Source: Chloroflexota bacterium
Lineage (GTDB): Bacteria > Chloroflexota > UBA5177
Direction of reading: 5' to 3'
Length of the DNA: 64,000 nt
NCBI GenBank assembly: GCA_051002135.1
Contig: JBPCMQ010000060.1
Coordinates: 144,008 to 208,007 of the forward strand
The translations under genes were made by a program, and so were the position numbers. This document shows, piece after piece, positions 1-64,000 of the stretch. Every line of letters begins with the position of its first letter. Within the stretch, counting starts at the first letter, position 1. Under the pieces are notes generated by a model. The model made no database searches, was not told the DNA's origin, and saw only the letters and a program-made list of their open reading frames with translations.

Positions 1-2686
1 CTGACCGCCGAATGCCACCCTCGTCCATGATGAGCTTCTTCAGCGTTTCCCATCGTTCTGTTGCGTGCCGACGCTGCTCTTGCCGCTCCTCCCATTCTCG
101 AAAGACCCGCTCCGCCTGCTCTTCATTCCCACCACGCGCTATCTCCCATTCATGCATCTTTCCAGACGCTTCGAAGGGGCCTAACGCCGGCATCACCGTA
201 AAGAAGCCAAACGGCCCCGCTCCAGTGTCCTTGTTTTGCTGCCACAACTGGTAGGTGGTCATTGTCACCTGGTGCATTGCCACGTGCTGAAGCTGGGGCA
301 GGCCATCAAGATTGATGCGGGTCTCGCCGGCCTCCACCCGCTCGATGAAGTGGTAGTAGAGATCGTACAGCCAGCGAGCACCGCCGAGCTTGTACGAGTC
401 GGGATTCCCATCCCGGTCTCTGGCACATGGAGCTGGGACATGGGTAGGGGACACGTAGTCACCAGGCGACGTCCAGACACCGGTGCCGTGCGAAGAGAAC
501 TTGCGGATGCGAAACCCTACGTCGCTGGTCTCCGACCCGGCGCAGCGGTTGTACAGCGCGTATCTCTTGAGCGAGATTCCGATGAAGTACAGCGGCTCAG
601 GTTTTCCCTCCCAGTAATTCTCCTTCTCAATCTCCAGAATCGAGTCGCCGTCCGCATAGGGAGACAACGGTGAAAACCACTCGACGACCTCCCGCACCAG
701 TGCTCGAAACCGTTCGCGTTCCATGCCCTCCGGCCGCGCGAAGAAAATCGAGTCAGTGTCACAGAAGGTATTGGGAAGGCCGCGTTGGACTCCGAGCGTT
801 TCGGCAAGCGCGATGAGGAGTCTGCCACCTGCCGGGATGTGTGTGCCGATGGGTCCCGCGAAGTACGGGCCGACCGCCTCCACGACGTGCGTGCGCCGTT
901 CCGTGTGATCCATGGCGTAGACATCCACGGGTGCGGTGTCGTAGGTCCGCTCCTCGGGATTGTCCTCGACCATGATGCCGTAGCTCGTGGCATTGGCCAG
1001 CAGCTTGAACCCCCGCTGTAGGCCATCGAAGTATTCCCACTCGACGCTGTCCTTCTTGCAGGCCTCCTGCCGGCGGATCACCTGATCGCGGAAGTTGATG
1101 ACGGTTGTAAAAAAGTCCTCCACGTTCAGGTCAATGGCGTACCGATCATCGCCGAGGAAATTCCAGGGTTTGGTCTCCACTCGCCCGTGGGGGACCAGCT
1201 CTTGCACCTCTTCGAAGGCCGGGACATTCCCTGTACGAAGGACGCTGACAATGACATCCGCCAGGGTGTACCAGGTGGACGGTCCAACAACATCCACCAG
1301 TGCAATGTTGGTTGACGCTGTTTTCTGGTCATACTTCCCTCGGACTGGTAGGACGGCCCCGTTAGGCTTGAGTCTGACGAAACACCGCAGCCGGCGCCAT
1401 GTTTCTTTCCGCTGGAGCAGAGTGAGGAGATCGGGAGACTCCAGTAGCTCCCTAATCTCGTGCGTACAGTCGCGGACCTCAATACGCTCTGCCAGCAGCA
1501 GCTCCTGGAGACCCACCAGAGCATGACCGGAGGGATACTCCGACTTGAAGTCAAGGAGTATTCCTTCAACGACCTGAAGACGGTTGTTGACCTCTGTCCG
1601 TCCGCCGTAGTACGCAACCATGCTGTGCCCGATGACCTCAGGGGAAAAGTCTGGATGCTGCTTCATGAACCGAGGGACGCCGAGGTCCTCGAAGTACGCC
1701 TTCCCCAGTGACGCCTCCGAGAAGATTTTCCAGATTTTCTTTGTGAGACCGTGCTTTCGGTAGAGCTCCCGCTCCTTTTGATACAGGCTGAAGGTTGCCG
1801 CCACATCCTGCCGGGCATAAGAGATATAGGCGTCGGTCAAGGCTTTACCGTGGTCACCGTCTGGAGACTTTTTGGGGTCAGTCTGGAATTTGGTGCAGAG
1901 TCCCTTCAGCGAGCAGTCGCCCGGACCGAGTAGGGCGCGGCCGAGGGTCATGGTGTCGAGGAACTTTCCCTTGTAGTGCTTCGTGTACTTCTTGCCGGTG
2001 GAGTTGTGATGCGACACGGAGCGAAACTCTATGCGATTCTTCATGGGGCCAAGATGTTTGATCCGAAGTGGTGGATGGTTGATGCACTCTTCATGCCCAC
2101 AATCGCAGAGGGTGAACCAAAAACCATTGCGATACGTGCCGGCGCCCTCACCATGGGTCGCGGACAGGACCGAGAGATCGAAAGCAAGGTTATGGTTGAG
2201 GCAGAGTGCCTGATAGCCGTAGATCCACTTATAGAAGACCTCGCAGACAAAGTCGTTCTTGGTCATGAGTTTCAAGCCGTTAAGTCGCGCGTACCGTGTC
2301 AGTACCGCCAGGTCATCCGGATTCATGTCGGGATTGTGGAAAAGGCCCTTGTCCGCCAGCGTATCGAGGGCTTCTCGATCCAAAGCGCCGCGTTTGAGCA
2401 GCCGTAGTCGCTTGTCACGGCTGATCCCGTGGACCTCGTAGCAGCCAAAGCGCAGCGTTTGGCTGACATCCGTGGTAGTTTCCGTGTCAACGACTAGTGC
2501 CCATCCTTCATAGGGCCGGCCAATCTCACGGATCGCTAGCTCCTCGGGTGACGGCTCTTCCTGGACCTTGTTATGGTTGCCACGCTTGGAGGCATCCGCT
2601 GTCGATTTGTCCTCGTGTTCCACGATGTAGGCCCGCACGTACTGCTGCATCTGATCGCGGGACGTCGGCACCTCTTCGGACGTCAT
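1..2686 (-). CDS. polB: Family B DNA polymerase (PolB), N-terminal 3'-5' exonuclease plus polymerase domain; partial. The start is at 2686 and the C-terminus runs off the left edge, so more than 890 aa lie in the window.
   Basis: Open minus-strand frame from an ATG at 2686 to position 1 with no stop; it is absent from the ORF track because the stop lies outside the window. Translation shows Exo I VVDTETT, an Exo II-like NLAFDLSVL, a YGYQ Exo III-like motif, motif A DFKSEYPS, motif B KLLANATSYG and motif C FCDTDSIFF. The + strand ORFs across 1-2700 are antisense artefacts. Confidence 0.85.
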   Translation of the reverse strand, partial: MTSEEVPTSRDQMQQYVRAYIVEHEDKSTADASKRGNHNKVQEEPSPEELAIREIGRPYEGWALVVDTETTTDVSQTLRFGCYEVHGISRDKRLRLLKRGALDREALDTLADKGLFHNPDMNPDDLAVLTRYARLNGLKLMTKNDFVCEVFYKWIYGYQALCLNHNLAFDLSVLSATHGEGAGTYRNGFWFTLCDCGHEECINHPPLRIKHLGPMKNRIEFRSVSHHNSTGKKYTKHYKGKFLDTMTLGRALLGPGDCSLKGLCTKFQTDPKKSPDGDHGKALTDAYISYARQDVAATFSLYQKERELYRKHGLTKKIWKIFSEASLGKAYFEDLGVPRFMKQHPDFSPEVIGHSMVAYYGGRTEVNNRLQVVEGILLDFKSEYPSGHALVGLQELLLAERIEVRDCTHEIRELLESPDLLTLLQRKETWRRLRCFVRLKPNGAVLPVRGKYDQKTASTNIALVDVVGPSTWYTLADVIVSVLRTGNVPAFEEVQELVPHGRVETKPWNFLGDDRYAIDLNVEDFFTTVINFRDQVIRRQEACKKDSVEWEYFDGLQRGFKLLANATSYGIMVEDNPEERTYDTAPVDVYAMDHTERRTHVVEAVGPYFAGPIGTHIPAGGRLLIALAETLGVQRGLPNTFCDTDSIFFARPEGMERERFRALVREVVEWFSPLSPYADGDSILEIEKENYWEGKPEPLYFIGISLKRYALYNRCAGSETSDVGFRIRKFSSHGTGVWTSPGDYVSPTHVPAPCARDRDGNPDSYKLGGARWLYDLYYHFIERVEAGETRINLDGLPQLQHVAMHQVTMTTYQLWQQNKDTGAGPFGFFTVMPALGPFEASGKMHEWEIARGGNEEQAERVFREWEERQEQRRHATERWETLKKLIMDEGGIRRS

Positions 2687-3216
2687 GGTAGGTCCCCAGT
2701 CCACGCCAATCGCAGGAGGCACGCGGGAATGGTGACGGGCCGGCCGGCGAATGCCTGGACGAACCACGCTGTGAATCGGAGCACCGCCAGCACTAGGTCT
2801 CGGCAGATGGAAGGTCGATCCTGGGGTGCGGTCCGCTCAATATGAAGCGAGCAGACATCCAGAATGCCCTGAAGGAGGAAGAGAAGTGGGCGGCTGCCGG
2901 CGGTCCACTCGCTGCTCCAGGCTTCTCGTTGCCGTTGTGACAGGAGCTGGTGACAGTTGAGGCAGGTAGGAATCGTCCATGTGGAGTTCCGCCTCCCGGC
3001 GACATGATTATCTTCAAGCGGTCCCCGGCATTCGCAGATTGAGCACCAGCCCTGCCGGCGACGATGGCCGTCGGCGCAGTTCAGGCACACAACCGTCCCA
3101 GCCACCTTGCGCACGCATGTCTGGTAGTACTCGCCGCAAGCACATGGTCCCAGCTCAGGCCGCACGACTGGCACCGTTCTCCGACGAAAACATGCGTTCA
3201 AAGTCCCCTGAGTCAA
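2683..3216 (-). CDS. HNH endonuclease-like zinc-finger protein
   Basis: CLNC...GH...EDNH...N...CLNCH arrangement (CxxC/HN/CxxCH) consistent with an HNH nuclease fold. Its TGA stop overlaps the PolB ATG (ATGA at 2683-2686), suggesting translational coupling. The ORF begins at a TTG; the true start may lie downstream. Confidence 0.6.
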   Translation of the reverse strand: MTQGTLNACFRRRTVPVVRPELGPCACGEYYQTCVRKVAGTVVCLNCADGHRRRQGWCSICECRGPLEDNHVAGRRNSTWTIPTCLNCHQLLSQRQREAWSSEWTAGSRPLLFLLQGILDVCSLHIERTAPQDRPSICRDLVLAVLRFTAWFVQAFAGRPVTIPACLLRLAWTGDLP

Positions 3217-3883
3217 AGTCTTGTTCGTCCAGCCATTCGAGCACCACGTTCAAATCTGTCTCCAGCCGGTACTGATTACCATCGACATCGCGGATGATGG
3301 TGTGTTTGAACCGTGCCAGAGATTGGTGCCCCTTACCGTTCTGGGCATTCCCGACAATGGCCCAGTACGTTCCCATCCGAGACAGATTCCTTTTGTCAAG
3401 GTCCACAGGAGGAAAGTACTCACCGTCGGACGTGAGAATGATTGAATGACCTGCCGGTCGTATACCCCAGCGGCGCGAGGTCCTGTCAGGCCGGTCAAGG
3501 AGCTGGTGCTCCTCGTTGACACGTCTCACCGTCTCCGGTGTTGTTCCCGCCTTCCTTGCCGCCGTTGTCAGTGAGTCGCCTTGGCTGATGTACTTAACGG
3601 TTTGGTAGTACTTGTCGAGCGTGCTTCCAGGTATACGTTCGATCTGGCCGATAGCCCGTAGACGAGAGATGGACGATTCACCTCTGGAAGAACGCGCATG
3701 CCCGCGCTGTTGAGCCTTGGTCAATCCAGGATGTGAACTGCCTTTTGTGCGTAAGTCGTATTCACTCGACTTGTAGATGCCGGGCGAAGCGCGTTGAATG
3801 CTACGAGCGGCTTCGCGCCCACTGACCTGCCGCGTTCTTCCCGTTTTCTTGTTGGTGAGGGTGTAGGTCCGGCGCGTGCTCAT
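3155..3883 (-). CDS. Hypothetical protein with a predicted helix-turn-helix region (element-associated)
   Basis: 242-aa ORF upstream of HNH/PolB on the same strand. The segment DKYYQTVKYISQGDSLTTAARKAGTTPETVRRV looks like an HTH. No family was recognised beyond that. Confidence 0.45.
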   Translation of the reverse strand: MSTRRTYTLTNKKTGRTRQVSGREAARSIQRASPGIYKSSEYDLRTKGSSHPGLTKAQQRGHARSSRGESSISRLRAIGQIERIPGSTLDKYYQTVKYISQGDSLTTAARKAGTTPETVRRVNEEHQLLDRPDRTSRRWGIRPAGHSIILTSDGEYFPPVDLDKRNLSRMGTYWAIVGNAQNGKGHQSLARFKHTIIRDVDGNQYRLETDLNVVLEWLDEQDFDSGDFERMFSSENGASRAA

Positions 3884-4383
3884 GACGCCGGCTCGCGGCC
3901 AATCGTGCCTTGGGTGGAGGGATGTTCCTGCCTAGTGCTACACTGATTTGACATTGTTTATTCCTAAACCTTGCCCTGTTGGAACCTTTGGTCGGGAAAC
4001 CAGCAGGGCAATTTTGTATTTGGCGCTATGTCGTGGCCGGGTGAGGCTCCCCTTTGCCGGACTGCTTCGAGGCGTCCCTATCCACGGGCATACAGGGACT
4101 CGGAAGGGAATGAAGTTGAAGATAATGGTCGAGGGCCATGGCAACGATGGCACTACGAGTGAGGCCGGTTCGTGTCGAAACTCGCCTCACAGCGTTTCCC
4201 AGAGACTGCGGGAGCATTACGGAAAACGCTGCCCGATCAACGCCGTTCTTGAGGTCATTCATCGGTGGTTGACTCCTGTAGGCTGGTTGTTAAAGGCACC
4301 CATCCGGCAGGCCTTGGGCACAGTCTCCCATTTGGTCCAAACATGACTTCCCGCTAAAATGTAGGTAAATACCGTCATGAGGA
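3884..4383. promoter_or_regulatory. AT-richer divergent intergenic region between the leftward HTH-HNH-PolB genes and the rightward HTH-Cas1 genes (putative divergent promoters)
   Basis: A ~500-bp stretch with visibly lower GC (for example ctacactgatttgacattgtttattcctaaacc) lacking a convincing ORF, flanked by divergently oriented genes. Confidence 0.3.
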
Positions 4384-5370
4384 ATGCGAGCTTTGGATCG
4401 GACACACACGATACCGGAGCTGGTCGCGGCAGCCGCTTCAAGCAACGTTGTGGTGAGCGAGCGCCAGATCGTTGAGTGGTGCCGGGACGGCCTTTTACCC
4501 ACGCCCTCACGACCTTCAATTCCGGGAAAACGTGGTCGTGGCCCGCTACGTTTCCCAGAGCCGGCTCCGGATGCCGTCGCATGGCTCGGTCGCTGGCGAC
4601 GCTCGATTGACGGAATTGAGCGGGTGAAGACGTGGCTCTGGCTTGAGGGCTTTGACTACGTCAGTACTGATGGCACCGCGATACAAGATGCTCTGAACTT
4701 GTGGATGAGAGCGGTATGGACAACGTTTCAGGCCGTATTCCCAGGGCTAACCGACACTGCGACGTTGCCGTCCGGAGAAGACTTAGGAATAAATGACGAG
4801 CGGCGAGACTCGATCCTGGATACGTTGGACAGGATCGTGACTGCACCTCTCGAAAACTCTGGCCATCAAGCCGGGCTAAGAGAACAAACAGATATCTCAA
4901 CGGCCCTGCTTGGAGTCCCGGTTAACGTGGAAAACTCCTCGGCTCCCTCCGCATTGTTGGCACTGGACGCTCTTAACAATCACTCGGCTGTTCGTCTTCC
5001 CATTAGCGCCATCCTCCAAACGCTTTGGGACCGTCAACCATCGATGGACGACTTCTACGACAAATTAGGACTGCCTGCGCTGATTCAAGGGGGAATTGAC
5101 ATTCACCACATTCGCCGGGTTTGGCAGGGAATAAGTGCGGCAGTTGAAGTTTTAGCATCGCCTGGCGTGCCGTCAGAGGTTCAAAACCTTGTGCCCCTAC
5201 TTCCGTTTCTCCAGGAAGTTCAGCGGCGATCCTTCGCCAGCGATCCCCGACTCATAACCATGGTGCTTGCTCTCATGATGCGCGTCGCTCGGCCTGGTGA
5301 TGCTGAACGATATGCCCGACGTATGGTGAATCGAAGGAATCGTATTCGGACGCACAATGCCACTCCGTGA
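4384..5370 (+). CDS. Hypothetical protein with an N-terminal excisionase/MerR-like HTH (HTH_17-like) domain
   Basis: The N-terminus IPELVAAAASSNVVVSERQIVEWCRDGLLP resembles Xis/HTH_17 DNA-binding domains. The gene overlaps the downstream cas1 by 14 nt, suggesting co-transcription. Confidence 0.55.
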   Translation: MRALDRTHTIPELVAAAASSNVVVSERQIVEWCRDGLLPTPSRPSIPGKRGRGPLRFPEPAPDAVAWLGRWRRSIDGIERVKTWLWLEGFDYVSTDGTAIQDALNLWMRAVWTTFQAVFPGLTDTATLPSGEDLGINDERRDSILDTLDRIVTAPLENSGHQAGLREQTDISTALLGVPVNVENSSAPSALLALDALNNHSAVRLPISAILQTLWDRQPSMDDFYDKLGLPALIQGGIDIHHIRRVWQGISAAVEVLASPGVPSEVQNLVPLLPFLQEVQRRSFASDPRLITMVLALMMRVARPGDAERYARRMVNRRNRIRTHNATP

Positions 5371-6784
5371 GTACCGGCACCTCACGTGCCCCCAGTGTGA
5401 GGCATCATTTGTCACCAAGGAACGCACACAAACCTATTGCTCGCGTGCCTGCTCATGTGCCGCCATGCGTTTGCGCCTTGCCGAAACACGAGCGTCCGGC
5501 GAGACTCCTGGACATGGTGGCACCGCTGCCGAGACTCGCCGTGCGTCCCTTGCAAAAAGACGTGCATCCGGCGAGGTTATGGGATGGGCTCTGCACAGAC
5601 AGAAGATGGCAGATGGAGAGGAGCGCATAGCGTCGCTTGATGGCCGGCCGGTCCTCGTGCCGGCACGAAACGGTGTGCCCGAGCACTTGAAGTTTACGCT
5701 CGACGGCGATGCCTACCGAGATGCCGGTGAACGCTGGGAGGTCCGTGCCGGCGCCATGGAGGCCTCGGCCACCCTGGTGTTGGCCGGCCGAGGATGTGGG
5801 CTGCGAGTCCTTCGAGGTGATCTTGTCGCACAACCAGGGCTCACGCACACGACCTGCGACGGTGAGGAGCGGCGCCTGTACCGAGGGCAACACGGAATCG
5901 AAACCATTGTGCTGGTGGGAACGGCCGGATCGGTGACCTTGGCTGCACTTCAGTGGTGCCGCGAGCAGGACATCACGCTCCTATCAGTGGATCGTGAGGG
6001 ACGCATCAGCGGTGTTGTCTCACCGGTCTCACCGGCCGCAGCGCATCTTCGGCGACTCCAGTACACGCTCCTTCCGCTCCACCTCGCCAGGATGCTGGTC
6101 TTATGGAAGCTCCGAGAATGCTGCCGCGACGAGCGAAGCTCCCAGCTGGAGGAGTACGCTCGACGCTGCGAGGACGCGGCACCCGTCGAGACGCTTCGGA
6201 CGGTAGAAGGCCAGGCCGCACGGGTCTACTGGCAGAGCTGGGAAGGCCTGCCTCTTACCTGGGTCGGGCCTCCCGTCCCTCCGCTCTGGCATCGCTTCGA
6301 TGGTCGAATATCGCCGCTATCGCAGTCCGGACGCCATGCGACACATCCCGTGAACGCAATGCTGAACTTTGCCTATGGCGTTCTCGCGGGCCACGTCGAG
6401 CGCTGCATCGTCTCCCGAGGCCTCGATCCCGCGATGGGCTCCCTGCACGCTCCGAAGGATGGCCGGCCCTCCCTCGTCTACGACCTCATGGAGCCCTTGC
6501 GCCCGCACGTTGATGCCCGGCTTCTCCCGTGGGCGTCGTCCCAGAGCTGGCGGCGCATCGACTTCCCCGTGTCCGTGTCCGGCGTCGTGCGGCTCAATCC
6601 GCAGCTGGCACGGTGCGTGGTGATTGTGGCGTCTCTACCGGCTGCCGCAGTGGAAGGCGTGCTCGACGCGTACGTCGGATTCCTGCGGTCGTCGGCCGGG
6701 CCGCGTGTGGGCGACCCCGAACGGTCGCGTGCTCGGGCGGGCCGTGCTCTGGGGAAGCGGCAGAAGCGGCTGACGAGGGCGTAG
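5357..6784 (+). CDS. cas1: Cas1-family integrase (casposase-like), with an N-terminal CxxC...CxxC zinc-ribbon extension
   Basis: Cas1 signature region NAMLNFAYGVLAGHVERCIVSRGLDPAMGSLHAPKDGRPSLVYDLMEPLRPHVD. Compare E. coli Cas1 [23 protein letters not shown], which contains the conserved His and Glu. The N-terminus CPQCEASF...CSRACSCAA is a Zn-ribbon. There is no cas2, cas4 or repeat array nearby; PolB lies 2.7 kb away. Confidence 0.85.
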   Translation: MPLREYRHLTCPQCEASFVTKERTQTYCSRACSCAAMRLRLAETRASGETPGHGGTAAETRRASLAKRRASGEVMGWALHRQKMADGEERIASLDGRPVLVPARNGVPEHLKFTLDGDAYRDAGERWEVRAGAMEASATLVLAGRGCGLRVLRGDLVAQPGLTHTTCDGEERRLYRGQHGIETIVLVGTAGSVTLAALQWCREQDITLLSVDREGRISGVVSPVSPAAAHLRRLQYTLLPLHLARMLVLWKLRECCRDERSSQLEEYARRCEDAAPVETLRTVEGQAARVYWQSWEGLPLTWVGPPVPPLWHRFDGRISPLSQSGRHATHPVNAMLNFAYGVLAGHVERCIVSRGLDPAMGSLHAPKDGRPSLVYDLMEPLRPHVDARLLPWASSQSWRRIDFPVSVSGVVRLNPQLARCVVIVASLPAAAVEGVLDAYVGFLRSSAGPRVGDPERSRARAGRALGKRQKRLTRA

Positions 6785-6975
6785 GGACACGACGGGCGAT
6801 GGTGCTCAATGGGGGTAGTGGAGCTCCCTCGGGCGATGGACACGGGCCCGAGCGCTGGGCGCTAAGCGGTCCCCGGAGCGATATGGGGTCAGAGGCCATA
6901 CGGGCTATGGAACGGCGTGGTGAGGCGCAGGGAAGCCTGTTTATGGTCGTCTAAGGTAGGTCGTGTCATGGCTAG

Positions 6976-7035
6976 GCGAGGATCGTTAGCTGCGAGGATC
7001 GTGCAGGCCGCCTTCGCCTGCTGCGAGGATCGTGC
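6976..7035. repeat. Three direct copies of GCGAGGATCGT(GC), two of them as CTGCGAGGATCGTGC with a 31-bp period, just downstream of cas1
   Basis: Copies at 6976-6986, 6990-7004 and 7021-7035. Nearby are the subrepeats cgggcgatgg (x2) at ~6793 and ~6829. The function is unknown; they may be terminal subrepeats of the element or binding sites. Confidence 0.5.
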
Positions 7036-7531
7036 GAGTGCTTTGACAGCTTGCGAGCGTCAGCGAAGATGACGAAACTGTTGACGGAGAGAGGCGATGA
7101 GGGAATACAGGCGTCACCTAGAGGGCAGCGTCTATATACCCCTCATGTTATCACAGGGGGTTTACACTACACGATTTCGAGGGGGCTTGACGGACGCTCG
7201 TCTCGCGGACGTACTGTCTGTCCTGGCCGCGGTAGACTCGGCCAGCGTCAGTCTCGCCATTGGACCATCCGCAGGCGCGGCTTTGAGAGAGCAAGGCCGG
7301 TCCGGACACTGGAACGTCCCGCCGGTCGCAGGGCACCTACCAGTTCGCAGTCACGCTGTTGAAAAAAGCCTGCGACATGTCGCTACGATGGAAGTGGCCC
7401 GGCAATGCCGGGTTGGTCGGGACCGGGCCCAGTGGGACCGAAAATGAGAGGGACTCTGGGATTCCATCTTCGATGTCGCCCCGTGGACCGCTCGCGCTTT
7501 CATACAGAAGGGCGACGCACAGCGCAGGCCA

Positions 7532-8116
7532 GTGCGAAGGATTCTCGGTATGCCGCATAGAAAGAAGGTTATCTTCAGCATTGCGCTTAGCGCGGGAGCA
7601 ACAATCCCAATAGCTCGTGCCGTGGCCAGACCGCTATCGGTCGTTCGCGCCGCTGGGGCTGTCTCAATTCCTCCCCACTGCCGGCCTGGCCCCAGGCCCA
7701 GAGTGCTCTCCTCACTGGTCGGTCCCGGCGTCGGATACTATCCGATCTGGTCGATAGGGATCGGCGGGCATCCAGCTACCCTCCCCTGCGGCAACTCGTG
7801 TGTACGGACCCCCCACGGCTGGGGACACAAGAACCTGCTGGTGGTTGCGCCACAGTTCCGCGGCCGAGTCACACTTCAGGGCAGTAAGGTCCACGGAGCG
7901 GGTCGTCTGTGGTTCGAGAATGAGGACCCCTACCATATCATGGTGAAGTACGTGAAGATCCTGCACATTGATCCCGATTGGCAGCGTATCCCTTCCGCGA
8001 AACGGGCCTACATCCAGTTCCCCGGCGGCATCATTTTCCCGCGACCCGGTCTGTACTACCTGAATGCACATTATCCCGGTGACAGTTGGTGTTTCACCTT
8101 TACTGCTCGCCACTAG
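7532..8116 (+). CDS. Hypothetical secreted protein (N-terminal signal-peptide-like segment)
   Basis: 194-aa ORF. The N-terminus MPHRKKVIFSIALSAGATIPIARA looks like a signal peptide. It is Gly/Pro-rich and no family was recognised. Confidence 0.4.
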   Translation: MRRILGMPHRKKVIFSIALSAGATIPIARAVARPLSVVRAAGAVSIPPHCRPGPRPRVLSSLVGPGVGYYPIWSIGIGGHPATLPCGNSCVRTPHGWGHKNLLVVAPQFRGRVTLQGSKVHGAGRLWFENEDPYHIMVKYVKILHIDPDWQRIPSAKRAYIQFPGGIIFPRPGLYYLNAHYPGDSWCFTFTARH

Positions 8117-8729
8117 CCACGCGCACACGTATTGAAGGATCTCGCTGTCCGCTGCGACAGCCGCGTCACTACGCACGAAACTGTCCTCGCCAGGCAGTTA
8201 CATACATCGTCGATGACTGCTGGATAAGTCGGACCCGTGCGCTCAATGACGGAAGCGAGAACGGAGCGCGTCAGGTCGCGAGGGATGCCATCAACGGATC
8301 GGACAACCCCTGGGGGCTCGCCGTGACGATACGCATCAATCGTGATCAAGGCAGTCCCGCACGCCGTTACCCGCTCGATGAACGCGGGCTCCAAGTCACT
8401 CTTGTGCCCTCCGCGGCTGTGAGCGTCGACAATCGCGTCATAGGGTCCTGCTCCGTGACCGCGCCAAATGAACCAGGTACATCACGCCCGCGTCGAACGA
8501 TCTCCGGGTCCGGAATCAGTGCGTTCCTCCGGACGAGTCTCCATTCTTTGATTCGCGTTTGTTGGCGCCTGGCGCACGCACTGCAACCCCCCGCGCACGC
8601 TGCGAGTAGGTTATCCGATGCCCTACCGCTTGTTCGCCCAAACATCCGGGTCACAGCCTGACGCGTCATGTCAGGTTCGTTCTGCAAGCTGGGCAGGTGC
8701 AGGCGATAGACCGTGTCGCCGACGGGCAC
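8113..8729 (-). pseudogene. Possible frameshifted gene remnant: two consecutive minus-strand ORFs in different frames
   Basis: ORFs 8367..8729 and 8113..8394 look protein-like (not Arg-rich) but overlap in different frames. The surrounding 8100-9200 region has only short overlapping ORFs on both strands. Confidence 0.25.
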
Positions 8730-9246
8730 ATCTCATTCAGCGGCGGTCCCGGCATGTTTTCGCGCAGATCGATGTGGGCATCACAGGTCTGGAGTATTGC
8801 CAGTCCTTTCGTGTCGATAGAGCTGACTCGCGAGGCGGCGCCCTCGGTCAGAGTTATCCGGGGAGGGCAAACCCTCACGGCAACCTTTAAGCCCAATCCG
8901 GGTGCTACCGGCAAGCCCTTCTACATGGATTCGACGTACTGCTCGACCGGTCCATCGGGCTCGTGGACGAACCAACATCTTCCCTGGACGATCCCCCTAC
9001 GCGACCCCCGTCTATCCGTACTGCAAGCAGCGGCAGTGGTGGCACGCTCATCGGGTGGCCGAATCATGCGGTGGCATTTGTGCGATACATCAGGCACTGA
9101 CAGCCGGACACTGTCGAGGAGCGACCCAGCGACGCGACGGCCCGCTCCGCACGGCAACGGTTGTCCTTGCTGATCCGATGGTCTTGTTTGTGTAGTCGAA
9201 AGGTCGCGATATTGCTATAGAGCGGGCTTGAGTATATACTAAAGGC

Positions 9247-9453
9247 ATGAGAAAAACAACCCTTACGATTGATGACGAGCTTATCGCGCAGGCCAAAGAA
9301 GCCTTGGGCACAACTGGTCTGAAAGCGACGATCGATGCCGCTTTGCGTGAGGCGGTCAAGGCGCGAGCACGGCAAAATCACGCGGAGCGGCTACGGACCA
9401 TGAACGGGCTCGACCTGGACAAACCTGAGGTGATGAACCAGGCGTGGGAATAG
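9247..9453 (+). CDS. vapB: Type II antitoxin VapB (DUF2191/RHH-like)
   Basis: [21 protein letters not shown] is the classic VapB N-terminus. It is 68 aa and overlaps the downstream PIN toxin by 10 nt. Confidence 0.8.
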
Positions 9454-9863
9454 ACGCGACATACATGGTGGACACGAGCGCTCTTGCGCGCTTCCCCAAC
9501 CCGGCGGTCTCTGCCATTCTCGCGCCGCTTTTCGCCGCTGGTCGCGTCGCTACCTGCGGGATCATCGATCTAGAGGTGCTCTACAGCGCGCGCAACCGGG
9601 CAGACATGATGGCACTGCGGCGTGAGCGTCGGGGCTTCGTCCAGGTACCAATCCTCCCTGCTGACTTCGAGCGCGCACTTGATGTTATGACCCTCCTGGC
9701 CCGACTCGGGCAGCATCGATCCGCCCGTATACCTGATCTCCTGCTGGCTGCGACGACCGAACGCGCGGGCCTGTGTCTGCTCCACTACGACCAGGACTTC
9801 GACAGGATCGCCGAAGTTACTGGACAGTGGGCAGAGTGGGTTGTGCCACGTGGCTCCCTGTAG
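9444..9863 (+). CDS. vapC: Type II toxin VapC (PIN-domain ribonuclease)
   Basis: The PIN N-terminus YMVDTSAL contains an acidic residue, and HYDQDF lies near the C-terminus. It is 139 aa and paired with vapB. Confidence 0.85.
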
Positions 9864-11010
9864 CCGCAATCAGAGCCGCCAGCAACGCGGCTCGCGGTGC
9901 GATGGAGTCCACGCGTACGTACTCGTCGGTGCTGTGCGCCCCACCCCCAATCGGCCCTAATCCATCAAGTACCGGCCGTCCGGCGGATGCGGCGGTATTG
10001 CCGTCCGAAGCTCCGCCCGTCGCGGTGTCCTTGACTTCCTGCCCTATGTCGGCCGCCAGACTCTGGTAGAGCCGAACGAGATCCGCGGTGGATTCCGACT
10101 TGTGCATCGGATGGTGATCGATGGTTATGTCAAGAGCCAGGTCGGTGCCATCAACGGAGCGATGGGAGACCGCGTCCTCGACGCGGCCAATCGTCTCCCG
10201 CAACAGGTCCAGCGAATGCGCTCGGAGCTCAAATCTGGCCTGGGCTTGGTCCGGTACCACATTAACGGGACCGCCCCCCTCGACCTTGCCAACGTTGAGC
10301 GTGACCCCCGGAATCGTCCCATTGAGGTGCTCCAGCGCGACGATGAGGTGCGCAAGCTCGTGGATCGCGCTACGTCCGTTCTTGTGGTTGACTCCGGCGT
10401 GTGCCGCCGTGCCCATCACGCGAAGCTCGCCGGTCGCCACGCCCTTACGGGCCGACACAATGTCTCCGTTCTCACGGCCGGCCTCGAGCACCAGCACGAC
10501 GTCCGCCTGCTCTGCCTCCGTTCGCACCAGCTCACGGCTGAATCGCGAGCCGGCCTCTTCATCGCTGTTGTACAAGATTGAGATCGATGCAAATGAGTCG
10601 CACGCCTGCCGGCGGAGCAGTCGCAGCGCATAGAGTATGGACAGAACGCCCGCCTTCATATCGCAGGTTCCCGGCCCGATGGCTCTCGCGCCATCGAGAG
10701 CGAAGGGACGCTCAGCAACAGTGCCTGCGGCGTAGACCGTATCCATATGCCCTAGAAGCAGCACCTTCCCCGCACCCGCGCCCTCGAATCCGACGACGAT
10801 GTTGTCGCCTACGGCGCCCTGCCGATGAATCTGGATGTGGCCGTCCATAGCCTCGTATTGAGCTTGCAGCCAAGCGCCAACGAGATCGACTCCTGCCTTG
10901 TCGTGCGTCCCGGAATCGATCGAGACCAAAGTCTTTAGATCCAACAGGTAGTCTTCGAGGAGCGCTTCCATGTCCACGACTGCTGTTTGCAGATCGAAGC
11001 CGCGGCTCAT
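9817..11010 (-). CDS. M20 family metallopeptidase (ArgE/DapE/carboxypeptidase G2-like)
   Basis: Metal-binding motifs HMDTV, DMKAG and SDEEAGS are present. The protein is 397 aa. Confidence 0.85.
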   Translation of the reverse strand: MSRGFDLQTAVVDMEALLEDYLLDLKTLVSIDSGTHDKAGVDLVGAWLQAQYEAMDGHIQIHRQGAVGDNIVVGFEGAGAGKVLLLGHMDTVYAAGTVAERPFALDGARAIGPGTCDMKAGVLSILYALRLLRRQACDSFASISILYNSDEEAGSRFSRELVRTEAEQADVVLVLEAGRENGDIVSARKGVATGELRVMGTAAHAGVNHKNGRSAIHELAHLIVALEHLNGTIPGVTLNVGKVEGGGPVNVVPDQAQARFELRAHSLDLLRETIGRVEDAVSHRSVDGTDLALDITIDHHPMHKSESTADLVRLYQSLAADIGQEVKDTATGGASDGNTAASAGRPVLDGLGPIGGGAHSTDEYVRVDSIAPRAALLAALIAATGSHVAQPTLPTVQ

Positions 11011-11070
11011 AATGGTGCCGCATTCCGTAGCTGGCGCAGTCCAGCAGCTTCGCGGAGGGAATCCACTCGT

Positions 11071-12036
11071 TTATCTCCTAAAGCCGACCTGGCGGTGCTG
11101 GGCGTAGGCGGGAAGCGCCAGGAGCCACTTCTCCACGCTACCGACCCTTGCCCTCTCGGTGAAGACGTCGAAGTTTCGCCGCTCAATCTTGACGAGGATC
11201 TGCTCGTAGAGGCGAGCGGAAAGGTGGACGGCGAACTTCGCGTAGGGGTCCAGAAGACCGGTACCGTCCTCGCCTCGCCGATAACGTTGGCGCGCCTCGC
11301 TCATCAAGAGCCGCATGACCGTGCGGAGCCCCGGGGAAAGGTGCCCCATGCGCACGGAATCCGGCGAGCAGCCGGCGCGAGCCAGCTCGGCCAGCGGCAG
11401 GTAGAGCCTGTCCCTACGGACGTCTTCGCCAACATCGCGCAGGATATTCGTGATTTGCATCGCGACCCCGAGATCGTTCGCAGCCTCGAATGCCTCTGGA
11501 GCTTCCGCCCCCAGGACATGCGCCATCACGATGCCGACACTGCCGGCCACGAGCGTGCAGTAGTGAATCAGCTCCTCGAGCGTGTCCACGGTTTGCATCC
11601 GCACGTCAAAGCGCGCGCCCTCGATTACTGTGACGAAGTGCTCGATTGGAATCCGATACCGGTCCGCCACTCGCAGCATCGGGCCCAGCGACGGAAAGGC
11701 TTCAGCCCGGCGGCCTAACAGCGCATCTTCCCATCGGCGTAGCTCCGCGAAAACCTCGTCTACGGACCCGTGTCCCGGCTCATCGACGAGGTCGTCGATC
11801 GTCCGAAAGTAGGCATATATCAGACGAACGTCGGACCTCACGGGTTGTGGCAGAAACAGAGACGCCAGATAGAACGTCCGCGCCCTTGAGCGCATCGCGG
11901 TATCCGGCCGCAGTAACGCCGGCGAGCATGGGACTCTACGCACCTGCCCAGTCCTCCTCCACGCGCTCCGCCGTGAGGCGGGATCCCATGATGACCATGG
12001 GGACGCCGCCCCCAGGCACCGTGCTCGCTCCGACAA
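11071..12036 (-). CDS. crtB: Phytoene synthase (squalene/phytoene synthase family)
   Basis: RTFYLASLFLP and YAYFRTIDDLVDE match the Asp-rich substrate-binding motif. The ORF's N-terminal extension overlaps crtI, so the true start is likely downstream. Confidence 0.8.
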   Translation of the reverse strand: MSERARCLGAASPWSSWDPASRRSAWRRTGQVRRVPCSPALLRPDTAMRSRARTFYLASLFLPQPVRSDVRLIYAYFRTIDDLVDEPGHGSVDEVFAELRRWEDALLGRRAEAFPSLGPMLRVADRYRIPIEHFVTVIEGARFDVRMQTVDTLEELIHYCTLVAGSVGIVMAHVLGAEAPEAFEAANDLGVAMQITNILRDVGEDVRRDRLYLPLAELARAGCSPDSVRMGHLSPGLRTVMRLLMSEARQRYRRGEDGTGLLDPYAKFAVHLSARLYEQILVKIERRNFDVFTERARVGSVEKWLLALPAYAQHRQVGFRR

Positions 12037-13432
12037 AGTACAGGTTGTCCAGGCCGGCGGCCTTGTTTGCCGGTCGCATGTACCCGACCTGGAAGAAACT
12101 GTGGGACAGGCCGAATGCGGACCCGCGGGTTACGTTGTAGTCGGCCACGAAGTCGTCGGGTGTGTAGATGCGCTCGAACACGACATGATCCTTGAGCTTC
12201 TGGAGGCCGACGTCCGTCAGGCGGTCATATATCTTCTGTTTGAACGCCTCGATCTCGCTGGTCCAATCGGTTGCTGGAGAGGAGCTGGGCACCGGCACCA
12301 GCACGTATAAACCCTCTTTACCGGCCGGCGCCAAGGAGCGATCAGTGCGGCCGGCAGCGCAGGTATAAAACGAGGGGTCATCCGGAAGACGACCGTGTCG
12401 GAAGATCGCGTCGAAGTTTCCGGCGACGTCGGCGGAGAGGTACACGTCGTGGTGATTCAGCTCCGGGTACTCTCGATCGAGTCCGAGAAACATCAGAAAC
12501 GCCGAGGAGCCGTGGTTGAGATGCCTCATCCTTGTCCGGTGCGCGGCGCTCTGCGCTTGCCTGGGTATCAGCGCATCATAGACGTACGGAAGATCGGCGT
12601 TGGCTATCACAACGTCCGCGTCGACGATTCTGCCGTCGGTAAGCTCGACCGCAAGCACGCGGCGGCCCCGCACCCGGATCCTCTCCACCTCGGCTCGCGT
12701 CTGCACACACACGCCCAAGGTCTCCGCCAGGCCGCGAAGACTCTCCACGATCTGGTACATGCCACCTCGGGGAAACCATATGCCCTGTTCAAGCTCCGTG
12801 TAGGGGAGGAGCGAATACACAGCCGGGGCATGATGCGGTGCGAGTCCGAGATACATGCTCTGAAACGTGACCGCGGCGACAATACGCGGGTCCTTGAAGT
12901 AACGGCGCGCGTGTCTGTCGAGCTTACGCAGCGTGTTGGTTGAGAAGAGATAGTACAGGTTGGCAGGCGTCGTGAACTGGTACAGATGATTGAAGTTGCG
13001 CTCCACGAAGCGGTCTCGCGACACCCGGTACTTGTAGCCGGCGTCATCGATATAGCGCCGAAAAGCATCTGCCGCTCCCGGTTCCAGGTCCTCCAGCTGC
13101 CGCGCCATCTTCTCTCGATGGGACGAGAACTCGAGGCTCCAGCCGTCCGCGAAGTGGACACAATAGTTGGGATGAATGCGCACGAGTTCGAGGTAATCTT
13201 CGAGGTCGTGGCCCACGGAGGCGAACAGGTTGTCGAGAACATCTCGCATCAGCAGAAGCGTCGGACCGGTGTCGAAGGTGAAGCCGTCCTCTCGCAGGAC
13301 GTTGCATCTACCACCGACACAGTTGTTCTTCTCCAGGACCGTCACGTCCCACCCGGCGTGCCGCAATCGAATGGCCGTCGCGAGCCCGCCGAGACCTGCC
13401 CCTACGACAACCGCTGACCTTCGCACACGCAC
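11936..13432 (-). CDS. crtI: Phytoene desaturase (CrtI family FAD-dependent oxidoreductase)
   Basis: N-terminal FAD motif VVVGAGLGGLATAIRL..VTVLEKNNCVGGR. It is 498 aa and lies upstream of crtB. Confidence 0.85.
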   Translation of the reverse strand: MRVRRSAVVVGAGLGGLATAIRLRHAGWDVTVLEKNNCVGGRCNVLREDGFTFDTGPTLLLMRDVLDNLFASVGHDLEDYLELVRIHPNYCVHFADGWSLEFSSHREKMARQLEDLEPGAADAFRRYIDDAGYKYRVSRDRFVERNFNHLYQFTTPANLYYLFSTNTLRKLDRHARRYFKDPRIVAAVTFQSMYLGLAPHHAPAVYSLLPYTELEQGIWFPRGGMYQIVESLRGLAETLGVCVQTRAEVERIRVRGRRVLAVELTDGRIVDADVVIANADLPYVYDALIPRQAQSAAHRTRMRHLNHGSSAFLMFLGLDREYPELNHHDVYLSADVAGNFDAIFRHGRLPDDPSFYTCAAGRTDRSLAPAGKEGLYVLVPVPSSSPATDWTSEIEAFKQKIYDRLTDVGLQKLKDHVVFERIYTPDDFVADYNVTRGSAFGLSHSFFQVGYMRPANKAAGLDNLYFVGASTVPGGGVPMVIMGSRLTAERVEEDWAGA

Positions 13433-13659
13433 CCCCAGTACTTTCCAAGGTATCAGTGATGCGGCTCGGAGAAAGACGTCTGTTTCCGAACCGCATCCAG
13501 ACTGGGTGCGTGCCGGTACACTAGAGCGCGTCAGCAGGAGGCCATAACGGTAAATAATGGCTCGGCGGGACGGCTCGAGCGCCCAAGCATGATCGAAGGA
13601 TGGTAGTGAGCCAGAGGTGAGAGATCGCGCGTCGCACAGCCGGCCCTAGTCCGCCAGTC

Positions 13660-15168
13660 ATGCAGCGCCCCGACGATGCGGATCTCGTTGCCGCCGAATT
13701 AGGAAACGAAGTGAGTGCGCCCCGGCGCGAGCCCGCGCGCGCTGTGCTGAGACGCGCGGCTCACGCCTATCGGAGCGGTATCATTGCGGCCGTCCCCGCC
13801 ACCGTTCTGACCTCCGGCATCGCCATCTTCGCCGGTTGGCCATCGCCGCTCGAAGCGACGGCGGAGCAGGTGATGGAGTGGACTCCGGTAGGAGTCGCCG
13901 AGTTCTTGCTCTTCCACCTCGGAAACGCGGCGCGGCCCGCGGCCCTCGTCGGCGCTCTAGCGATCACCATGTTTGTCACAGGCTCTGCCGGCGTGTCGCG
14001 TGTGCTCTTCGGGTGTGGATTCATGAGACAGCTGATTGGCACGGGGCTTTCCTCGGCTCTATTGGCCGGCGTTTTTCTCAGCGCTATTCCCTCGAGTAAT
14101 CGCGCGGCCGGCCTCTGTTTCGTTGCCGCGCTTATTATCTGTCTCGCGGTAGCATCCACGCCCCGGAGAGACGTGCCCGGACGCCGCGCCTTCCTCCAAG
14201 AGAACCTCCTGATGTTCGGAGGCATTGGCGCCTTGCTGACGATGTTCACCGTTCAACCGCTGCTTCGTGCGCTGACGCTGAAGCGCTTCTTCCCATTTCA
14301 TGCTCCTGCCGGCCTCGCGGTCGCGGGCCTCACGCCTTTGATCACTCCAAGCGGCCGCTTCTATCAGATGGACAAGGTGCTCCAGTATCCAGCCATTGGG
14401 CCGCCCAGCTGGATACTGACCATAGAAGGCATCGTTGACAAGCGCGTGACTCTCGACTACGGAGCGTTGCTGACACGACACGCCGTCGATCGCTATGTCA
14501 CCGTGGAGTGTGTCGATAATCCCGTCGGTGGTCCACTGATAGGCACGGCGCTTTGGACGGGCGTGCCGGTGGAGGACCTGCTCCGGCTCTCAGGGGCTCG
14601 TGGCGACACCGTGGTGTTTCAAAGCGCCGACGACTACGAGGAAAGCGCACCCCGTGCGGTGCTCGAACAGCAGGGAGCCCTGATCGCCTACGTCATGAAC
14701 GGAGAGGCACTTCCTCGATCCCACGGATATCCAGCTCGCCTTATCCTGCCCGGAATCTACGGGTTCAAGAGCGTGAAATGGATCACACATCTTCGCGTCG
14801 TCAACGGATCGCAGGCCGGCAACTGGCACGCTCACGGATGGACCGAGGGGGCGCCCGTCCACACAACGACGCGCATCGACGTTGCGCGCCGAGAAGGGTC
14901 CGACATTCTGGTCGCAGGCATCGCCTTCGGAGGTGCACGCGGAATCCGAGCAGTTGAAGTTCGCGCCAACGGCGGTCCGTGGCGCCGCGCCAACCTGGGA
15001 ATGTCGCTTTCGTTCGACACCTGGGTCCAATGGGCCGTTCGCCTCAGGGGATCGGGTCTTGCCCGAATCGAAGCGCGAGCGATTGACGGAGACGGCGTTC
15101 CACAGACGCCTCGACGCCACGCCGCATATCCCGATGGATCGACCGGATGGGCATCCGCGGAGGTGTAG
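13660..15168 (+). CDS. Molybdopterin-dependent oxidoreductase (sulfite oxidase / MsrP-like domain) with an N-terminal membrane domain
   Basis: The C-terminal domain VTVECVDNPVGGPLIGTALWTGVP...GYPARLILPGIYGFKSVKWI is typical of the SO-family Mo domain. The N-terminus has multiple hydrophobic segments. Confidence 0.8.
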   Translation: MQRPDDADLVAAELGNEVSAPRREPARAVLRRAAHAYRSGIIAAVPATVLTSGIAIFAGWPSPLEATAEQVMEWTPVGVAEFLLFHLGNAARPAALVGALAITMFVTGSAGVSRVLFGCGFMRQLIGTGLSSALLAGVFLSAIPSSNRAAGLCFVAALIICLAVASTPRRDVPGRRAFLQENLLMFGGIGALLTMFTVQPLLRALTLKRFFPFHAPAGLAVAGLTPLITPSGRFYQMDKVLQYPAIGPPSWILTIEGIVDKRVTLDYGALLTRHAVDRYVTVECVDNPVGGPLIGTALWTGVPVEDLLRLSGARGDTVVFQSADDYEESAPRAVLEQQGALIAYVMNGEALPRSHGYPARLILPGIYGFKSVKWITHLRVVNGSQAGNWHAHGWTEGAPVHTTTRIDVARREGSDILVAGIAFGGARGIRAVEVRANGGPWRRANLGMSLSFDTWVQWAVRLRGSGLARIEARAIDGDGVPQTPRRHAAYPDGSTGWASAEV

Positions 15169-16217
15169 CGGCCCAAGGCCTGGTGCTCGCTCACATTCTC
15201 TTCGGGTGGCTTTCATGGCGCAATTATCGACGAATGCCGCACCTGGATGAGAGTCTCCGGTGTGAGAACTTTCCGTCCGTCTCGATCGTCATACCGGCGC
15301 GCAACGAAGAATCGAGACTACCCGCATTGTTACGCTCACTCGCGGCACTGGACTATCCGGACCTCGAGGTGGTGGTCGTGGACGATCAGTCGATTGATGG
15401 GACGGCTCGAGTCGCTAGAGACTTTGGCGTCCGCGTTATCGAAGGAGCGGAAGCTCCGTCCGGATGGACGGGAAAATGCTGGGCGTGTTGGCAAGGAGCG
15501 GCGATGACAACCGGAACATACCTGCTCTTTACGGATGCGGACACTGTGCACGGCACGCGGAGCCTGACCCGAGCGATTCAGGCCGCGACTTCGCGCCGAG
15601 CCGCTCTGCTGTCGTTGCTACCCCGGCACCGGTGCGAGACCTTCTGGGAACGGCTGCTCGTCCCCTACGCATACGCGCTCTACTTTGCCGGCGGCCGGCG
15701 AGGAACGGGGATCGCAAACGGTCAGTACATGTTGTTTGAGGGCGACGCGTACCAACGCACGGGCGGCCACCGGGCGGTGCGCGGCAGCCTCGTCGAAGAC
15801 GTCGATATCGCGTCTCGCATAGCGAACGCCGGAGAGCGTGTGCTTCTGTTGCGTGCCGAACGGGACGTGTCGGTCCGGATGTATGACGGACTCGCGAGCA
15901 TTTGGGAGGGATTCGGCAAAAACGCATTTCGTTTCATCGCCGCTTCTCCCCGTTCCGGTCTTGTGACGGCCGCGGCAACCGTGGCCTTCGCCTCGGCGGT
16001 ACCTCGAGCCTTCCGGACGCCGCGATGGAGGGGCCGCATCGCGCTATATCTTACGCCGGCCGCGGCGCTGGTGCCATGGCTTCGTCGGGCCGACGTTCCG
16101 GCCGCGTACGCCCTGCTTCACCCGCTGGCCTCGGCCACGTTTCAGGTCCTCGCGCTCGACTCGATGCGTCGTGCCGCTCTTCGTCGGGGCACCGTGTGGA
16201 AGGGCAGGCGATATTGA
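15147..16217 (+). CDS. Family 2 glycosyltransferase (possible carotenoid glycosyltransferase, given the context)
   Basis: VSIVIPARNEE...VVVVDDQSIDGT...FTDADTV are GT2 motifs. It is adjacent to the crt genes. Confidence 0.8.
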   Translation: MGIRGGVAAQGLVLAHILFGWLSWRNYRRMPHLDESLRCENFPSVSIVIPARNEESRLPALLRSLAALDYPDLEVVVVDDQSIDGTARVARDFGVRVIEGAEAPSGWTGKCWACWQGAAMTTGTYLLFTDADTVHGTRSLTRAIQAATSRRAALLSLLPRHRCETFWERLLVPYAYALYFAGGRRGTGIANGQYMLFEGDAYQRTGGHRAVRGSLVEDVDIASRIANAGERVLLLRAERDVSVRMYDGLASIWEGFGKNAFRFIAASPRSGLVTAAATVAFASAVPRAFRTPRWRGRIALYLTPAAALVPWLRRADVPAAYALLHPLASATFQVLALDSMRRAALRRGTVWKGRRY

Positions 16218-16977
16218 GATCGACGATACTCTCGGGATCCTGTTCAGCCTAGGCGAGCGCGAAAGGGAGATAGGGGTGGCACGGTGGACGCGCGCGGCGC
16301 GTAAGCTCGATCTTCGACCGCGGTCGCGCGTGCTGGATCTTGGGTGTGCCTTCGGATTCGGAACCCGCTTCCTCGCAACGCGGTACAGAGCCTTCGGGCA
16401 CGATCTCTCGCCGCAATACATCGAGCAGGCAAAAAAGAGCGTGCCTTCGGGCACGTTTACGTGCGGCTCAGCGGACAGCGTGCCCTATCCTGATGGATTC
16501 TTCGATGGCATTGTGATGCTAGACGTCCTCGAACACGTGCCACGCGAGGAGCCGGTCATCGACGAATTGGCAAGGGTATTGCGTCCAGGCGGGAGGCTGA
16601 TTCTGAGCGTCCCCCACCGAGGCGCTCTCTCGAGGGCGGACTCGCTGAACGTCTACCAGCATGTTTTTCGCGGCCGCGTGTCTGCTCCCACGGATGATCC
16701 CTCGTGGCCGGCCTCTCCTCGCCACCGGCATTACACCCTCGCCGATATGCGAGGGAGGCTCGAACCCGGGTTCCGACTTCTGGACGTCGAATATTCAGGT
16801 CTGGGCATCGCCGAGCTTGTAAACCTGCCGCTCTTGATGGTGATGCGCCCGTGGCAGCGGCTACATCGCCTGTACGACCTGGCGCAGTACCTGTACTTCG
16901 GCGTTTACCTTCTCGAGGATATGATTCCCACCGGCTCCTGGGGATACCACATGATGATCACGGCCGAGAGAGCGTGA
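16171..16977 (+). CDS. Class I SAM-dependent methyltransferase
   Basis: SAM motif I VLDLGCAFGFG, plus DGIVMLDVLEHV and LRPGGRLILSVP. The start is probably downstream of the ORF-track start. Confidence 0.75.
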   Translation: MPLFVGAPCGRAGDIEIDDTLGILFSLGEREREIGVARWTRAARKLDLRPRSRVLDLGCAFGFGTRFLATRYRAFGHDLSPQYIEQAKKSVPSGTFTCGSADSVPYPDGFFDGIVMLDVLEHVPREEPVIDELARVLRPGGRLILSVPHRGALSRADSLNVYQHVFRGRVSAPTDDPSWPASPRHRHYTLADMRGRLEPGFRLLDVEYSGLGIAELVNLPLLMVMRPWQRLHRLYDLAQYLYFGVYLLEDMIPTGSWGYHMMITAERA

Positions 16978-17006
16978 ACCCGACGCATGGCGCGTGGCCG
17001 TGACGC

Positions 17007-17840
17007 TCAAGCCAGGATCTCGATGCTGATCGCTCTCGACGGTAGGCCGCAGGCCGGACGGCAGGCCGCCGACAGGACGATGGTGGCCGTGCCCGGTGCA
17101 ATCGCTTTGTAAATCCAGAATCGCGTCGTGAACGACAGCGCGCACGAGGGATCTCCTATGCACGACAGATCGCCTCGGACGCCGGATGTGATGTACTGCA
17201 ATGTACCCGCGTTGCCGCTCGAGACCGAGACCTGGTATGGGGTGTCCAAGGGCACGAACACCTCGATGGTGTCGCTTATGTGTACCTGGTATACCCCATT
17301 CGGCGCGAGAGCGTTGATGGAGATGGTTGGAGTCGCGCTGATGGTGGCCGATTGGGTCGTCAAAGTGATGGCGCGTGCCGTGGAGCTGTAGACCCAGATG
17401 CTTTGCCCAACACCGATGTTTCGCAGCAGATCGTACCGCTGAGTAGCGGAGTCCCAGAAAAATCCGGCTTCACCCGCCAGCAGCTCAGCCACCTGCGAGA
17501 AGGGGTCGCCAAGAAGACCCCAGCCGGCGGGAAGCGCGCATATTGCGGTTTGGACGGAAGAATCCATCGGCAGGGATACCGAGGTGGGCTTGTCGAAGTA
17601 AGCCCACAGACCGCGGCAGCCATTCGACACGCTGCTGCTCGGAGCAGAGTATCCAGTTTGCGATGTGTACGCGAGCAAACGCGAAGCGGCGCCAAAATTG
17701 GTTCCGGGCGGACCACCCACCATGTTCCAGCCTGGTGGGTAGGTCGGTATCACCGTGTGTGTCTGGGCACCGACGTTCGCAGTCAAGCAGGCGAATGCCA
17801 ACGCCACAAGAGTCAGCGACCGTGCAACATGCCGAATCAT
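17007..17840 (-). CDS. Hypothetical secreted protein
   Basis: An internal start MIRHVARSLTLVALAFACLTANVGA gives a signal peptide. It is Ser/Thr-rich with no recognised family. Confidence 0.6.
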   Translation of the reverse strand: MIRHVARSLTLVALAFACLTANVGAQTHTVIPTYPPGWNMVGGPPGTNFGAASRLLAYTSQTGYSAPSSSVSNGCRGLWAYFDKPTSVSLPMDSSVQTAICALPAGWGLLGDPFSQVAELLAGEAGFFWDSATQRYDLLRNIGVGQSIWVYSSTARAITLTTQSATISATPTISINALAPNGVYQVHISDTIEVFVPLDTPYQVSVSSGNAGTLQYITSGVRGDLSCIGDPSCALSFTTRFWIYKAIAPGTATIVLSAACRPACGLPSRAISIEILA

Positions 17841-17935
17841 CTCATCCTCCTCGCATGTCTCTACGAGTAACAACGAAAGACAGGGTCTTTTTGTAATCCT
17901 GGTTGACCGAGTTTTTCGAAGACCCTAGACTTGGG

Positions 17936-18320
17936 AGTCCAAGCAAGCCGGGCGGTTGCGTGCGGCGAGGCCGTACGAGGAAAGTCCGAGCTCCATAGAG
18001 CAGGGTGCTGGGTAACACCCAGTGGGGGCGACCCCAAGGAAAGTGCCACAGAAACATACCGCCGGCCTTGGCCGGCAAGGGTGAAATGGTGAGGCAAGAG
18101 CTCACCGGCAGCAGGGTGATCTGCTGGCCGGGTAAACCCCACCTGGAGCAAGACCGTGTAGGAAGGCGATGCGCTCCGGCGCGTCGGGGCTGCTCGTCCT
18201 GGTCCTTCGGGTAAGGTCGCTTGAGGCAACGAGAAATCGCTGCCCTAGATAGATGATCGCCACCCGCTCGGTCGCAAGGCCGGGAGGGAACAGAACTCGG
18301 CTTACGGCTTGCTTGGGCCC
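17936..18320 (+). ncRNA. rnpB: RNase P RNA (bacterial type A)
   Basis: Conserved elements are GGAAAGTCCGAGCTCC, AGGGTGCTGGGTAACACCCAG, GGAAAGTGCCACAGAAACATACCGCC, GGTAAACCCCACC and ACAGAACTCGGCTTA. P1 pairs 17939-17950 with 18305-18316. All ORFs in this interval are spurious. Confidence 0.9.
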
Positions 18321-18330
18321 CTTTTGGGGC
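18315..18330. terminator. Short GC hairpin (GGCCCC-TTTT-GGGGC) between the rnpB 3' end and the convergent tlpA 3' end
   Basis: A 5-bp GC stem with a TTTT loop, with no following U-tract; the call is weak. Confidence 0.25.
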
Positions 18331-18336
18331 ACGCCA

Positions 18337-18867
18337 TTACGCGGTTTGGACCTTGCGGAGCCCGGCAGACATTTGAGCAGCGGTCATGGGTCCGTAGTCG
18401 ACGGCACGAATGGTCCCGCGAGCGTCGAGCCAAAAGCTCACAGGCTGGATTCCATACACCCCGTACTGATTCGACACCGCGTAATTCGAATCCAGGACCG
18501 GAACGAACTGCAGCTTGAAGGAGGCGGCGAAGGATTGCACGTCCGAGGCCGGCTCCGCTTTGTCCACGGCCAGTACCCGGAGGTCCGAGGAGTGCGAGCG
18601 GTAAAACGTCTCGATGCGCGGCATCTCACTGCGGCACGGAATACACCAGGTGGCGAAGAAGTTGATAAGCACCGGCGTGCCCTTGAGCTGCCGCAGGGTG
18701 ACGAGCCGGCCCCTGGTGTCTTTCAGAGCAAAAAGGGGAGCGAGATGTCCGGCACGTGGCGCGTAGGACTCCGCTTTGCGCCCGGCAGGCCGCACCAGCG
18801 CTACTCCAGCCGCCGCGACCACGAGCACTAGCAGAGACGCGCCAATCGCCGCTTGCGGCCGTCGCAT
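18337..18867 (-). CDS. TlpA/ResA-like thiol-disulfide oxidoreductase (thioredoxin fold, membrane-anchored)
   Basis: ATWCIPC is the CxxC active site, with an N-terminal TM segment LLVLVVAAAGVAL. The start was taken at the internal ATG (MRRPQ) directly after the upstream stop. Confidence 0.8.
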   Translation of the reverse strand: MRRPQAAIGASLLVLVVAAAGVALVRPAGRKAESYAPRAGHLAPLFALKDTRGRLVTLRQLKGTPVLINFFATWCIPCRSEMPRIETFYRSHSSDLRVLAVDKAEPASDVQSFAASFKLQFVPVLDSNYAVSNQYGVYGIQPVSFWLDARGTIRAVDYGPMTAAQMSAGLRKVQTA

Positions 18868-18868
18868 C

Positions 18869-19585
18869 CTACAGCTCCACACTTTCCGCCGGGGAAACAC
18901 TGCGATCGGGTGGCTGCAGGCTGCCGGCGCCCGAGCAGCCCCGTACGGAGCAGTGAAAGTCCGAGTTGATCCAACAACCGGCATGATGGGCTGAGCCGCA
19001 AACGTTACATACTGCCGCAACTTCACCCGCACGCAGAAGCTCTTTGCACGTGGCGCACGGACGGGACAACGAGTCGACACCGACACGAATCGTGCGTATC
19101 CTGGCCTCGTCAGCCGTGGCGATCGGTGTCGACCCCACGGGCACAATGACGGGCTGCACCACGGGCCCGGCATCCGGCGGCCGGCTCTCAGCGGCGATTT
19201 CCTCCCCTACCACGGGTTTCGCCGACTCCTGGGTCGTCTCGGCCGCGAGCTCGTCCTGCACCGGTTGCGGACTTCGTGCGTCGGCAATCAGACCGCCAAT
19301 GAACGCCGGCAGCCCCGCGCTGACGGCCATCACTGCCAGAACCGTAAGTGGCGCGAACCCACGACCAGCTACAGCCTGCACTATGAGAGTGAAACATCCA
19401 CCAAGAATGGCGAGACGGCTGTACCAGGTGAATTCGCTCAACGACGCACTCATGTCTCTCGTTTGACCACCGGAAAGGGCGTCACACTCCTCGCATTCGC
19501 GAAAGCAGCTTGTCGCGCAGCCCCGCGTCATCGCGGAGACGAGCTGTGACGTTCGGCCATGACGTGCGGAATCGGAGATACTCAT
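18869..19585 (-). CDS. Membrane protein with N- and C-terminal Cys-rich (zinc-finger-like) segments, possibly anti-sigma-factor-like
   Basis: CATSCFRECEECD lies at the N-terminus, followed by two hydrophobic helices. CATCK...CNVCGSAHHAGCW lies at the C-terminus. The start is uncertain because the ORF overlaps the upstream gene by ~100 nt. Confidence 0.45.
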   Translation of the reverse strand: MSISDSARHGRTSQLVSAMTRGCATSCFRECEECDALSGGQTRDMSASLSEFTWYSRLAILGGCFTLIVQAVAGRGFAPLTVLAVMAVSAGLPAFIGGLIADARSPQPVQDELAAETTQESAKPVVGEEIAAESRPPDAGPVVQPVIVPVGSTPIATADEARIRTIRVGVDSLSRPCATCKELLRAGEVAAVCNVCGSAHHAGCWINSDFHCSVRGCSGAGSLQPPDRSVSPAESVEL

Positions 19586-20702
19586 CGATCTTTTCCCTCG
19601 CCGTCTCCGTAGTGTGACGCAGGAAGCCGTCTATATCCTCGGGATAGCGAGCGGCGCTCAAAGCCTCGCGGGCGTCCTCCTCGTGGTTGTCCGACAGGAA
19701 TTCTCCGGGATAGGGCATCAGCTCCTCGACCGTGAGCGGCCGCAGATCCGGCACGGTCTGCGAGATCAGCAGCTTCTCGCGCTCGTAGGTGAAGCGCATC
19801 ACGTCTTGCTCGAGCTTCGACCAGGAGGCGTCCTGGTACGAGCCCCCGGCGGGAGGGCGGTGGAGAATACGCAGGTCCTTGCGCATGAAGATATTCTTAC
19901 CTTCGAGGCGGGCGTTGATCAGGTAGTCGATGTCCTCGCCACGCGTAATCTGTGGGTCGAAACCGACACTCGCCGCGAGCTCCGGCGTGAATTCCATGTT
20001 GCCGCCGAAGCAAAACGGCGTCAGGACAATGTCCCCGGGGTCGCGCTGCAGCATCTCCGTAGCCGCATTCATGATCGACGCTTTGCGATCGAAGATGTTG
20101 GGCGACCTGGACTTATCGGGATCGATCCGCAGCAAGATGCCGCCGTCGTCCTGCAGGTAATACCCCGAAAGACCGTCGACGACACGACCGTCGATACTCG
20201 TTCCAAGCGGCTCGGTGGCCTTGCGGAGAAAGGCGGAATCGGTCACGATCTCATCATCATCGAGCGCGACGATCGCTTGACTCCCCAGGGTCAGAGGAAT
20301 CGCTAGCTGAAGATTTCGAATCTTTGGATATCGCGCAAGATCGAGGAATGAGGTTCGGTCTTCCCCGGCCTCACCGTTGAGCCGCTCCCGTAGCACCTGA
20401 AGAGTGGACGGACCAAAGACAAGACTTGTCACACCCGGATACCCCGCGACAAGATCGCGCACCCGGGCCTCGGCGTCTCGCGCGACGTCCGCACCGGTGA
20501 CAGCCACGAGAATCAGCAGGTAGAAGGTGCGAGTGTCGAGCTTCTCGAGGCTCTCGAGCAGGGCGTCGAGTGTGCTGGGAGCGTCCACGGCGGTAGGGTG
20601 ATCGTAGACAGCGTCCCCGGCACACGAGGCGCCCCCGGCACGCGACCAGTACGTCGGCACGACGACACATGTCGATGGCAGCATAACGGCTGATATTAGC
20701 AT
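19482..20702 (-). CDS. Glycosyltransferase-like protein (GT-A fold suspected), function unknown
   Basis: CVVVPTYW and IVALDDDEI (DxD-like) suggest a GT-A fold. The start was set at an internal ATG (MLISAVMLPS); the upstream part of the ORF is Arg-rich and unlikely to be coding. Confidence 0.55.
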   Translation of the reverse strand: MLISAVMLPSTCVVVPTYWSRAGGASCAGDAVYDHPTAVDAPSTLDALLESLEKLDTRTFYLLILVAVTGADVARDAEARVRDLVAGYPGVTSLVFGPSTLQVLRERLNGEAGEDRTSFLDLARYPKIRNLQLAIPLTLGSQAIVALDDDEIVTDSAFLRKATEPLGTSIDGRVVDGLSGYYLQDDGGILLRIDPDKSRSPNIFDRKASIMNAATEMLQRDPGDIVLTPFCFGGNMEFTPELAASVGFDPQITRGEDIDYLINARLEGKNIFMRKDLRILHRPPAGGSYQDASWSKLEQDVMRFTYEREKLLISQTVPDLRPLTVEELMPYPGEFLSDNHEEDAREALSAARYPEDIDGFLRHTTETAREKIDEYLRFRTSWPNVTARLRDDAGLRDKLLSRMRGV

Positions 20703-21017
20703 GCAGAAATTCGTGACCGGAGCGTTGCGGAATGGCGCACCGACTGCCGCGTGATCGAGCCTCCTTTTGAAAATGGAATGCGTCAGATCAGGCGGCCTTG
20801 TCCTCGTGCGGCGCTGCAAGAGCGAAGCTCGTTTCCCTCCCCGTACAAGGCACATTTGCGTCGTCTCTTCCTGAGCTCCACTCGAATCGTCTATTCCGCC
20901 AGCCGAGACCGCACGACGTACGAGTTCACGCAGGTCGCCGCCTTTCCGGGCTTTCACTCCTCCACGTGGCCCCTGGGTCGACGTGCAGCGAGTTCATTGA
21001 AGCGCACCAGAGCGCAG

Positions 21018-21479
21018 CTAAGGGTACGAGCGAACGGACTCTTTGTCTTGCGGCCACAGCTTTACGGACTGTTGGCCGTGACCGTACCGGATGAGAGCTG
21101 CGCTGTCGATGTCCACTGTGAACAGGTGAAAGCGCGCACCCTTCCATTCCGTCATCGTGTTCACATACGTACCCCTAGCTTCCGGCTCGTGAATCTCCGT
21201 CGCCAGACCACGAACACTGACTTCCACTTCGTCCCCTGTCGAGGTGCAAACGGTGTTGTGCAGAACTAGGCGCGGGTCGCGCAACAGATCAAGCGCTTTG
21301 CGTGACTGCCACATCATGCCGAGAAAGAGATTTCCATCGAGGATGCACGGTTCGACACAACTAATGCGCGGCGAGCCGTCGGCTCGAATCGTACCGATCA
21401 ACGCTACTTCTCTGCAGATCTGCGCCTTGGCCATAGCAGCGAACTCAGGGGCGGAGGACTCGAATCTCTGCCAGGTCAT
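21018..21479 (-). CDS. Pyridoxamine 5'-phosphate oxidase family (FMN-binding split-barrel) protein
   Basis: The pattern ALIGTIRADGSPRISCVEP...NLFLGMMWQSRKALDLLRDPRLVL matches PNPOx-like proteins. Confidence 0.7.
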   Translation of the reverse strand: MTWQRFESSAPEFAAMAKAQICREVALIGTIRADGSPRISCVEPCILDGNLFLGMMWQSRKALDLLRDPRLVLHNTVCTSTGDEVEVSVRGLATEIHEPEARGTYVNTMTEWKGARFHLFTVDIDSAALIRYGHGQQSVKLWPQDKESVRSYP

Positions 21480-21630
21480 TGCCGTTCCGATCTCGGTGTC
21501 GGGCGCCTACCGCCAGCGTCGCGACTCATCCCCTCGAACGCGTGAAAGGCGACGCGGTTGGATGTTCTCGCATCTAACAGGGATGCACTGAACGACGCAC
21601 AACGGGTCCGCGCCGCACGGTCGTCTCTTT

Positions 21631-21870
21631 CTAGTGATCCGCATCCTTCTGCTCGGTTGGGTGCACGAGTCGAGATCTCGCCGCCTGAAACTCTTCCTCG
21701 GTCAAGGTGCCCGATGTGCGCAACTCGTCAAGTCTGTCGAACTCTTCTTGCAAATGCAGTCCGGGAGAGCCTCCGCTACCCGGCACATACTCTTCACCGC
21801 GCATCCCTGTCTTGAAGGCCTGAACCGTCTCGGCAAGCAGCTCCTTGCTTCCTTCAATTGCATCGTCCAT
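21631..21870 (-). CDS. SHOCT-domain protein
   Basis: The C-terminus LDELRTSGTLTEEEFQAARSRL is the SHOCT motif. The protein is 79 aa. Confidence 0.7.
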   Translation of the reverse strand: MDDAIEGSKELLAETVQAFKTGMRGEEYVPGSGGSPGLHLQEEFDRLDELRTSGTLTEEEFQAARSRLVHPTEQKDADH

Positions 21871-21973
21871 TATTGTTTCCCCCTGAGCCCCAGTATGAAG
21901 AACTGTTCGTATCCCAGAAAATTCCGAAAAACCGCGGGGCCGTCAGCGAGAATGCCACACCTCACAGCTGGCG

Positions 21974-22675
21974 TCAGACCGACGCAACTCCGCCGCTCCA
22001 CACATCTTGCGCCGTGCGGAGCAACGCTTCCAGAGGCATCTGTGCCAGGGACGACAAGCACAAGTCCGCGTGATCAATCGGAAGCTGGCGCGAGATTGCG
22101 TTGGGCACGACAACGCAGAAGATGCCCGCGCCTTGCGCCGCCGTTATTCCATTCGGAGAGTCCTCGAAGGCGAGTGTTTCTGACGAAAGCAGTCTCATGC
22201 GCGCGAGGGCAACCTGATACAGATCCGGATGTGGTTTCGACCGCGGCGCGTCCTCCCCACAGACAACGGCTATAAATCGATCTCTTAGCTCGTACTCGTA
22301 GAGATAGGCGTCCACCCACGAGTGAGGAGAGCTCGATACCACCGCCAGGGCAAGACCCATCACTTGTCCCTCATCAATGCGGTCGAGCACACCGGGTAGC
22401 AGAGATTCTGCCTCGATAAGCTCCACCTTCCGGATCAGCCGCTGACGGTGAATCTCCTCACGATTGAGAGTCCGGCCCGTTTCGCTCTCCAGATATGCCA
22501 CGTGATCCCACTCGATGCCGGATCCACCCAGCACTCGGGACCACATCTCGATGGTCAATGTACACCCGTGCTCCCTGTAAACCTCCTGCCATGACGTGAA
22601 CGCAGGGACCTCGGTGTCGAGGATGAGACCGTCGAAGTCGAAGATGACGCCGCGGATTGGCGCTGACTGGCTCAT
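21974..22675 (-). CDS. HAD-superfamily hydrolase (beta-phosphoglucomutase-like subfamily IA)
   Basis: Motif I is GVIFDFDGLILDTE. The HAD core motifs are present downstream (FEDSPNGITAAQGAG). Confidence 0.85.
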   Translation of the reverse strand: MSQSAPIRGVIFDFDGLILDTEVPAFTSWQEVYREHGCTLTIEMWSRVLGGSGIEWDHVAYLESETGRTLNREEIHRQRLIRKVELIEAESLLPGVLDRIDEGQVMGLALAVVSSSPHSWVDAYLYEYELRDRFIAVVCGEDAPRSKPHPDLYQVALARMRLLSSETLAFEDSPNGITAAQGAGIFCVVVPNAISRQLPIDHADLCLSSLAQMPLEALLRTAQDVWSGGVASV

Positions 22676-22841
22676 GGGGCGACAAGCTTCTTCATGTATG
22701 CGAATGGTAGCAGGCTCAGAACATCGGACTGGAGGAGAGAACCGCAGCAGTGAGTTGGGTGCCGCGCCGAAAAACGTAAGAGAGCGCCACTCACGTCTAC
22801 ATCTAGCCGCATGGCAAAGCCGATGATACAGTGAGGGCGCA

Positions 22842-23993
22842 ATGGCCGATCCGATCTACCTGGACTACAACGCGACAGCACCCGTGGATCCCGCGGTCGT
22901 GGCGGCCATGCGCCCGTACCTGGAGAAGCGATTCGGCAACGCGTCGAGCGCTCACGAGTACGGCTATGAAGCCCGCGAAGGCGTGGAGGCCAGCCGCTCC
23001 AACGTGGCGTCGTTGATCGGCGCAAGCGCGGACGACATCATTTTTACGGGCGGCGGCAGCGAGACCAACAATCTCGCCATAAAGGGCGCGGTCTTCGCCT
23101 GCCTGGACAAACGGCCGCATATCATCAGCAGTGTGGTCGAGCACCCGGCGGTCCTGAACACCCTCCACTACCTGCACCGGCGTTTCGGTGTCGAGTCCAC
23201 CCTCGTGCCCGTGGACCAGAGCGGCACCGTGTCGCCCGATGCGATCCGCGAGGCACTTCGGCCGGAGACGGTTCTTGTCACTATCATGCACGCGAACAAC
23301 GAGGTGGGCACGATCCAGCCGCTCGCGCGGATCGGGGAAATTACGCATGCTGCCGGAGTCCTGTTCCATGTGGATGCGGCGCAGTCAGTCGGAAAACTGC
23401 CCGTGGACGTGACCGAGCTTGGCATCGATCTTCTGACAATCGCCGCTCACAAGCTTTACGGGCCCAAGGGAGTCGGAGCGCTTTATCTTCGGAGCGGGGT
23501 GCAGATCGACCCGTTGATTCACGGCAGCTCGCAGGAGCACGGCATGCGGGCCGGCACGGAAAATGTTGCCGGCATCGTGGGACTGGGGGTGGCCGCCGGC
23601 ATAGCCACGCACGACATCCGCGAGGAAGAGACTCGCCTGCGTTCCCTGCGAGATCGGCTACATCGACTCCTTGGCGAAGGCGTACGAGGGACGGAGCTGA
23701 ACGGCCACCCGGTGGATCGGTTGCCAAATACCCTGAACATCAGCCTGCCTCACGCCGTCGGTCAGGCTGTCTTGGTGTACGCTCCCGAGGTCGCGGCTTC
23801 CACGGGCTCGGCCTGTCATTCCGCAGCCGTTGAACCCTCGCCGGTGCTGCTTGCGATGGGTCTCAGTCGCGAACGAGCACTCGGCGCGCTTCGGCTCTCG
23901 CTCGGCCGGTGGTCGACCGAGGAAGAGATGGACCGAGCCTCGGAAGCGCTCGTGACGGCGTATGAAGCGGTTGCACTCATTCCGGCGTCGTAA
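22842..23993 (+). CDS. Cysteine desulfurase (NifS/IscS family, PLP-dependent)
   Basis: IYLDYNATAPVDP, SSVVEHPAVL and AHKLYGPKGVGALY (PLP lysine region) are present. The protein is 383 aa. Confidence 0.9.
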   Translation: MADPIYLDYNATAPVDPAVVAAMRPYLEKRFGNASSAHEYGYEAREGVEASRSNVASLIGASADDIIFTGGGSETNNLAIKGAVFACLDKRPHIISSVVEHPAVLNTLHYLHRRFGVESTLVPVDQSGTVSPDAIREALRPETVLVTIMHANNEVGTIQPLARIGEITHAAGVLFHVDAAQSVGKLPVDVTELGIDLLTIAAHKLYGPKGVGALYLRSGVQIDPLIHGSSQEHGMRAGTENVAGIVGLGVAAGIATHDIREEETRLRSLRDRLHRLLGEGVRGTELNGHPVDRLPNTLNISLPHAVGQAVLVYAPEVAASTGSACHSAAVEPSPVLLAMGLSRERALGALRLSLGRWSTEEEMDRASEALVTAYEAVALIPAS

Positions 23994-24010
23994 AGGCGAG
24001 AGCGAACTGC

Positions 24011-24667
24011 TCAGTTCATCCCCGCCGGTCCACAGCTCCTGATTGGGCCCTTCATATCGAGTTGGAATCCCGCGACCAACGCTCTTTCCCGACCCTTGTC
24101 CCTACACCTACTCACAAAATTTTCCAAGAGCCTTGGCCCGTCCCTTGTGAGCACCGACTCGGGATGAAACTGCACGCCCTCGATGTCGAGCGAGCGGTGG
24201 CGGAGCCCCATGATGGTGCCGTCGCTCGTCTGCGCGGTGATCTCGAGACATTCGGGAATCGAGTCGCGTTCTACGGCGAGCGAGTGGTAGCGGACTGCCT
24301 CGAACGGAGAAGGGAGACCCTCGAAGAGGCCTTGAGACGAGTGGAACACCAATGAGATCTTGCCGTGCATCAGATCGGCGGCCGGTCCGACGCGAGCGCC
24401 AAACGCGGCCCCGACGCATTGATGGCCAAGGCACACGCCCAGAACCGGCGCCTCCCGAGGGGTGTCACGCAGCACGTCGTTCGATACGCCGGCGTGGCTT
24501 GGGTTGCCGGGACCGGGCGAGATGACGATACCGTCGGGTCGCATGTTCCGAATTTCGTCGAAACTCACCTGATCGTTCCGTACCACCCGCACCTCGGCTC
24601 CCAACATCGCCAGCGCTTGATAGAGGTTGTACGTGAAGCTGTCGTAGTTGTCGATCAGAAGCATCAT
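24011..24667 (-). CDS. trpG: Anthranilate synthase component II / glutamine amidotransferase (TrpG/PabA)
   Basis: MLLIDNYDSFTYNLYQ...GVCLGHQ is a class I GATase with a catalytic Cys. It overlaps the trpE stop with ATGA. Confidence 0.9.
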   Translation of the reverse strand: MMLLIDNYDSFTYNLYQALAMLGAEVRVVRNDQVSFDEIRNMRPDGIVISPGPGNPSHAGVSNDVLRDTPREAPVLGVCLGHQCVGAAFGARVGPAADLMHGKISLVFHSSQGLFEGLPSPFEAVRYHSLAVERDSIPECLEITAQTSDGTIMGLRHRSLDIEGVQFHPESVLTRDGPRLLENFVSRCRDKGRERALVAGFQLDMKGPIRSCGPAGMN

Positions 24668-26124
24668 CTCGTCCCTCCCGCGGCCTCGAGCAGCGCCATT
24701 GCCTTGTTCATCGTCTCTTCGAACTCTCGGTCCGGGACCGAATCTGCCACGATACCGGCTCCCGCCTGCACGTAGAGCCGGCCATCCTTAACGACCCCGG
24801 TCCGAATTGTGATCGCCATCTCCACATCCCCGTTCGTATTGATGAATCCAACCGCCCCGCCGTACGGTCCCCTACGCTCGTCTTCCAGATCGGCGATGAT
24901 CTGCATGGCCCGTATCTTTGGCGCCCCCGAAAGCGTGCCCGCCGGGAAGGCGGCACGAAGCGCGTCGAAGCTGGTGCACTCCGGACGAAGGACGCCGGCG
25001 ACGTCAGACACGAGATGCATGACGTGGGAGAAGTGCTCGACATACATAAACCGCGTCACCTCCACGCTGCCCGGCCGGCTGACCCGGCCCACGTCGTTGC
25101 GCCCAAGATCGACCAGCATCAGGTGCTCCGCTCGCTCTTTGTCGTCCGCCAGCAGCTCGGCCGCAAGCTCCTCATCTTCCCCGGGCGTCGACCCACGGCG
25201 ACGCGTGCCCGCGATCGGCCGAAGGAGAACAGTATCTCCGGTCACCTCGAGCAGAAGCTCGGGAGAAGCCCCGACGATCTGGTGGTCGACGAAGTCAATG
25301 TAGTACATGTATGGCGACGGGCTCACGGCGCGCAGCTGCCGGTACAGATCGAATGGGTCGCCGGGGTAGGGCCTCGACAGCCTCTGTGACAGAACGACTT
25401 GCAGGATATCCCCGCAGCGGATATGATCCTTGGCCTTCATCACCATGGCTTCAAAGTCTTGCTGCCGAACATTGCTGCCCAGGCTGGCGGGCGTACTCCT
25501 GATCGTGGCAGAGGCATCCACCGGCCCGTGCAAAGCCTCGACAAGTCGGTCGATCCGACGGATCGCATCCTCGTACGCCTGCGGGAGTGGCGTGTCCATC
25601 CAGACATGGCTCAGCACTCGGATCTTGTGCAAGACGTGGTCGAAGATGAGCACCGTGTCCACGTCCATGAAGGCCGCGTCCGGGAGCTCCAGCGAGTCGA
25701 GCCGCGCTGCCGGAAGGCGCTCGAAGTAGCCGGCGGCCTCATAAGACAGATAACCGAGCGCGCCGCCCTCGAAACGGGCTCGCGCCATCTGACGGCAGTC
25801 GTAGCTCTGCACCATCGATCGAACCGCCGCAAGCGGATCCAGGCACGCCCATGACTCGCCACCATCAAACTGCGCCGTGCCGTCCTTGACCCGCAGGACT
25901 TTCCGAGGATTGTTTCCGATGAAGGAGTAACGTCCAAGCCGCTCGCCGCCTTCGACACTTTCGAGTAGGAAGCTGGGTCCAGTCGATCTAATCTTGAGAT
26001 AAGCGGAGACGGGGGTGTCCAGGTCGGCGAGAATCTCGCGCGAAACGACGACACTGTTGCCCTGGGGAAAACCATTCGACAGCTCTCCTAGAGAGGGCGA
26101 ATAGAGTCTCGCTTCTGCCTTCAT
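24664..26124 (-). CDS. trpE: Anthranilate synthase component I
   Basis: LLESVEGGERLGRYSFIG and the chorismate-binding C-terminal domain are present. The start was taken at the internal ATG (MKAEARLY) immediately after the aroH stop. Confidence 0.9.
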   Translation of the reverse strand: MKAEARLYSPSLGELSNGFPQGNSVVVSREILADLDTPVSAYLKIRSTGPSFLLESVEGGERLGRYSFIGNNPRKVLRVKDGTAQFDGGESWACLDPLAAVRSMVQSYDCRQMARARFEGGALGYLSYEAAGYFERLPAARLDSLELPDAAFMDVDTVLIFDHVLHKIRVLSHVWMDTPLPQAYEDAIRRIDRLVEALHGPVDASATIRSTPASLGSNVRQQDFEAMVMKAKDHIRCGDILQVVLSQRLSRPYPGDPFDLYRQLRAVSPSPYMYYIDFVDHQIVGASPELLLEVTGDTVLLRPIAGTRRRGSTPGEDEELAAELLADDKERAEHLMLVDLGRNDVGRVSRPGSVEVTRFMYVEHFSHVMHLVSDVAGVLRPECTSFDALRAAFPAGTLSGAPKIRAMQIIADLEDERRGPYGGAVGFINTNGDVEMAITIRTGVVKDGRLYVQAGAGIVADSVPDREFEETMNKAMALLEAAGGTR

Positions 26125-26471
26125 ACGTCCTCTCCGAGATCGGGGCGCAGCGACATCGCTTCGCCTAGATATACGTGACGAACGGGGTCGCGGCGATTTA
26201 CGTGAATGAGCGTTCGCAAGCAGCGCGGAATCGCGTCCGGGACGGCTATTTCCTGCATGTCCAGCATCGGCACGTCCCACCCCATGTGGCGGGCGGCGCG
26301 TGCTGGAAACGCGGCATTCAGATCGGGTGTGAGCGTGAACAGAACACTGACAATCTCATGGTTGCCAAGTTTGTTTCGGCGGGCCAGCTCGCGAAGAAGC
26401 TCGCATGTGGCTCTCTCTATCGCCTCCTCGGTATTGTTTTCCACCGTTATAGCGCCGCGTATTGCTCTCAC
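26121..26471 (-). CDS. aroH: Monofunctional chorismate mutase, AroH class
   Basis: VRAIRGAITVENNTEEAI matches the AroH N-terminus. A GTG start at 26471 is preceded by GGAGGA. It overlaps the aroQ stop (GTGA). Confidence 0.8.
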   Translation of the reverse strand: MRAIRGAITVENNTEEAIERATCELLRELARRNKLGNHEIVSVLFTLTPDLNAAFPARAARHMGWDVPMLDMQEIAVPDAIPRCLRTLIHVNRRDPVRHVYLGEAMSLRPDLGEDV

Positions 26472-26908
26472 GAGTCCTCCAGGAGGTCGAGGAGTCCCCA
26501 CAGCGCGAGCATATAGCTGCGCCAGCCGAATCCGCTCACTAGAGCCCGGCAAGCGGGTGCGACCACAGAAATCGACCGGAAAGTCTCGCGCGCCGCGGGA
26601 AGGGAGAGATGTACTTCGATCACCGGGTAGGCCACGGCGGCGACGGCGTCGCGGAGCGCATAGCTGTAGTGCGCGAGTGCTCCGGCGTTGAGCAGCGCGC
26701 CAGACGCCCAGGTTCGCGCCTCGTGCAGCATGTCTATAAGCTGTCCCTCGTGGTTGGACTGGAGACACGTCACTTCGACGCCTCGTTCCCGCGCAAGTCC
26801 GGCGAGACGCGTGTCGATGTCGTTCAGCGTGGTGTATCCGTAGACATCCGGTTCCCGCTCACCGGTGAGGTTCAAATTCGGCCCGTGCAAGATGAGTATT
26901 CGCTTCAT
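26468..26908 (-). CDS. aroQ: 3-dehydroquinate dehydratase, type II
   Basis: MKRILILHGPNLNLTGEREP...VIEVHLS is the type II DHQase signature. Confidence 0.9.
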   Translation of the reverse strand: MKRILILHGPNLNLTGEREPDVYGYTTLNDIDTRLAGLARERGVEVTCLQSNHEGQLIDMLHEARTWASGALLNAGALAHYSYALRDAVAAVAYPVIEVHLSLPAARETFRSISVVAPACRALVSGFGWRSYMLALWGLLDLLEDS

Positions 26909-28485
26909 GCCGCGGCTCGCAGGGCAAAACGGACGGCGGATCGTGCGTCGATCTCGGTTATGTCCACGACCCGACCTTCACCAATACGCACCGGTAGTGC
27001 AAAGCGCAGAGAGCCGCCGCGACGCTTCTTGTCCTGAGACATGTGCGCCATGACAACGTCCTCATCAAGGGCGGAGACGTGCAGAGGCAGTCCAAAGCGG
27101 TCGAGAAGCACGGATATGCGCTCCAGTGGTCCGCGTTCACACACGCCCAACCGTTCGGCTAGCCACGTCTCCGCGACCACCCCGATACTCACGGCTTCCC
27201 CGTGGGCCAGGCCATAGCCGCTCGCGGCCTCCACCCCGTGCGCAATCGTATGCCCAAAGTTCAGCATGGCCCGCTCCCCATTCTCGAATGGATCCCGTTG
27301 CACGATCCGTACTTTCTGGTGGATTGCTTCGCGAATGACCTGTGTGCAGCGCAGAATGGAACCCGCCCCATCCAGGTCTTCAAGCTGACGAAAGAGCGTT
27401 TCCGAACAGACCACGCCGATCTTGACTATCTCCGCCAGTCCTTCCGCCAGTCGCCCTGGCGGTAGCGTGCGCAGCGTTTTGGGATCGACGAGTACGGCAT
27501 CCGCTGGATAGAAAGCGCCAACCACGTTCTTCACCCGGCCAAAGTCAATGCCGACCTTTCCGCCGATGGATGCGTCGACCTGTGCCAGCAGGGACGTGGG
27601 CACAAGCACGAGCGGCAGGCCCCGGAGATACGTGGCCGCGACCAGTCCCGCAAGATCACACACCACGCCACCGCCAACTGCCACAATGACCGACTCTCGC
27701 TCAAGACGCCATCGTTGGCAAGCCTGGTAGAGCTTTTCGAGCCAGACGGTCGACTTCGTTACCTCCCCAGCGGGAAGCACCACACTATGTACGTCCGGCA
27801 CGAACACACGCAGCGACTCGACAATAGAGCCCGATATTCCTGCCGCCTCCACGTTTGCGTCGCCGACCACCAGTGCCTGCGTCATGGACGGCATCACGTC
27901 TCGCGCATTCTCAAGATGGGTCGCGATCCCGGCTTCAAAAACGATGCAGGAAACACGCGTGCGTTCCACATCGAGCGTCGCCACCCGTCGTAACTCGGAG
28001 ACCGCGGTCACCTGCACGGCGACTTCTTCCGCCGTCCGAGCCGTCGTGTCGATCTGCCGGAAACGAGCGTAGCCGTCGCGCCGCTCCTCGAGCAGCCGGC
28101 CGACAGTGCCGGCCGAAAGATCATTCAGCAATGGCCGGCCCGACGGGGAGTCGAGTCTGCGCTCCAGCTCATTGGCATCGCAGGTCAAGCAGAGGACGAT
28201 ATCCTCGGAGCCGAGCAGAGCACGGTTCGCACCCGATAGCAGGGCGCCACCGCCGGCGGCAATCACTCGGTGACGACCCCCGAGCGCAGCCCTCACTGCC
28301 ACGGTCTCCATCTCCCGAAATGCGCACTCCCCGTCCTCAGCAAAAATTTGTGCGATGCTCTTGCCGGCTTGTCTCTCGATCTGATCATCCGTGTCAACGA
28401 ACTGCAGGCCATGACGTTCGGCCAGCAAGCAGCCCACGGTGCTCTTGCCGGTGCCCATGAAGCCCGTCAGGACGAGATTTCTCAT
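26905..28485 (-). CDS. Bifunctional shikimate kinase / 3-dehydroquinate synthase (AroK-AroB fusion)
   Basis: The N-terminus MRNLVLTGFMGTGKSTVG is the shikimate kinase P-loop. The C-terminal half has DHQ synthase motifs (GGGVVCDLAG..., VDASIGGKVGI). The start was taken at the ATG overlapping the aroC stop (ATGA). Confidence 0.9.
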   Translation of the reverse strand: MRNLVLTGFMGTGKSTVGCLLAERHGLQFVDTDDQIERQAGKSIAQIFAEDGECAFREMETVAVRAALGGRHRVIAAGGGALLSGANRALLGSEDIVLCLTCDANELERRLDSPSGRPLLNDLSAGTVGRLLEERRDGYARFRQIDTTARTAEEVAVQVTAVSELRRVATLDVERTRVSCIVFEAGIATHLENARDVMPSMTQALVVGDANVEAAGISGSIVESLRVFVPDVHSVVLPAGEVTKSTVWLEKLYQACQRWRLERESVIVAVGGGVVCDLAGLVAATYLRGLPLVLVPTSLLAQVDASIGGKVGIDFGRVKNVVGAFYPADAVLVDPKTLRTLPPGRLAEGLAEIVKIGVVCSETLFRQLEDLDGAGSILRCTQVIREAIHQKVRIVQRDPFENGERAMLNFGHTIAHGVEAASGYGLAHGEAVSIGVVAETWLAERLGVCERGPLERISVLLDRFGLPLHVSALDEDVVMAHMSQDKKRRGGSLRFALPVRIGEGRVVDITEIDARSAVRFALRAAA

Positions 28486-29597
28486 GCGCTCGACACCGTG
28501 CATCTCTCGGCGATTTCGGTGATGCTGTCACCGCCGTACTTGTCCAGGAACGCATCCGCCAGAACGAATGCGACCATGGCCTCGCCCACGACGCTGGCGG
28601 CGGGTACGGCGCAGATGTCGGACCGCTGGTACGTCGCCCACGCCTCGTCGCCGGTACGCACGTCCACGCTCCGCATCGGCGTCAGGGTGGTGCTGATCGG
28701 CTTCATCGCGGCCCGCACGATCAGTGGCTCACCGTTGGTAACGCCGCCTTCAAGCCCCCCCGCCCGGTTGGACGCCCGCTCGAGCTCACGCTCGCCGGCG
28801 ACGATCGCATCGTGCACTTGTGTACCTGGAAGGCGCGCATTACTGAAAGCGGCTCCAATTTCCACACCCTTGATCGCCTGGATACTCATGACCGCTCCCG
28901 CGATCCGTCCGTCAAGCTTGCGATCCCATTGCACATAGCTGCCAAGTCCAACGGGAAGGTTCAGAGCGCACACCTCGAAGACACCCCCCAACGTATCGCG
29001 CTCACGGCGCGCGCGATCGATGCGAGCCACCATGCGCTCTTCCGCCTCCGCGCTGGCCGCCCGAACGGACGACTGTTCGACTCTCTCACGGATCCGCTCG
29101 TCGGCCACATCGCATGACTCCGTCCATTCATCGCCGATTTCCAGCACCTGGCTCGCAATCACAACACCGAACCGAAAGAGCAGCTGCCTGGCCAGCCCGC
29201 CCGCCGCAACCCGCATGGCGGTCTCACGCGCGCTCGCGCGTTCCAGCACCGTCCGCATGTCGTCAAGTCGATATTTGATGGACCCCGCTAAGTCAGCATG
29301 ACCGGGCCGGGGTACGGAAAGCACAGGCTTCTCACGCTTCTCCTGATTTGCCCAATCGCGGTTCTCGATACGCATCGCAATTGGGGCTCCCGTCGTCCGA
29401 GACTCGTGGACCCCACCCAGGAATTGGACGGTGTCGTGCTCGATGCGTTGGCGCCCACTTCTCCCATGTCCGCCCTGCCGGCGCTGGAGATCAAAATTGA
29501 TGCCGTCCACGTCGATCTCGAGGCCGGCCGGCATGCCGTCGAGAATCCCGGACAGTGCTGGCCCATGCGACTCTCCCGCCGTCATGAAACGGAGCAT
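28482..29597 (-). CDS. aroC: Chorismate synthase
   Basis: MLRFMTAGESHGPALSGILDGMPAGL is the typical N-terminus. The internal ATG start was used. Confidence 0.9.
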   Translation of the reverse strand: MLRFMTAGESHGPALSGILDGMPAGLEIDVDGINFDLQRRQGGHGRSGRQRIEHDTVQFLGGVHESRTTGAPIAMRIENRDWANQEKREKPVLSVPRPGHADLAGSIKYRLDDMRTVLERASARETAMRVAAGGLARQLLFRFGVVIASQVLEIGDEWTESCDVADERIRERVEQSSVRAASAEAEERMVARIDRARRERDTLGGVFEVCALNLPVGLGSYVQWDRKLDGRIAGAVMSIQAIKGVEIGAAFSNARLPGTQVHDAIVAGERELERASNRAGGLEGGVTNGEPLIVRAAMKPISTTLTPMRSVDVRTGDEAWATYQRSDICAVPAASVVGEAMVAFVLADAFLDKYGGDSITEIAERCTVSSA

Positions 29598-30448
29598 GTC
29601 TCGACCTTTCGGAGCTCTCGGACGCACGCGTCTCGCATGATTTGCAGGTCCGGCTTTACGCTCGTCCAGAGTCGAAATGCGGCGGCGCCCTGCCCGACCA
29701 ACATCTCCAGCCCGTCCGAACACACACAACCCGCTCGGCGCGCGCGAGCCAGAAGCGGAGTTTCCCGTCCATAGACGAGATCAAGGACGGCGGTCTGAGG
29801 CTGCAGGTAGGCGTCCTGGGGAACGGGGCAGGCGTGTCCCAAAGGCTCCATTCCGAGAGGAGTCGCATTGACCAGCAGGGAGCAGTCCGGCCGAGCGAGC
29901 AAGGCAGTCAAATCTCGGCGCGGCAGGGCCCGGCACCTAGCGCCGCCCAGAAGGGCCACGGCGGCCGCTCTTGCGGGATCGCGTGACACCAGACAGATAT
30001 GGCGGAAACGAGGACGCAAGATCTCGAGTGCCGCTCGCGCCGCGCCACCGGATCCGAGGACGATAGCAAGGCCGGTGTTAGCCGGCAATTCAAGAGACGC
30101 GAGCGCCGCCATGAAGCCGTCGACATCGGTGTTGTGTCCGACCAAGCGTCCCCAGGACGACACCACGGTGTTGACCACGGATAGGCGACGAGCCGCGGGC
30201 GCCAGCTCGTCCATGAGGCCGGTCACCAGCTGCTTGTGTGGGATCGTCACGTTCAAGCCGCGATACACCCCCGATCGCACGTCGTCAAGCACGCCTTCCA
30301 CGTCGTCTGCCTCCACACGAACGCAGTCGTAGCGCGCGTCAATGCCCGTGGCCCGGAAGGCGGCGCCCTGCATGACCGGCGACAGACTATGGGCGATGGG
30401 ATTGCCGATGACTGCGTATCGATCAGTGGACATAGAGGACTCCTCCAC
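29582..30448 (-). CDS. aroE: Shikimate dehydrogenase
   Basis: YAVIGNPIAHSLSPVMQ and VTIPHKQ motifs are present. The ORF has a GTG start; an in-frame ATG lies 5 codons downstream. Confidence 0.85.
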   Translation of the reverse strand: MEESSMSTDRYAVIGNPIAHSLSPVMQGAAFRATGIDARYDCVRVEADDVEGVLDDVRSGVYRGLNVTIPHKQLVTGLMDELAPAARRLSVVNTVVSSWGRLVGHNTDVDGFMAALASLELPANTGLAIVLGSGGAARAALEILRPRFRHICLVSRDPARAAAVALLGGARCRALPRRDLTALLARPDCSLLVNATPLGMEPLGHACPVPQDAYLQPQTAVLDLVYGRETPLLARARRAGCVCSDGLEMLVGQGAAAFRLWTSVKPDLQIMRDACVRELRKVETCSVS

Positions 30449-31703
30449 ACTCGCGGAATACGTCTACAAACTGTGGGAATGATACGCTCGCCGCCTCCGC
30501 TCCCTCGATCGTGACCTTGCCCGTCGCCACACTGCCGGCGATCGCCAGCATCATCGCCAAACGGTGATCACCGTAGCTGGTCACGGTGCCACCGTGGAGA
30601 GGCGCGGGACCCGTGACGACAAACCCGTCGTCAACCTCCTGAATATTCGCTCCCAATGCTGTGAGAGAGTCACTCACCGCCCGTATACGGTCGCACTCTT
30701 TGAATCGGAGCTCTCGCGCGCCACGAATGAACGAGACGCCCCGCGCCTGGGTCGCAAGCAGAGCGAGAAGCGGGATTTCGTCCAGTAGTAGCGGGACCTC
30801 TGACGGTTGGACCGTCATGGCGGACAGTGAATCGCTCGCGACGGTGACATCCGCCACGGGCTCTCCCATGATTTCCCTTTCCTCGGCCACGTGAACGCCG
30901 GCGCCCATCTCTTCCAGAGCACGTAAGAAACCCGTACGCGTCGGATTCACTCCGCAGCTCATCGCCGTGAGGCTTCCGCCCGTCAGGACCGCCGCGGCAA
31001 AGAAAAAGGCGGCGGTAGACAGGTCTCCGGGCGCTGCAACGTCAAACGGACGCGGTCTCTGGCCGCCCTCCAGTCTGATGGAACCATCCTCCTCGACTAG
31101 CTCGATGCCCGTAGCCGCAAACATTCGCTCCGTGTGATCGCGCGTCCGAAAACACTCAACGACCGCGGTCGAGCCGCCGGCGTAAAGACCCGCGAGCAGT
31201 ATGCACGACTTGACCTGAGCACTTGCCACCGGCATGACGTAGCGGATAGGACGCAGAGAGCCTCCGCTGATTGTCAAAGGCGCTCTGCCGCCGGCGCTCC
31301 GGATTGAGGCTCCCATGAGCTCCAAAGGCTCGATGACTCTGCGCATCGGTCTCCGGCGCAGAGACGCGTCACCCGTGATCGAGGTTGTAAAAGGTTGTCC
31401 GGCAAGTATTCCTGCCAGCAGCCGCAGCGTGGTCCCGGAGTTACCGGCGTCGAGAGGCGAAGAGGACGCGAAATATCGGCCCGTGGAGTCGACGGCCGCC
31501 TGCGTGCCTTGAAGGACAATGGGCACCCCTAAATCCCGAAGGCACCGAGCCGTAGATTGCACGTCCTCTCCCTCCGGCAGGTTTTCAATCACAGTTTTCC
31601 CGACGGCAATTGACCCCAGCATCAGTGCCCTGTGCGCGATGGATTTGTCACCCGGCAGGGTGACGGTGCCGTCGATGGTCGACGGTTGCACGTGCCACTT
31701 CAC
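30423..31703 (-). CDS. aroA: 3-phosphoshikimate 1-carboxyvinyltransferase (EPSP synthase)
   Basis: TVTLPGDKSIAHRALMLGSIA matches the EPSPS N-terminal region. A GTG start at 31703 overlaps the tyrA stop (GTGA). Confidence 0.9.
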   Translation of the reverse strand: MKWHVQPSTIDGTVTLPGDKSIAHRALMLGSIAVGKTVIENLPEGEDVQSTARCLRDLGVPIVLQGTQAAVDSTGRYFASSSPLDAGNSGTTLRLLAGILAGQPFTTSITGDASLRRRPMRRVIEPLELMGASIRSAGGRAPLTISGGSLRPIRYVMPVASAQVKSCILLAGLYAGGSTAVVECFRTRDHTERMFAATGIELVEEDGSIRLEGGQRPRPFDVAAPGDLSTAAFFFAAAVLTGGSLTAMSCGVNPTRTGFLRALEEMGAGVHVAEEREIMGEPVADVTVASDSLSAMTVQPSEVPLLLDEIPLLALLATQARGVSFIRGARELRFKECDRIRAVSDSLTALGANIQEVDDGFVVTGPAPLHGGTVTSYGDHRLAMMLAIAGSVATGKVTIEGAEAASVSFPQFVDVFRECGGVLYVH

Positions 31704-32545
31704 GCCGGGCTCTCCATCCGCTCCGCCGCGGCGCGATCTTTGCCTTCCGTCAAGATACGGGCGATCTCCTCGCCGGCGCGCCGCTCGATGGCGTCCGCCA
31801 GACGATTGAGATGGGCCAGACATCGTCTCAAAGCCTCCGACACGCGATCATCGTTGGCGATGAGAATATCGCGCCACACCTCGGGGTCGCTCGAGGCAAG
31901 GCGAGTCATGTCATGCAGTCCGCTGCCACTCAATCGACCGTCGCCCGGCTCGAGGGTCAACCCTAATGCGGTTGAAAGGAGTTGAGGCAGATGGCTCGTG
32001 CGCGCCAGCACTTCGTCGTGCAGTTCCGCGTCGGTGACAAGCGGTCGGGCCCCGACCATCTCGGCAAGCTCTCGCGCCGCTGCCAACGCCGTACTGGAGG
32101 TCCGAGATGTGGGCACCAGTACAAAAGGCTTGTCTCGGAACAGATCTATGTCCGCGGACGCCGGTCCTCCGGTTTCGCGTCCGGCGATGGGGTGTCCTCC
32201 TACGGTTCGGCGGGCGCCGGGCAGCCCTTCCATGGACTCCAGCACGGGACGCTTGACGCTTCCGACATCGACGATGAGGCTGCCGGGTGCGGCCAACGTG
32301 TCGACAGCAGGAAGAGAGTGGATTATGGCGGCAATAGGCATGGCGAGCACCACGGCATCGACCGCCTCGACAGCGTCCTCCAGCGACGCGCGCGCCTCAT
32401 CGATCATGCCGCGAGCGGTGGCGATCTCCAGACGTTCCGGTGCGAGGTCAAAGGCCTGAACGCGCGCGCCGGAGCGGCGTGCCGCGCCGGCGATCGACGC
32501 ACCGATCAATCCGGTGCCGATGACGCCCAGGCGGCGAAGTGTCAC
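31700..32545 (-). CDS. tyrA: Prephenate/arogenate dehydrogenase
   Basis: LGVIGTGLIGASIAGAARR is the NAD-binding motif. A GTG start at 32545 overlaps the DAHP synthase stop (GTGA). Confidence 0.85.
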   Translation of the reverse strand: MTLRRLGVIGTGLIGASIAGAARRSGARVQAFDLAPERLEIATARGMIDEARASLEDAVEAVDAVVLAMPIAAIIHSLPAVDTLAAPGSLIVDVGSVKRPVLESMEGLPGARRTVGGHPIAGRETGGPASADIDLFRDKPFVLVPTSRTSSTALAAARELAEMVGARPLVTDAELHDEVLARTSHLPQLLSTALGLTLEPGDGRLSGSGLHDMTRLASSDPEVWRDILIANDDRVSEALRRCLAHLNRLADAIERRAGEEIARILTEGKDRAAAERMESPA

Positions 32546-33585
32546 AGAGTTCGTCCCACCGCCGGAGCCAGGATGCTCAGCTCGTCCATCAGCGTGCCGA
32601 AGCGATCCAGCCGGAGGGATTGAGGCCCGTCCGACAGGGCTTCGCTCGGGCGCGGGTGCACTTCGACCATGAGACCGTCCGCGCCGGCCGCAATTGCGGC
32701 CTTGGCAACGGGCGCTACGAACATCCACTTTCCGGTTGCGTGACTGGGGTCCACGATCACCGGCAGGTGCGTCAGGTGCTTGAGCACGGGAATCGCGCTG
32801 ATGTCGAGCGTGAATCGGGTCGAGTTTTCGAACGTCCTGATTCCGCGTTCACACAGAATCACGCGGTTGTTGTTGTTTGCGAGGATGTACTCCGCAGACA
32901 TCAGAAGCTCTTCGACCGTCGCGCTCATCCCACGCTTGAGAAGGACGGGATGGCCGGAACGCCCGATTTCCTGCAGAAGGCTGAAGTTCTGCATGTTTCT
33001 CGCGCCGACCTGAAGGATATCTACGTGCGAAGCCACCACATCGACGTCATCCGGGGTCAAAACCTCGGTGATGACGACCAGCCCTAGATCGCGACGCAAG
33101 CGATCCATCATCTCGAGGGCGGCACGGCCGAGCCCCTGAAAGCTGTACGGCGATGTGCGCGGCTTGAACGCGCCGGCACGCAGGGCCCGAGCGCCGGAGG
33201 CTTGAATCGCAACGGCCGTCTCCCGCAGCTGTTCCTCGCTCTCCACGGCGCAAGGACCGGCAATGACAGCGAGGCGACGGGCTCCGAAGGAGACGCCGTC
33301 CACCCCGACTATCGTGTCTCTGGGCTTGAAGTCGCGACTGCCAAGTTTGTATGGCTTCCCGATAGGGACCATGTGGTCGACGCCCGGCAAGAATTCGAGC
33401 CTCTCGAGCTGTTCCGGCGCGCTGTGTCCGATGATCCCGATGATGGTCGTTTCCTCACCCTCCGAGACGTGTGGCCGGTAGCCCATATCGCGGATACATG
33501 CGACGACGCCCTCGATCTGCTCTTGACGAGCGCTGTGTTGCATGACGACAATCATGTCCTTCTCCTCCTGAGCTACTGCCAACAT
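32542..33585 (-). CDS. 3-deoxy-7-phosphoheptulonate (DAHP) synthase, type I-beta, with an N-terminal ferredoxin-like regulatory domain
   Basis: The catalytic core [16 protein letters not shown]...[13 protein letters not shown] matches DAHPS/KDO8PS-like enzymes. An N-terminal ~70-aa extension precedes it. This is the first gene of the operon. Confidence 0.9.
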
Positions 33586-33611
33586 GTCTACCCTCTCGGC
33601 GGTAAAAGAAA

Positions 33612-33636
33612 GACCGGAGGCGAAACGCCTCCGGTC
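33612..33636 (-). terminator. Intrinsic terminator / attenuator hairpin in the leader of the aromatic operon
   Basis: Perfect 11-bp stem GACCGGAGGCG-AAA-CGCCTCCGGTC. On the transcribed (minus) strand it is followed by UUCUUUU, ~25 nt upstream of the DAHP synthase ATG. Confidence 0.55.
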
Positions 33637-33666
33637 TCTGGGGCACAGGGATGCGGGCGGTTCCAG

Positions 33667-33741
33667 TTACAGAACCGTCACCATGTGCCCCGTATTAAAC
33701 CAGTAGTAGTGGCCAACCACGGCCACATCGAACCCGATCAT
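33667..33741 (-). CDS. Putative attenuation leader peptide MIGFDVAVVGHYYWFNTGHMVTVL (24 aa), with consecutive Tyr-Tyr-Trp-Phe codons
   Basis: An ATG at 33741 is preceded by GAGGAA at 4-nt spacing. The aromatic codon run lies at 33697-33708. A TAA stop sits 30 nt upstream of the terminator hairpin. The leader segment GGGGCACA can pair with TGTGCCCC immediately 5' of the terminator. Confidence 0.5.
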   Translation of the reverse strand: MIGFDVAVVGHYYWFNTGHMVTVL

Positions 33742-33908
33742 GGATTCCTCACTGTCTGCTCTTGAGCCCACTATAGGAAAGTTCTCGGGGCATGTCAAAT
33801 TGACTGGCGGGCGCGCGGCCAGAGGACAGGCATGGAGTACCCCATGCACGGCACGAAGGTCGTCGGATGCATTGGTAGACCTGGTACAGAATTAGATATA
33901 CTACAGCC

Positions 33909-34523
33909 GTGAATTTCGCATTTGAGGTTGGCCGCCGGGAACGGAAGCGCCAGGCGGTACACGAAAACCTTCTCGAGGCGGGACGCGAGCTGTTCCGGAC
34001 CCAGGGAATCGGGCGCACAACGGTCGACGATATTGCGCACGCCGTTGACGTAGCCCGGCAAACATTTTTCAACCATTTTCCCTACAAGGAGGCTCTGGCC
34101 CTCGAACTCGGGGCAGGCAGAGTTCAAACGGTTGCCGACGGCGCTAGGGCTTTGCTTGAAGCCGGCACACCCGCCCTCGATGTCCTGCAGCAGATCGGCG
34201 CGTGGATGCTCGACATGGCGTGCGATCAGGGCGAGCTTGCCGTTGTCGTGGCCCGTGAATTGCTGCATCCGGAAGCGGATCGAGCAACCAGCGCGGAGCG
34301 GCAGATGCCGCTGCAAGGTTTGTTCGAAGCGATTTTGCAACAGGCCCGAGAAGAGGGAGCGGTTCGCGATGACTTGTCCCTGCAGGTGGTTGCTACCGGA
34401 CTCAGCGGCGTGGTGACGGGCATGTTTGCGCGTGTCTTGCGAGCAAAGCGGGAGGATCTGCAAACGGAACTGGCGATTTGCTTTGACATGGTGTTCAATG
34501 GAATTACAGATAGGAGAAGATAA
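33909..34523 (+). CDS. TetR/AcrR family transcriptional regulator
   Basis: The N-terminal HTH GIGRTTVDDIAHAVDVARQTFFNHFPYKEAL is the TetR signature. It has a GTG start and is divergent from the aro operon leader. Confidence 0.85.
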   Translation: MNFAFEVGRRERKRQAVHENLLEAGRELFRTQGIGRTTVDDIAHAVDVARQTFFNHFPYKEALALELGAGRVQTVADGARALLEAGTPALDVLQQIGAWMLDMACDQGELAVVVARELLHPEADRATSAERQMPLQGLFEAILQQAREEGAVRDDLSLQVVATGLSGVVTGMFARVLRAKREDLQTELAICFDMVFNGITDRRR

Positions 34524-34525
34524 CA

Positions 34526-34849
34526 ATGCTTTCTTGGACGAACGCACGACGTATGGGACATCGACTGCTCAGCGCCACGCTGCGCTGCCGGCAGTGCAGC
34601 CGCCCCGCCGGCGATTTGGTCGGCTTTGCCGACCGTGACCTGGGCGAGGCGCGCTTTTTACCGCTCGACACGGGCTTTATGCCTCACGACCTGAGTGGAG
34701 AGTTGCGCTGTGGTCGTTGCTCCGGACAGCTCTACCTCGATGATATTGAGCCCCTGGGCCGCAATGTCCCCCTCGAGGAAGCCGGCGGCATTCCCTTTGC
34801 ACGTGTGGCCGCGGGTGAATGCGAAATCGCGGACACGTCGGCAGCCTGA
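34526..34849 (+). CDS. Hypothetical zinc-ribbon protein (two CxxC pairs)
   Basis: CRQC...CGRC are the Cys pairs. It is 107 aa and lies immediately downstream of TetR. Confidence 0.45.
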   Translation: MLSWTNARRMGHRLLSATLRCRQCSRPAGDLVGFADRDLGEARFLPLDTGFMPHDLSGELRCGRCSGQLYLDDIEPLGRNVPLEEAGGIPFARVAAGECEIADTSAA

Positions 34850-34883
34850 GCGCGTCCGCGGGTTTTCCGGCAAATCTCTTCGG

Positions 34884-36203
34884 TCATGGCGCGAGCTTGA
34901 CCCCCATCTCTGGTAACCAGTCCAGCGTCAGCGCGGCGCTCCAGCTAAAGCTGTTGGTTCCAAACCCTTCACCCGTTTGCGGATGGTAATACTCCCGGAA
35001 ACCTTCTCGTGAGACCATATCCAGCGTTCGTGAGCGGATGATCTGGGCAAGATCGGGCCGGCCGTAGGTATCCAGTCCCTGCGAGACCATCCAGTTGGTG
35101 TTGACCCACGTTGGCCCGAGCCAGTAGTTCTCGGGGTTGTAATACGGCGACGCCACCGACGTGGTTGGCACCGGGTAACCATCGGGCCAGAATCGGTCGG
35201 GGGTGAGCCACGAGTCGATCATGGGGTAGGCCCTCTCTTCCGTCGCGACGCCTCCCCAGAGGGTGTGCAGACCAGCGATCGTATCGTCCCGAAGAAGACG
35301 ATTCGACACTCGATCGTAGCTGTAGTACGTTCGCCGCTCCGGATCCCAGAGCTTGTCGTTGATGGCCTGCCTCGTCCGCCGGTTCCAGCCCTCGATCTCG
35401 CTCGAGTCCTCTTCGACGAGCGCAGCGATCGCCGCCAGGTCGTCGTTCGCGCGGCAGAGAATCGAGTTGAACAGCACGTCTTCGACGGCGAGAGGCGCAA
35501 TCTTCAGATACGCCGCCTGGTCCCAGCTCACGGCACGCATCTGCTCCAGCAAGAACACAAACAGGTCGTAGTCCTTGTTTGTCGGACGATTCTCGGCCGC
35601 GACATGCAACAGGTCGAGTCGCTCGTATTTTGGCTTATATGTCATATGGACCCGGCTACCGGCATCGAGATAGGGTGGAGAGTTGTCGAGGCCGGACTCC
35701 CAGGGATGGACGACGGCGATCAAGCCGGATTGGTCGGGATCCCTGTCACGATAGAGGAAGCGGTGGTAGCTCAAGATCTTCGGAAAGACGTCGTCCAGAA
35801 AAGCCGTGCCGTTTCCCTCGTCGGAGAATCGTTCAAAGACACGGCGTGCGGCCGTCGCCAGAACGGGGGGTTGCGTGATGCCGGAGGTCTCGACGTCTTG
35901 CGGCGCGTCCGGTGAGCGGTGACATTGCCACACGTCGGGACCGGGGAAATAACCGGAGCCCTCCGGACTGAAGACAATCTGCGGAACCAGTCCATTGGCC
36001 CATTGGCCTCGTAGGAGTGACAGAATCTCGACCGCCGCCCGAGCGGGATCGTACCGAGAGATGCCGATGGCAATGAAGCACGAATCCCAGTTCCACTGAT
36101 GTGGGTAGAGGCTGGGAGCGGGCTTTGTAGATGTGCCCAGGTCGTTTTCCTTGAGCACATTTCTAGCCCTCTCTGCTAGCTGCGTCAAGTCGCCCATCGC
36201 CAT
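34884..36203 (-). CDS. Glycoside hydrolase family 63-like (mannosylglycerate/glucosylglycerate hydrolase-like)
   Basis: YPHQWNWDSCFIAIG and VHPWESGLDNSP match the (alpha/alpha)6-barrel GH63/MGH family. Confidence 0.8.
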   Translation of the reverse strand: MAMGDLTQLAERARNVLKENDLGTSTKPAPSLYPHQWNWDSCFIAIGISRYDPARAAVEILSLLRGQWANGLVPQIVFSPEGSGYFPGPDVWQCHRSPDAPQDVETSGITQPPVLATAARRVFERFSDEGNGTAFLDDVFPKILSYHRFLYRDRDPDQSGLIAVVHPWESGLDNSPPYLDAGSRVHMTYKPKYERLDLLHVAAENRPTNKDYDLFVFLLEQMRAVSWDQAAYLKIAPLAVEDVLFNSILCRANDDLAAIAALVEEDSSEIEGWNRRTRQAINDKLWDPERRTYYSYDRVSNRLLRDDTIAGLHTLWGGVATEERAYPMIDSWLTPDRFWPDGYPVPTTSVASPYYNPENYWLGPTWVNTNWMVSQGLDTYGRPDLAQIIRSRTLDMVSREGFREYYHPQTGEGFGTNSFSWSAALTLDWLPEMGVKLAP

Positions 36204-36264
36204 CGCGCGAATCCTCCCGGAAGTCGCGAGTACTCGCGGGTCTGACTGTCATGGCCAAAGACAC

Positions 36265-36340
36265 CCGCAGTGTTATACATCCGTAGTGTTATACATGCGC
36301 AGTGTTATACATCCGCAGTCTTATACATCCGTAGCGTTGG
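36265..36340. repeat. 16-bp tandem repeat (~4.75 units): CCGCAGTGTTATACAT / CCGTAGTGTTATACAT / GCGCAGTGTTATACAT / CCGCAGTCTTATACAT / CCGTAGCGTTGG...
   Basis: Intergenic, with no unique spacers, so it is not CRISPR. The final partial unit is the 5' arm of the REP-like element at 36329. Confidence 0.8.
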
Positions 36341-36361
36341 CCTTCAGGCCGCCTTCAGGCC
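36329..36361. repeat. REP-like palindromic element, copy 1: CCGTAGCGTTGGCCTTCAGGCC, then GCCTTCAGGCC
   Basis: A GGCC-TTCA-GGCC hairpin core, duplicated. It is intergenic. Confidence 0.6.
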
Positions 36362-37371
36362 AACTCTCGCGCCGGCGTCCGGCCGAGAGAAGCATCCCGG
36401 GCAAACTGCAGGCCCCTCGCGGTCGGCAGTGAATCCACGGTTGCCAGGTGCCGCGGCGGCTCCTGCTCTCGCAGCACGGCATGGATGTGCTGAATCGCCG
36501 CGGTGAAGGACGGTTCCGGTCCCGAAGGGTGTTCGACCGAGGTCTCGCCGCCGCACAAGATCTCGAGCGCGTCATCCGGAGAGGGATGGAAGGGGTTGGA
36601 CAGGCGCACTTCCCCTTCGCTGCAAATAATCCGGCAGAAGGTGTCCTGCTCTCTGCTCATACCACAAGAGAAGATGAGAGTGGATGCGTCGACGAAATCC
36701 AGGACTCCGGCTATCTCTTCATCAACTCCCTCGGCTGCCCGCTGGGCGAGGGCCGTTCCCCTTGCCGGTGGCCGCCCAAACAGCAGCGTGGCGAGATGGA
36801 TGCAGTAGCAGCCGACATCGTTCAACGCGCCACCGCCAAGCTCCGGCATCAAGCGAATGTTCGCGCGGCCTTGTAATTGAAAGTGAAAGTTGGACTCGAT
36901 GGAGAGCAGATCACCGATGTCGCCGCCTGTGACGATCTCGCGAAGGCGGTGGAAATGGCGGCGAAAGGGGAAAACAAAGGCCTCCCAAAGCAAGGCCCGA
37001 CTCTCGTGTGCGACTCGGAGAACCGTCTCGGTCTCCGCTTCCGACACACACAGCGGCTTCTCGCACAACACGACCTTGTTCGCGTCCATCGCGCGAATTG
37101 TCCACTCCGCGTGCAGGGAGTTGGGCAGGGCGACATAGACGGCATCGATCGACGGGTCATCGAGGACCGCGTCGTAACCCTCAACCGCTCGCTCAACCCC
37201 CTCGCTCGCCGCAAACGTCTCCGCTCGCCGCAAGTCGCGAGCTCCCACCACCGCCGCCTTCCCATCGCCTGCGGCTCGCAGGGCCGGCAGGAAGGATCCT
37301 CGCGCAATACTCGCCGCGCTCAAGATACCCCATCGAATCGATCCGTTGTCGTTCATTGCATCCTCCCACAA
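36355..37371 (-). CDS. Gfo/Idh/MocA family NAD(P)-dependent oxidoreductase
   Basis: The N-terminus IRWGILSAASIARGSFLPAL is a Rossmann fold, and VVLCEKPL is the signature. The start may be the internal ATG MNDNGS. Confidence 0.85.
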   Translation of the reverse strand: MWEDAMNDNGSIRWGILSAASIARGSFLPALRAAGDGKAAVVGARDLRRAETFAASEGVERAVEGYDAVLDDPSIDAVYVALPNSLHAEWTIRAMDANKVVLCEKPLCVSEAETETVLRVAHESRALLWEAFVFPFRRHFHRLREIVTGGDIGDLLSIESNFHFQLQGRANIRLMPELGGGALNDVGCYCIHLATLLFGRPPARGTALAQRAAEGVDEEIAGVLDFVDASTLIFSCGMSREQDTFCRIICSEGEVRLSNPFHPSPDDALEILCGGETSVEHPSGPEPSFTAAIQHIHAVLREQEPPRHLATVDSLPTARGLQFARDASLGRTPARELA

Positions 37372-37694
37372 AAAAACGACCTCCGGTTGGGGGCCGTTCT
37401 CTCATTATGCAGCCGGGTTACCGGCGACGCGCGGGCTGGAAGCACTCTGAGCAATGGACGGGATTGTCACCTCTGTGAACAAACGGGACGGATCCTGGCA
37501 CCCACGGCCGGCAGGGAATTGCTGGTAGTGTAGTCAACGTCGGGTCAGAGCTGGAAGAACACCCGGAACGGTCTCGAAAGCGCTTGCCGAATGCATTGCA
37601 GACGTATCATAACCCACCGTGCGCGGTGTACGAAATCATCGTGCAACGACAACCGGAGGACCGGCTACTGCAATAGTGTTGGGGCCAAAAAAAG

Positions 37695-37716
37695 CCGTAG
37701 CTTTGGCCTTCAGGCC
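37695..37716. repeat. REP-like palindromic element, copy 2: CCGTAGCTTTGGCCTTCAGGCC
   Basis: It has the same motif as 36329. It is intergenic and preceded by an A-run. Confidence 0.6.
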
Positions 37717-37764
37717 AAGTGTCTGCCTGCCGGTTAGATTGCGAAACGCGGTACCCACACGATT

Positions 37765-39024
37765 TCAATTGCTGGGTTTGGCCGACCCACGCAACGCTCG
37801 CCTTGCCAGCGGGTCGACGTGTCTGTCGACTTTGAGCTTTGTTGCCCGCAGGTACGATTTGAAGTCGCCGGCGGCTCTGCTCAGGGCGTCAAGGAGATTC
37901 ATATCGGGCCGAACATTGGCCTCCCACCACCACCGTGAGACGACCCACGTCCTATCCTCTAGCCGAGAGTCGATTCTGCCGATGAAGCGGCCGTCGTACA
38001 GGACCGGCAGGACGTAGTATCCCCACTGACGCTTGGCGGCCGGTTTGTACACCTCCCAGGAATACTTGAAGTCGTACAGCTGCTCGATCGCTTTGCGATC
38101 CCACATCATGCTGTCTAGTGGTGCCAGGATGATGGCCCGAGGCTCGATCGCGGGCCGGTCGAGCAGCTCGATCTCCGACGCCGGCACGTGATACAGGCTC
38201 ATGCCACTCCCCACCCGAATAGGTGTGAGATCACCCTCTTCCACAAGTTGTTCGATGGATCCGAGACGCGTGGCCGCTTCCCCGCACGCGCTCCATATGG
38301 CGGGTTCGGCTGATCGGCGTAGCAGACCGACCGCACGGTGGCGCTGCAGGACGATCCAGCGGTGGAACTCGTCGAGAGATGGCTCCGCGCTCTCCAAATA
38401 CGGGGCCGGAATCACGCGTTCCGGCCGGTCGTAGTAGTGACGCGTCCCCTGACGATGATGTGTGACGACGACACCCCGCAACCACAGCGCACGCAGAATC
38501 CGCTTGATTCGCGTCGGACCGTACCAGGAGTGACCCTCGCCGGCGCGCGAGCGGTCCTCGAACTCGAGGGAAGACAGCGGCCCGCGCGCGTCGATTTCGC
38601 CCAGCGCCGCCTGGACCGCCTCTGGATGGGCATCCAGAACTTCCCGGTCGTGCCATCCGTGATACGACGTTCGAATGGGAGCCCGCTTGGCCCAATGAGC
38701 CGAAGGAACTAGGCACGCCTGCTTATCCCAGGCATCGTACAGAAGCCTCTCCTGATAGGCGGTTTGGTGCCAATCGTCCACGCGGTAGTCGGGCACACGC
38801 GCCTGGAGCACGAGGTCGGGGTTGCATCCCAGAGGCTTCAGCGGGTCGTACTGAATCGTCCCCAGGCGATCGATCACGCCGGCGACGTCGGTCGGCGTGA
38901 AGTGGTATCGCTCGAGAAAGCGGCGAGCCTCTTCAGGAGAGATAGAGAGCGTCACGCGACATGATACGTACGCGCCGTGGGGCTGATGGGGTGACCAAAG
39001 TCTCCGATCACCCAGCCCGCACAT
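37765..39024 (-). CDS. Winged-helix DNA-binding protein of the AlkZ/YcaQ (HTH_42) DNA glycosylase-like family
   Basis: GTIQYDPLKPLG contains the Q-phi-D catalytic-type motif of AlkZ-like proteins. The protein is 419 aa. Confidence 0.7.
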   Translation of the reverse strand: MCGLGDRRLWSPHQPHGAYVSCRVTLSISPEEARRFLERYHFTPTDVAGVIDRLGTIQYDPLKPLGCNPDLVLQARVPDYRVDDWHQTAYQERLLYDAWDKQACLVPSAHWAKRAPIRTSYHGWHDREVLDAHPEAVQAALGEIDARGPLSSLEFEDRSRAGEGHSWYGPTRIKRILRALWLRGVVVTHHRQGTRHYYDRPERVIPAPYLESAEPSLDEFHRWIVLQRHRAVGLLRRSAEPAIWSACGEAATRLGSIEQLVEEGDLTPIRVGSGMSLYHVPASEIELLDRPAIEPRAIILAPLDSMMWDRKAIEQLYDFKYSWEVYKPAAKRQWGYYVLPVLYDGRFIGRIDSRLEDRTWVVSRWWWEANVRPDMNLLDALSRAAGDFKSYLRATKLKVDRHVDPLARRALRGSAKPSN

Positions 39025-39102
39025 TTTGTCTGCGCAGCAGCGAGTTCTCGGTACGTTATGGCATCAGCGCCGTTCTCGAGTCCGCACACCGACGGCGGTT
39101 AT

Positions 39103-39669
39103 CTAATTGGTGGCCACCACCTCGATGGCATTGATCTCCGGGTTGTTCACGACCGTGGTAAAGGCGATGGGAAGGGTGCCGGAGGTCACCTTGACCGTCA
39201 CACTCTTGGTCATGGCATTGAACTTTCCACCAGCTTGTGCATAGACATCAAGTCCGTTGATCGTGACACCGTTGACGCTGACATTGAAGATGCGCTGTCC
39301 CGCCCCTGTGATGACCTTGCTCGTCTCAGCGAAATGCAGATAGACAACGTAGTTGCCATTCGGAACGGCGGTGGAAAACGAGCTCATGCCGTGATGCTCC
39401 GTCTGGTAGAGCGCGGGGTCGGTCGTGTTGGCGATGCTGATCGCGCCTCGGTTGACCTTGGTTCCACCAACAAAACCGCTGTCGGCGCCCCAGATGTCCC
39501 CGATGGAGTCCGTGTACGAAGACGCGCTCCCGGCATCGATCCGCGTGCCTGGCCGGTTGGAAGAATCTCGATGGCGTTGACCTCTGGGTAATTCGCCGCT
39601 GTTCGTGAAGCCCATCGCCACGGCCCCATTGGTCACCTTGACCGTCACAGTCTTGACAAGGGCTCTCAT
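39103..39669 (-). CDS. Malectin-like carbohydrate-binding domain protein (possibly a truncated/rearranged gene)
   Basis: RIFNVSVNGVTINGLDVYAQAGGKFNAMTKSVTVKVTSGTLPIAF...INAIEV matches the malectin pattern. There is no signal peptide. The N-terminal coding DNA is an imperfect copy of the 3' end (see findings). Its ATG overlaps the upstream stop (ATGA). Confidence 0.55.
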   Translation of the reverse strand: MRALVKTVTVKVTNGAVAMGFTNSGELPRGQRHRDSSNRPGTRIDAGSASSYTDSIGDIWGADSGFVGGTKVNRGAISIANTTDPALYQTEHHGMSSFSTAVPNGNYVVYLHFAETSKVITGAGQRIFNVSVNGVTINGLDVYAQAGGKFNAMTKSVTVKVTSGTLPIAFTTVVNNPEINAIEVVATN

Positions 39670-40361
39670 GGCCGGCCAACAGCGTCCTCGCCACGAACCC
39701 TCGGATCACCGTCCTTCTCTACCTCCACATCCTCGCGGCGGACCTCGCCTCCGACGTTCTGGGTCTCCACCACGTCCTTCTTGCGCACACGCAGCACCTC
39801 CGTGACGACGCGCCGCTTCACCAGCTGTTCCTCGACGATCGGGATCTCGATGACGTCGCCCGTGTCCCTGATCTGACCGAATTCGGGCTCGGCTGCTCCC
39901 GTGGAGGATGCAGTAGGCGAAACGAGAGGCTCGTCCCTCTGAGCACTGTTCGTGTCGCCGGCGCCGCCGGAGCCCACGGGAACAGCCGCGGGAACACCTT
40001 CGGCCTCGTCCGCCGATGGCGGGTCGGCCATCCTGGTTGATTCAGACTCTTCCTTGCCGGACGTTTGTCCCGAGTAGTAGGTCTGCACCTCGTCCAGAGT
40101 GTTCGCTTCGATAGTGTCGCCGATGTGGCCATGGTCCGGAGAGTTTTCGATCGTGTCACGGCTGAACGGCAGCTGCAGCCCGTTCTCACCCAGATCCCCA
40201 GCCTCCGCCGGCACGAGACGGTGCTTCGCGAACAAGCTGCCGATCTTTACCTCGACCATCCGGACATTCCCGGTGTCGTCCACGTAGCTGCGCTCGACGT
40301 GCCCAATTTTTTCACCGGCTTCATCCAGGACGCCGGCGCCGTCGTACTCTCGGTTCATCAC
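39666..40361 (-). CDS. PRC-barrel plus DUF2382 (YsnF-like) stress-response protein
   Basis: The N-terminal PRC-barrel-like region is DGAGVLDEAGEKIGHV. The C-terminus IPIVEEQLVKRRVVTEVLRVRKKDVVETQNV...VRREDVEVE is the DUF2382 repeat. Confidence 0.75.
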   Translation of the reverse strand: MMNREYDGAGVLDEAGEKIGHVERSYVDDTGNVRMVEVKIGSLFAKHRLVPAEAGDLGENGLQLPFSRDTIENSPDHGHIGDTIEANTLDEVQTYYSGQTSGKEESESTRMADPPSADEAEGVPAAVPVGSGGAGDTNSAQRDEPLVSPTASSTGAAEPEFGQIRDTGDVIEIPIVEEQLVKRRVVTEVLRVRKKDVVETQNVGGEVRREDVEVEKDGDPRVRGEDAVGRP

Positions 40362-40945
40362 GTGGCTCCTACCGCCCGGTCAATCTTCTTGTGGTAGTGA
40401 ACGCCCATCAGACCGCCCGCGATGGCAGCTACAAACATGACCACGAGCGTCACAGCCAGGGAGATAAGTCCCCTGGACGTGAGCGTCGCGTTGATGTTGA
40501 GGTGAAGCTGACTGGCGACGTTGAAGCGGTCGCCGAGCACACCGCCGATGATGCCGAGGATGATGGCGATGACGACCGTCCAGACCACCACCCCGAGCCC
40601 GTTCTTCGCCCCGTCAAAACGCGCCATTCGTCCGGCCGTGTACCCGCCGATCAGGTACGCGAGGAACAGCGCAATCAGGCCCCCCACCAACCCGCCGATA
40701 CCGAGATTTTGCTGTGTACCCGTCACATGGGCTCCAATCTTGGGAACCGGGGCGCCCAGCTGATACCCGACCGTTCCCACGATGGCCCCGACAATTCCGA
40801 AAAAGACAATGGTAAAAAAGACTGCCACGGCGAAGCCTATGAAATCCGATCCCCACAGGAACCCGCCGAAGCGGTCGCGAAGGTTGCGGTCGCGCTCGGC
40901 CTGGACCGACTTTGCGCTGCGTAACTGTCCCGTCGACTCTGCCAT
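40358..40945 (-). CDS. Hypothetical integral membrane protein
   Basis: Four or more hydrophobic Gly-rich helices are present. It overlaps the downstream gene start by 4 nt. Confidence 0.6.
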   Translation of the reverse strand: MAESTGQLRSAKSVQAERDRNLRDRFGGFLWGSDFIGFAVAVFFTIVFFGIVGAIVGTVGYQLGAPVPKIGAHVTGTQQNLGIGGLVGGLIALFLAYLIGGYTAGRMARFDGAKNGLGVVVWTVVIAIILGIIGGVLGDRFNVASQLHLNINATLTSRGLISLAVTLVVMFVAAIAGGLMGVHYHKKIDRAVGAT

Positions 40946-41030
40946 TTGCGTCCCCTTGACGGCGAAAGGGCGAGCCTCGCGGGCCCACCCTTTCTAACTG
41001 CATCTCTATACGTCCAGAATGCCCTCGGCC

Positions 41031-42038
41031 CTAGCGGTTGTCGTCGCGCCTCACGGCATCCTTTACGCGGTCCACCATGCCCCGGCCCTTGCCGCCCGTG
41101 TCCGATCCGGTGGACGTGTCGTCATAGGCACTGGTTCCGCTCTTTCCGGCGGTCGTGTCATACCCTCCGCTGGAGCGGACGCCGGTGCCCTGCGTGTCGC
41201 CTCCGCCGCGGTTAACTTCGACATCCTCACGCCGGACCTCGTCACCGACGTTCTGAGTCTCGGTCTGCACGTCCTTGTCGACTTTGACCTGGCCCGTGAT
41301 GTGCGCTTCTTTACCGACCACCGCCTCCTCGCGCATCACCGGGACCTCGATAGTCCCTTCCTGAAAGGCGTCCTCGGGCACGGAGACGCCTGATGCGTCA
41401 ACGCGCTCGATCTCGACCTCTTCTCGCCGCAGCTCGATCGGCTCGGTCACGCGCTCGGTCCGGATGACCTTGCGGAGGCGGATGCGGTCGCCCTCGACCT
41501 GACGCTTCCCAACCTGGAGCTCCTCTCCAGAAAGCACAAGATTCTGATCCGCCGTGTCGAGATCAGAAGCCGCGGCCGCGTCGTCGCGCTGCGAGGTATC
41601 CGTGCCGTAGTCACGGCGGGTGGTGCCCGTGTCGTACGCGTTGGTTGTCGCGTCCGTCCCATAGCCACCCGTGGCTGCCGCCGCCCCGGCGCCCTCAGCC
41701 AATCCTGTTGGGCTAGAGCTGCTGCTTCTGTCCATTCCGTAATAGCCGTATATCTGGTCCTCGTCCTCGGGGCTCAGCTCATCATCGGTGCCGAATGTGG
41801 GGGCGCCTTGCACCTGAGCTTTCGAAAACGGGATCTGAATCGTGCCCTCGCCCATTTGAGCGTTCTCGGTCGGGATCAAGTGGGTCTTGCCCATGATGAA
41901 GCCCGTCTTCACTCCCACGAACTCCAGCTGGCTCGTGGCGTCATCCACCCACACGCCGTCCACGTCGCCGATCTTTCCGCCGTCATGGTCGAGCACGTCA
42001 TAGCCGTAGAGCTGGTCGGGGGCTGCGTTGGTATTCAT
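41031..42038 (-). CDS. PRC-barrel plus tandem DUF2382 (YsnF-like) stress-response protein, paralogous to 39666..40361
   Basis: YGYDVLDHDGGKIGDV is the PRC region. Two copies of the EVRREDVEV-type DUF2382 motif are present. The start was taken at the internal ATG (MNTNAAPDQ). Confidence 0.75.
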   Translation of the reverse strand: MNTNAAPDQLYGYDVLDHDGGKIGDVDGVWVDDATSQLEFVGVKTGFIMGKTHLIPTENAQMGEGTIQIPFSKAQVQGAPTFGTDDELSPEDEDQIYGYYGMDRSSSSSPTGLAEGAGAAAATGGYGTDATTNAYDTGTTRRDYGTDTSQRDDAAAASDLDTADQNLVLSGEELQVGKRQVEGDRIRLRKVIRTERVTEPIELRREEVEIERVDASGVSVPEDAFQEGTIEVPVMREEAVVGKEAHITGQVKVDKDVQTETQNVGDEVRREDVEVNRGGGDTQGTGVRSSGGYDTTAGKSGTSAYDDTSTGSDTGGKGRGMVDRVKDAVRRDDNR

Positions 42039-42266
42039 GAGAGTCCCTTTCGCCTCCTTGTCAGTGAGTCCATTGCCATTCCTGGGGAGCCGTCTCAAAA
42101 TATGGCGACATCCTTCCACGTTGACAACGGTGCAGGATGCATGCCACAGACGGTCGCACGAGGAGGCGGTGAAGCGTCGGGTCATGCTCAGTGCGCATAA
42201 TTCGGTCATCGGGAAGCACGTTTCCGGACTGCTTCGCCCACGTGCGCGCTGGTCGCGGACAGAACG

Positions 42267-42288
42267 GGCCTGAAGGCCCGGAGCTACG
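42267..42288. repeat. REP-like palindromic element, copy 3 (inverted orientation): GGCCTGAAGGCCCGGAGCTACG
   Basis: It is the reverse complement of the CCGTAGC..GGCCTTCAGGCC motif. It is followed by a 15-bp direct repeat GAGCTACGAGAGTGA x2 (42281-42311). Confidence 0.6.
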
Positions 42289-42320
42289 AGAGTGATGAGC
42301 TACGAGAGTGAGACAGGACG

Positions 42321-42343
42321 GGTCTGAAGGCCCGGAGCTATGG
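42321..42343. repeat. REP-like palindromic element, copy 4 (inverted orientation): GGTCTGAAGGCCCGGAGCTATGG
   Basis: It is a degenerate copy 54 bp from copy 3, in the divergent intergenic region. Confidence 0.55.
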
Positions 42344-42376
42344 GCGTGAACGCCTCGTCGATAAAGGAGACATGAG

Positions 42377-43768
42377 TTGCGTGAGACGAATGGGCAGTTG
42401 CTGCGGGATGCTGTGGACTATGTGGACCGATGGCTCGCGTACCAGCAAAAGCTGAAGGAGATCCCGGCACTTACAGTGGCCGTTCGGCACGGTGATGACG
42501 TGATCCTGTCGAAGGCGTATGGACACGCCAATCTAGAGCGATGTGCTCCTGTGACGCCCGAGAGTATCTTTCGTGTGGCGTCCCACTCGAAATGGTTCAC
42601 GGCGACCGCAGTCATGCAGTTGAAGGAGCAGGGCAAACTGCGTCTGGACGATCCGCTGCCGCAGTACGTCACCTGGCTGAGCGGCCCGCTCGCAAGCGCC
42701 ACCATCCGGCAGGTGCTCAATCATGCAGCCGGGATCACGCGGGACGGCTATGACAACGACCACTGGCAGCTGGAGCATCCCTTCCCCGACAAGGAGCAGC
42801 TGCGCGCTCTGGTCGAAGACGGCGGTGAGATCTTGCCGTCCAATCACAAGCTGAAGTACTCCAACATTGGCTACTCGCTCCTCGGGGAAGTCGTGGAAAT
42901 CGCCGGTGGCATGCCGTACAACCACTACGTCAAGAAGAACATCGTAGACCGGCTGGGACTGAAGAGTACCGGTCCGGACACGACCCCGGAAGTCCGGTCA
43001 CGCATGGCCACCGGTTATACCTCTCGCGGCCTGCTCATGCCGCGCATCCCGCTCCCCGACGTGGAGACGGGTGCGATGTCATCGGCCACGGGGTTTTACT
43101 CCACAGCCCTCGACCTGTCCCGCTTCGCCGGCGCACACTTCTTCGGCAACGATGAGCTGATCAGCGACGAGTCCAAGCGTGAGATGCAACGCCCCTACTG
43201 GCCGGTAGACGGAATGGACAGCTATGGCCTCGGCATGCAGGTTATCAAGATCGGTGACCGCTGGATGTCGGGACACAGCGGGAGCTTCCCGGGTCACAGT
43301 ACCCGCACCTGCCTGGACCCCGAGGGCAGGCTGGCGGTATCCATCCTGACCAACGAGTCATCCGGCGTGACGACCGAATTGACGAAGTCCGTTGTCAAGC
43401 TGATCGATCTCGCGCTGAAACAGAAACCGAGCGAGCGTGGGGCGGACCGAGGTCACTATACGGGCCGCTTCACCAGCCTGTGGGGATACACCGATATTGT
43501 CCGTCTGGGGGAGCAGCTGTTCACGATCGAGCCGGCAGTGGATGACCCGGCTACCATGGCATTCAAGCTCGAGGTGCTGGACGAGAACACGTTGAAGATC
43601 GAGGAGAAGGAGGGCTACGGCTCTCCCGGAGAGACCGTCCGGTACGTGCGCCACGAGGACGGGAGCATCATCACCATCACCCTGGCGGGAAGCACGCAGT
43701 ACCCCTTGGGAACGGCGCAGGACTACCTGCAGCGGCGCCGCGAGGAGCTGACGGCACCAAAGATGTGA
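42377..43768 (+). CDS. Serine hydrolase of the beta-lactamase/PBP4-like (class C) family
   Basis: FRVASHSKWFTATAVMQL contains the SxxK active site. The protein is 463 aa. Confidence 0.85.
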   Translation: MRETNGQLLRDAVDYVDRWLAYQQKLKEIPALTVAVRHGDDVILSKAYGHANLERCAPVTPESIFRVASHSKWFTATAVMQLKEQGKLRLDDPLPQYVTWLSGPLASATIRQVLNHAAGITRDGYDNDHWQLEHPFPDKEQLRALVEDGGEILPSNHKLKYSNIGYSLLGEVVEIAGGMPYNHYVKKNIVDRLGLKSTGPDTTPEVRSRMATGYTSRGLLMPRIPLPDVETGAMSSATGFYSTALDLSRFAGAHFFGNDELISDESKREMQRPYWPVDGMDSYGLGMQVIKIGDRWMSGHSGSFPGHSTRTCLDPEGRLAVSILTNESSGVTTELTKSVVKLIDLALKQKPSERGADRGHYTGRFTSLWGYTDIVRLGEQLFTIEPAVDDPATMAFKLEVLDENTLKIEEKEGYGSPGETVRYVRHEDGSIITITLAGSTQYPLGTAQDYLQRRREELTAPKM

Positions 43769-43848
43769 ATTTTCGCATCCGCTGGCACGGAAGCTGCATT
43801 ATTGACGGGTCGTATTTGGCCTTTTACATTCGCAGGAGGACAGAGGGT

Positions 43849-44391
43849 ATGAAAAGAACATTGCTCATGGTGAGCTTGTCGGTTGCGTTGCTGGCCGGCC
43901 TTGTGGCGCCGTCATTCACGGGCCAGGCACAGGCGGCGGCCCCGCAAGCGCGGACCGCGGCGCACGCGCAATCTCACGCGCAGATCTTCAATCGGACGCG
44001 TTTCCTCTTTGACATGGGGGTGGCATATTACGCGTTCCATCACTTCGTCTACAAGCCCTGGAAGGCCGGCGATTTTAAGAAGGGAACCTCGCACCGAACG
44101 CGGCACATCGTGGAGGCCGGCGCCGCGCTGCTCTTCACCTACGATCGCCTGAATGCGGCTCTCAAGGCTGCCAACACCAGCAATAGCCACGTGCTGCATG
44201 TTCTGGCGAAGCCCCTGAACGTACTTTCGACGAAGGCAAAGTCGATAGCGAACAAGCTGCGCGGCGGGAATTTCAGCGATGGCGAGATCAGCCAGCTGAC
44301 GAGCTCCACCAACTCGTTCGGGAAGCAGGCTGCTAGTTCTGGATACGGGTTCTCGGACATCGGAAAGGGTGTTCCCGGCTTCGGGTCGTAA
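43849..44391 (+). CDS. Hypothetical secreted protein
   Basis: The start was taken at the internal ATG, giving MKRTLLMVSLSVALLAGLVAPSFTGQAQA as the signal peptide. Confidence 0.55.
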   Translation: MKRTLLMVSLSVALLAGLVAPSFTGQAQAAAPQARTAAHAQSHAQIFNRTRFLFDMGVAYYAFHHFVYKPWKAGDFKKGTSHRTRHIVEAGAALLFTYDRLNAALKAANTSNSHVLHVLAKPLNVLSTKAKSIANKLRGGNFSDGEISQLTSSTNSFGKQAASSGYGFSDIGKGVPGFGS

Positions 44392-44706
44392 ATCGGGATA
44401 GGACATTGATCTACACGCGGGGTGCTGGCCTTTTGACCGGCACCCTTCGCAATTTCTCCCCTTCGACGCGCGTCTCCGACGGTGGCCCCGGCCACCGAGT
44501 AATCGTCCTCTGCCGCAACTCTCCCGTCCGGGTGGGATGCATTGCGAGACAACGAATCAGCCTTCGGTCAGATTTGCGAGTCAATGCGATCGGGCACTTG
44601 ACAGACATGGTATGGTAGTAGCACGGAAGGTGTGAGCGCGGGCGGTCGCCGATCGTCTCGCCGCGATCAGCCAACGGTGAACCCGGTCTGGTGGGTATGG
44701 GTTTGA

Positions 44707-45150
44707 GTGCTCTTTGACCCACGCCTGAGGTGGCGCACCCATGATCCGCTCTCCACGCTATATCCTGACCAGCCTCGTAGCGTTTTCGACTCGGCTCACG
44801 GCGGTCAGCGTCCGGACCCGAGTACGTACTTCGTCAACCTGTGCTCGGCAGAGCAGGCCATCTGTTTGCATCTCACTCCCAACTCGGTGGCCCTCGGGGC
44901 TACGGTCACCGGCGAGTTCCAGGACCAGCAGTGCCCAAACGGCTCCGAGGACTCCGTCGACACCGCCGCCGCGGACGGCAGCTCGCGTGACCTGGGGACC
45001 GCCAGTTTGGACGATCACGGCGCAGTTGGCGGAACGATCCCCACGGCCGGCTTTGCCCTTGGGACTCACACCGTCGTGGTAACTGACTCATGCGGCCACT
45101 GTCTGGCGAGGCAGCCGCGTCCGTCAGATGACAGTCCACGCTCGCCTTAG
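44707..45150 (+). CDS. Hypothetical protein (weak call)
   Basis: It is acidic and Cys-containing. A competing overlapping ORF 44741..45082 looks less protein-like. Confidence 0.3.
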   Translation: MLFDPRLRWRTHDPLSTLYPDQPRSVFDSAHGGQRPDPSTYFVNLCSAEQAICLHLTPNSVALGATVTGEFQDQQCPNGSEDSVDTAAADGSSRDLGTASLDDHGAVGGTIPTAGFALGTHTVVVTDSCGHCLARQPRPSDDSPRSP

Positions 45151-45163
45151 ATTGACTGGGCGT

Positions 45164-45472
45164 CTAGCCGTACTTCTGGGCCGCCTGCTGGAGCGCAGCG
45201 GAGCCTTTCGCGAGATCCTCCGGGAGCATGACCGGATGAATCTTTACGGTGGCGCCCGCAAAGAAGAACGGCTCAGCCACAGCGGGAATCTGGGAGGCGT
45301 CGTCCAGATTAACGACAAAGTAGCCCCCTCTTGCCCCGTCCATCTCGGACAGATAGGCGGCCTCCGGCTTCACGTCGCTCATGATCGACTGCAGCATCTG
45401 CTCGAACTTACCGGCCTTGATCAGCTCGTTGGCCTTTTCCGTCGGAAGTCGAACTTCGAGTATGAAGCCCAT
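45164..45472 (-). CDS. Small hypothetical protein (102 aa)
   Basis: A well-formed ORF with balanced composition; no family was recognised. Confidence 0.5.
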   Translation of the reverse strand: MGFILEVRLPTEKANELIKAGKFEQMLQSIMSDVKPEAAYLSEMDGARGGYFVVNLDDASQIPAVAEPFFFAGATVKIHPVMLPEDLAKGSAALQQAAQKYG

Positions 45473-45673
45473 CTTGTCGTCCTTTCCGTTGTGACAGCGA
45501 ATAGACGTCTGGTCTTCCAGCGTATTATGCGCGAGGCACGCTTTCTGAGGCCGCTACATCCGGCGTCCCATCCGGATGTGAGTCATCTGCCGCGGCTGAA
45601 CGTTGCCTGGACGCGTCGCGGCGCCGTGCCACTGGCAGATGTGTTCCGGAGCCCAGGACGATGGAGCTATCGC

Positions 45674-47524
45674 TTAGCCGGCCCTCTTCTTGTTCCTGCC
45701 GCGCTGCTCGTGGCTCAGGACGCGCTTTCGCAGACGTAGGCTCTGCGGTGTGACCTCGAGCAGCTCGTCATCCTGGAGGAAGTCGAGCGACTGCTCCAGG
45801 CTCAGGGTCACCGAGGGTGTCAGGCGGACGAGGATGTCGGATGTCGACGCCCGCACGTTTGTCTTCTTTTTGTCCTTACTGACGTTGATCACGATATCGT
45901 CGCCACGAGCGTTCAGGCCCACGATCATGGCGCCGTATACGGGTGTTCCGGGCTCGACGAATGTCGTTCCCCGGTCCTGAGCGTTGGCAAGCCCGTAGGA
46001 GACGGCAGTCCCTTCCTCGAGGGCAACTAGAGCGCCCATGCGGTAGCTCGAGATGTCGCCGGCCCACGGACGGTATCCCAGAGCGATGCTGTTCATCACG
46101 CCGTTGCCGCGCGTCGCAGTCAAGAATTCGTTGCGAAATCCAATCAAGCCGCGTGTTGGGATGGTGTACTCGATACGCACATCTCCTTTGGGCCCGGTGA
46201 CGATATCGATCATTGAGCCCTTTCGGGCCGGAAGGGCCTGGGTTACGAAGCCCATGTAGTCGTCGGTGGTATCGATGACGAGATGCTCAAATGGCTCGTG
46301 AACCTTGCCGTCCACGATGTGCGTGATGGCTTCCGGACGAGACACCTCGAACTCATAACCCTCTCGACGCATCGTTTCAATCAAGATCGCCAGATGCAGC
46401 TCGCCCCGCCCCGAGACAAGGAACGCGTCGGCCCGGTCCATGTCGTCGACGCGCAGCGCAACGTTGGTCTGGAGCTCGCGATACAGCCGCTCGCGGAGCT
46501 GCCGGGAGGTGCCCATCGTGCCTTCTCGCCCCGCAAATGGAGACGTGTTGACGCCCACGGTCATGCGGACCGTCGGCTCCTCCACCTCAATCACCGGCAG
46601 GGGCTCAGGACATTCAGCAGCGGCCACGGTCTCGCCGATCGTCGCGTCTTCGATTCCGGTAAGCGCAACGATTTCTCCGGCGACCGCGCGGTCGACCGGC
46701 AGCTGTCGGAGTCCCGCGAACGTATGGACGGACACGACCTTTGTCTGACGAACTGAACCCAGGCGTCCGATTATACTGACGTTTTGTCCCGCTTCCACGG
46801 CGCCGCGTACGATGCGACCGATGGCGATCCTACCCTGGTATGAGTCGTAACCCAGGGTGGTGACGAGCATCTGCAGCGGCCCCTCCTCTATCGCGGGAGC
46901 GGGTACGGTATCGACGATGGCCTGAAACAGCAGATGCAGGTCCGTCTGTGGCTCATCCAGGTGGGTCATGGCAACTCCCTGTTTCGCTACCGAAAACAGG
47001 ACGGGAAATTCCAGCTGATCCGACTCCGTGGCGAGGTCCAGAAAGAGATCCTGCGTCTGCCGCAGCACCAGGTCGACTCGAGCGTTCGGCCGGTCGACCT
47101 TGTTGATGACCACGATCGGCCGTAGGCCGATCTCCATTGCTTTGCGCAGCACGAAGCGCGTCTGTGGCATCGGACCTTCCGCGGCGTCGATGAGCAGTAA
47201 GCATCCGTCGGCCATGTTGAGAACTCGCTCCACCTCACCGCCGAAGTCGGCGTGACCGGGAGTGTCAATAATGTTGATCTTCACGCCACGGTAATTCACC
47301 GCCGTATTCTTGGCCAGGATGGTGATGCCCTTTTCGCGTTCGAGCTCGTTCGAGTCCATGATGAGGGAGCCCACGTCCTCGTGCTGGCGAAAGACGTTGC
47401 TCTGTTTCAACATCCCGTCCACGAGGGTCGTCTTGCCGTGATCCACGTGCGCAATGATCGCCACGTTGCGAATCGATTCGTTGGTCCGAGTCACTCTAGC
47501 CTCGCAAAAAAGGCAACTCGGCAC
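45674..47524 (-). CDS. typA: Translational GTPase BipA/TypA
   Basis: G1 to G4 motifs [27 protein letters not shown] and NKVD are present. It has the EF-G-like domain order and is 616 aa. The true start is probably a few codons inside the ORF. Confidence 0.9.
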
Positions 47525-47631
47525 GCGAGTCGCCCTATCACATCGTATTACTATATAAAGTATAGCAGGAATGGGCTAGGAGCGCACCTAGTGCGATAAG
47601 GTGGAGATAGGAATAGAGCAGGGGTGAACGG

Positions 47632-49212
47632 ATGCGGATGACGGATCTTGTCGCGCGCGCGTTGAGCGTCGCTGTTCTCCTGCTCTTTCTCACCGGCACG
47701 AATACATCGGCCTCTCAGCGGCGTGACCCACCGATTCCGCGGCCCCCCGCCTTGACGGCTGCTTTGACCGACAAACCGCAGTATGTCGTCATGCTCGTTC
47801 TCGACGGGGCCCTGCCGTCCTACTTCAAACTTGCGGACTTCCCTCACCTCCGTGGGCTGATTCGCACCGGAACGCAATACTCCCGTGCCTGGGACGGAAT
47901 GTTGGAGTCCGAAACGCCGACCGGTCACGCGACCCTGGGTACCGGCTCGCTCCCCCGCAGGCATGGCGTGATTTCGTTCGGATGGGTGACGGATCGCAAC
48001 GTCCAGCAGCAGCCGACGAATCCCATTCCGTTACAGCATGGTCAGCTGGAGGAGCTGTTGCATCAATCGGGGGTTCCCTCGATCGCATCGCTGCTCAAGC
48101 AGCACGACCGCTCGGCGCGCGTTGTCGTGACCAGCGGTCACAAGGACTATGCGGTGGATGCGGTAGGAGGCTGGGCGGCGGATTACCTCATGTACTACGC
48201 CGTCAGGAATCAGATCTGGACCCCGCTCTCCATTCCCCGCCACGTTCCCCCGCGATCTGTTTTACAGGCGCCAGGTCTGACGACCTACGCGCCGCACCTC
48301 TACCCGGGACAACAGGACAGCCTGGCCGTTCGTCTCGCGCTCACCGCTTTTCAGCAGATCCATCAGCGCGTCACCATCGTTAACCTGCCGGAGTTTGACT
48401 GGCCGCTGGGTCATCTCCTGGGCGCCGGCGCGGACCGATGGATGGCCTGGAGACTGATGGTCCAGCTCGACAACGATGTTGCGACCATTGAATCCACCTA
48501 TGCCCAGGCGCGCGTACTGAAAAAAACACTGTTTGTGCTGACGGCGGATCACGGCATGCTGACCCTCAACCACCTCATCCCCCACGAGGTGATACAAAAC
48601 GCTGTCAAGTCAGCCGGCGCCAGCACATCCGACTACGAATTCCACTCCGCAGGCTATCTCTGGATTCGCGAACCGGCCAAGATTCCACTCGTCGCGGAAA
48701 AGCTGGTGGCTCTGCACAATCCGCACATCCTGGCGGTCTACTACCGCCAGCCCCACACGTATCAATACACCCGCGAGAGGGATCCTTTATCCCACGTATC
48801 TCCGGCACTGGATGGTGCGTATCGGTTTCTGCTCAGTACATTCGCCGGCCCCAGAGCCCCCCATGTCGTGCTGTTCCTCACCGAGAACACGGGGATAAGC
48901 GGGCGCAACCAGGTGGGTTGGCGCGGAGACCATGGAGGCCCGTCTTGGAATGCGGAGCACATTCCGCTGGTGCTATCCGGCCCGGGAGTCCGCATGGACG
49001 TCACTTCCAGCTATCCGGCAACCCTCTATGACGTGGCTCCCACGGTTCTGTCCCTTCTCGGTGTGCAGCCGCGGGGAATGGATGGCGTCACGCTCGACGA
49101 TGCTTTAACGAATCCGGACGACGCGGGGGTCGCGGCGCAGCAGAATCGTGCCAGGAACCTGGACGGCATCGTGCAAGCGCTGATTGCGAGGTCTCAGCAG
49201 GACGGGCGGTAG
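47632..49212 (+). CDS. Alkaline phosphatase superfamily protein (nucleotide pyrophosphatase/phosphodiesterase-like), secreted
   Basis: A signal peptide is present. VVMLVLDGALPSYF and LTADHGM are metal-site motifs typical of the NPP/AlkP fold. Confidence 0.75.
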   Translation: MRMTDLVARALSVAVLLLFLTGTNTSASQRRDPPIPRPPALTAALTDKPQYVVMLVLDGALPSYFKLADFPHLRGLIRTGTQYSRAWDGMLESETPTGHATLGTGSLPRRHGVISFGWVTDRNVQQQPTNPIPLQHGQLEELLHQSGVPSIASLLKQHDRSARVVVTSGHKDYAVDAVGGWAADYLMYYAVRNQIWTPLSIPRHVPPRSVLQAPGLTTYAPHLYPGQQDSLAVRLALTAFQQIHQRVTIVNLPEFDWPLGHLLGAGADRWMAWRLMVQLDNDVATIESTYAQARVLKKTLFVLTADHGMLTLNHLIPHEVIQNAVKSAGASTSDYEFHSAGYLWIREPAKIPLVAEKLVALHNPHILAVYYRQPHTYQYTRERDPLSHVSPALDGAYRFLLSTFAGPRAPHVVLFLTENTGISGRNQVGWRGDHGGPSWNAEHIPLVLSGPGVRMDVTSSYPATLYDVAPTVLSLLGVQPRGMDGVTLDDALTNPDDAGVAAQQNRARNLDGIVQALIARSQQDGR

Positions 49213-49224
49213 CCGCCCCGCGAC

Positions 49225-49482
49225 CTACCCCTGTATCGGGATCAACATGACGGAGTCGGCCAGGATACGGCCACCGGGTTGGGGCGCAACGCCGGCAACG
49301 GGGAGGAGGCGACCCTCATCTCTGCAGTCCGGACACTTGCCGAGTCCGCGGACGCACGCCGGAATTTCGACATCGTCCTCGATTGGCACATCGAGATCGA
49401 CCTCGTGCTTGCAATCGAAAGCAGCGTGGACCTGAGCCATGAATGCCTCGCTTTGTGGACGGACAACGACATCCCTCGTCAT
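49225..49482 (-). CDS. Small Cys-containing hypothetical protein
   Basis: The internal start is MTRDVVV. CKH...ACVRGLGKCPDCRDEG are candidate ligands. The upstream part of the ORF is Arg-rich and unlikely to be coding. Confidence 0.35.
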   Translation of the reverse strand: MTRDVVVRPQSEAFMAQVHAAFDCKHEVDLDVPIEDDVEIPACVRGLGKCPDCRDEGRLLPVAGVAPQPGGRILADSVMLIPIQG

Positions 49483-49705
49483 TGAGCTGCGTCGTTGCTC
49501 GGTGGTTCGCCGGCCGCCTGTCGCATTGTAGCTGCCGGTTTGGCACGGATTGGTCTTACACTGGAATCGTCCGTTACTAGACGGTGAGCGAAAGGTGCGA
49601 ATGGTGGAAGCATTCGGGCGACGCAGGAGAGCCAAATGAGCGACACCTCCGCCCTGCCCAAGCGCATGCCCCAGACGAAGAGTAGCCGGTCGCGGGTCCG
49701 TCACG

Positions 49706-50449
49706 TTGCCACGCCGGCGGCGACGTCCTCACTCATTTACTGAATCAATGCATGCGGTAGCCCGCGACGCCATAGGAATGTGGTGCAGAAGAGCCGTCGT
49801 CCACCGTGTGAGGTTGACCGCGATCGAAGGCCTGGAGAATGTTCCCCGGGCGGGTCCCGTCCTGGTGGTCAGCCGCCATTTTCACCACCTGTACGACGGG
49901 GTCGTGTATCTGGCTATTCTGCGACGCCAGGTGCACATCCTGGTCGCTCTCGATTGGGTATCGAGTCCACGGCTGCGATGGCTGATGGAGCCGGCTTGCT
50001 CCGTCGCGGAGTTGCCGGTCGTGCTGCGGCGTGAGCGTCTACGGCGTGCCCGGGGATCGGGATACGCGGGGCCAAAGAGCGCCTATCGAGCAACCGAGGC
50101 GGGGAAATACCTGAGGAGAGGTTTGAGGTTCTCGGTGTCTCTGCTGAGGCGAGGCCGCCTCCTGGTCATCTTCCCTGAGGCCTACCCGAACGTCGATCCC
50201 ATCGAAACTCCCAAGACCGATGCGGCTGACTTCCTGCCGTTTCGACGTGGCTTCGTGACGTTGATCCAGATGGCGCAGCGGGACGGACAGACACGCGTGG
50301 CCGTCGTGCCGGCGGGGCTGAGATATCGGGATGCCGGCAGCTGGCACATCGGTGTCCGCTTTGCGGCGCCGCTGTATCTGGAGTCCGGCGACGATCCGGC
50401 CGCGTTTACCGATCGCGTGGAGCGAGAGGTCAAGGCGCTTTCCGTTTAG
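49706..50449 (+). CDS. Lysophospholipid acyltransferase (PlsC-like) family protein
   Basis: VSRHFHHLYDG is an HxxxxD-like motif, and VIFPEAYPNVDP is the acyltransferase motif III region. Confidence 0.7.
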   Translation: MPRRRRRPHSFTESMHAVARDAIGMWCRRAVVHRVRLTAIEGLENVPRAGPVLVVSRHFHHLYDGVVYLAILRRQVHILVALDWVSSPRLRWLMEPACSVAELPVVLRRERLRRARGSGYAGPKSAYRATEAGKYLRRGLRFSVSLLRRGRLLVIFPEAYPNVDPIETPKTDAADFLPFRRGFVTLIQMAQRDGQTRVAVVPAGLRYRDAGSWHIGVRFAAPLYLESGDDPAAFTDRVEREVKALSV

Positions 50450-50511
50450 AAGTGCCGCCCGTAGCAACGCACTCACGAGCGCCGGAGTGCACCTAGGGAG
50501 GAACCAGGGCC

Positions 50512-52017
50512 TCAATGCTCCAGCGTCATCTGTTGGATGACGTCCAACAGGCGGCTCCCGGGATTGTGGCCGGGAACATACCGGCGAATTTGACTCTGCG
50601 CGGGAAACCCACCGGATAGCATGCTGGCCTCCATCGCTTTTGCCGCTTCCGGCCACTGCGTGTCCACGAGCGCGATGGGATCCGCGTCCGCGATCTGATC
50701 TACGGACACCCCCAAGTGTTCCGCCCAGAGACGAACCCTGAGATGTCGGGCCGCCGATGGAACGATAGCGTGTACGTTCATCTCGGTGTCGGTCGCTAAT
50801 CCACGGCCGTTCAAGTTGGCGGAGCCGACCGAAAACCACTCGTCATCGACGATGGACACCTTGGCATGCACGTAGATGGGTAGGTAGCGATAACCTGTGG
50901 TACCCATCGCCGGTCCGCCGGAGTACAGCGAAAAGGCGTGAAAGATACCCCTTCCTCTGTCGGCGTGGGACAGGAGCCTGACATGCTCGTCGTTGTCATA
51001 CTTCCCCGTATAGGCCTTCGCGGGGAGAACGACAACGATCCGAAACGGCCCGGACCGGTTACGGTTCATCGCGTCGACGAGAGCATCCACCACCTCCGGC
51101 GACCAGAGGTACTGATTTTCCAGGTAGACGTACCGCCGAGCCCGGCGAATAGCCGAGGTGAGGACGTGGTAGATGCCGAACTCGCCGTGTGGAGCAAACG
51201 GATAAAAGCCGGCGGGGACGGTCCGCACGATCTGTGCCGGCATGCTGCCGGCCGGCTCGATCGGCTTCACCGATAGTGGTTCGAGTCGCTCGCCGGTCAC
51301 CACGTTCCATCGCTGACAAAAGTTCTCTTCGACGTCGCTGACCAGCTCTCCACGGATACGCACCTGGACGTCGTGCCATCCCGGTCCAAAGCGCAACGGG
51401 TGCTCGCTCGTGTCCCACCGATCGCCCTGGAAGGTACTGAGGTCCATCCCTCCAACGAATGCCAGATGTCCATCTATGGTCACCGCCTTTTGATGGTGAT
51501 CGTGACTGAAGCTCGCGCGGTGATCGAGCTCGCACCGAACCTTGGGAGCGTAACGATTCAGGATCTTCTGTACATCTTTTGCCATGCGGTCCGTCGGTTC
51601 GAAAAGTGCCGGGGCGCCGCTCCAGAGCAGGACGTATACTTCCGCTCGTTCGGATGCGCGACGCAGAACGTCGACCAAAATCGACTCGCCTTCCCTCTTA
51701 CCGCGGAGCAAAGCCATCAGTGGGGTGAGGGACCAACCACAGATCGTCACGCGCTCTCGGGCGGCAAGCAGGGCCTCATACAGGTCATTGAAGTACTCGT
51801 CGCCGTGAAGCAAGGGCTCGAGGGCATTGTGGCCGCGCGGCGGAAAGCCTCCGCGGAACCAGCGCTCATCCTCCCAGGGTTCCGGAAGTGGGGGAAGATC
51901 GTTGTTTTGGTCCTTCTCTATCGACTGGCCGCGTCGATGGAGTGGCCCGACCAATTTTCGTACGGGGAGGAAAAGCACGGAGCTCAGTCGCGCGGCTGCG
52001 GCTAGTGGATCCGTCAC
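50512..52017 (-). CDS. Phospholipase D family protein (cardiolipin synthase-like, two HKD motifs)
   Basis: HQKAVTIDGHLAFVGGMDL and HAKVSIVDDEWFSVGSANLNGRG are the HxK(x)4D motifs. Confidence 0.85.
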   Translation of the reverse strand: MTDPLAAAARLSSVLFLPVRKLVGPLHRRGQSIEKDQNNDLPPLPEPWEDERWFRGGFPPRGHNALEPLLHGDEYFNDLYEALLAARERVTICGWSLTPLMALLRGKREGESILVDVLRRASERAEVYVLLWSGAPALFEPTDRMAKDVQKILNRYAPKVRCELDHRASFSHDHHQKAVTIDGHLAFVGGMDLSTFQGDRWDTSEHPLRFGPGWHDVQVRIRGELVSDVEENFCQRWNVVTGERLEPLSVKPIEPAGSMPAQIVRTVPAGFYPFAPHGEFGIYHVLTSAIRRARRYVYLENQYLWSPEVVDALVDAMNRNRSGPFRIVVVLPAKAYTGKYDNDEHVRLLSHADRGRGIFHAFSLYSGGPAMGTTGYRYLPIYVHAKVSIVDDEWFSVGSANLNGRGLATDTEMNVHAIVPSAARHLRVRLWAEHLGVSVDQIADADPIALVDTQWPEAAKAMEASMLSGGFPAQSQIRRYVPGHNPGSRLLDVIQQMTLEH

Positions 52018-52219
52018 GCTTGTGTCTCCTCCCGACTGTCGTCCCCGGCGTTGCTCCTGGCCACGACCTCGCGATCGAGTTTACGCCGGGCGCCGGCGAG
52101 GAGGGCGGTTGTCACTGCAACCTCTTCGCCATACTACTCGCCGCGGTCGGCAGGAAAGCGATGCTCCGCGGAGGCGCGGGTGATTGGTCGGACCTCGCGG
52201 AGTATGCCAGGTTTGCCGA

Positions 52220-52588
52220 CTACTCTTCGACGTGCGTTTCCAAAGAGGCAAGCGACAGGACGGCCAGCTCGAGCGCCACACGGACGCGGAACGGGATGAG
52301 ACTTGTACCCAGCAGGGCCTCGATGCGAGCAAGCCGATACAGCAGCCCACTTCGGTGGAGGTATAGGGCTTCGGCGGAACGTGTCGCATTGCACCCGTGC
52401 GCGAGATACGTGGCAAGTGTTCTCAACAGATCCGCATTGTGCCGTCGATCGTAGGCGGCGAGAGGCTCGAGGGCCGTCCCGGCTCTCAGCCGTGTGGCGG
52501 ACATCGCGGCATCCAAGAGGTCGGAGAGTGGGTCTGTGGTCACGGCGCCCTCAAATCGGCGCGGCGGCCGGCTCCGACGGGCGGGCAC
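52220..52588 (-). CDS. PucR-type C-terminal HTH domain protein (stand-alone, possibly a remnant of a larger regulator)
   Basis: LLRTLATYLAHGCNATRSAEALYLHRSGLLYRLARIEALLG matches HTH_30/PucR C-terminal domains. It is only 122 aa, with no room upstream for the sensor domain. Confidence 0.45.
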   Translation of the reverse strand: MPARRSRPPRRFEGAVTTDPLSDLLDAAMSATRLRAGTALEPLAAYDRRHNADLLRTLATYLAHGCNATRSAEALYLHRSGLLYRLARIEALLGTSLIPFRVRVALELAVLSLASLETHVEE

Positions 52589-52668
52589 TCACACCGGCTC
52601 GGCGGTCGCGCCTTACCGCACCGTCTCATCGGCAGCAGATGCCTGCGGACAGACACGGAGAATCCGCA

Positions 52669-53964
52669 CTAGCATTCGCCCGCTGCTCGCGCACCGATTC
52701 TCAGCCGCGCAAAGACAGCCCGTTCGTAAACGGAGAGGGTCTGAGCCGTGATGCGTGACCAATCGTAGGGCTGCATTGAAAAACGCGCTTGCCGCCCCAT
52801 GGCTGTGATGTGTGGGCTGAACAGTCCTTCGGTCAGGGCGCGGACAAAGTCGTGCTCGTCGCCGGGCCGGGCGAGAAAGCCTGTTTTCCCGTCTTCGATG
52901 GTCGACGAAAGCCCGCCCACGTCGAAGGCCACAACCGGTGTCTGGCAAGCCATGGACTCGATTGCCACCATACCGAAGGCTTCGTACGCGGAGGGAACCG
53001 CACACACGTCTGTCGCCGAATAATAGCGGGCGAGCTCCTCGTGTGGGACGATACCCCGAAAGTCGACGGCGTGTCCGATGCCCAGGGATGCCGCCAGCTG
53101 GCGGTACGAACGTGCAGTCGTGCCCCTGGCCTGGCCATGCTCGCCGAGAACAACGATGCGCACATCCTGGCCCGATGAATTCCGCACAGCCGCCACCACG
53201 CGCAGAAGAGTCTCCAATCCTTTGATGCGATCCACGCGGCCGACGAACAGGACGAGGCGCTCCCCGCCCAGCTTCAGATAGCGTCTGCTTTCTACCTTGT
53301 CGTATGGGCGAAACGCCTTCAGATCGACCCCACAGGGAATGACCTCAAAGTGCGCGGGGGAGCGGGCGTAAAGGTCACGCATGAGCTCGGCTTCCCCGGC
53401 AGTGGCGCCCACGACGGCGTCTACCGAGGTCATGAGGCACCGCTCCGCGTCCAGGCGCAACGCCGAGTCAGATCCGTCCTGGAACCCCAGGAATCTTTCT
53501 TTGGCCTTGAAGAGGGTATGAAACATGTGTATGACCGGCGTGCGTGGATCGTCGCGGACACGCATCGCAGCAAGTCCTGACAGCCAGTAGTGACTATGCC
53601 AGACGTCGTACCGTAGATCCTCGGAGACGACGAATTCCCGGATGGAGCGCACCGTGGAGGGGATGTGAAGAGGAAGAAGTTTCTTGGGAACGTGCCGCGC
53701 CGGTCCTCCCTCCACGTGGACGACTCGAAGGCCATTGCGTACCTCGATGATCGCCGGCGTCGCTCGATCGTGTCGCCTCGTGAAGATGTCAACCTTGATG
53801 CCCAGGTCGCCAAGTCCTTCCGCCAGACGCAGAACGTACACGTTCATTCCCCCAGCGTCCACGCTCCCTATGCGGGCCAGGGGCGACGTGTGCAGGCAGA
53901 CGAGGGCGACGCGCGCTACCGGAGTGGATCTAGCCACGGTATCGATAGATCGGACCGGCGACAT
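52669..53964 (-). CDS. Family 4 glycosyltransferase, MshA-like (D-inositol-3-phosphate glycosyltransferase-like)
   Basis: RVALVCLHTSPLARIGSVDAGGMNVYV is the MshA-type N-terminus. EAFGMVAIESMACQTPVVA is the GT4 C-terminal motif. The start was chosen at an internal ATG and is uncertain. Confidence 0.85.
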   Translation of the reverse strand: MSPVRSIDTVARSTPVARVALVCLHTSPLARIGSVDAGGMNVYVLRLAEGLGDLGIKVDIFTRRHDRATPAIIEVRNGLRVVHVEGGPARHVPKKLLPLHIPSTVRSIREFVVSEDLRYDVWHSHYWLSGLAAMRVRDDPRTPVIHMFHTLFKAKERFLGFQDGSDSALRLDAERCLMTSVDAVVGATAGEAELMRDLYARSPAHFEVIPCGVDLKAFRPYDKVESRRYLKLGGERLVLFVGRVDRIKGLETLLRVVAAVRNSSGQDVRIVVLGEHGQARGTTARSYRQLAASLGIGHAVDFRGIVPHEELARYYSATDVCAVPSAYEAFGMVAIESMACQTPVVAFDVGGLSSTIEDGKTGFLARPGDEHDFVRALTEGLFSPHITAMGRQARFSMQPYDWSRITAQTLSVYERAVFARLRIGARAAGEC

Positions 53965-54595
53965 GCATCGCGCTGAAGAGGTCGCGCTGTTTGCCGAAGG
54001 TGAAATCGTTGATTTTCCAGTGACCATTGAATGTGTCCAGCTCCACCAAGCCCCACCTGCCCGGTTGTGCCCAACCCCGCGTGAGCAAGGTCCCATGCGC
54101 GGCCGCCGCCGCGGTAAACATCACACACCGTACCGTGGATTGCGCCAACCAAGTGCCCATCATGCTTGGATCACCTGTCTGTCCCTCGCCATCGCCGAAA
54201 TTCCCATAGCGTAGCCCGCTGTTGTACTGATAGTACGGGAGCTGTGATGTCACGGCTCCCGCGTTCTTGGCGCGAAATGCCGCGCACAGATCGCTCAACA
54301 GGGAGCCATACGAGCCACCAACCCTGGCTGGTCCAGGCAAAGGCCCGCCGGTATTCGACGCCGGCGCCGGAGTCACCGCGGGAATCGGCGTTCTAGCGCC
54401 GGTCGCGGTTGGACCCGTATTGATCCGGATCGAGGCCGTGGCCCGCGCGTTCGCGGTAGCATCAGTCTGAGACACTGTCCTCGGTCCCGCGGAAGAGCCG
54501 CATCCGGCCAAAAGAAGCGTGAGGATCAGCAACAAAAGAGTGCGCACGAGACATCTCCCAGGAACATGACGACGCAGGCCCCTTCGCCTGCGCAC
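53930..54595 (-). CDS. Hypothetical lipoprotein
   Basis: A signal peptide with lipobox LLAGC is present. No family was recognised. Confidence 0.6.
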   Translation of the reverse strand: MRRRRGLRRHVPGRCLVRTLLLLILTLLLAGCGSSAGPRTVSQTDATANARATASIRINTGPTATGARTPIPAVTPAPASNTGGPLPGPARVGGSYGSLLSDLCAAFRAKNAGAVTSQLPYYQYNSGLRYGNFGDGEGQTGDPSMMGTWLAQSTVRCVMFTAAAAAHGTLLTRGWAQPGRWGLVELDTFNGHWKINDFTFGKQRDLFSAMHVAGPIYRYRG

Positions 54596-54663
54596 GCGGA
54601 TTCTACCACGCTACGAGAAAGGCGGGGCCGTCACGAGCAGAGCTTGGGGTATGGAACACGGGT

Positions 54664-55563
54664 TCATACCAGGACGCGAAGAGCTCCGGGCAGGATCTGA
54701 AACGAATGGAAGCGATCCTCGTACAGCTCTCCGTCAAGATCGAGCTGTGTCGGCCGCGAGAGCTGGATCGACACTGTACTACCCCTGGCCGTGAACACCT
54801 GTGGATGCTCCACGTGTAGCCCGGGGTAAATTTTCCATATTTGAGTGAACAGCTCGGGACGAGAAAAATCGCCGAGGACAACCACGTCCAGCAGACCGTC
54901 CGCCATATTCGCCACGGGAGCGATCTTCATCCCGCCGCCGAAGAAGCGACCATTCGCCGCCACGACGCTCAGGAGGCGTCCTGCATACAAGCACGCACCG
55001 TCCACGAGGACCCGCCCGTCCACTGGCTGGGAGGCGGCGCAGGCATGGAGAGCCGCGAAGAGAAAGGACAGGCGACCCGGAAGATGTGAGTGCATGGAAG
55101 CCTCACGCGCCACCACGGCAGCTCCTATGCCTGTCTCGCCGAAATTGACGAACACGCGCCTGCGCGTGGTTGTTTCGCAGGCGCCCAAATCGACGCGTGC
55201 AGACCTGCCGCTGAGAATCCGCTGCGCGGTGCTCTCCGTGGCTCGGCTCATCCGAAGATTTCGGGATAGGTCCATTCCCGTGCCCGCATAGACGAGGCCG
55301 AGTGGCACAGTGGCATCGCCGTTGCCGGCGGCATACAGGCCGTTGACCACCTCGTGAAAGGTGCCGTCGCCGCCGGCGGCGATAATCGCTGCGGGCCGGC
55401 GCTTCAAGAGCTCGCCCACTAGTTGTTCGGCATGTCCCGGGCCTTCGCTTCGCACGGCCCGGACTGTCACCCCGCTTCGGTCCAGGAGCCGTTCGACTCT
55501 CGCCCACCGCGCCTCGGAACGTCCGTTACCGGCGGCGGGATTGACGATGGCGGCAATCACCAT
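54664..55563 (-). CDS. Diacylglycerol kinase catalytic-domain lipid kinase (YegS/DgkA-like)
   Basis: MVIAAIVNPAAGNG and AAGGDGTFHEVVNGL are DAGK_cat motifs. The internal ATG start was used. Confidence 0.8.
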   Translation of the reverse strand: MVIAAIVNPAAGNGRSEARWARVERLLDRSGVTVRAVRSEGPGHAEQLVGELLKRRPAAIIAAGGDGTFHEVVNGLYAAGNGDATVPLGLVYAGTGMDLSRNLRMSRATESTAQRILSGRSARVDLGACETTTRRRVFVNFGETGIGAAVVAREASMHSHLPGRLSFLFAALHACAASQPVDGRVLVDGACLYAGRLLSVVAANGRFFGGGMKIAPVANMADGLLDVVVLGDFSRPELFTQIWKIYPGLHVEHPQVFTARGSTVSIQLSRPTQLDLDGELYEDRFHSFQILPGALRVLV

Positions 55564-55639
55564 GGATGCTGTAAATCCGGCCCCTTTCCCGGTTTGCGTT
55601 ATACTAAACCACCTGAGAGCACGAAAAGGAGCAGGCCGT

Positions 55640-56023
55640 TTGGCCGAGCAAGAACCACAGGAACTGAGCCAGGACGCCCTCGCTCGCATTGAAAGCGTTG
55701 TCAGGAGCCTACAAGAAGATCGTGTCGAACGGGGTGTTGCTCTCGCTATTCCTATGCGATGCGACAGCTGTCAAGATGAGAAGTCTTCGGCGGGAAGCGC
55801 GATGTACGGGGCGTACAAGTTGTGCAACGATTGCTTGCTCGACTTCACGGTCGCACTGGCGTCCGGGCGAGTGGCGAGCGTTGTTGAATTCATGACTCGC
55901 ACGTCGGATGGTCCGGATTCCGCTCCACCTCCCGATCTATCCGAACAGCACGAGCGCTCCTCCGTGAAGTACAACGCCAGGCTGTCGCGTGACAAGCTCA
56001 TGCCGAGCAACGAGCCCTGCTGA
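55640..56023 (+). CDS. Small hypothetical zinc-ribbon protein
   Basis: A TTG at 55640 is 9 nt after AAAAGGA. CDSCQ...CNDC are the Cys pairs. The call is weak; it could be shorter, from the internal ATG. Confidence 0.35.
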   Translation: MAEQEPQELSQDALARIESVVRSLQEDRVERGVALAIPMRCDSCQDEKSSAGSAMYGAYKLCNDCLLDFTVALASGRVASVVEFMTRTSDGPDSAPPPDLSEQHERSSVKYNARLSRDKLMPSNEPC

Positions 56024-56193
56024 CAAGAAACCTCGGGCATGGCGCTGCTGAAAGCTGCCGGGACGGTGCCTATTCCGCGGCTCGGCAACAGCGAAAGCGC
56101 GCGGAGCTGGAGCTGTTCAACCTGCGAGAGGTGAGAAGGTCGTAGGACCTGGGCGAACGTCAAACATTTTAGTGCGCGAAGCATGAGCCCGAC

Positions 56194-56598
56194 ATGCATG
56201 TAGTCATCATGGGATCTGGACGAACCGGCTCTCGTCTAGCGGCGATGCTCGACGAGGCGAACCACGATGTCACCGTCATCGACTGGGACATCCGCGCCTT
56301 TCGACGGCTTCCGAACACATTTTCGGGCACGACCTTCATGGGCAACGGGGTGGACGAGGACATCTTGCGCGCGGCCGGGATCGAAGGAGCGGACGTATTC
56401 GTCGCGACCACGAGCGGCGACAACCGAAACGTCATGGCCAGCCAGATCGCCAAACAGGTTTTCGAAGTCCCTAAGATCATCAGCCGGATCAAAGATCCAA
56501 TTCGTGCCGAGATTTATCGCGACCTGGGATATGATGTGGACTGTCGAACCACGAGAGGCGCAGACGCTGTCCTCGCATTGCTCGAGCCGGAGAGCTAG
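56194..56598 (+). CDS. TrkA-N (NAD-binding) domain protein, K+ transport regulatory subunit-like
   Basis: MHVVIMGSGRTGSRLA is the Rossmann GxGxxG motif. The protein is 134 aa. Confidence 0.8.
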   Translation: MHVVIMGSGRTGSRLAAMLDEANHDVTVIDWDIRAFRRLPNTFSGTTFMGNGVDEDILRAAGIEGADVFVATTSGDNRNVMASQIAKQVFEVPKIISRIKDPIRAEIYRDLGYDVDCRTTRGADAVLALLEPES

Positions 56599-57590
56599 AG
56601 TACGCGGCGCAGCCGCGGGTTCCTCGTCATCCCGGGAAGTCTGCCGCGCTTGGCGATGGCCGCTCCCTCAATCTCCCGAATGTCGGCTGTGAAGTCAATG
56701 GGACACGCGCCACTGATATAACTGCCGACGCCGAAGCTGTCCACGGGCGCCCCGTAGTCGCGAAAGGCGGTGATGCGTTCGGGCGTCATGCCTCCGCTGA
56801 CGGTGATGAGCACCGACCCGAAGCCGGCCTCATCAAGTCGCGCTCGAAGCTCGGTCACAAGGGCGGGCGTCACCCCTCCCCGTTCCGACGGGGTGTCCAA
56901 ACGCACGCCCTCGAGGCGCGGGCCGAGGGCTCCGGCAACGCGAAGGCTTTCCACAGTCTCGTCCTGAAACGTGTCGACGAGGATGATGCGCGGAATGTCG
57001 TGCGGCATGACAGCATCGAACGCCTCCGCGGCGCGAACCGTATCGCCGACGATGAGCACGTACGCATGTGGCATCGTGCCGGCGGGTTTCTTTCTCGCCA
57101 GTGCCGCCCCGAGGGGCGTGGAACACGTGAGGCAGCCTCCGACAACCGCTGCGTAGTCCATGATGGCGGCGACATTAGGATGGACGTGACGGGCACCAAA
57201 GCTCACCACGGGAGTCTCGCCTGCCGCCTCCACCGCCGCGCGCGCCGCCGTTGCCCAGGCAGTGCACGAGGCGAGAATGCCCAGCAGCGCGGTTTCGAAG
57301 CGGCCGAATGAGCCGTACAGTGCGAGAATTTCGACGGCGGCCTCTCCCGGTTGTACGGTCTCCCCCTCGGCGAGCATCCACAGCTCGCCGCCAAAGCTCG
57401 TCTCCTCAAATAGCTGACGGACCTGTCCGCCGCCGCAGAACACGCCGCCCAGACGGCAGAAAACCTGCATGCCCACAAATGGGTCCAGGTCCAATCGCCG
57501 CAGGACTTCGCGACTGCGCAGAAAGTAGACGTCGGCCGTCTCGGCGGTGGCGACCTGGGGCAGAAGCGGAAAGTCCACGTCGGACACCAC
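56595..57590 (-). CDS. Nicotinate phosphoribosyltransferase family protein
   Basis: The length and the motifs GARHVHPNVAAI, MPHAYVLIVGD and SFGVGSYIS are consistent with the NAPRTase family. Confidence 0.75.
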   Translation of the reverse strand: MVSDVDFPLLPQVATAETADVYFLRSREVLRRLDLDPFVGMQVFCRLGGVFCGGGQVRQLFEETSFGGELWMLAEGETVQPGEAAVEILALYGSFGRFETALLGILASCTAWATAARAAVEAAGETPVVSFGARHVHPNVAAIMDYAAVVGGCLTCSTPLGAALARKKPAGTMPHAYVLIVGDTVRAAEAFDAVMPHDIPRIILVDTFQDETVESLRVAGALGPRLEGVRLDTPSERGGVTPALVTELRARLDEAGFGSVLITVSGGMTPERITAFRDYGAPVDSFGVGSYISGACPIDFTADIREIEGAAIAKRGRLPGMTRNPRLRRVL

Positions 57591-57670
57591 CTTTCTTCGC
57601 TGATAGGGATCGTGACATTAAAAGAAGCGGGAAGATAGCATGCCATCTTCCCGCCTCCTCACGAGCTCTT

Positions 57671-59551
57671 CTATACGTACGAGCTCGCCGCCTGCGCGAT
57701 CCCCATGAGATCGTCGAAGGCGAGTCCCTCGATGGTCTCCTCGCTGATCAGCTTCTCGGACACAGTGATGAGCTTGTCCTTGTGCTTGATGAGCAGCTCG
57801 CGGGCCGTGTTGTACGCGGCGTTGATGAGGTTGCGGACCTCGCTGTCGATCTCTTGGGCGACGGCTTCACTGTAGTTGCGCTGCTCCCCGATCTCCCGGC
57901 CCAGAAAGACCAGCTCATCCTTCTTCCCGAAGGCCACCGGGCCAATCTTGTCGCTCATGCCGTACTGGGTGATCATCTGCCGCGCAAGTCCGGTTGCGCG
58001 CTCGATGTCGTTCGAGGCACCCGTCGTCACATCGCCGAAAATGAGCTGCTCGGCGGCGTGCCCTCCCAGGCTCCACGCGAGCGTCTCTTCAAACTGCTTC
58101 TTCGAGTAGAGATACCGATCCTCGGTGGGCAGGAGACGCGTGTAGCCGCCGGCCAATCCTCGCGCCACGATCGTGATCTTGTGAACGGGATCGAGATTGG
58201 GCAACATGCGTGCCACGAGGGCGTGGCCCACCTCGTGATACGCGGTGATGGCCTTCTCCTTGGGACTAATGATCCTGCTCTTGCGCTCCGGGCCCGAGAT
58301 GACGCGGTCGATGGCCTCCTCGAGCTCGGACATCCCGATCGCCTTCTTGTTGCGGCGCGCGGCGAGGATTGCTCCCTCGTTGAGGAGGTTAGCGAGATCG
58401 GCGCCGCTGAATCCTGGCGTTTGCTTGGCGAGTGTCTGAATATTGACACTTTTCTCGAAAGGCTTCCCTCGCGCGTGCACCTCCAGAACCTGAATGCGGC
58501 CCCGGATGTCCGGATTGTCCAGGACAACCTGACGATCAAATCGTCCCGGCCGCAGCAGTGCGGGGTCGAGCACGTCCGGACGGTTGGTTGCGGCAATGAC
58601 GATGACGTTCGTGTTGGTGTCGAAGCCGTCCATCTCCACAAGAATCTGGTTCAAGGTCTGCTCGCGTTCGTCGTGGCTGCCACCAAGGCCGGCCCCGCGC
58701 TGCCGGCCCACGGCATCGATCTCGTCGACGAAGACAATGCAGGGGGCGTTGCGCTTTGCCTGATCGAACAGGTCCCGGACGCGACTGGCGCCAACGCCCA
58801 CGAACATCTCCACAAACTCGGAACCGCTGATGGAGAAGAATGGCACGCCGGCCTCACCCGCAACCGCGCGCGACAGCAGGGTCTTCCCTGTGCCCGGGGG
58901 CCCGACCAGAAGCACGCCTCGCGGAATCCGTGCCCCCAACGCCGCGAACTTGTCAGGATACTTGAGGAACTCGACCACCTCCGCCAGCTCCTGCTTGGCC
59001 TCTTCGACACCGGCAACGTCCGCGAATGTGATGGTCGGACGATTCCCCGCGAACATGCGGGCTCGACTCTTGCCAAATGACAGCGCCTGATTGTTGCTGC
59101 CCTGCGCCTGACGCATCATGAAAAACAGAAGCGCGCCAAAGATGAGCAGCGGTAGGAAGCTGACGATCGTCGTGATCCAATTTCCCAGCTGACTGGGCTT
59201 GCTGTAGTTGATTGCCACGTACTTCTGGAAGCTCGCGCCGCCCAGCGGAACGCCGTTGTTCTTGAGGAAAGTGGTCACGTCCACGATGTTCGTGAAGTTG
59301 GCCTGATACTTCGTGGTGTCGGCTCCGTTGTTGGCCTGGAGAGATAGGCTGTCGCTGTCCTCGGTCAACGTCGCGTAGGTGCCATTACCCACATCCGCGT
59401 TCAGTCTGGACACCAAGCTGTTGGTCCCTCCGGTGAGCGGTACAGTCTTGGTCTGCGAGCTATTGGACTTGAAGAGCTGAAATGCGATGGCCAGAACGAA
59501 GACCATGATTATCAGCCAGATGAAGCTATTGCGAAACCACCGTGCATCCAT
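57671..59551 (-). CDS. ftsH: ATP-dependent zinc metalloprotease FtsH
   Basis: Two N-terminal TM helices are present. AAA motifs [15 protein letters not shown] and [10 protein letters not shown] are present, with the HEVGHAL zinc site. Confidence 0.95.
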
Positions 59552-59632
59552 CGAGTGCGGTACTCCAAACTAGAACCGCGGCAAGCGACGACGGCTCCGT
59601 GTCGCGCGCGGGCTCAGGAATTCTATCACGCG

Positions 59633-61051
59633 TCAAGCGGATGTGGGCACGCAGCGCACGTGCGCGACGGCGCGGGTATCCGACCTGACCGAGACCCGCT
59701 CGTCCATCGCGATGCCGGGCAGCCAGACGATGTGCCGCTCATTCTCGACAACCAGCACGCGGTCTCGCTCGGTTCGGGGAATGCGTCGATCGATCAGAAT
59801 GTCTTTGACCTTGCGCGTCCCTCCGAGTCCCAGCGGTCGCATGCGATCTCCGGGCTGCCGAGACCGAACGCGGAGGGGACTTCCGAGTGCCTGCGCGTCG
59901 GCAAGCAGATGCAGCGGGCCGCAGACCGAGATCATGCGGCCGATAAGCTCGACGTCCGCACTCGGCAACACGCTTGCGACGAGCCGGCCGGTCGCGACGT
60001 CGACGTTGCCGGGGACTGTCAGATCCGCCTCTCGCAGGACGAAACGCTCAGGCTCGCGAAACGTCAGCTGAAATCGGTCGGCGCGCCGCACCACCCGGAG
60101 GCCGCGGGGAAGCTGCCCCGATGGGTCAGGAACGTCTAAATGACGGATCGCGTGTGCAAGTCGCTCGATGTGGGACTGCTCGACATCGGCGACGTCTCCC
60201 AGAAGTCGCCGGAGCATGTCTCGGAGAAGGTGCCCTTGCAGCGACGGGTCGAGCGAACGCAAAGCACCGGTAGATGCTTCGACGGTTGCGGCTGTTTGCT
60301 TAAAGTCGACGAGAGGCAGGAGGCGCTCCACCTCCTGCTCGATATACGCCATGTCCCTGGACACGAGGCGGGCGGCACGGGCCAGAGAAGCGCGCGCGGC
60401 GTTGTTCTCGCGTTCGAGGACCGGAAGGACATCCAATCGCACCCGGTTGCGCGAGTAACGCCGGTCGACATTGCTGCTATCGGTTCGATATGCCACGTGC
60501 GTTCGCTCGAGCGTATGGACGATGTCGACTCGGGAAACCGTCAGGAAGGGACGCACAACCGCTCCCACCCTTTGACGCATACCTGCTATCCCAACGAGAC
60601 CACTGCCGCGCAAAAGGTGCATGAGAAGCGTCTCGGCCTGATCGTCGAGGGTATGTCCCAGAAGCAGTCGATCGAGGTGGAGCGATTCCGTGATATCGCG
60701 CAGAGCGAGATGACGCAGCTCCCGCGCCGCCGTCTCCCATGAGACGCGCGTCTCCTGCACATGTGCGGCCACATCGACCCGCCGCACATGCAAGGGAAGA
60801 TCCCTCTCAGACGCCAGAACCCGGACGAAGTCCTCATCCTCGTCGGACTCACGCCCCCGCGTCTGATGATTGACGTGAGCGATGTGCAATCGCCAGCCCC
60901 GCTCGTGCGTTCGATTGACTCGGAACACGGTGTCAAGCAAAGCGACGGAATCCGACCCTCCAGAGACCGCGACGAGGAGGGCCGCGGGCGAAGGCAGCGA
61001 CGTCGCGAGTACGGCATCGACGAGTAGATCGTGAGGTGGTACGGTAGTCAT
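59633..61051 (-). CDS. tilS: tRNA(Ile)-lysidine synthetase
   Basis: LLVAVSGGSDSVALL is the PP-loop. It lies upstream of ftsH in the conserved arrangement. Confidence 0.9.
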   Translation of the reverse strand: MTTVPPHDLLVDAVLATSLPSPAALLVAVSGGSDSVALLDTVFRVNRTHERGWRLHIAHVNHQTRGRESDEDEDFVRVLASERDLPLHVRRVDVAAHVQETRVSWETAARELRHLALRDITESLHLDRLLLGHTLDDQAETLLMHLLRGSGLVGIAGMRQRVGAVVRPFLTVSRVDIVHTLERTHVAYRTDSSNVDRRYSRNRVRLDVLPVLERENNAARASLARAARLVSRDMAYIEQEVERLLPLVDFKQTAATVEASTGALRSLDPSLQGHLLRDMLRRLLGDVADVEQSHIERLAHAIRHLDVPDPSGQLPRGLRVVRRADRFQLTFREPERFVLREADLTVPGNVDVATGRLVASVLPSADVELIGRMISVCGPLHLLADAQALGSPLRVRSRQPGDRMRPLGLGGTRKVKDILIDRRIPRTERDRVLVVENERHIVWLPGIAMDERVSVRSDTRAVAHVRCVPTSA

Positions 61052-61238
61052 GATGGAGGATACAGCGGGGGACGACTGGGAACGTCCACGCCGATATGCG
61101 TGCGTGACAGGTCACTCAATTGCGCGAGAAGACCTGGACGCGCTAACGCGAATCGAGCGCTTGGACGCCGGTGCCGAGGTACGTCTATGCCTCGAACACG
61201 GGGCGCCCGTCTCGGAAAGCATGCCGCCGCGCCGGCAT

Positions 61239-61263
61239 CCATAGCCCCGGCCTTCAGGCCGGG
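61239..61263. repeat. REP-like palindromic element, copy 5: CCATAGCCCCGGCCTTCAGGCCGGG
   Basis: It has the same GGCCTTCAGGCC core and lies intergenic upstream of tilS. Confidence 0.55.
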
Positions 61264-61362
61264 TTTGGGTACTTAACGAGCGTGTCATCTCCGCGTTTTG
61301 GGCCGGTCAACCGCGCGAGCTCACCAAGCGGTGTGGGCTACCCGCTCAACATGAAACCCGGC

Positions 61363-61833
61363 CTAAAGGACGGGGCTACGGACGAGACGAATGCGGCCTC
61401 CCGTCCAAACATACGTACGTGTCTGCGGCGAGAGACTGGGGCAGCAAAGCGGATCGCTGGGGCGGAATCTGTCCGATGTGACCGCAAAACCACCGGCGAC
61501 GAGTCGTACGGAGCGAATGTTCACGTACTGGTGACGCCAGACGGGCCGGGAGCGTCCGCCGACAAAGGCGTACACGGCCTGGCAGTGGCCGTCGGCGCTG
61601 CCGCTGCAAACCGCTCGATAGACATAGAGCAGCGAGCCGTCGGCGCCGCGAGCAGTGAGGCGGGCGGCGACGGTATAGCCATCGGCCCGAAGCACGGGAC
61701 TGTTGTCCACGGATTCCTGTCGAGTGCGCACGGAAGCGATGGGCGACCTAGAGCTGATGCTTGCACCGCAGCCGGTGAGGGCCACGCCGACAAATGAGAG
61801 GAAGACCATTCGCTGCACGCGCGCTCCACGCAT
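61363..61833 (-). CDS. Hypothetical lipoprotein
   Basis: MVFLSFVGVALTGC has an LTGC lipobox. Confidence 0.5.
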   Translation of the reverse strand: MRGARVQRMVFLSFVGVALTGCGASISSRSPIASVRTRQESVDNSPVLRADGYTVAARLTARGADGSLLYVYRAVCSGSADGHCQAVYAFVGGRSRPVWRHQYVNIRSVRLVAGGFAVTSDRFRPSDPLCCPSLSPQTRTYVWTGGRIRLVRSPVL

Positions 61834-62414
61834 GCAGTATTATCACCCACGAGCCGGGACGGCTTGCAGGGGTGTCCGGCGGAGAGGAGGTCAGTCACGT
61901 GGTGAATCGTGCGGAGAGGATCCTGCCCACGGACCAGGAGATCGCGGTCGCGCTTGGACCGCGAGTAGAGATGCGTGCTGATCGTGATCAGAGTGCGCCC
62001 AAGGGGGTGGGCGACGTCCTTCGGGACGCCGCCATCGACTCCGCATATCGCCGGTATCGCGGACGTGTGCTTCTCGCGGACGAGGAACGTCCCGTCGCCG
62101 TCGGTGCCCTTGCCCTTCTGTTCGACAGTTCGCAGACCGCCCTTCGCACTTTTTCTCAGGTGGCCGAGGCAGCACACCTGCGCACTCAGATGGGTGACGC
62201 AAGCGTAGCGGTGGAAACTGTGACGTCCCGGGCGGGACTGGTCAGTTATTGGGGATTTCTGCAGACCGGTGACGTCATCATGATTGTGACTCTCGACACG
62301 GTGGATCCGAAAGAGGTGTCGATTACCGATCTGCGGTCGCTACTGACCGCAGCGGCGCACCGACTTGAAGAGCATGGAAAGACACGAGACGGCGACCCCG
62401 GACCGACGCCCTAG
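61794..62414 (+). CDS. Hypothetical protein (weak call, start uncertain)
   Basis: 206-aa ORF with moderate protein-like composition in its C-terminal two-thirds. Confidence 0.3.
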   Translation: MRGRPFAARALHACSIITHEPGRLAGVSGGEEVSHVVNRAERILPTDQEIAVALGPRVEMRADRDQSAPKGVGDVLRDAAIDSAYRRYRGRVLLADEERPVAVGALALLFDSSQTALRTFSQVAEAAHLRTQMGDASVAVETVTSRAGLVSYWGFLQTGDVIMIVTLDTVDPKEVSITDLRSLLTAAAHRLEEHGKTRDGDPGPTP

Positions 62415-62488
62415 CCTCTCTTTTGACCCATTGGGTACACTGGCGGAGGGGTGTCGCGTAGGCAGCTCGCATACTGACACTCGCTTCT

Positions 62489-62565
62489 GCGCCCGTAGCT
62501 CAGCTGGATAGAGCGTTAGGTTGCGGACCTAAAGGTCGGGGGTTCGAATCCCTTCGGGCGTACCA
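62489..62565 (+). tRNA. tRNA-Arg (anticodon reads GCG from the sequence)
   Basis: It folds as a cloverleaf. The acceptor is GCGCCCG/CGGGCGT, the D-arm is GCTC-AGCTGGATA-GAGC, the anticodon arm is TTAGG-TTGCGGA-CCTAA, and the T-arm has a GGGGG stem (two G-U pairs) with TTCGAAT loop. CCA is encoded. It closely resembles E. coli tRNA-Arg(ACG). Confidence 0.9.
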
Positions 62566-62574
62566 GACTCTTCT

Positions 62575-63441
62575 TCACGCCGTCGATTCAGACGCCGTGG
62601 CGTCGAAGGCTCGGTCGATCAGGGGGCGAACCCGCGTTTCGCCGTGTAAGTGATGGCGATCGAGCCTGTTAGGGTCCAGGTCGATTTCGAGATCCGTGCG
62701 AATAGTCACCACCTCAAGGAACAGATTGGCCTGCTTCCGGCCGGCGATGAGGAGCTTCCGGCTCCGCGGCTCAACGAGGTGGAGGCTTTCGTAGATCCGA
62801 TCGAGAGTTCCAAACTCGTTCACCAGCCGGCTCGCCGTCTTCGCCCCGATACCGCTGACCCCAGGGATATTGTCCGACGCGTCACCGGCAAGAGACTTCC
62901 ACGCCGGCACGCCGCCAGCCGTCACCCCCAGCCGCGCACGGACATCTTCGTCATTCTGAAAGCGTTTGAGGGTCGAGTCGGGGGTGACCACGGTGATGCC
63001 TCCACCCACGAGCTGCAGCACATCGCGGTCCGTCGATACCACGTGAGCCGCCGTTTTCCCTCCCTTCGCCCGCTGTGCGAGCGTCCCAAGTATGTCGTCC
63101 GCTTCGAATCCCGGCGCTGTCAGACACGTGATTCCAAGTGCGGGCAGAAGACGTTGCGCGAGATGTATCTGTCGCTCGAAGTCACCGGCTTTCTCTCCAC
63201 CCATCGGCCCTCGTTGCGCCTGATACTCCGGATATAGCCGATGGCGGAATGTCGGGACCTCGGGCGTATCGAATGCCGCCACCAGGTGGCCGGCGCCGGC
63301 TTCCCGTTGCAATCTCAGGAGGAAGCCGAGCATGCCGTAGATCGCGTTGATCGGCTTCTCGTCCGGGCCGAGAATCGAGGACGGCAGACTGCAGAACGAC
63401 CGGAAGAGCAAATTGTACGCGTCGAGAAGATACAGACTCAT
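62575..63441 (-). CDS. 5'-3' exonuclease (FEN/Pol I N-terminal domain family)
   Basis: LYLLDAYNLLFRSF, GFEADDILGTLA and VVSTDRDVLQLV are typical of the 53EXO PIN-like and H3TH domains. Confidence 0.85.
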   Translation of the reverse strand: MSLYLLDAYNLLFRSFCSLPSSILGPDEKPINAIYGMLGFLLRLQREAGAGHLVAAFDTPEVPTFRHRLYPEYQAQRGPMGGEKAGDFERQIHLAQRLLPALGITCLTAPGFEADDILGTLAQRAKGGKTAAHVVSTDRDVLQLVGGGITVVTPDSTLKRFQNDEDVRARLGVTAGGVPAWKSLAGDASDNIPGVSGIGAKTASRLVNEFGTLDRIYESLHLVEPRSRKLLIAGRKQANLFLEVVTIRTDLEIDLDPNRLDRHHLHGETRVRPLIDRAFDATASESTA

Positions 63442-63512
63442 TACGCTGGCCCGCCCAAAGATTGTCTGCCCGCAGCATACAATGGCCTACCACGGCGGAG
63501 GTGAGAAGAGGC

Positions 63513-64000
63513 GTGGAATCTTTGGTCGTCGACACCTCCTGGCTGGCTGACCGTGGTCATGCAGAGGGTATCATCGTTGTGGACGCGCGTCCGCCGCACC
63601 ACTACAGCCGCGGACACCTCCCCGGAGCCATCAACCTTCCGCTCTTCTTGCTTGCTAACCCGGCGGGAGGCATTCCCGAATCGGCAGTCGTCTCTCGTCG
63701 CCTGGGTCAGGTGGGAATCGCGCCGGACAGCTATGTCGTCGCGTACGACGACGGAGAAGGCGCGACGGCCGCTCAACTCCTCTGGTCTCTGTTCTACGTC
63801 GGCCATAGAACGGCAGCGGTTCTCGACGGTGGCGTTGCCCTGTGGGCAACCGAAGGCCGTCCTCTGGACACCGGACGGCGGACTCGCGAACCGGCACAGT
63901 ATGACGCCGGTCAGGTGGACGAGGGCGTGGCGTGCACGATGGACGCGGTGCTATCGTCCCTCGGGGCGCCAGACACGATCGTGGTGGACGTGCGCACGCC
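63513..64000 (+). CDS. Rhodanese-domain sulfurtransferase (partial, runs off the right edge)
   Basis: A GTG at 63513 follows GGAGGTGA. Translation gives WLADRG...VVVDARPPHHYSRGHLPGAINLP, a rhodanese signature. It is not in the ORF track because no stop lies in the window. Confidence 0.6.
   Translation, partial: MESLVVDTSWLADRGHAEGIIVVDARPPHHYSRGHLPGAINLPLFLLANPAGGIPESAVVSRRLGQVGIAPDSYVVAYDDGEGATAAQLLWSLFYVGHRTAAVLDGGVALWATEGRPLDTGRRTREPAQYDAGQVDEGVACTMDAVLSSLGAPDTIVVDVRT

What the first reader, a model, noticed from the sequence alone, without database searches (positions are those of the whole stretch)
1..7060. Casposon-like self-synthesizing element: stand-alone Cas1 + family B DNA polymerase + HNH, with no cas2 and no CRISPR array
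A bona fide Cas1 (HxxxE signature region almost identical in pattern to E. coli Cas1) sits 2.7 kb from a large PolB that carries all exonuclease and polymerase motifs. An HNH nuclease is coupled to PolB by an ATGA overlap, and two HTH proteins flank an AT-rich divergent promoter. No cas2, cas4 or repeat-spacer array occurs anywhere in the 64 kb. This gene set is the defining content of casposons (Cas1-driven self-synthesizing transposons), which are mostly known from archaea and only rarely described in bacteria. A copy in a high-GC bacterial chromosome, next to ordinary housekeeping operons, would be a noteworthy and possibly undescribed element. It is partial here: PolB runs off the left edge.
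Basis: partly seen in the sequence, partly recalled or inferred. Interest (0 to 1): 0.9.

Follow-up and report, generated by a model that had tools for sequence, protein, structure and literature searches.

The report
Family-3 casposon in a Chloroflexota genome
This is an integrated copy of a casposon, a known but rare kind of transposon that moves with a Cas1-type integrase and carries its own DNA polymerase; it extends a described bacterial lineage to a Chloroflexota host, and I could not show whether this copy is complete.

Summary
Window 1-7142 holds a stand-alone Cas1 with all catalytic residues, a divergent family B polymerase with every exonuclease and polymerase motif, an HNH-like zinc-finger protein and two HTH-like proteins. 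There is no CRISPR array in the 64 kb. The 6.5 kb left of the window holds the rest of PolB and a type I restriction-modification operon, not cas2 or an array.

All core genes are conserved in the same order in relatives from other metagenomes, and three of these are proven casposons. L008 has ~430-nt TIRs and a 14-bp TSD. L007 (Nitrosomonas) has 38-nt TIRs and a 14-bp TSD, and its TIR is almost identical to that of NitAL212-C1, a published family 3 casposon. The element therefore belongs to a known kind. What is new is the host phylum (Chloroflexota MAG) and a sub-lineage with long TIRs.

In this copy only one end is plausible: GGGGTATAT at 7134-7142, 357 bp past the Cas1 stop. No partner repeat exists in the 5.8 kb past PolB. 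The copy either carries the restriction-modification operon as cargo or is truncated. Interest is moderate, about 0.35, not 0.9.

The parts
2..2686 (-). Family B DNA polymerase, N-terminal 895 of 1129 aa. The C-terminal 234 aa lie left of the window (L001 12761-13464).
   Evidence: A stop-free frame runs to the left edge, and the full gene is on L001. It has 122 homologs at 28-50% identity, including Nitrosomonas and Methanosarcina PolBs, some with PF00136 or PF03175. All exonuclease and polymerase motifs are invariant. The family profile hits 48 PDB family B polymerases down to 9e-8.
2683..3216 (-). HNH-like zinc-finger nuclease, 177 aa. The start codon is uncertain. Its stop overlaps the PolB start as ATGA.
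   Evidence: The ATGA overlap is seen. The gene is conserved directly upstream of PolB in seven related loci at 37-48% identity. Invariant residues are the Cys pairs C25/C27, C44/C47 and C58/C61 plus E68..H71-V72-A73 and C85-L86-x-C88-H89. There is no Pfam or PDB profile hit, and the AF2 model was unusable at pLDDT 45.
3155..3883 (-). Conserved 242-aa protein with a probable HTH segment (residues ~98-125).
   Evidence: tblastn finds it at 32-42% identity in all seven related loci. Its orthologs give many sub-threshold HTH Pfam hits, best 4e-4. This copy gives none and only a weak LysM-like PDB match at 0.004.
4026..4262 (-).
   Evidence: JGI called the gene on L001 at 8499-8735. It is 33% identical (E 4e-6) to the RHH_1 protein at the same position in L008. 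This copy has no Pfam hit.
4263..4383 (.). 121-bp divergent intergenic region between the RHH-p242-HNH-PolB operon and the p328-Cas1 operon.
   Evidence: Sequence. No sigma-70-type promoter scored. The regulatory role is inferred from position only.
4384..5370 (+). Conserved 328-aa protein: an N-terminal winged-HTH (MerR-like) domain followed by a poorly modelled helical domain.
   Evidence: The database search found only 6 distant homologs at 32-41% identity plus the self-match. tblastn finds it upstream of cas1 in L004/L008 and L011/L012. In the AF2 model residues 1-100 have pLDDT 85-94. The top fold matches are MerR-family regulators but are weak (E >= 0.37, probability up to 0.95).
5357..6784 (+). 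Casposase: a Cas1 homolog of 475 aa with an N-terminal CxxC...CSxxC zinc ribbon.
   Evidence: It matches Pfam Cas_Cas1 at 3.5e-40. The best PDB hit is the M. mazei casposase 6OPM at 2.2e-14. E284, H364, D376 and E379 are invariant across 16 homologs, and the zinc ribbon is shared by most of them. Only 35 homologs were found in 5.8 billion proteins.
6976..7035 (+). Three direct copies of GCGAGGATCGTGC (two exact, one with 2 mismatches) in the subterminal region; possible protein-binding sites.
   Evidence: Similar GGATCGT-containing repeats lie inside the TIR of L008 (D7). The function is inferred.
7134..7142 (-). Candidate Cas1-side terminus, GGGGTATAT read inward.
   Evidence: It matches the terminus consensus GGGRTAKRT built from L007/NitAL212-C1 (GGGGTATGT) and L008/L012 (GGGATAGGT). 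The pattern occurs only 3 times in 64 kb on both strands, against 1.34 expected. This site has the right orientation and lies 357 bp past the Cas1 stop, compared with 348 bp in L008 and 435 bp in L007. It shares 13 of its first 20 nt with the NitAL212-C1 TIR. No partner was found, so it is not proven.
7143..7156 (+). Candidate 14-bp target-site duplication copy, TCATGTTATCACAG.
   Evidence: The length is inferred from the 14-bp TSDs of L008, L007 and NitAL212-C1. No second copy exists in the window or L001, so it is unverified.

Best explanation
Window 1-7142, plus sequence left of the window, is an integrated casposon of the bacterial 'family 3' lineage, the one that includes NitAL212-C1. It sits in an intergenic region of a Chloroflexota chromosome.

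The mechanism below is inferred from characterised archaeal casposases and from the published casposon model. Nothing was measured for this element.

- The zinc-ribbon-Cas1 casposase binds the element ends and joins their 3'-OH (terminal C of ...ATACCCC-3') to staggered positions 14 bp apart in the target. Gap repair then yields a 14-bp target-site duplication.
- The element's own family B polymerase, which has an intact 3'-5' exonuclease, copies the element.
- The HNH-like nuclease, translationally coupled to PolB, and the two HTH-type proteins probably assist end or target recognition and processing.
- The RHH protein probably regulates the two divergent operons.

Shown: the gene identities, the conserved gene order, the intact catalytic motifs, and TIRs plus 14-bp TSDs in relatives.

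Not shown: the second end of this copy, and any activity.
For: - Cas1 domain and catalytic residues.
- The closest solved structure is the M. mazei casposase 6OPM, which makes 14-bp TSDs (PMC6977970).
- PolB motifs and profile matches to family B polymerases.
- PolB is 45-50% identical to Nitrosomonas PolBs.
- Cas1, HNH-like and p242 are conserved in all seven related loci and p328 in four of them (tblastn). A PolB homolog is encoded in each of these loci.
- Relatives are bounded by TIRs: L008 has 437 nt at 99%, L007 has 38 nt at 100%, and L011/L012 have at least 131 nt at 89-90%.
- Relatives have 14-bp TSDs.
- The L007 TIR is nearly identical to the published NitAL212-C1 TIR, which has a 14-bp DR.
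- The terminus-like motif lies at the expected distance and orientation.
- There is no CRISPR array, and a restriction-modification operon rather than cas genes lies to the left.
- Core genes have lower GC/GC3 than host genes: GC3 0.56-0.71 against 0.73 +/- 0.04.
Against: - No inverted partner of the Cas1-side subterminal sequence and no second TSD copy occurs in the 5.77 kb recovered beyond the PolB stop.
- In L008 and L011/L012 the TIRs start at the 3' ends of PolB and Cas1. That is not the case here.
- The locus is 100% identical and in the same place in every assembly that carries it, so there is no sign of mobility or of an empty site.
- The HNH and HTH assignments are at motif level or below threshold.
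- I did not build a formal Cas1 phylogeny against reference casposases.
Confidence: 0.85

Rival explanations
1. The copy is an immobilised casposon remnant. The PolB-side end was lost, for example when the type I restriction-modification island was inserted or recombined next to PolB. The genes persist but the element can no longer transpose as a unit. This rival concerns completeness; it does not dispute that the element is a casposon.
For: No TIR partner or TSD lies within 5.77 kb of the PolB stop. In the closest relatives the TIR overlaps the PolB 3' end. The hsd genes have a GC3 (0.80-0.89) unlike both the core genes and the host. Casposons without identifiable TIRs are on record, namely MetBur-C1 to C3 and a deteriorating M. 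psychrophilus element (PMC4046053).
Against: All six core ORFs are intact with catalytic residues preserved. L007 and NitAL212-C1 carry several kb of cargo between PolB and the TIR, so a distant end is normal for this lineage. The recovered flank stops inside hsdR.
Confidence: 0.4
2. It is a leftover CRISPR adaptation gene (cas1) that happens to lie near an unrelated polymerase.
For: NCBI annotates the protein as 'CRISPR-associated endonuclease Cas1'. It passes the TIGR00287 cut-off.
Against: There is no cas2 next to it, no array in 64 kb or in the left flank, and no other cas gene in the neighbourhood. The Cas1-PolB-HNH-HTH linkage recurs in relatives that are bounded by TIRs and TSDs. No subtype-specific Cas1 model is passed.
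Confidence: 0.02
3. It is a domesticated, non-mobile Cas1-PolB-HNH module working in defence or repair inside a defence island, between a type I restriction-modification operon and a VapBC toxin-antitoxin pair.
For: The module is flanked by hsdMSR on one side and by VapBC about 2.4 kb away on the other. No evidence of movement exists for this copy.
Against: No PADLOC model matches anything except Cas1. Relatives with the same genes are flanked by transposon hallmarks in unrelated genomic contexts: rpsT in L008, and MFS transporter genes in L011. A terminus-like motif is retained.
Confidence: 0.05

Closest known systems
NitAL212-C1 and other family 3 (bacterial) casposons (Krupovic et al. 2014, PMC4046053; 2016, PMC4779613)
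   Same: - The same core genes: Cas1, PolB, an HNH gene and HTH-type genes.
- The Cas1 has an N-terminal zinc-binding domain, as described for NitAL212-C1.
- PolB is 45-50% identical to Nitrosomonas PolBs, and Cas1 is 37-42% identical to the Cas1 of L007. The L007 TIR is almost identical to the NitAL212-C1 TIR.
- The candidate terminus GGGGTATAT resembles GGGGTATGT.
- The position is intergenic, as reported for all family 3 elements.
- TSDs in the lineage are 14 bp.
   Different: - The host phylum is Chloroflexota. Family 3 was reported from Actinobacteria, Alpha- and Betaproteobacteria and 'Ca. Acetothermum' in the papers I could read.
- The core is very compact: six genes in 7.8 kb.
- An RHH gene heads the PolB operon.
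- No Pfam HTH hit was found at the C-terminus of Cas1 or PolB, although the PolB tail reads like an HTH.
- The second TIR and the TSD were not found in this copy.
Chloroflexota relatives found here (L008/L004, L011/L012; uncharacterised metagenome contigs)
   Same: They are the closest sequences: Cas1 about 50-52% identical, PolB 46-47%, HNH 47-48%, p242 38-42%, p328 31-34%. The gene order is the same, and so are the RHH gene and the zinc-ribbon Cas1. The L008 host is Chloroflexota by its YchF cluster.
   Different: Those elements are 12.6 kb and carry extra genes, including an SNF2-family helicase and paralogs of p242. Their TIRs are 130 to 437 nt long and overlap the 3' ends of cas1 and polB. 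L008 also has a clear 14-bp TSD. The window copy has none of these long repeats.
Family 2 casposons of Methanosarcinales and the M. mazei casposase (PDB 6OPM; PMC6977970)
   Same: The best solved-structure match for Cas1. Methanosarcina PolBs are detectable homologs at 29-31% identity. They share the HNH gene, the two HTH genes and the 14-bp TSD.
   Different: They are archaeal and often target tRNA genes. Their casposase has a C-terminal HTH rather than an N-terminal zinc ribbon. Sequence identity is much lower.
CRISPR-Cas adaptation module (Cas1-Cas2)
   Same: The same Cas1 fold family and the same catalytic residues.
   Different: There is no cas2, no array and no effector genes, and the gene is linked to PolB and HNH. 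Relatives make 14-bp duplications rather than the 25-50-bp repeat duplications of CRISPR systems.

Membership tests
Casposon (superfamily) | Encodes a Cas1-family integrase with the catalytic residues conserved | tested here: met
   Pfam Cas_Cas1 at 3.5e-40. E284, H364, D376 and E379 are invariant in 16 homologs. The best PDB hit is the casposase 6OPM.
Casposon (superfamily) | cas1 is not part of a CRISPR-cas locus (no cas2, no array) | tested here: met
   There is no array in the 64 kb or in L001. Neighbouring ORFs lack Cas domains. The left flank is PolB plus a type I restriction-modification operon. I did not scan every small ORF of the 64 kb for cas2.
Casposon (superfamily) | Encodes a family B DNA polymerase close to cas1 | tested here: met
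   The gene lies 2.7 kb from cas1. All motifs are invariant. The family profile hits PDB family B polymerases. Some homologs carry PF00136 or PF03175.
Casposon (superfamily) | Terminal inverted repeats at both ends | tested here: inconclusive
   One terminus-like motif lies at 7134-7142. No partner is found in the 5.77 kb recovered beyond PolB, and that flank ends inside hsdR. The relatives L008, L007 and L011/L012 do have TIRs.
Casposon (superfamily) | Target-site duplication flanking the element | tested here: inconclusive
   The candidate 14-mer at 7143-7156 has no second copy in the available sequence. Relatives have 14-bp TSDs.
Casposon family 3 | Cas1 and PolB cluster with those of bacterial casposons such as NitAL212-C1 in phylogenies | not tested
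   I built no tree with reference casposases. The indirect evidence is strong. PolB is 45-50% and Cas1 37-42% identical to those of Nitrosomonas elements, and one of these (L007) has the NitAL212-C1 TIR. Identity to Methanosarcina PolBs is only 29-31%, and the match to the M. mazei casposase is weak (E 2e-14).
Casposon family 3 | An HNH endonuclease and conserved HTH protein(s) accompany Cas1 and PolB | tested here: met
   Orthologs occur in all seven related loci. The HNH motif ExxHHVAG...CLNCH and the Cys pairs are invariant. The HTH calls are below threshold or structural only.
Casposon family 3 | Bacterial host and intergenic insertion | tested here: met
   The host is a Chloroflexota MAG. 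The candidate end falls between cas1 and the next credible gene at 7550.
CRISPR-Cas adaptation module | cas2 adjacent to cas1, and a repeat-spacer array | tested here: not met
Protein-primed PolB elements (family 1 casposons, pipolins, polinton-like) | A protein-primed or primer-independent type of PolB, often with a tyrosine recombinase (pipolins) | tested here: not met
   The profile's best PDB matches are archaeal replicative PolBs and Pol alpha, not phi29-type enzymes. No recombinase gene is present in the locus. A few homologs give weak PF03175 hits, so this is a sequence-level statement only.

The most novel reading that the evidence does not exclude
The copy is intact, and its PolB-side end lies just beyond hsdR. 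That would make it a casposon of at least about 14-16 kb that carries a complete type I restriction-modification system as cargo. It would also be the founding described example of a Chloroflexota casposon sub-lineage. That sub-lineage includes 12.6-kb relatives with ~430-nt TIRs and a zinc-ribbon casposase, and would be suitable for the first biochemical study of a bacterial casposase.
Probability: 0.3. Interest if true: 0.5.

Novelty: new member of a known kind. Interest (0 to 1): 0.35.

Why it matters
Casposons are thought to be the ancestors of the CRISPR adaptation machinery. Nearly all experimental work has been done on archaeal family 2 elements, and only a handful of bacterial (family 3) casposons have been described. 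None of the papers I could search reports one from Chloroflexota.

This locus and its relatives show three things:

- The NitAL212-C1 lineage extends into Chloroflexota.
- The lineage keeps a conserved gene core: zinc-ribbon Cas1, PolB, HNH-like and p242 in every relative examined, with the RHH and p328 genes also found in the closest ones.
- It uses 14-bp duplications like the archaeal enzymes.

That is a useful addition to the catalogue and a source of candidate bacterial casposases and defined ends (best taken from L008 and L007). It does not change the picture of what casposons are.

Tried and rejected
1. **TIR search in this copy.** I ran generic repeat finding on L001. I ran Smith-Waterman alignments of the PolB-side flank against the Cas1-side flank with shuffled controls. 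I also searched for k-mer direct repeats that could be a TSD, for terminus motifs and for the subterminal-repeat motif. Nothing rose above chance.

2. **Extending the left flank.**
   - The genome-contig scan with PolB found no relative.
   - An exact 30-mer from hsdR found nothing.
   - The metagenome scan with HsdR returned only relatives of at most 67% identity and not the source contig.
   - The 278,875-bp NCBI contig that carries these proteins is not in the contig index.

3. **Empty site.** Look-ups with the M20 peptidase, the 188-aa flank protein and its 65% homolog gave only collinear or very short contigs.

4. **'Tandem second casposon' idea.** The sequence ...ATACCCC | 14 bp | GGGGTTTAC... 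at 7134-7167 resembles two ends sharing a TSD. However:
   - The right-hand motif does not fit the terminus consensus.
   - It shares nothing further with the left arm.
   - It has no partner in the window.
   - The region beyond it holds a genuine conserved gene and no casposon-gene remnants.

   I rejected it as unsupported.

5. **The 87-bp 'insertion' in PolB of L002** is a run of Ns, that is a scaffold gap.

6. **GCCGCACAC**, shared by the L007 and L008 TIRs, is not enriched in L001.

7. **HNH confirmation.** Pfam on five orthologs, a PDB profile search and single-sequence AF2 all failed.

8. **No tRNA or Rfam family** lies near the element.

Full report
**What is in the sequence**

The first 7.1 kb of the window holds two divergent gene sets.

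- On the minus strand lie four genes:
  - a 78-aa ribbon-helix-helix gene (4026-4262);
  - a 242-aa gene (3155-3883);
  - a 177-aa Cys-rich HNH-like gene (2683-3216);
  - a large polymerase gene (2..2686) that runs off the left edge.
- On the plus strand lie two genes:
  - a 328-aa gene (4384-5370);
  - a 475-aa cas1 (5357-6784).
- The HNH stop and the PolB start overlap as ATGA.
- A JGI metagenome contig, L001 (19,234 bp), is 100% identical to window 1-12760 in reverse orientation. It extends 6,473 bp further left.
- L001 shows that PolB is 1129 aa. After a 374-bp gap it is followed by hsdM, hsdS and hsdR of a type I restriction-modification system, which runs to the contig end.
- No CRISPR-like array exists in the window or in L001.
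- Source annotations place the host in Chloroflexota (MAG proteins PZS02823.1 and MGI8826976.1).

**Gene identities**

Cas1:
- It matches Pfam Cas_Cas1 at 3.5e-40 and the general TIGR00287 model. It passes none of the subtype-specific models.
- Its best solved-structure match is 6OPM, the Methanosarcina mazei casposase (2.2e-14, covering residues 139-422; PMC6977970).
- In an alignment of 16 homologs, E284, H364, D376 and E379 are invariant. Most members share the N-terminal CxxC...CSxxC zinc ribbon.

PolB:
- As a single sequence it is not recognised by Pfam, NCBIfam or PDB searches. Only PHROG polymerase families hit its exonuclease part.
- It has 122 homologs at 28-50% identity, including proteins annotated as family B polymerases in Nitrosomonas and Methanosarcina.
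- A 24-sequence alignment shows Exo I-III, motifs A, B and C, and KxY as invariant columns.
- The alignment profile matches 48 solved family B polymerases through motifs A-C. These are archaeal PolBs and Pol alpha.

HNH-like protein:
- The assignment rests on invariant motifs only: three Cys pairs, ExxHHVAG and CLNCH.
- Pfam, a PDB profile search and a single-sequence AF2 model all failed.

The other three proteins:
- The N-terminal 100 residues of the 328-aa protein fold confidently as a winged HTH. Fold matches to MerR-family regulators are weak.
- Orthologs of the 242-aa protein give repeated sub-threshold HTH hits.
- The 78-aa protein is 33% identical to a Pfam-recognised RHH_1 protein at the same position in a relative.

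**Evidence from relatives**

- Homologs of this Cas1 are rare: 35 in 5.8 billion proteins, the best at about 50% identity.
- Every homolog context I fetched has the same neighbours. These are a 1000-1156-aa PolB homolog, the HNH-like gene directly upstream of it, the p242 homolog and, in the closest relatives, the p328 homolog and an RHH gene.
- Three relatives have transposon ends:
  - L008 lies on a 188-kb contig whose YchF protein clusters at 90% identity or more with a Chloroflexota YchF. It has 437-nt inverted repeats at 99% identity. Allowing for the near-palindromic outermost bases, this gives ~425-nt TIRs flanked by the 14-bp direct repeat CTCGGGTACGCGTT. The element is 12.6 kb and lies between rpsT and an IS/ABC-transporter region.
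  - L007, from a Nitrosomonas MAG, has perfect 38-nt TIRs and the 14-bp duplication ACGTGACAATATCC.
  - L011/L012 have TIRs of at least 131 nt that are cut off by contig ends.
- The L007 TIR is GGGGTATGTTAACTTCTCCCAAAACGCCGCACAC... It is almost the same as the published TIR of NitAL212-C1, GGGGTATGTTAACTTCTCCCAAACGCCGTACACTT, which has a 14-bp direct repeat and is classified in family 3 (supplement of PMC4046053).
- The window element therefore belongs to the lineage of a described bacterial casposon family.

**Ends of this copy**

Cas1 side:
- Read inward, the sequence at 7142 begins GGGGTATATAGACGCTGCCC.
- It fits the terminus consensus GGGRTAKRT derived from the relatives.
- That pattern occurs three times in the whole window on both strands, against 1.34 expected.
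- This occurrence has the right orientation and lies 357 bp beyond the Cas1 stop. The corresponding distance is 348 bp in L008 and 435 bp in L007.
- From the expected density, I estimate the chance of such a hit falling in a ~150-nt zone on the correct strand at about 0.002.
- Three GCGAGGATCGTGC repeats lie 107-166 bp inside it. They recall the GGATCGT repeats inside the L008 TIR.

PolB side:
- Nothing comparable exists. I found no inverted match, no second copy of the putative 14-bp TSD, no terminus motif and no subterminal repeats in the 5.77 kb beyond the PolB stop.
- Attempts to recover more flank failed.
- Two readings remain:
  - The restriction-modification operon is cargo and the end lies beyond hsdR. 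L007 and NitAL212-C1 carry several kb of cargo at that position.
  - The end has been lost.
- Composition does not decide between them. Core genes have GC3 of 0.56-0.71, host genes 0.73 +/- 0.04, and hsdM and hsdR 0.80-0.89.

**Mechanism**

The following is by homology and inferred.

- The casposase joins the 3'-OH ends of the element to target positions 14 bp apart, as shown for the archaeal enzymes (PMC6977970).
- The element's polymerase replicates it.
- The HNH-like protein and the DNA-binding proteins are accessory factors for end or target handling and for regulation (model of PMC4046053).
- The intact ORFs and catalytic motifs suggest the proteins are functional.
- There is no evidence that this copy moves. 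It is identical and in the same place in all four assemblies that contain it.

**Verdict**

- The novelty was overestimated. This is a new member of a known kind: family 3-type bacterial casposons in a new host phylum.
- The completeness of this copy is unresolved.

Noticed in passing
left of the window: L001 13838-19232 (window coordinates about -1077 to -6471): A complete-looking type I restriction-modification operon (hsdM 516 aa, hsdS 379 aa, hsdR more than 850 aa and cut by the contig end) starts 374 bp after the PolB stop. Its GC3 (0.70-0.89) differs from that of both the casposon core and the host genes. The nearest HsdR relatives in metagenomes are only 67% identical.
   Followed up: partly
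window 7134-7167: The arrangement is TATATACCCC | TCATGTTATCACAG (14 bp) | GGGGTTTACAC. A terminus-like motif, a spacer of exactly TSD length and an inverted G-run look like two casposon ends sharing a TSD, as in the tandem Methanosarcina casposons. No partner or remnant genes were found to the right, so it may be coincidence or a small hairpin.
   Followed up: yes
window 7550-8116 (+): A 188-aa ORF with a signal-peptide-like N-terminus and no Pfam hit belongs to a real conserved family. A search of 1.84 billion representatives found 131 homologs at E <= 1e-3, the best at 65% identity. Its function is unknown. JGI called only its last 58 codons.
   Followed up: partly
window 8089-9240: About 1.1 kb between the 188-aa gene and vapB has only implausible, Arg/Pro-rich ORFs (NCBI calls of 190 and 90 aa). 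There are no Pfam hits and no homology to the relatives' loci. It may be non-coding or decayed sequence.
   Followed up: partly
window 9247-9863 (+): A VapB antitoxin (68 aa) and a PIN-domain VapC toxin (139 aa) lie between the element and the M20 peptidase and carotenoid genes.
   Followed up: partly
window 5476-5575 (inside cas1, N-terminal linker): An internal 72-bp-spaced duplication, 28 nt at 82% identity, encodes two LAxxRASGE peptide copies between the zinc ribbon and the Cas1 domain. The closest homologs P0002 and P0003 share it.
   Followed up: no
L001 about 13590-13720 (window about -830 to -960), in the PolB-hsdM gap: A short uncalled ORF encodes a CxxC...FCSxxCRxxAYRRRR zinc-ribbon motif that resembles the N-terminal zinc ribbon of the casposase. 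It has no Pfam hit.
   Followed up: partly
L011 and L012 (JGI 3300050308 / 3300050306): The same flanking genes (a 142-aa ORF and an MFS transporter) are joined to the PolB end of the element in one contig and to the Cas1 end in the other. This is either assembly ambiguity across long TIRs or the element in both orientations. L005 and L010 are contigs of 12.0-12.3 kb made of the element alone, with breaks inside the TIRs.
   Followed up: no
window 36261-36340: Four to five tandem copies of a 16-nt unit (ACATCCGCAGTGTTAT) lie in an intergenic position.
   Followed up: no
window 42258-42349: Two 38-nt direct repeats at 87% identity, spaced 54 nt apart, lie just upstream of the ORF that starts at 42377.
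   Followed up: no
L008 7936-9384: The relative's casposon carries three paralogous copies of the C-terminal domain of the p242 homolog, including a 111-nt direct repeat at 86% identity. It also carries an SNF2-family helicase gene that is absent from the window copy.
   Followed up: no

What the first reader, a model, noticed from the sequence alone, without database searches (positions are those of the whole stretch)
5357..6784. Cas1 carries an N-terminal zinc-ribbon extension and begins inside the preceding HTH gene
The first ~40 residues (CPQCEASF...CSRACSCAA) form a CxxC...CxxC module ahead of the Cas1 fold. Canonical CRISPR Cas1 lacks such an N-terminal Zn-binding domain, whereas transposase-like Cas1 homologs often carry accessory DNA-binding modules. 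The 14-nt overlap with the upstream excisionase-like HTH gene suggests the two are made as a unit, possibly an Xis-like directionality factor paired with the integrase.
Basis: seen in the sequence. Interest (0 to 1): 0.55.

Follow-up and report, generated by a model that had tools for sequence, protein, structure and literature searches.

The report
Zinc-finger casposase of a bacterial casposon
The gene is the Cas1-type integrase ("casposase") of a self-replicating transposon (a family-3 casposon) in a Chloroflexota genome, and both its N-terminal zinc finger and its neighbouring helix-turn-helix gene match an arrangement described for such elements in 2014, so it is a real but ordinary new member of a known kind.

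Summary
ORF 5357-6784 (475 aa) is a Cas1 homolog with an intact active site (E284, H364, D376, E379). It has a conserved N-terminal C-x2-C-x13-C-x3-C zinc module (C11, C14, C28, C32). It overlaps the upstream 328-aa ORF by 14 nt.

The zinc module is translated sequence, not an annotation artefact. At least 26 distinct homologs carry it at their N-termini, and AlphaFold models it confidently.

This is not a CRISPR Cas1. The 64-kb window holds no CRISPR array. On the other strand, upstream, lie an RHH gene, a conserved casposon HTH gene, an HNH nuclease and a family B DNA polymerase. This is the gene order published for the family-3 casposon NitAL212-C1 (Krupovic 2014: PolB-HTH, HNH, HTH, TipA-like HTH, "Zf-Cas1"). 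The Cas1 core is 43% identical to the NitAL212-C1 casposase, and the best PDB match by sequence and by fold is the M. mazei casposase.

The upstream protein has a MerR-like winged-HTH N-terminus and is homologous to the equivalent Nitrosomonas gene. An Xis-like role for it is untested.

A candidate right terminus (...TATATACCCC, ending at 7142) matches the conserved ends of related casposons. The left end lies outside the window.

Verdict: new member of a known kind, of low to moderate interest.

The parts
1..2686 (-). Family B DNA polymerase of the casposon. The window holds the N-terminal ~895 codons of a 1129-aa protein. The C-terminal part, including a terminal HTH-like tail, lies left of the window.
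   Evidence: The full ORF was read from the identical contig L001 3719-7108. The ExoI (D67, E69), ExoII (N166, D170) and ExoIII (Y290, D294) motifs are invariant in 18 homologs, as are motif A (D379..S382,Y384,P385), motif B (K561..N565..Y569,G570) and motif C (D643-T-D-S646). A profile of these homologs hits family B polymerases almost exclusively in the PDB (all hits at E below 0.1; Pol alpha at E 1e-5, archaeal PolB at E 5e-5). Pfam gives only sub-threshold hits. A homolog lies next to the Cas1 gene in 67 of 81 related genome loci.
2683..3216 (-). HNH endonuclease with Cys-rich zinc motifs (177 aa). JGI did not call it as a gene.
   Evidence: The motif C..C...LE(D/H)(N/H)H(V/L)AGR....T(I/V)P.CLNCH is conserved in ORFs at the same position in 15 related loci. 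This matches the 'HNH' gene of NitAL212-C1 and HenMar-C1 in Table S2 of PMC4046053. It has no Pfam hit.
3155..3883 (-). Conserved casposon protein of 242 aa. It is the positional equivalent of the 'HTH' gene NAL212_0252.
   Evidence: tblastn finds homologs at the same position in 21 related loci, with 33-42% identity in the Nitrosomonas and L002 loci. No Pfam hit. The HTH assignment comes from PMC4046053 Table S2 and was not tested here.
4026..4262 (-). Ribbon-helix-helix (CopG-like) protein of 78 aa, transcribed divergently from the HTH-cas1 pair.
   Evidence: It is 33% identical over 43 aa (E 4e-6) to the protein at the same position in L002, which carries Pfam RHH_1.
4384..5370 (+). 328-aa protein with an N-terminal MerR-like winged HTH (residues ~7-90) and a poorly modelled helical C-terminal region. 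It is the conserved upstream partner of the casposase gene.
   Evidence: AF2 gives pLDDT about 90 for residues 10-90, with the order strand-helix-helix-wing-helix-helix. Foldseek local matches are MerR-family regulators (5d90, probability 0.94-0.97, ~92 columns, E about 1). hhalign to the upstream proteins of the Nitrosomonas and Hyphomonas casposons gives probability 94.8%, E 5.4e-8. The published counterpart NAL212_0253 is annotated 'TipA-like HTH'. Only 7 homologs turned up in a 5.8-billion-protein search.
5357..6784 (+). Zf-Cas1 casposase, 475 aa.
   Evidence: Pfam Cas_Cas1, E 3.5e-40. The best PDB sequence hit is the casposase 6opm (E 2.2e-14). For the AF2 model (pLDDT 86.4), the best fold hit is 6opm_A (E 3e-18, TMt 0.78). 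The core is 43% identical (E 8e-85) to the published NitAL212-C1 casposase.
5387..5494 (+). Zinc-binding module. A beta-hairpin carries C11 and C14; C28 and C32 sit at the start of helix 30-46 (treble-clef or zinc-ribbon-like).
   Evidence: The four Cys are conserved in at least 26 distinct homologs. AF2 gives pLDDT 92-95 for residues 11-40. Pfam similarity is weak and sub-threshold: NinG N-terminus at E 0.054 and YacG at E 2.3. HHpred in PMC4046053 matched the NitAL212-C1 counterpart to the YacG C4 finger 1lv3.
5771..6694 (+). Cas1 fold: N-terminal beta domain (residues ~139-221) and helical catalytic domain (residues ~229-446). Catalytic codons are E284 (6206-6208), H364 (6446-6448), D376 (6482-6484) and E379 (6491-6493).
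   Evidence: The catalytic residues are invariant columns in alignments A1 and A3. The codons were read directly from the sequence. They align to solved Cas1 and casposase structures.
6976..7033 (+). Three exact direct copies of GCGAGGATCGT (at 6976, 6992 and 7023) between the cas1 stop and the candidate terminus. They are possible subterminal protein-binding sites.
   Evidence: the repeat finder family D1. The window has no other exact copy. Their function is inferred only.
7105..7142 (+). Candidate right terminus of the casposon, ending ...GCGTCTATATACCCC.
   Evidence: Twelve related elements end in (T/C)ATACCCC. These include Nitrosomonas loci that carry the published NitAL212-C1 TIR and seven loci with matching inverted left ends reading GGGGTATAG.... 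TATACCCC occurs only once on the + strand in the 2.4 kb between cas1 and vapB. My estimate of the number expected by chance is about 0.03. The left copy is absent from the window and from contig L001/L089, so this part is unconfirmed.

Best explanation
The ORF encodes the integrase (casposase) of a family-3-type casposon, a self-synthesizing DNA transposon, integrated in a Chloroflexota genome.

Shown here:
- The protein is a catalytically intact Cas1-fold enzyme. Its closest relatives are casposases.
- It is fused at its N-terminus to a conserved C4 zinc module.
- It sits at one edge of a block with the order PolB - HNH - conserved HTH protein - RHH - MerR-like HTH protein - Zf-Cas1. This order is shared with the Nitrosomonas casposons.

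Inferred from published work on archaeal casposases (PDB 6opm 'casposase bound to integration product'; PMC4046053):
- The casposase binds the terminal inverted repeats.
- It uses the 3'-OH ends of the element to attack the target DNA at staggered positions.
- The element's own PolB fills the gaps, producing a target-site duplication of about 14 bp.

Inferred, not tested:
- The zinc module is most likely an accessory DNA-binding domain for end or target recognition. It would fill the role that the C-terminal HTH, or C-terminal ZBD plus HTH, plays in other casposases.
- The MerR-like protein encoded just upstream is co-transcribed, and possibly translationally coupled through the 14-nt overlap. 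It probably acts as a DNA-binding regulator or accessory factor of transposition.
For: - Cas1 domain with intact catalytic residues.
- The best PDB match by sequence and by predicted fold is the M. mazei casposase 6opm.
- 43% identity to the published family-3 casposase of NitAL212-C1.
- The best genome hits are Nitrosomonas loci (37-39% identity across residues 8-444) that carry the published NitAL212-C1 TIR.
- A PolB homolog is adjacent in 67 of 81 related loci, and HNH and p242 are syntenic. The PolB motifs are invariant, and the profile's significant PDB hits (E below 0.1) are all family B polymerases.
- No CRISPR array in 64 kb, and no cas2 or other cas Pfam among the called neighbours.
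- The zinc module is conserved and confidently modelled.
- The three architectures seen among homologs are N-terminal ZBD, C-terminal ZBD plus a ~200-aa tail, and no extra domain. They reproduce the published description of NitAL212-C1, AceAut-C1 and HenMar-C1.
- The gene order is identical to Table S2 of PMC4046053.
- The upstream protein is homologous to its Nitrosomonas counterparts.
Against: - The left end of the element is outside the window and outside the only overlapping public contig. No TIR pair or target-site duplication could be shown, and the right terminus is only a motif match.
- No formal phylogeny with all casposon families and CRISPR Cas1 clades was built.
- No SD-like sequence lies within 5-12 nt of the 5357 ATG, and two gene callers prefer internal starts at M75 and M84.
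- The DNA-binding role of the zinc module and the role of the MerR-like protein rest on analogy only.
Confidence: 0.88

Rival explanations
1. The locus is a casposon-derived but immobilised or domesticated block. The Zf-Cas1, PolB and HNH genes would be retained for a host function such as defence or repair, and would no longer transpose.
For: Only one candidate terminus was found, with no left TIR or TSD. A type I R-M system abuts the PolB gene in contig L001, and a vapBC pair lies 2.4 kb to the right, giving the locus a defence-island flavour. About 2.1 kb of apparently gene-poor DNA follows the candidate terminus.
Against: All hallmark ORFs are intact and their catalytic motifs are conserved. 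The gene order matches elements with verified TIRs and TSDs. The terminal motif sits at the expected distance from cas1. Relatives sit in different genomic contexts; for example, L002 lies next to rpsT and holA. That is the expected pattern for a mobile element.
Confidence: 0.08
2. The zinc module is not part of the protein. Translation would start at an internal ATG (M75 or M84, as JGI and one NCBI record annotate), and the upstream in-frame codons would be untranslated.
For: JGI aa and one NCBI record aa. An SD-like GCGAGG precedes M75, whereas the nearest purine-rich stretch upstream of 5357 is about 18 nt away. Several homolog entries also start downstream (P0006-P0008).
Against: Residues 1-140 are conserved at the protein level in relatives at 50% and 25-28% identity, in the same frame. 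All four Cys ligands are conserved in at least 26 homologs, some carrying two copies. Extending the truncated relative P0007 upstream in L002 recovers the same motif. The AF2 confidence is above 90. The published NitAL212-C1 protein is annotated Zf-Cas1.
Confidence: 0.04
3. It is an orphan CRISPR adaptation Cas1, a remnant of or a distant partner to a CRISPR-Cas locus elsewhere in the genome.
For: NCBI names it 'CRISPR-associated endonuclease Cas1'. It passes the generic TIGR00287 cutoff.
Against: The 64-kb window has no array, and there is no cas2 or cas4 next to it. Every subtype-specific NCBIfam model falls far below its cutoff. The PolB and HNH synteny and the nearest relatives are those of casposons.
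Confidence: 0.02
4. One reading: the upstream MerR-like protein is an Xis-like recombination directionality factor made as a unit with the integrase.
For: It is co-oriented and adjacent to cas1 across the N-ZBD casposons and in a Hyphomonas element. The ORFs overlap or abut in the window and in L004, L005 and L006. The N-terminal fold class (MerR-like wHTH) is the one that many excisionases share (the link to excisionases is from general knowledge).
Against: At 328 aa with a large extra domain, it is unlike the small RDFs. In L002 the two genes are separated by 117 nt. The fold matches are to MerR-type regulators, not to Xis proteins, and they are statistically weak. No casposon excision mechanism requiring an RDF is described in the papers read.
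Confidence: 0.15

Closest known systems
NitAL212-C1, family-3 casposon of Nitrosomonas sp. AL212 (Krupovic et al. 2014, PMC4046053): genes NAL212_0249-0254, including 'Zf-Cas1' NAL212_0254 and 'TipA-like HTH' NAL212_0253
   Same: The gene order is the same: PolB-HTH, HNH, HTH, MerR/TipA-like HTH, then Cas1 with an N-terminal C4 zinc finger. The Cas1 core is 43% identical. PolB is 45-47% identical to the PolB of the NitAL212-like loci L004-L006 and L011. The terminus ends in ...ATACCCC, like the published TIR.
   Different: The host phylum differs (Chloroflexota rather than Betaproteobacteria). A longer linker lies between the zinc module and the Cas1 fold (~135 versus ~112 residues), and it carries a conserved GExPGHGGxAAExRRASLAxRR stretch. 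An RHH gene is present. A type I R-M system lies next to PolB, though whether it is cargo is unproven. No C-terminal HTH is evident, because only ~55 residues follow the Cas1 fold. The TIR sequence has diverged.
Methanosarcina mazei casposase (family 2; PDB 6opm)
   Same: It is the best solved-structure match by sequence (E 2.2e-14, residues 139-422) and by fold (E 3e-18, TMt 0.78). Both have the two-domain Cas1 fold and the catalytic E/H/D/E residues.
   Different: Identity is only ~21%.
AceAut-C1 and HenMar-C1 type family-3 casposases (C-terminal ZBD plus HTH, or no extra domain)
   Same: They belong to the same Cas1 clade (30-37% identity) and have the same PolB, HNH and HTH neighbours and the same conserved GGGGTATAG termini.
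   Different: In the Acidobacteria-type proteins the zinc module sits after the Cas1 fold, with a ~200-aa tail. The alphaproteobacterial ones have no zinc module.
CRISPR-Cas adaptation Cas1 (e.g. type I-C, I-D, I-A)
   Same: Same fold and catalytic residues. It passes the generic Cas1 models.
   Different: No array, no Cas2 and no subtype signature. It is linked to PolB and HNH instead.
YacG / NinG-N-terminus / 'FCS-YCS' type C4 zinc modules
   Same: The C-x2-C ... (Y/F)CS-x2-C spacing and the hairpin-plus-helix topology match. Tandem copies of the same module occur in small bacterial proteins found with the N-terminal query.
   Different: All Pfam matches are below threshold (YacG at E 2.3, NinG at E 0.054). 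No functional equivalence is implied.

Membership tests
Casposons (Cas1-encoding self-synthesizing transposons) | Cas1 homolog with the full set of catalytic residues (E. coli E141, H208, D218, D221 equivalents) | tested here: met
   E284, H364, D376 and E379 are invariant in 30 homologs and align with solved Cas1 structures.
Casposons (Cas1-encoding self-synthesizing transposons) | Family B DNA polymerase gene in the same element | tested here: met
   The adjacent 1129-aa protein carries all Exo I-III and Pol A/B/C motifs. Its profile's significant PDB matches (E below 0.1) are all family B polymerases. It is syntenic in 67 of 81 related loci. Pfam itself is sub-threshold.
Casposons (Cas1-encoding self-synthesizing transposons) | No association with a CRISPR array or other cas genes | tested here: met
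   TRF and the direct-repeat scan found no array in 64 kb. No Rfam hit in 1-12000. No cas Pfam among the called neighbours.
Casposons (Cas1-encoding self-synthesizing transposons) | Terminal inverted repeats | tested here: inconclusive
   A right-end candidate ends at 7142 and shares the clade's (T/C)ATACCCC terminus. No left copy was found in the window or in contigs L001/L089. A metagenome scan returned only chance hits.
Casposons (Cas1-encoding self-synthesizing transposons) | Target-site duplication flanking the element | not testable with these tools
   The left end lies beyond the window start and beyond the end of the only overlapping public contig.
Family 3 (bacterial) casposons | Bacterial host | tested here: met
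   Identical proteins are deposited as Chloroflexi/Chloroflexota bacterium MAG proteins (PZS02823.1, PZS02824.1).
Family 3 (bacterial) casposons | Cas1 belongs to the family-3 clade | tested here: met
   43% identity (E 8e-85) to the NitAL212-C1 Cas1 from the published alignment, against ~21% to the family-2 casposase 6opm. The nearest genome hits are Nitrosomonas and Henriciella/Hyphomonas-type elements. No formal tree was built.
Family 3 (bacterial) casposons | HNH endonuclease and conserved HTH genes accompanying PolB and Cas1 | tested here: met
   The HNH ORF 2683-3216 and p242 (3155-3883) are conserved at the same positions in related loci. The MerR-like HTH gene is homologous to the Nitrosomonas counterparts. 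The order is the same as in Table S2.
CRISPR adaptation Cas1 | Adjacent cas2 (and other cas genes), a CRISPR array, and a score above a subtype model cutoff | tested here: not met
   No array. The neighbours have no Cas2 or Cas4 Pfam hits. The best subtype models score 83.7-100.4 bits against cutoffs of 385-560.
Xis/excisionase-type recombination directionality factor (for the upstream 328-aa protein) | Small (about 50-120 aa) winged-helix protein encoded next to the integrase, required for excision | tested here: not met
   Adjacency is met and a MerR-like wHTH fold is plausible. However, the protein is 328 aa with a large additional domain. It has no Pfam excisionase or HTH_17 hit. Function cannot be tested here.
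YacG-like / treble-clef C4 zinc finger (for residues 7-46) | Four conserved Cys ligands on a hairpin plus a helix N-terminus; match to a curated family model | tested here: inconclusive
   The ligands and topology are met. The Pfam matches are sub-threshold (YacG at E 2.3, NinG at E 0.054). Metal binding was not tested.

The most novel reading that the evidence does not exclude
The N-ZBD casposons (the Chloroflexota and Nitrosomonas lineages) may use a two-part DNA-recognition system. One part would be the casposase's own zinc module plus its conserved basic linker. The other would be the co-expressed ~300-330-aa MerR-like partner. Together they would bind the subterminal GCGAGGATCGT-type repeats and set target choice or the direction of the reaction (integration versus excision). 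That would be functionally analogous to Int-Xis or TnsAB-TnsD. The element may also carry a complete type I restriction-modification system as cargo, which would make it a self-replicating vehicle for defence genes.
Probability: 0.15. Interest if true: 0.5.

Novelty: new member of a known kind. Interest (0 to 1): 0.3.

Why it matters
Casposons are regarded as the ancestors of the CRISPR adaptation machinery, and only archaeal (family 2) casposases have been studied biochemically and structurally. This locus adds a Chloroflexota representative of the bacterial family 3. It also shows, from more than 80 genome loci, that the three published casposase architectures are lineage-wide features rather than one-off fusions: an N-terminal zinc module, a C-terminal zinc module plus tail, and no extra domain. 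In practical terms, public annotations call the gene 'CRISPR-associated endonuclease Cas1'. Two of three pipelines cut off the zinc module, and the PolB and HNH genes have no above-threshold Pfam match. The locus could therefore easily be miscounted as an orphan CRISPR gene. None of this changes current understanding, because the architecture was already described in 2014.

Tried and rejected
- TIR search within L001. An inverted-repeat search of 17 kb found no pair linking the region downstream of cas1 to the region left of PolB.
- Left terminus by sequence. Exact and 3-mismatch searches for the inverted terminus in L001, L089 and the whole window found only the right copy.
- Metagenome scan for GGGGTATATAGACGCTGC. 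It returned six unrelated contigs with no similarity to the element.
- Reaching further left. The p242 look-up showed that the longest identical contig ends inside hsdR. The 392-aa NCBI variant is not on record. One look-up was wasted on wrong minus-strand coordinates.
- Polymorphism data for the N-terminus. All overlapping public contigs are 100% identical to the window, so no dN/dS test was possible.
- Pfam and NCBIfam for the upstream 328-aa, 242-aa, 177-aa and 78-aa proteins gave no significant hits. A PDB profile search with the 328-aa family also found nothing.
- Single-sequence PDB search with PolB found nothing. Only the 18-sequence profile worked.
- piPolB or protein-primed PolB hybrid element. 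I considered this because Pfam gave only a weak DNA_pol_B_2 hit. I rejected it because the polymerase is the same one found in the Nitrosomonas and Henriciella-type casposons.
- The LRR protein P0054 among the N-terminal hits is a compositional artefact.
- The promoter and terminator scan of 3900-7400 was uninformative.
- ORFs in 7143-9246 have no family hits.


Full report
**1. Checking the observation**

ORF 5357..6784 (+, ATG, 475 aa) and the upstream ORF 4384..5370 (+, 328 aa) both exist. They overlap by 14 nt in different frames.

The 475-aa product is a Cas1. Pfam PF01867 matches at E 3.5e-40 over residues 177-419. The generic NCBIfam model TIGR00287 scores 103.9 bits against a cutoff of 71.7. 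Every CRISPR-subtype model is far below its cutoff.

The N-terminus reads MPLREYRHLTCPQCEASFVTKERTQTYCSRACSCAA. The conserved ligand pattern is C11-x2-C14-x13-C28-x3-C32.

**2. Is the zinc module really translated?**

5357 is the first possible start after the upstream in-frame stop, and codons 2-10 contain no ATG, GTG or TTG. A protein that includes C11 must therefore start at 5357.

Gene callers disagree on the start. NCBI PZS02823.1 is the 475-aa form, JGI starts at M75 (401 aa), and another NCBI record starts at M84 (392 aa). No good SD sequence lies 5-12 nt upstream of 5357.

Conservation decides the matter:
- Residues 1-140 match the translated DNA of the ~50%-identical relative L002 at 54% identity over 134 aa (E 4e-29). 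They match the Nitrosomonas loci at 25-28% identity, in the same frame.
- Extending the truncated homolog P0007 upstream in L002 recovers CPQCQQLF...YCSQVC.
- At least 26 distinct Cas1 homologs carry the motif at their N-termini. Two of them carry it twice.

AlphaFold2, run with a 30-sequence alignment, gave mean pLDDT 86.4. It models residues 7-46 as a beta-hairpin followed by a helix, with pLDDT 92-95. This places the two Cys pairs as in a treble-clef or zinc-ribbon module.

A search of 1.84 billion representative proteins with residues 1-140 found only 36 hits. They were mostly Cas1 fragments. The rest were mainly small proteins made of tandem CPxCGxxF...RQKYCSxxC repeats. Pfam similarity to NinG and YacG is sub-threshold.

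**3. Catalytic residues**

E284, H364, D376 and E379 are invariant in the 20- and 30-sequence alignments. They align with the EG.AA..Y and LH...DLxEpxR motifs of solved Cas1 proteins. I checked the codons directly in the sequence.

**4. What the locus is**

The 64-kb window has no CRISPR array. There is no Rfam match near the gene and no cas2 or cas4 among the called neighbours.

The best PDB match by sequence is the M. mazei casposase 6opm (E 2.2e-14). The best match by predicted fold is also 6opm_A (E 3e-18, TMt 0.78).

An identical public contig (L001/L089, 100% over 9.3 kb) shows the genes on the other strand, upstream:
- a 78-aa RHH protein (4026-4262);
- a 242-aa conserved protein (3155-3883);
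- an uncalled 177-aa HNH-type ORF (2683-3216);
- a 1129-aa protein whose gene runs off the left edge of the window (window 1-2686).

The 1129-aa protein has no above-threshold Pfam hit and no single-sequence PDB hit. It nevertheless shows every family B polymerase motif: DxE, Nx3FD, Yx3D, DxxSxYPS, Kx3NSxYG and DTDS. All are invariant across 18 homologs. A profile of those homologs hits DNA polymerase alpha, archaeal PolB and Pol II; every PDB hit below E 0.1 is a family B polymerase.

A genome scan found 79 related loci. A homolog of this PolB lies next to the Cas1 gene in 67 of the 81 loci searched (those 79 plus the two metagenome contigs L002 and L003), and the HNH and 242-aa genes sit in the same order.

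**5. Comparison with the literature**

Krupovic et al. 2014 (PMC4046053) defined the bacterial family-3 casposons. They state that the Cas1 of NitAL212-C1 has a zinc-binding domain at its N-terminus, that AceAut-C1 has ZBD plus HTH at the C-terminus, and that HenMar-C1 and StrAlb-C1 have no extra domain.

Their Table S2 lists NitAL212-C1 as: SFI helicase, PolB-HTH, (IS1595), HNH, HTH, 'TipA-like HTH' (NAL212_0253), and 'Zf-Cas1' (NAL212_0254, with its N-terminus matching the C4 Zn finger of YacG, 1lv3). Apart from the leading SFI helicase and the IS1595 insertion, this is the gene order seen in the window.

The Cas1 core of the window is 43% identical (E 8e-85) to the NitAL212-C1 sequence taken from their supplementary alignment. 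The Nitrosomonas loci recovered here carry the published TIR.

The related loci fall into the same three architectures:
- N-terminal ZBD in Nitrosomonas and the Chloroflexi-like clade;
- C-terminal CxxC...CxxC plus a ~200-aa tail in Acidobacteria;
- no extra domain in Alphaproteobacteria.

**6. The upstream gene**

The 328-aa protein has no family hit and only seven homologs in the 5.8-billion-protein search.

Its AF2 model is confident only for residues ~10-90, where it forms a winged HTH. The remainder is helical and poorly modelled. Foldseek gives no significant global match. The best local matches are MerR-family regulators (HiNmlR, CadR, SoxR), with probability up to 0.97 over ~92 columns but E about 1.

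ORFs of 301-338 aa occupy the same position in Nitrosomonas loci (L004, L005, L006, L011) and in a Hyphomonas element. They share the W..GLLP.P...G.GRG motif. Profile-profile comparison gives probability 94.8%, E 5.4e-8. This gene is therefore the counterpart of the published 'TipA-like HTH' gene.

The gene pair is conserved, but the overlap is not. L002 has a 117-nt gap, whereas the Nitrosomonas ORFs overlap or abut cas1. An Xis-like directionality role cannot be tested here, and the protein's size argues against a classical RDF.

**7. Ends of the element**

Twelve related elements end in ...(T/C)ATACCCC. For seven of them, an inverted GGGGTATAG... left end is visible in the same locus.

The window contains ...GCGTCTATATACCCC ending at 7142, which is 358 nt after the cas1 stop. 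No other copy of this terminus sequence was found in the window, even allowing three mismatches. Three exact GCGAGGATCGT direct repeats lie just inside it, at 6976-7033.

The inverted left copy is not in the window or in the 19-kb public contig, which ends inside hsdR. A metagenome scan found only chance matches. TIR and TSD therefore remain unconfirmed. It is also unknown whether the type I R-M genes next to PolB are cargo.

**8. Mechanism**

Shown: an intact casposase with an N-terminal C4 zinc module, lying within a PolB/HNH/HTH casposon gene set.

Inferred from published casposase work (6opm; PMC4046053): the casposase binds the element's ends, makes staggered 3'-OH attacks on the target, and PolB-mediated repair yields a ~14-bp duplication.

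Inferred by analogy only: the zinc module serves as an end- or target-recognition domain, and the MerR-like partner is a co-expressed regulator or accessory DNA-binding factor.

**9. Verdict**

It belongs to an architecture published in 2014.

What is new is modest:
- a Chloroflexota host;
- a divergent sub-clade, ~43% identical to the nearest described casposase and found mostly in metagenomes;
- a conserved linker motif;
- annotation pitfalls, namely truncated start calls, PolB and HNH invisible to Pfam, and the name 'CRISPR-associated'.

Novelty: new member of a known kind. Interest: about 0.3.

Noticed in passing
window 6976-7033: Three exact direct copies of GCGAGGATCGT, with start-to-start spacing of 16 and 31 nt. 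Two of them are embedded in a 16-nt repeat, GCTGCGAGGATCGTGC. They lie between the cas1 stop and the candidate casposon terminus. The relative L002 has GAGGATCC/GACGATCC-type repeats in the equivalent place. They could be subterminal protein-binding sites.
   Followed up: partly
window 7143-9246: About 2.1 kb between the candidate casposon end and vapB has no recognisable gene. The ORFs 7532-8116, 8113-8394, 8367-8729 and 8697-9173 have no Pfam hits, and JGI calls only a 58-aa gene here. Its nature is unexplained; it could be a decayed insertion or target-site DNA.
   Followed up: partly
L001 1-3345 (left of the window start; identical contig): A complete type I restriction-modification system (hsdM, hsdS, hsdR) lies directly beyond the PolB gene. 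It may be cargo of the casposon, but the left end of the element was not found.
   Followed up: partly
window 2683-3216 (-): The HNH-type ORF (177 aa) was not called in the JGI annotation. It overlaps the stop-proximal end of the 242-aa gene by 62 nt and abuts the PolB start. It is conserved in 15 related loci, so it is a missed gene.
   Followed up: yes
window 5357 / 5579 / 5606: Three public annotations of the same cas1 gene use three different starts, giving 475, 401 and 392 aa. Two of them delete the zinc module. Several database homologs (P0003, P0006-P0008) are likewise truncated at the N-terminus.
   Followed up: yes
P0005 and P0046 (homologs, not in the window): Two casposase homologs carry two tandem copies of the N-terminal zinc module. 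Unrelated small proteins (P0061, P0063, P0066, P0070) consist of 2-5 tandem copies of the same CPxCGxxF...RQKYCSxxC unit.
   Followed up: partly
window 9247-9863: A vapB/vapC (PIN) toxin-antitoxin pair. It is followed on the minus strand by an M20 peptidase (9817-11010) and by the carotenoid genes phytoene synthase (11071-12036) and phytoene desaturase (11936-13432). These are host genes flanking the element.
   Followed up: no
window 36261-36340: A tandem array of about 4.4 copies of a 16-nt unit (ACATCCGCAGTGTTAT), followed by a short GCCTTCAGGCC repeat. It is unrelated to the casposon.
   Followed up: no
L002 1-11146 (related metagenome locus): The ~50%-identical relative carries extra genes between the RHH gene and the p242 homolog: an SNF2-family helicase and several unknown ORFs. 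It is inserted next to rpsT and holA. This shows variable cargo and a different insertion context.
   Followed up: no

What the first reader, a model, noticed from the sequence alone, without database searches (positions are those of the whole stretch)
33586..33908. Leader peptide with consecutive Tyr-Tyr-Trp-Phe codons plus a terminator hairpin upstream of a 10-gene aromatic amino acid super-operon (candidate ribosome-mediated attenuator)
Just upstream of the DAHP synthase start lies a 24-codon ORF, MIGFDVAVVGHYYWFNTGHMVTVL, with a reasonable Shine-Dalgarno (GAGGAA, 4-nt spacer). Its HYYWF run contains all three aromatic amino acids back to back. It ends 30 nt before a perfect 11-bp GC-rich hairpin followed by UUCUUUU on the transcribed strand. 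The leader segment GGGGCACA (codons T-G-H-M) is complementary to TGTGCCCC immediately 5' of the terminator, giving alternative pairings as in the trp/phe/his leaders. This would place the whole common pathway plus the tyrA and trpEG branches under one attenuator sensing Tyr, Trp and Phe simultaneously, an unusually integrated arrangement. A divergent TetR gene shares the intergenic region.
Basis: seen in the sequence. Interest (0 to 1): 0.75.

Follow-up and report, generated by a model that had tools for sequence, protein, structure and literature searches.

The report
Aromatic leader-peptide attenuator of aro operon
A tiny upstream mini-gene with adjacent tyrosine, tryptophan and phenylalanine codons, followed by a transcription stop signal, most likely lets this Chloroflexota bacterium raise expression of its ten-gene aromatic amino acid pathway when those amino acids run short; this kind of switch is well known, but this family and its compact layout match no catalogued RNA family.

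Summary
A 24-codon ORF (33741-33667, minus strand) with the run Tyr-Tyr-Trp-Phe lies behind a near-consensus promoter. It is followed by a strong terminator 18 nt before a 10-gene aro/tyrA/trpEG operon.

I recovered 12 further homologous leaders from related Chloroflexota. All keep a [Y/F/N]-Y-W-[F/W/Y] core while the rest of the peptide drifts. All fold the same way: aromatic codons, helix P1 (enclosing P2), then the terminator directly after. This structure has 17 of 27 pairs with compensatory changes, and 0 of 500 shuffles match it. No Rfam family matches.

It is therefore a genuine leader-peptide attenuator family. The kind is known (E. coli trpL/pheL, C. glutamicum aroR, Acholeplasma uORFC-13-1).

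The layout is not classical. A pipeline that recovers the stall-specific antiterminator in E. coli trpL and in 12 of 13 other aromatic leaders finds none here. The best-supported switch is this: a ribosome waiting on the last aromatic codons covers the P1 5' strand. The freed P1 3' strand then captures the apical half of the terminator's 5' arm, raising the terminator folding barrier from about 3 to 7-9 kcal/mol.

Joint sensing of all three amino acids is not shown. The neighbouring TetR gene is not part of the unit.

The parts
33770..33798 (-). Sigma-70-like promoter: TTGACA (33798-33793), 17-nt spacer, TATAGT (33775-33770). The predicted start site is about 22 nt before the leader ATG.
   Evidence: 11 of 12 consensus matches, against 0.1 expected in shuffles; 10-11 of 12 with a 17-nt spacer in 9 of 11 homologous leaders, with the -10 element ending 26-31 nt before the leader start in most.
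33745..33750 (-). Shine-Dalgarno-like GAGGAA of the leader ORF
   Evidence: Purine-rich SD-like motifs lie upstream of the start codon in most relatives.
33667..33741 (-). Leader ORF, 24 codons plus TAA: MIGFDVAVVGHYYWFNTGHMVTVL
   Evidence: An in-frame start and an aromatic core are present in 13 homologous leaders.
33697..33708 (-). Regulatory codons UAC UAC UGG UUU (Tyr12 Tyr13 Trp14 Phe15)
   Evidence: The core [Y/F/N]-Y-W-[F/W/Y] is kept in 13 of 13 leaders. In these columns only the third positions of the Tyr codons vary. Phe is UUU 10:0 in leaders versus 30:54 UUU:UUC in the operon genes.
33684..33691 (-). P1 5' strand GGGGCACA. It starts 5 nt after the Phe codon.
   Evidence: Covariation. 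The distance from the last aromatic codon to P1 is 0-8 nt in 12 of 12 leaders measured.
33667..33684 (-). Conserved block AUGGUGACGGUUCUGUAA, comprising the distal P1 5' strand, the P2 5' strand (CGGUUCU, 33677-33671) and the stop codon in the P2 loop
   Evidence: The nucleotides are conserved whichever reading frame is used; short-ORF relatives stop at the UGA inside GUGACGG. It is the best upstream complement of the terminator 5' arm in this leader (-13.4 kcal/mol), but that pairing is broken in L183.
33658..33664 (-). P2 3' strand GGAACCG
   Evidence: compensatory changes in P2.
33640..33647 (-). P1 3' strand UGUGCCCC, directly abutting the terminator. It is the candidate 'region 2', which can pair with GG(A)GGC of the terminator 5' arm.
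   Evidence: P1. (2:3 pairing kept in 43 of 44 cells). (barrier).
33604..33639 (-). Intrinsic terminator: 5' arm AGAGACCGGAGGCG (33639-33626), loop UUU, 3' arm CGCCUCCGGUCUUU (33622-33609), tail UUUCUUUU (33611-33604)
   Evidence: dG is about -22 to -25 kcal/mol, depending on how much of the stem is counted. Present in 13 of 13 leaders, with compensatory changes at 5 of 11 pairs. The simple terminator scan did not list it.
32542..33585 (-). aroF-type DAHP synthase (class I-beta with an N-terminal ferredoxin-like domain). It probably starts at ATG 33585, with SD GAGAGGG at 33597-33591.
   Evidence: PF00793, PF18152; a start codon plus SD lies exactly 30 nt upstream of the MIVVMQ methionine in 11 of 12 loci.
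24011..32545 (-). Nine further genes, abutting or overlapping: tyrA (~31700-32545), aroA (~30423-31703), aroE (~29582-30448), aroC (~28482-29597), aroK-aroB fusion (26905-28503), aroQ (26468-26908), aroH chorismate mutase (~26121-26474), trpE (~24664-26124), trpG (24011-24667)
   Evidence: Pfam. (aroQ, read by eye as a type II dehydroquinase; no family scan was run on it); no internal RNA family, and promoter or terminator calls do not exceed chance.

Best explanation
This is a ribosome-mediated transcription attenuator for the aromatic amino acid super-operon.

Transcription starts at the TTGACA/TATAGT promoter, and a ribosome translates the 24-codon leader.

When charged aromatic tRNAs are plentiful, the ribosome runs through the four aromatic codons and the remaining 9 sense codons, terminates inside the P1/P2 domain and leaves. 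P1 (GGGGCACA:UGUGCCCC, enclosing P2) closes. The terminator 5' arm then has no competitor at its apex, the 11-14-bp hairpin folds, and RNA polymerase stops 18 nt before aroF.

When the ribosome waits at the 3'-most aromatic codons (Phe15, probably also Trp14), its leading edge covers the P1 5' strand, which begins only 5 nt downstream. The freed C-rich P1 3' strand lies directly next to the terminator. It pairs with the apical GG(A)GGC of the terminator 5' arm, blocks nucleation of the terminator hairpin for long enough, and polymerase reads into aroF-tyrA-aroA-aroE-aroC-aroKB-aroQ-aroH-trpE-trpG.

Shown: the conserved ORF and aromatic core, promoter, P1/P2/terminator structure, spacing, and operon content.

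Inferred: translation of the leader, the 2:3 pairing as the antiterminator, the need for ribosome release to reset the switch, and which amino acids are sensed.

I put about 0.8 on 'leader-peptide attenuator responding to aromatic aminoacyl-tRNA supply' and about 0.45 on this particular switching step.
For: - 13 homologous leaders keep the aromatic core while the rest of the peptide and its length vary.
- In the aromatic codon columns, variation is confined to Tyr third positions. Codon choice is shifted to the less-used UUU and UAU.
- The promoter is conserved.
- P1/P2/T: 98% of cells paired, 17 of 27 pairs with compensatory changes, 0 of 500 shuffles as good, slid controls 35-49%.
- The P1 5' strand begins 0-8 nt after the last aromatic codon, and P1 ends 0-4 nt before the terminator, in 12 of 12 leaders measured.
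- The consensus fold of RNA exposed during a stall pairs GCCC of the P1 3' strand with GG.GGC of the terminator arm. This pairing is kept in 43 of 44 cells, and its only changes are wobble-compatible.
- The direct-path barrier to terminator folding rises from 3.1-3.7 to 8.6 kcal/mol in the window's leader once P1 is masked. The rise is similar in L001, L083, L163 and L173. E. coli trpL goes from 3.6 to 6.8 by the same measure.
- The same gene position carries aromatic-run leaders plus terminators in 24 of 150 distinct DAHPS loci, against 3 in reverse-complement controls.
- Precedents exist: aroR and uORFC-13-1.
Against: - No stall-specific antiterminator of classical strength. The terminator 5' arm gains only -0.3 to -6.9 kcal/mol when a ribosome is on the aromatic codons, and as much (-2.3 to -6.5) when it is at the stop codon, against a terminator of -18 to -25.6. 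Controls give -9 to -21 stalled and 0 to -4 at stop.
- The barrier does not fall at the stop codon, so resetting must depend on ribosome release.
- The 2:3 pairing has no double-sided covariation. In L169, L174, L177 and L180 the barrier difference is small.
- Stalls at Tyr12 and Tyr13 leave P1 intact in the model, although Tyr codons are conserved and tyrA is in the operon.
- The strongest alternative partner of the terminator arm is the aromatic codon run itself, and only in ribosome-free RNA.
- There are no expression data of any kind.
Confidence: 0.65

Rival explanations
1. Inverted logic. The intact P1/P2 domain is itself the antiterminator. It abuts the terminator and, in ribosome-free RNA, is extended by pairing of the Trp-codon run (YUGGUUU) with the start of the terminator arm (AGACCGG). 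A ribosome must translate through P1 for termination to occur, and the stop codon always lies inside P1/P2. A ribosome held on the aromatic codons just 5' of P1 fails to open it, so polymerase reads through.
For: - The Trp-codon: terminator-arm pairing (P0) is in the MFE of the ribosome-free nascent RNA in all 12 leaders analysed and in the consensus fold. Its 4-5-bp core is kept in 13 of 13 leaders, including L181 and L183, where the terminator arm changed G to A.
- The terminator arm is most sequestered in free RNA (mean -6.0 kcal/mol).
- 6 of 11 terminator stem pairs are invariant while P1 covaries freely, which suggests an extra constraint on the terminator sequence.
- Phe is always UUU.
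- It would explain why stalls at the Tyr and Trp codons, which leave P1 intact, matter.
Against: - The P0 5' strand lies under any ribosome stalled on the aromatic codons, so it cannot act in the starved state. The model then needs an unproven steric or polymerase-directed effect of P1.
- In RNA-only modelling an intact P1 gives the lowest barrier to terminator folding (about 3 kcal/mol).
- P0 has no double-sided covariation, and its 5' strand is fixed by coding anyway.
- It predicts read-through whenever the leader is empty, which would blunt repression.
Confidence: 0.12
2. The mini-ORF is not the sensor. P1/P2 and the invariant GACCGGAGG arm are bound by a protein, a small ligand or a tRNA, which decides between terminator and read-through.
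For: - Strong nucleotide conservation of GUGACGGUY and GACCGGAGG, beyond what base pairing requires.
- No classical antiterminator.
Against: - No Rfam family, T-box or riboswitch match.
- It does not explain an in-frame start codon and a conserved aromatic run whose only variation is synonymous.
- P1 varies freely by compensation, unlike a ligand pocket.
- No conserved regulator gene lies nearby.
Confidence: 0.08
3. The YYWF nascent peptide is a TnaC-like arrest peptide that senses free aromatic amino acids. An excess would hold the ribosome on the leader and favour termination.
For: - An invariant Trp flanked by aromatics.
- In the model, a ribosome on the first aromatic codons leaves the terminator arm free (-0.3 to -3.5 kcal/mol).
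Against: - The distance from Trp to the stop codon varies from 3 to 10 codons, and no other residue is conserved.
- Hungry-codon stalling at the same site would then repress a biosynthetic operon under starvation.
- Nothing tested here speaks for arrest.
Confidence: 0.04

Closest known systems
E. coli trpL / pheL type leader-peptide attenuators (Rfam Trp_leader, Phe_leader)
   Same: A short translated leader with codons for the pathway's end products, an intrinsic terminator before the first structural gene, and a helix just 3' of the regulatory codons that a stalled ribosome opens.
   Different: - No sequence or structure match.
- No long 2:3 antiterminator, and no protection of region 2 by a ribosome at the stop codon. 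trpL gives 0 / -9.3 / 0 kcal/mol for free / stalled / stop, whereas this leader gives -5.5 / -0.3 to -4.1 / -5.2.
- It carries three different amino acids' codons instead of one.
Corynebacterium glutamicum aroR leader upstream of aroF (Neshat et al. 2014, as summarised in PMC11802643)
   Same: A leader peptide with mixed aromatic residues (Phe-Tyr-Phe) in front of the DAHP synthase operon, with read-through enhanced by ribosome stalling. There Tyr supply had no effect, which parallels the model result here that the Tyr codons are poorly placed.
   Different: A different phylum and a different DAHPS type. It has no Trp codon. The regulated unit there is not a 10-gene pathway operon. I did not hold the aroR sequence, so homology was not tested.
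uORFC-13-1 motif upstream of aroF in Acholeplasma (PMC8632094)
   Same: A predicted uORF with promoter, RBS and Phe codons, immediately upstream of an intrinsic terminator and found exclusively before aroF.
   Different: It has U-run Phe codons only, comes from AT-rich Mollicutes, and is an unrelated sequence. It is not among the Rfam matches.
Aromatic-run leaders upstream of the same DAHPS type in Acidobacteriota, Methylomirabilis and other metagenomic lineages (found here: L139, L158, L135, L058, L069, L020, L106/L143, L118/L145, L144)
   Same: The same gene position, mixed Tyr/Trp/Phe runs, and a terminator.
   Different: They are unrelated in sequence. They are clearly classical, with region 1 nearly duplicating region 3 and a stalled-state antiterminator of -9 to -21 kcal/mol that vanishes at the stop codon.

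Membership tests
Ribosome-mediated (leader-peptide) transcription attenuator | A short ORF with a start codon and ribosome-binding site between the promoter and the first structural gene | tested here: met
   ORF 33741-33667 with GAGGAA upstream and the promoter at 33798-33770. An equivalent ORF is present in 13 of 13 homologous leaders.
Ribosome-mediated (leader-peptide) transcription attenuator | A cluster of codons for the amino acid(s) made by the regulated pathway, conserved among relatives | tested here: met
   YYWF here. The core [Y/F/N]-Y-W-[F/W/Y] is present in 13 of 13 leaders while the flanks diverge. The background aromatic codon frequency is 4.8%.
Ribosome-mediated (leader-peptide) transcription attenuator | An intrinsic terminator between the leader ORF and the structural genes | tested here: met
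   An 11-14-bp GC-rich hairpin plus UUUCUUUU, with dG about -22 to -25 kcal/mol, conserved with compensatory changes. Termination itself was not measured.
Ribosome-mediated (leader-peptide) transcription attenuator | An antiterminator that excludes the terminator, is favoured when a ribosome stalls on the regulatory codons, and is prevented when it reaches the stop codon | tested here: inconclusive
   There is no classical signature in the equilibrium energies, although the positive controls show it. A short 2:3 pairing raises the folding barrier from about 3 to 7-9 kcal/mol when P1 is masked, but does so equally at the stop codon.
Ribosome-mediated (leader-peptide) transcription attenuator | Read-through responds to the supply of the cognate aminoacyl-tRNA | not testable with these tools
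   This needs reporter assays, Term-seq or in vitro coupled assays.
Rfam Trp_leader / Phe_leader / His_leader and other curated leaders | A match to the family covariance model | tested here: not met
   No such family matched, even at E <= 10 in the leader region or at E <= 1 across the operon. Nothing reached the gathering score in 20 related loci.
T-box riboswitch (the usual control of aromatic operons in Firmicutes; also reported in Actinobacteria, PMC9413887) | A T-box covariance model match (specifier loop, T-box sequence) | tested here: not met
   No T-box hit. The element is only about 110 nt long and is built around an ORF.
C. glutamicum aroR | Sequence homology of the leader RNA or peptide | not tested
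Only the functional description was read.

The most novel reading that the evidence does not exclude
The family is a non-classical attenuator. The regulatory codons themselves form one strand of the structure that holds the terminator's 5' arm (Trp-codon run : ACCRG), stacked on a protector helix that abuts the terminator. Ribosome position would then be read out without any conventional 2:3 antiterminator. This could work through inverted logic, in which translation through P1 is required for termination, or through the stalled ribosome's own RNA contacts with the invariant GGAGG in the terminator arm.
Probability: 0.15. Interest if true: 0.7.

Novelty: new variant of a known kind. Interest (0 to 1): 0.5.

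Why it matters
- It extends leader-peptide attenuation to Chloroflexota. The papers I read describe the mechanism mainly for Proteobacteria, Actinobacteria and a few Firmicutes, and I found none describing it in Chloroflexota.
- It shows a single cis element placed to control all seven common-pathway steps plus the Tyr and Trp branch points.
- The survey shows that mixed aromatic leaders in front of class I-beta DAHP synthase genes recur in several phyla and are absent from Rfam, so they are systematically unannotated.
- The focal family is a natural test case for how small an antiterminator can be. It keeps every hallmark of attenuation except the classical mutually exclusive helix, which makes the kinetic view of attenuation directly testable with a handful of mutants.

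Tried and rejected
- **Rfam scans** of the leader, the operon and 20 related loci found nothing.
- **P2 5' strand / conserved block (GUGACGGUY) as the antiterminator strand.** This was attractive because it lies exactly between 'last aromatic codon + 13' and 'stop + 13', and because it is the best complement of the terminator arm in W, L163 and L169. It comes within 0.4-5 kcal/mol of the MFE in only 7 of 12 leaders, shows no covariation, and is broken at 2 of 5 core pairs in L183. Rejected as the general mechanism.
- **Shifted-register model** (P2 3' strand pairing with the P1 3' strand). It is not possible in the window's own sequence.
- **Equilibrium probability that the apical terminator arm is unpaired.** Uninformative, about 0 in every state.
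- **TetR as the operon's regulator.** Rejected because the upstream neighbour varies (TetR, TetR plus a CMD gene, PAS-GGDEF, others) while aroF-tyrA-aroA is constant.
- **An apparent 430-nt gap between aroKB and aroH** that might have held a second attenuator. It is the aroQ gene.
- **The covariance model** found no further members among about 150 other DAHPS loci.
- **The simple terminator scan** did not list the hairpin, although RNAfold and the covariation analysis support it.

Full report
**What is there.** On the minus strand the region holds the following features.
- A near-consensus promoter, TTGACA-17-TATAGT, at 33798-33770. It has 11 of 12 matches, against 0.1 expected in shuffles.
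- An SD-like GAGGAA.
- A 24-codon ORF, 33741-33667, encoding MIGFDVAVVGHYYWFNTGHMVTVL. Its aromatic codons UAC UAC UGG UUU lie at 33708-33697.
- A helix I call P1 (GGGGCACA 33691-33684 with UGUGCCCC 33647-33640). It encloses a small hairpin, P2 (33677-33671 with 33664-33658).
- Directly after P1, an 11-14-bp GC-rich hairpin (33639-33609) with the tail UUUCUUUU.

The 206-nt leader folds at -84.1 kcal/mol, with z = -3.8.

The DAHP synthase start is most likely ATG 33585, 18 nt after the tail. A start codon plus SD sits at this exact position in 11 of 12 related loci.

**The operon.** Pfam confirms nine of the genes:
- aroF-type DAHPS with a ferredoxin-like domain
- tyrA, aroA, aroE and aroC
- an aroK-aroB fusion
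- AroH-type chorismate mutase
- trpE and trpG

The stretch I first took for a gap is a type II dehydroquinase gene, read by eye. That gives ten abutting or overlapping genes. I found no internal RNA family, and no promoter or terminator calls above chance. The operon lacks pheA and trpD-A.

**Source and relatives.** The window matches a Chloroflexota MAG, GCA_036816325.1. Relatives came from three routes:
- a genome scan
- a metagenome scan with a clade-specific DAHPS segment
- a protein search, which returned about 100 Chloroflexota-labelled homologues at 65-82% identity, followed by contig look-ups

Together these gave 12 further distinct leaders. Their peptides are listed here:

| Leader | Peptide |
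|---|---|
| W (window) | ...GHYYWFNTGHMVTVL |
| L163 | ...YGYWYWFKSGHTVTVS |
| L166 | ...YGYWYWFNSGHTGTVL |
| L083 | ...ARYYWFQEGHDVTVL |
| L085 | ...GRYYWFYKGVA |
| L169 | ...GYYYWFYRGMT |
| L173 | ...GFYYWFYRGIM |
| L174 | ...DRYYWFYRGIT |
| L177 | ...GRNYWFKRKSTM |
| L180 | ...GRYYWWIHRV |
| L001 | ...GNYYWYMTGV |
| L181 | ...EYGWYWWGVGRA |
| L183 | MTAWRDIWYWRRKGMT |

- Only the aromatic core is conserved. Tyr and Trp are present in all 13 leaders and Phe in 9.
- In the alignment, the only variable columns inside the run are the third positions of the Tyr codons.
- Phe is always UUU (10:0), although the operon's genes prefer UUC (54:30).
- The promoter is conserved, with 10-11 of 12 matches in 9 of 11 leaders.
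- The upstream neighbour is not conserved, so the TetR gene is unrelated to this unit.

**RNA structure.** All leaders fold as aromatic codons, then P1 enclosing P2, then the terminator.
- On the 11-sequence alignment, RNAalifold recovers P1, P2 and T. 96.9% of cells pair, 12 pairs change on both sides, and 0 of 500 shuffles match.
- A covariance model built from it finds L181 and L183, which were not used to build it, at E = 1.3e-5 and 2.5e-19. It finds nothing in about 150 other DAHPS loci.
- On the 13-sequence alignment, 98% of cells pair and 17 of 27 pairs have compensatory changes. Slid controls reach 35-49%.
- P1 starts 0-8 nt after the last aromatic codon and ends 0-4 nt before the terminator.
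- A 1-nt indel splits the family into long ORFs (stop UAA in the P2 loop) and short ORFs (stop UGA inside GUGACGG). The nucleotides stay conserved in both, so that block is constrained as RNA and the exact stop position is not critical.

**How the switch might work.** P1 does not overlap the terminator, so I looked for a true antiterminator by masking the RNA under a ribosome (A-site first base + 12). The candidates were:

1. *The conserved block / P2 5' strand pairing with the terminator arm.* It is the best complement in W (-13.4 kcal/mol), L163 and L169, but it is not general and is broken in L183.
2. *P0, the Trp-codon run YUGGUUU pairing with AGACCGG.* It is present in the ribosome-free fold of every leader and in the consensus. 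However, it lies under any ribosome stalled on those codons.
3. *A short 2:3 pairing of the freed P1 3' strand (GCCC) with the apical GG(A)GGC of the terminator arm.* It is the consensus fold of the stalled state. It is kept in 43 of 44 cells, with wobble-compatible changes only. Its dG is -2.3 to -6.7 kcal/mol.

**Controls.** I measured the energy the terminator arm gains from upstream partners before its 3' arm exists. Values are kcal/mol.

| Leader(s) | Free RNA | Ribosome on aromatic/regulatory codons | Ribosome at stop |
|---|---|---|---|
| E. coli trpL | 0 | -9.3 | 0 |
| 12 of 13 independent aromatic leaders from other lineages | -0.2 to -12.8 | -9 to -21 | 0 to -4 |
| Focal family (10 tested) | -2.6 to -11.3 | -0.3 to -6.9 | -2.3 to -6.5 |

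- The focal family's terminators are -18 to -25.6 kcal/mol.
- The absence of the classical signature in the focal family is therefore real and is not a limit of the method.

A kinetic estimate, the direct-path barrier from the nascent fold to the terminator fold, gives a different picture.
- trpL goes from 3.6 (free or at stop) to 6.8 kcal/mol (stalled).
- The window's leader stays at 3.1-3.7 kcal/mol while P1 is intact: free RNA, or a ribosome at Tyr12, Tyr13 or Trp14.
- It rises to 8.6 kcal/mol once P1 is masked. That happens at Phe15, and also at Trp14 with a 15-nt leading edge.
- It stays at 8.4 kcal/mol at the stop codon.
- L001, L083, L163 and L173 behave the same way. L169, L174, L177 and L180 show only small differences.

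**Reading.** The element has every hallmark of a leader-peptide attenuator, and I hold that with about 0.8 confidence.

The most likely switch (about 0.45) is a compressed version of the classical one:
- P1 is the protector helix.
- A ribosome waiting on the 3'-most aromatic codons opens it.
- The freed 3' strand sits next to the terminator and caps the apex of the terminator arm, which delays hairpin nucleation.
- The switch resets when the ribosome finishes and leaves, not by masking at the stop codon.

Open problems:
- The 2:3 helix is weak.
- It has no double-sided covariation.
- In the model the Tyr codons are poorly placed to act.
- The best partner of the terminator arm is the codon run itself, in empty RNA.

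These problems keep an inverted or otherwise non-classical logic alive (about 0.15).

**Comparison and novelty.** The kind is known:
- trpL and pheL.
- C. glutamicum aroR, a Phe-Tyr-Phe leader before aroF in which Tyr had no effect.
- The Acholeplasma uORFC-13-1 uORF plus terminator before aroF.

A 2010 survey stated that leader peptides had been shown only in Proteobacteria and Actinobacteria, and it added some Firmicutes. I found no description for Chloroflexota, and nothing matches in Rfam.

In my sample, 24 of 150 distinct class I-beta DAHPS loci carry an aromatic-run mini-ORF plus terminator, against 3 in reverse-complement controls. Fourteen of the 24 lie outside the focal clade, in several unrelated and clearly classical families.

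The focal family is thus a new family of a known kind with an unusual, compressed architecture.

**Limits.**
- All evidence is computational.
- Ribosome footprints, nearest-neighbour energies and findpath barriers are approximations.
- Thirteen sequences from one clade give little power on near-invariant columns.

Noticed in passing
L139, L158, L135, L150, L152, L089, L058, L069, L078 (about 20-260 nt upstream of the DAHPS gene): An Acidobacteriota-type family of aromatic leaders (...AYSYWWRF..., ...SFRFWRF...) with a conserved terminator, GGCCCACUC. The Ala-Tyr-Ser codon stretch GGCCUACUC nearly duplicates the terminator 5' arm, and both compete for GAGUGGGCC. This is a textbook 1:2/2:3/3:4 attenuator with no Rfam match.
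   Followed up: partly
L020 3250-3400; L106/L143; L118/L145; L144/L110; L156: Further unrelated aromatic-run leaders plus terminators lie before the same DAHPS type: Methylomirabilis RYYFWFSF, YAYYYYWY, YYTIFYYFRYY, KYFSYYWYFF. In all, 24 of 150 loci are positive, against 3 in the reverse-complement control.
   Followed up: partly
window 33697-33704 with 33631-33637: The Trp-Phe codon run CUGGUUU is complementary to AGACCGG at the base of the terminator 5' arm (P0). It pairs in the ribosome-free nascent fold of every family member, and its core survives the G-to-A change in L181 and L183. Its function, if any, is unexplained.
   Followed up: yes
window 33667-33684 and the equivalent positions in L085, L169, L173, L174, L177, L180, L001: A 1-nt indel gives two leader ORF lengths (stop UAA in the P2 loop, or UGA inside GUGACGG), while the nucleotide block GUGACGGUYCUGUAA stays conserved. 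Several P2 loops still carry an out-of-frame stop triplet.
   Followed up: partly
window 33555-33585: DAHPS has two in-frame start candidates 30 nt apart, giving [16 protein letters not shown]... Both have SD-like sequences. The upstream one is conserved in position in 11 of 12 loci, yet databases hold both the 337-aa and the 347-aa versions.
   Followed up: partly
window 33909-34849 (+): The TetR gene is followed by a 107-aa ORF with no Pfam hit. The pair travels together in relatives (L081, L166, L167, L177, L180) next to different neighbours, in two loci divergent from a carboxymuconolactone-decarboxylase-family gene.
   Followed up: no
window 33626-33631 and 33616-33620: The terminator's 5' arm contains a perfect SD-like GGAGG (AGAGG in L181 and L183), invariant across the family, and its 3' arm contains the anti-SD-like CCUCC. 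Whether ribosomes or 30S subunits touch this site is unknown.
   Followed up: no
window 24011-33585: The operon holds all seven common-pathway steps plus tyrA, chorismate mutase and trpEG, but neither pheA nor trpD-A. In parallel, Tyr and Trp codons are invariant in the leader, whereas Phe is missing from 4 of 13 leaders.
   Followed up: no
window 33709-33726: A GC-rich hairpin (GUGGCCG UGGU UGGCCAC) lies inside the leader ORF just 5' of the aromatic codons. Most relatives have a GC-rich hairpin at the same place with a different sequence.
   Followed up: no
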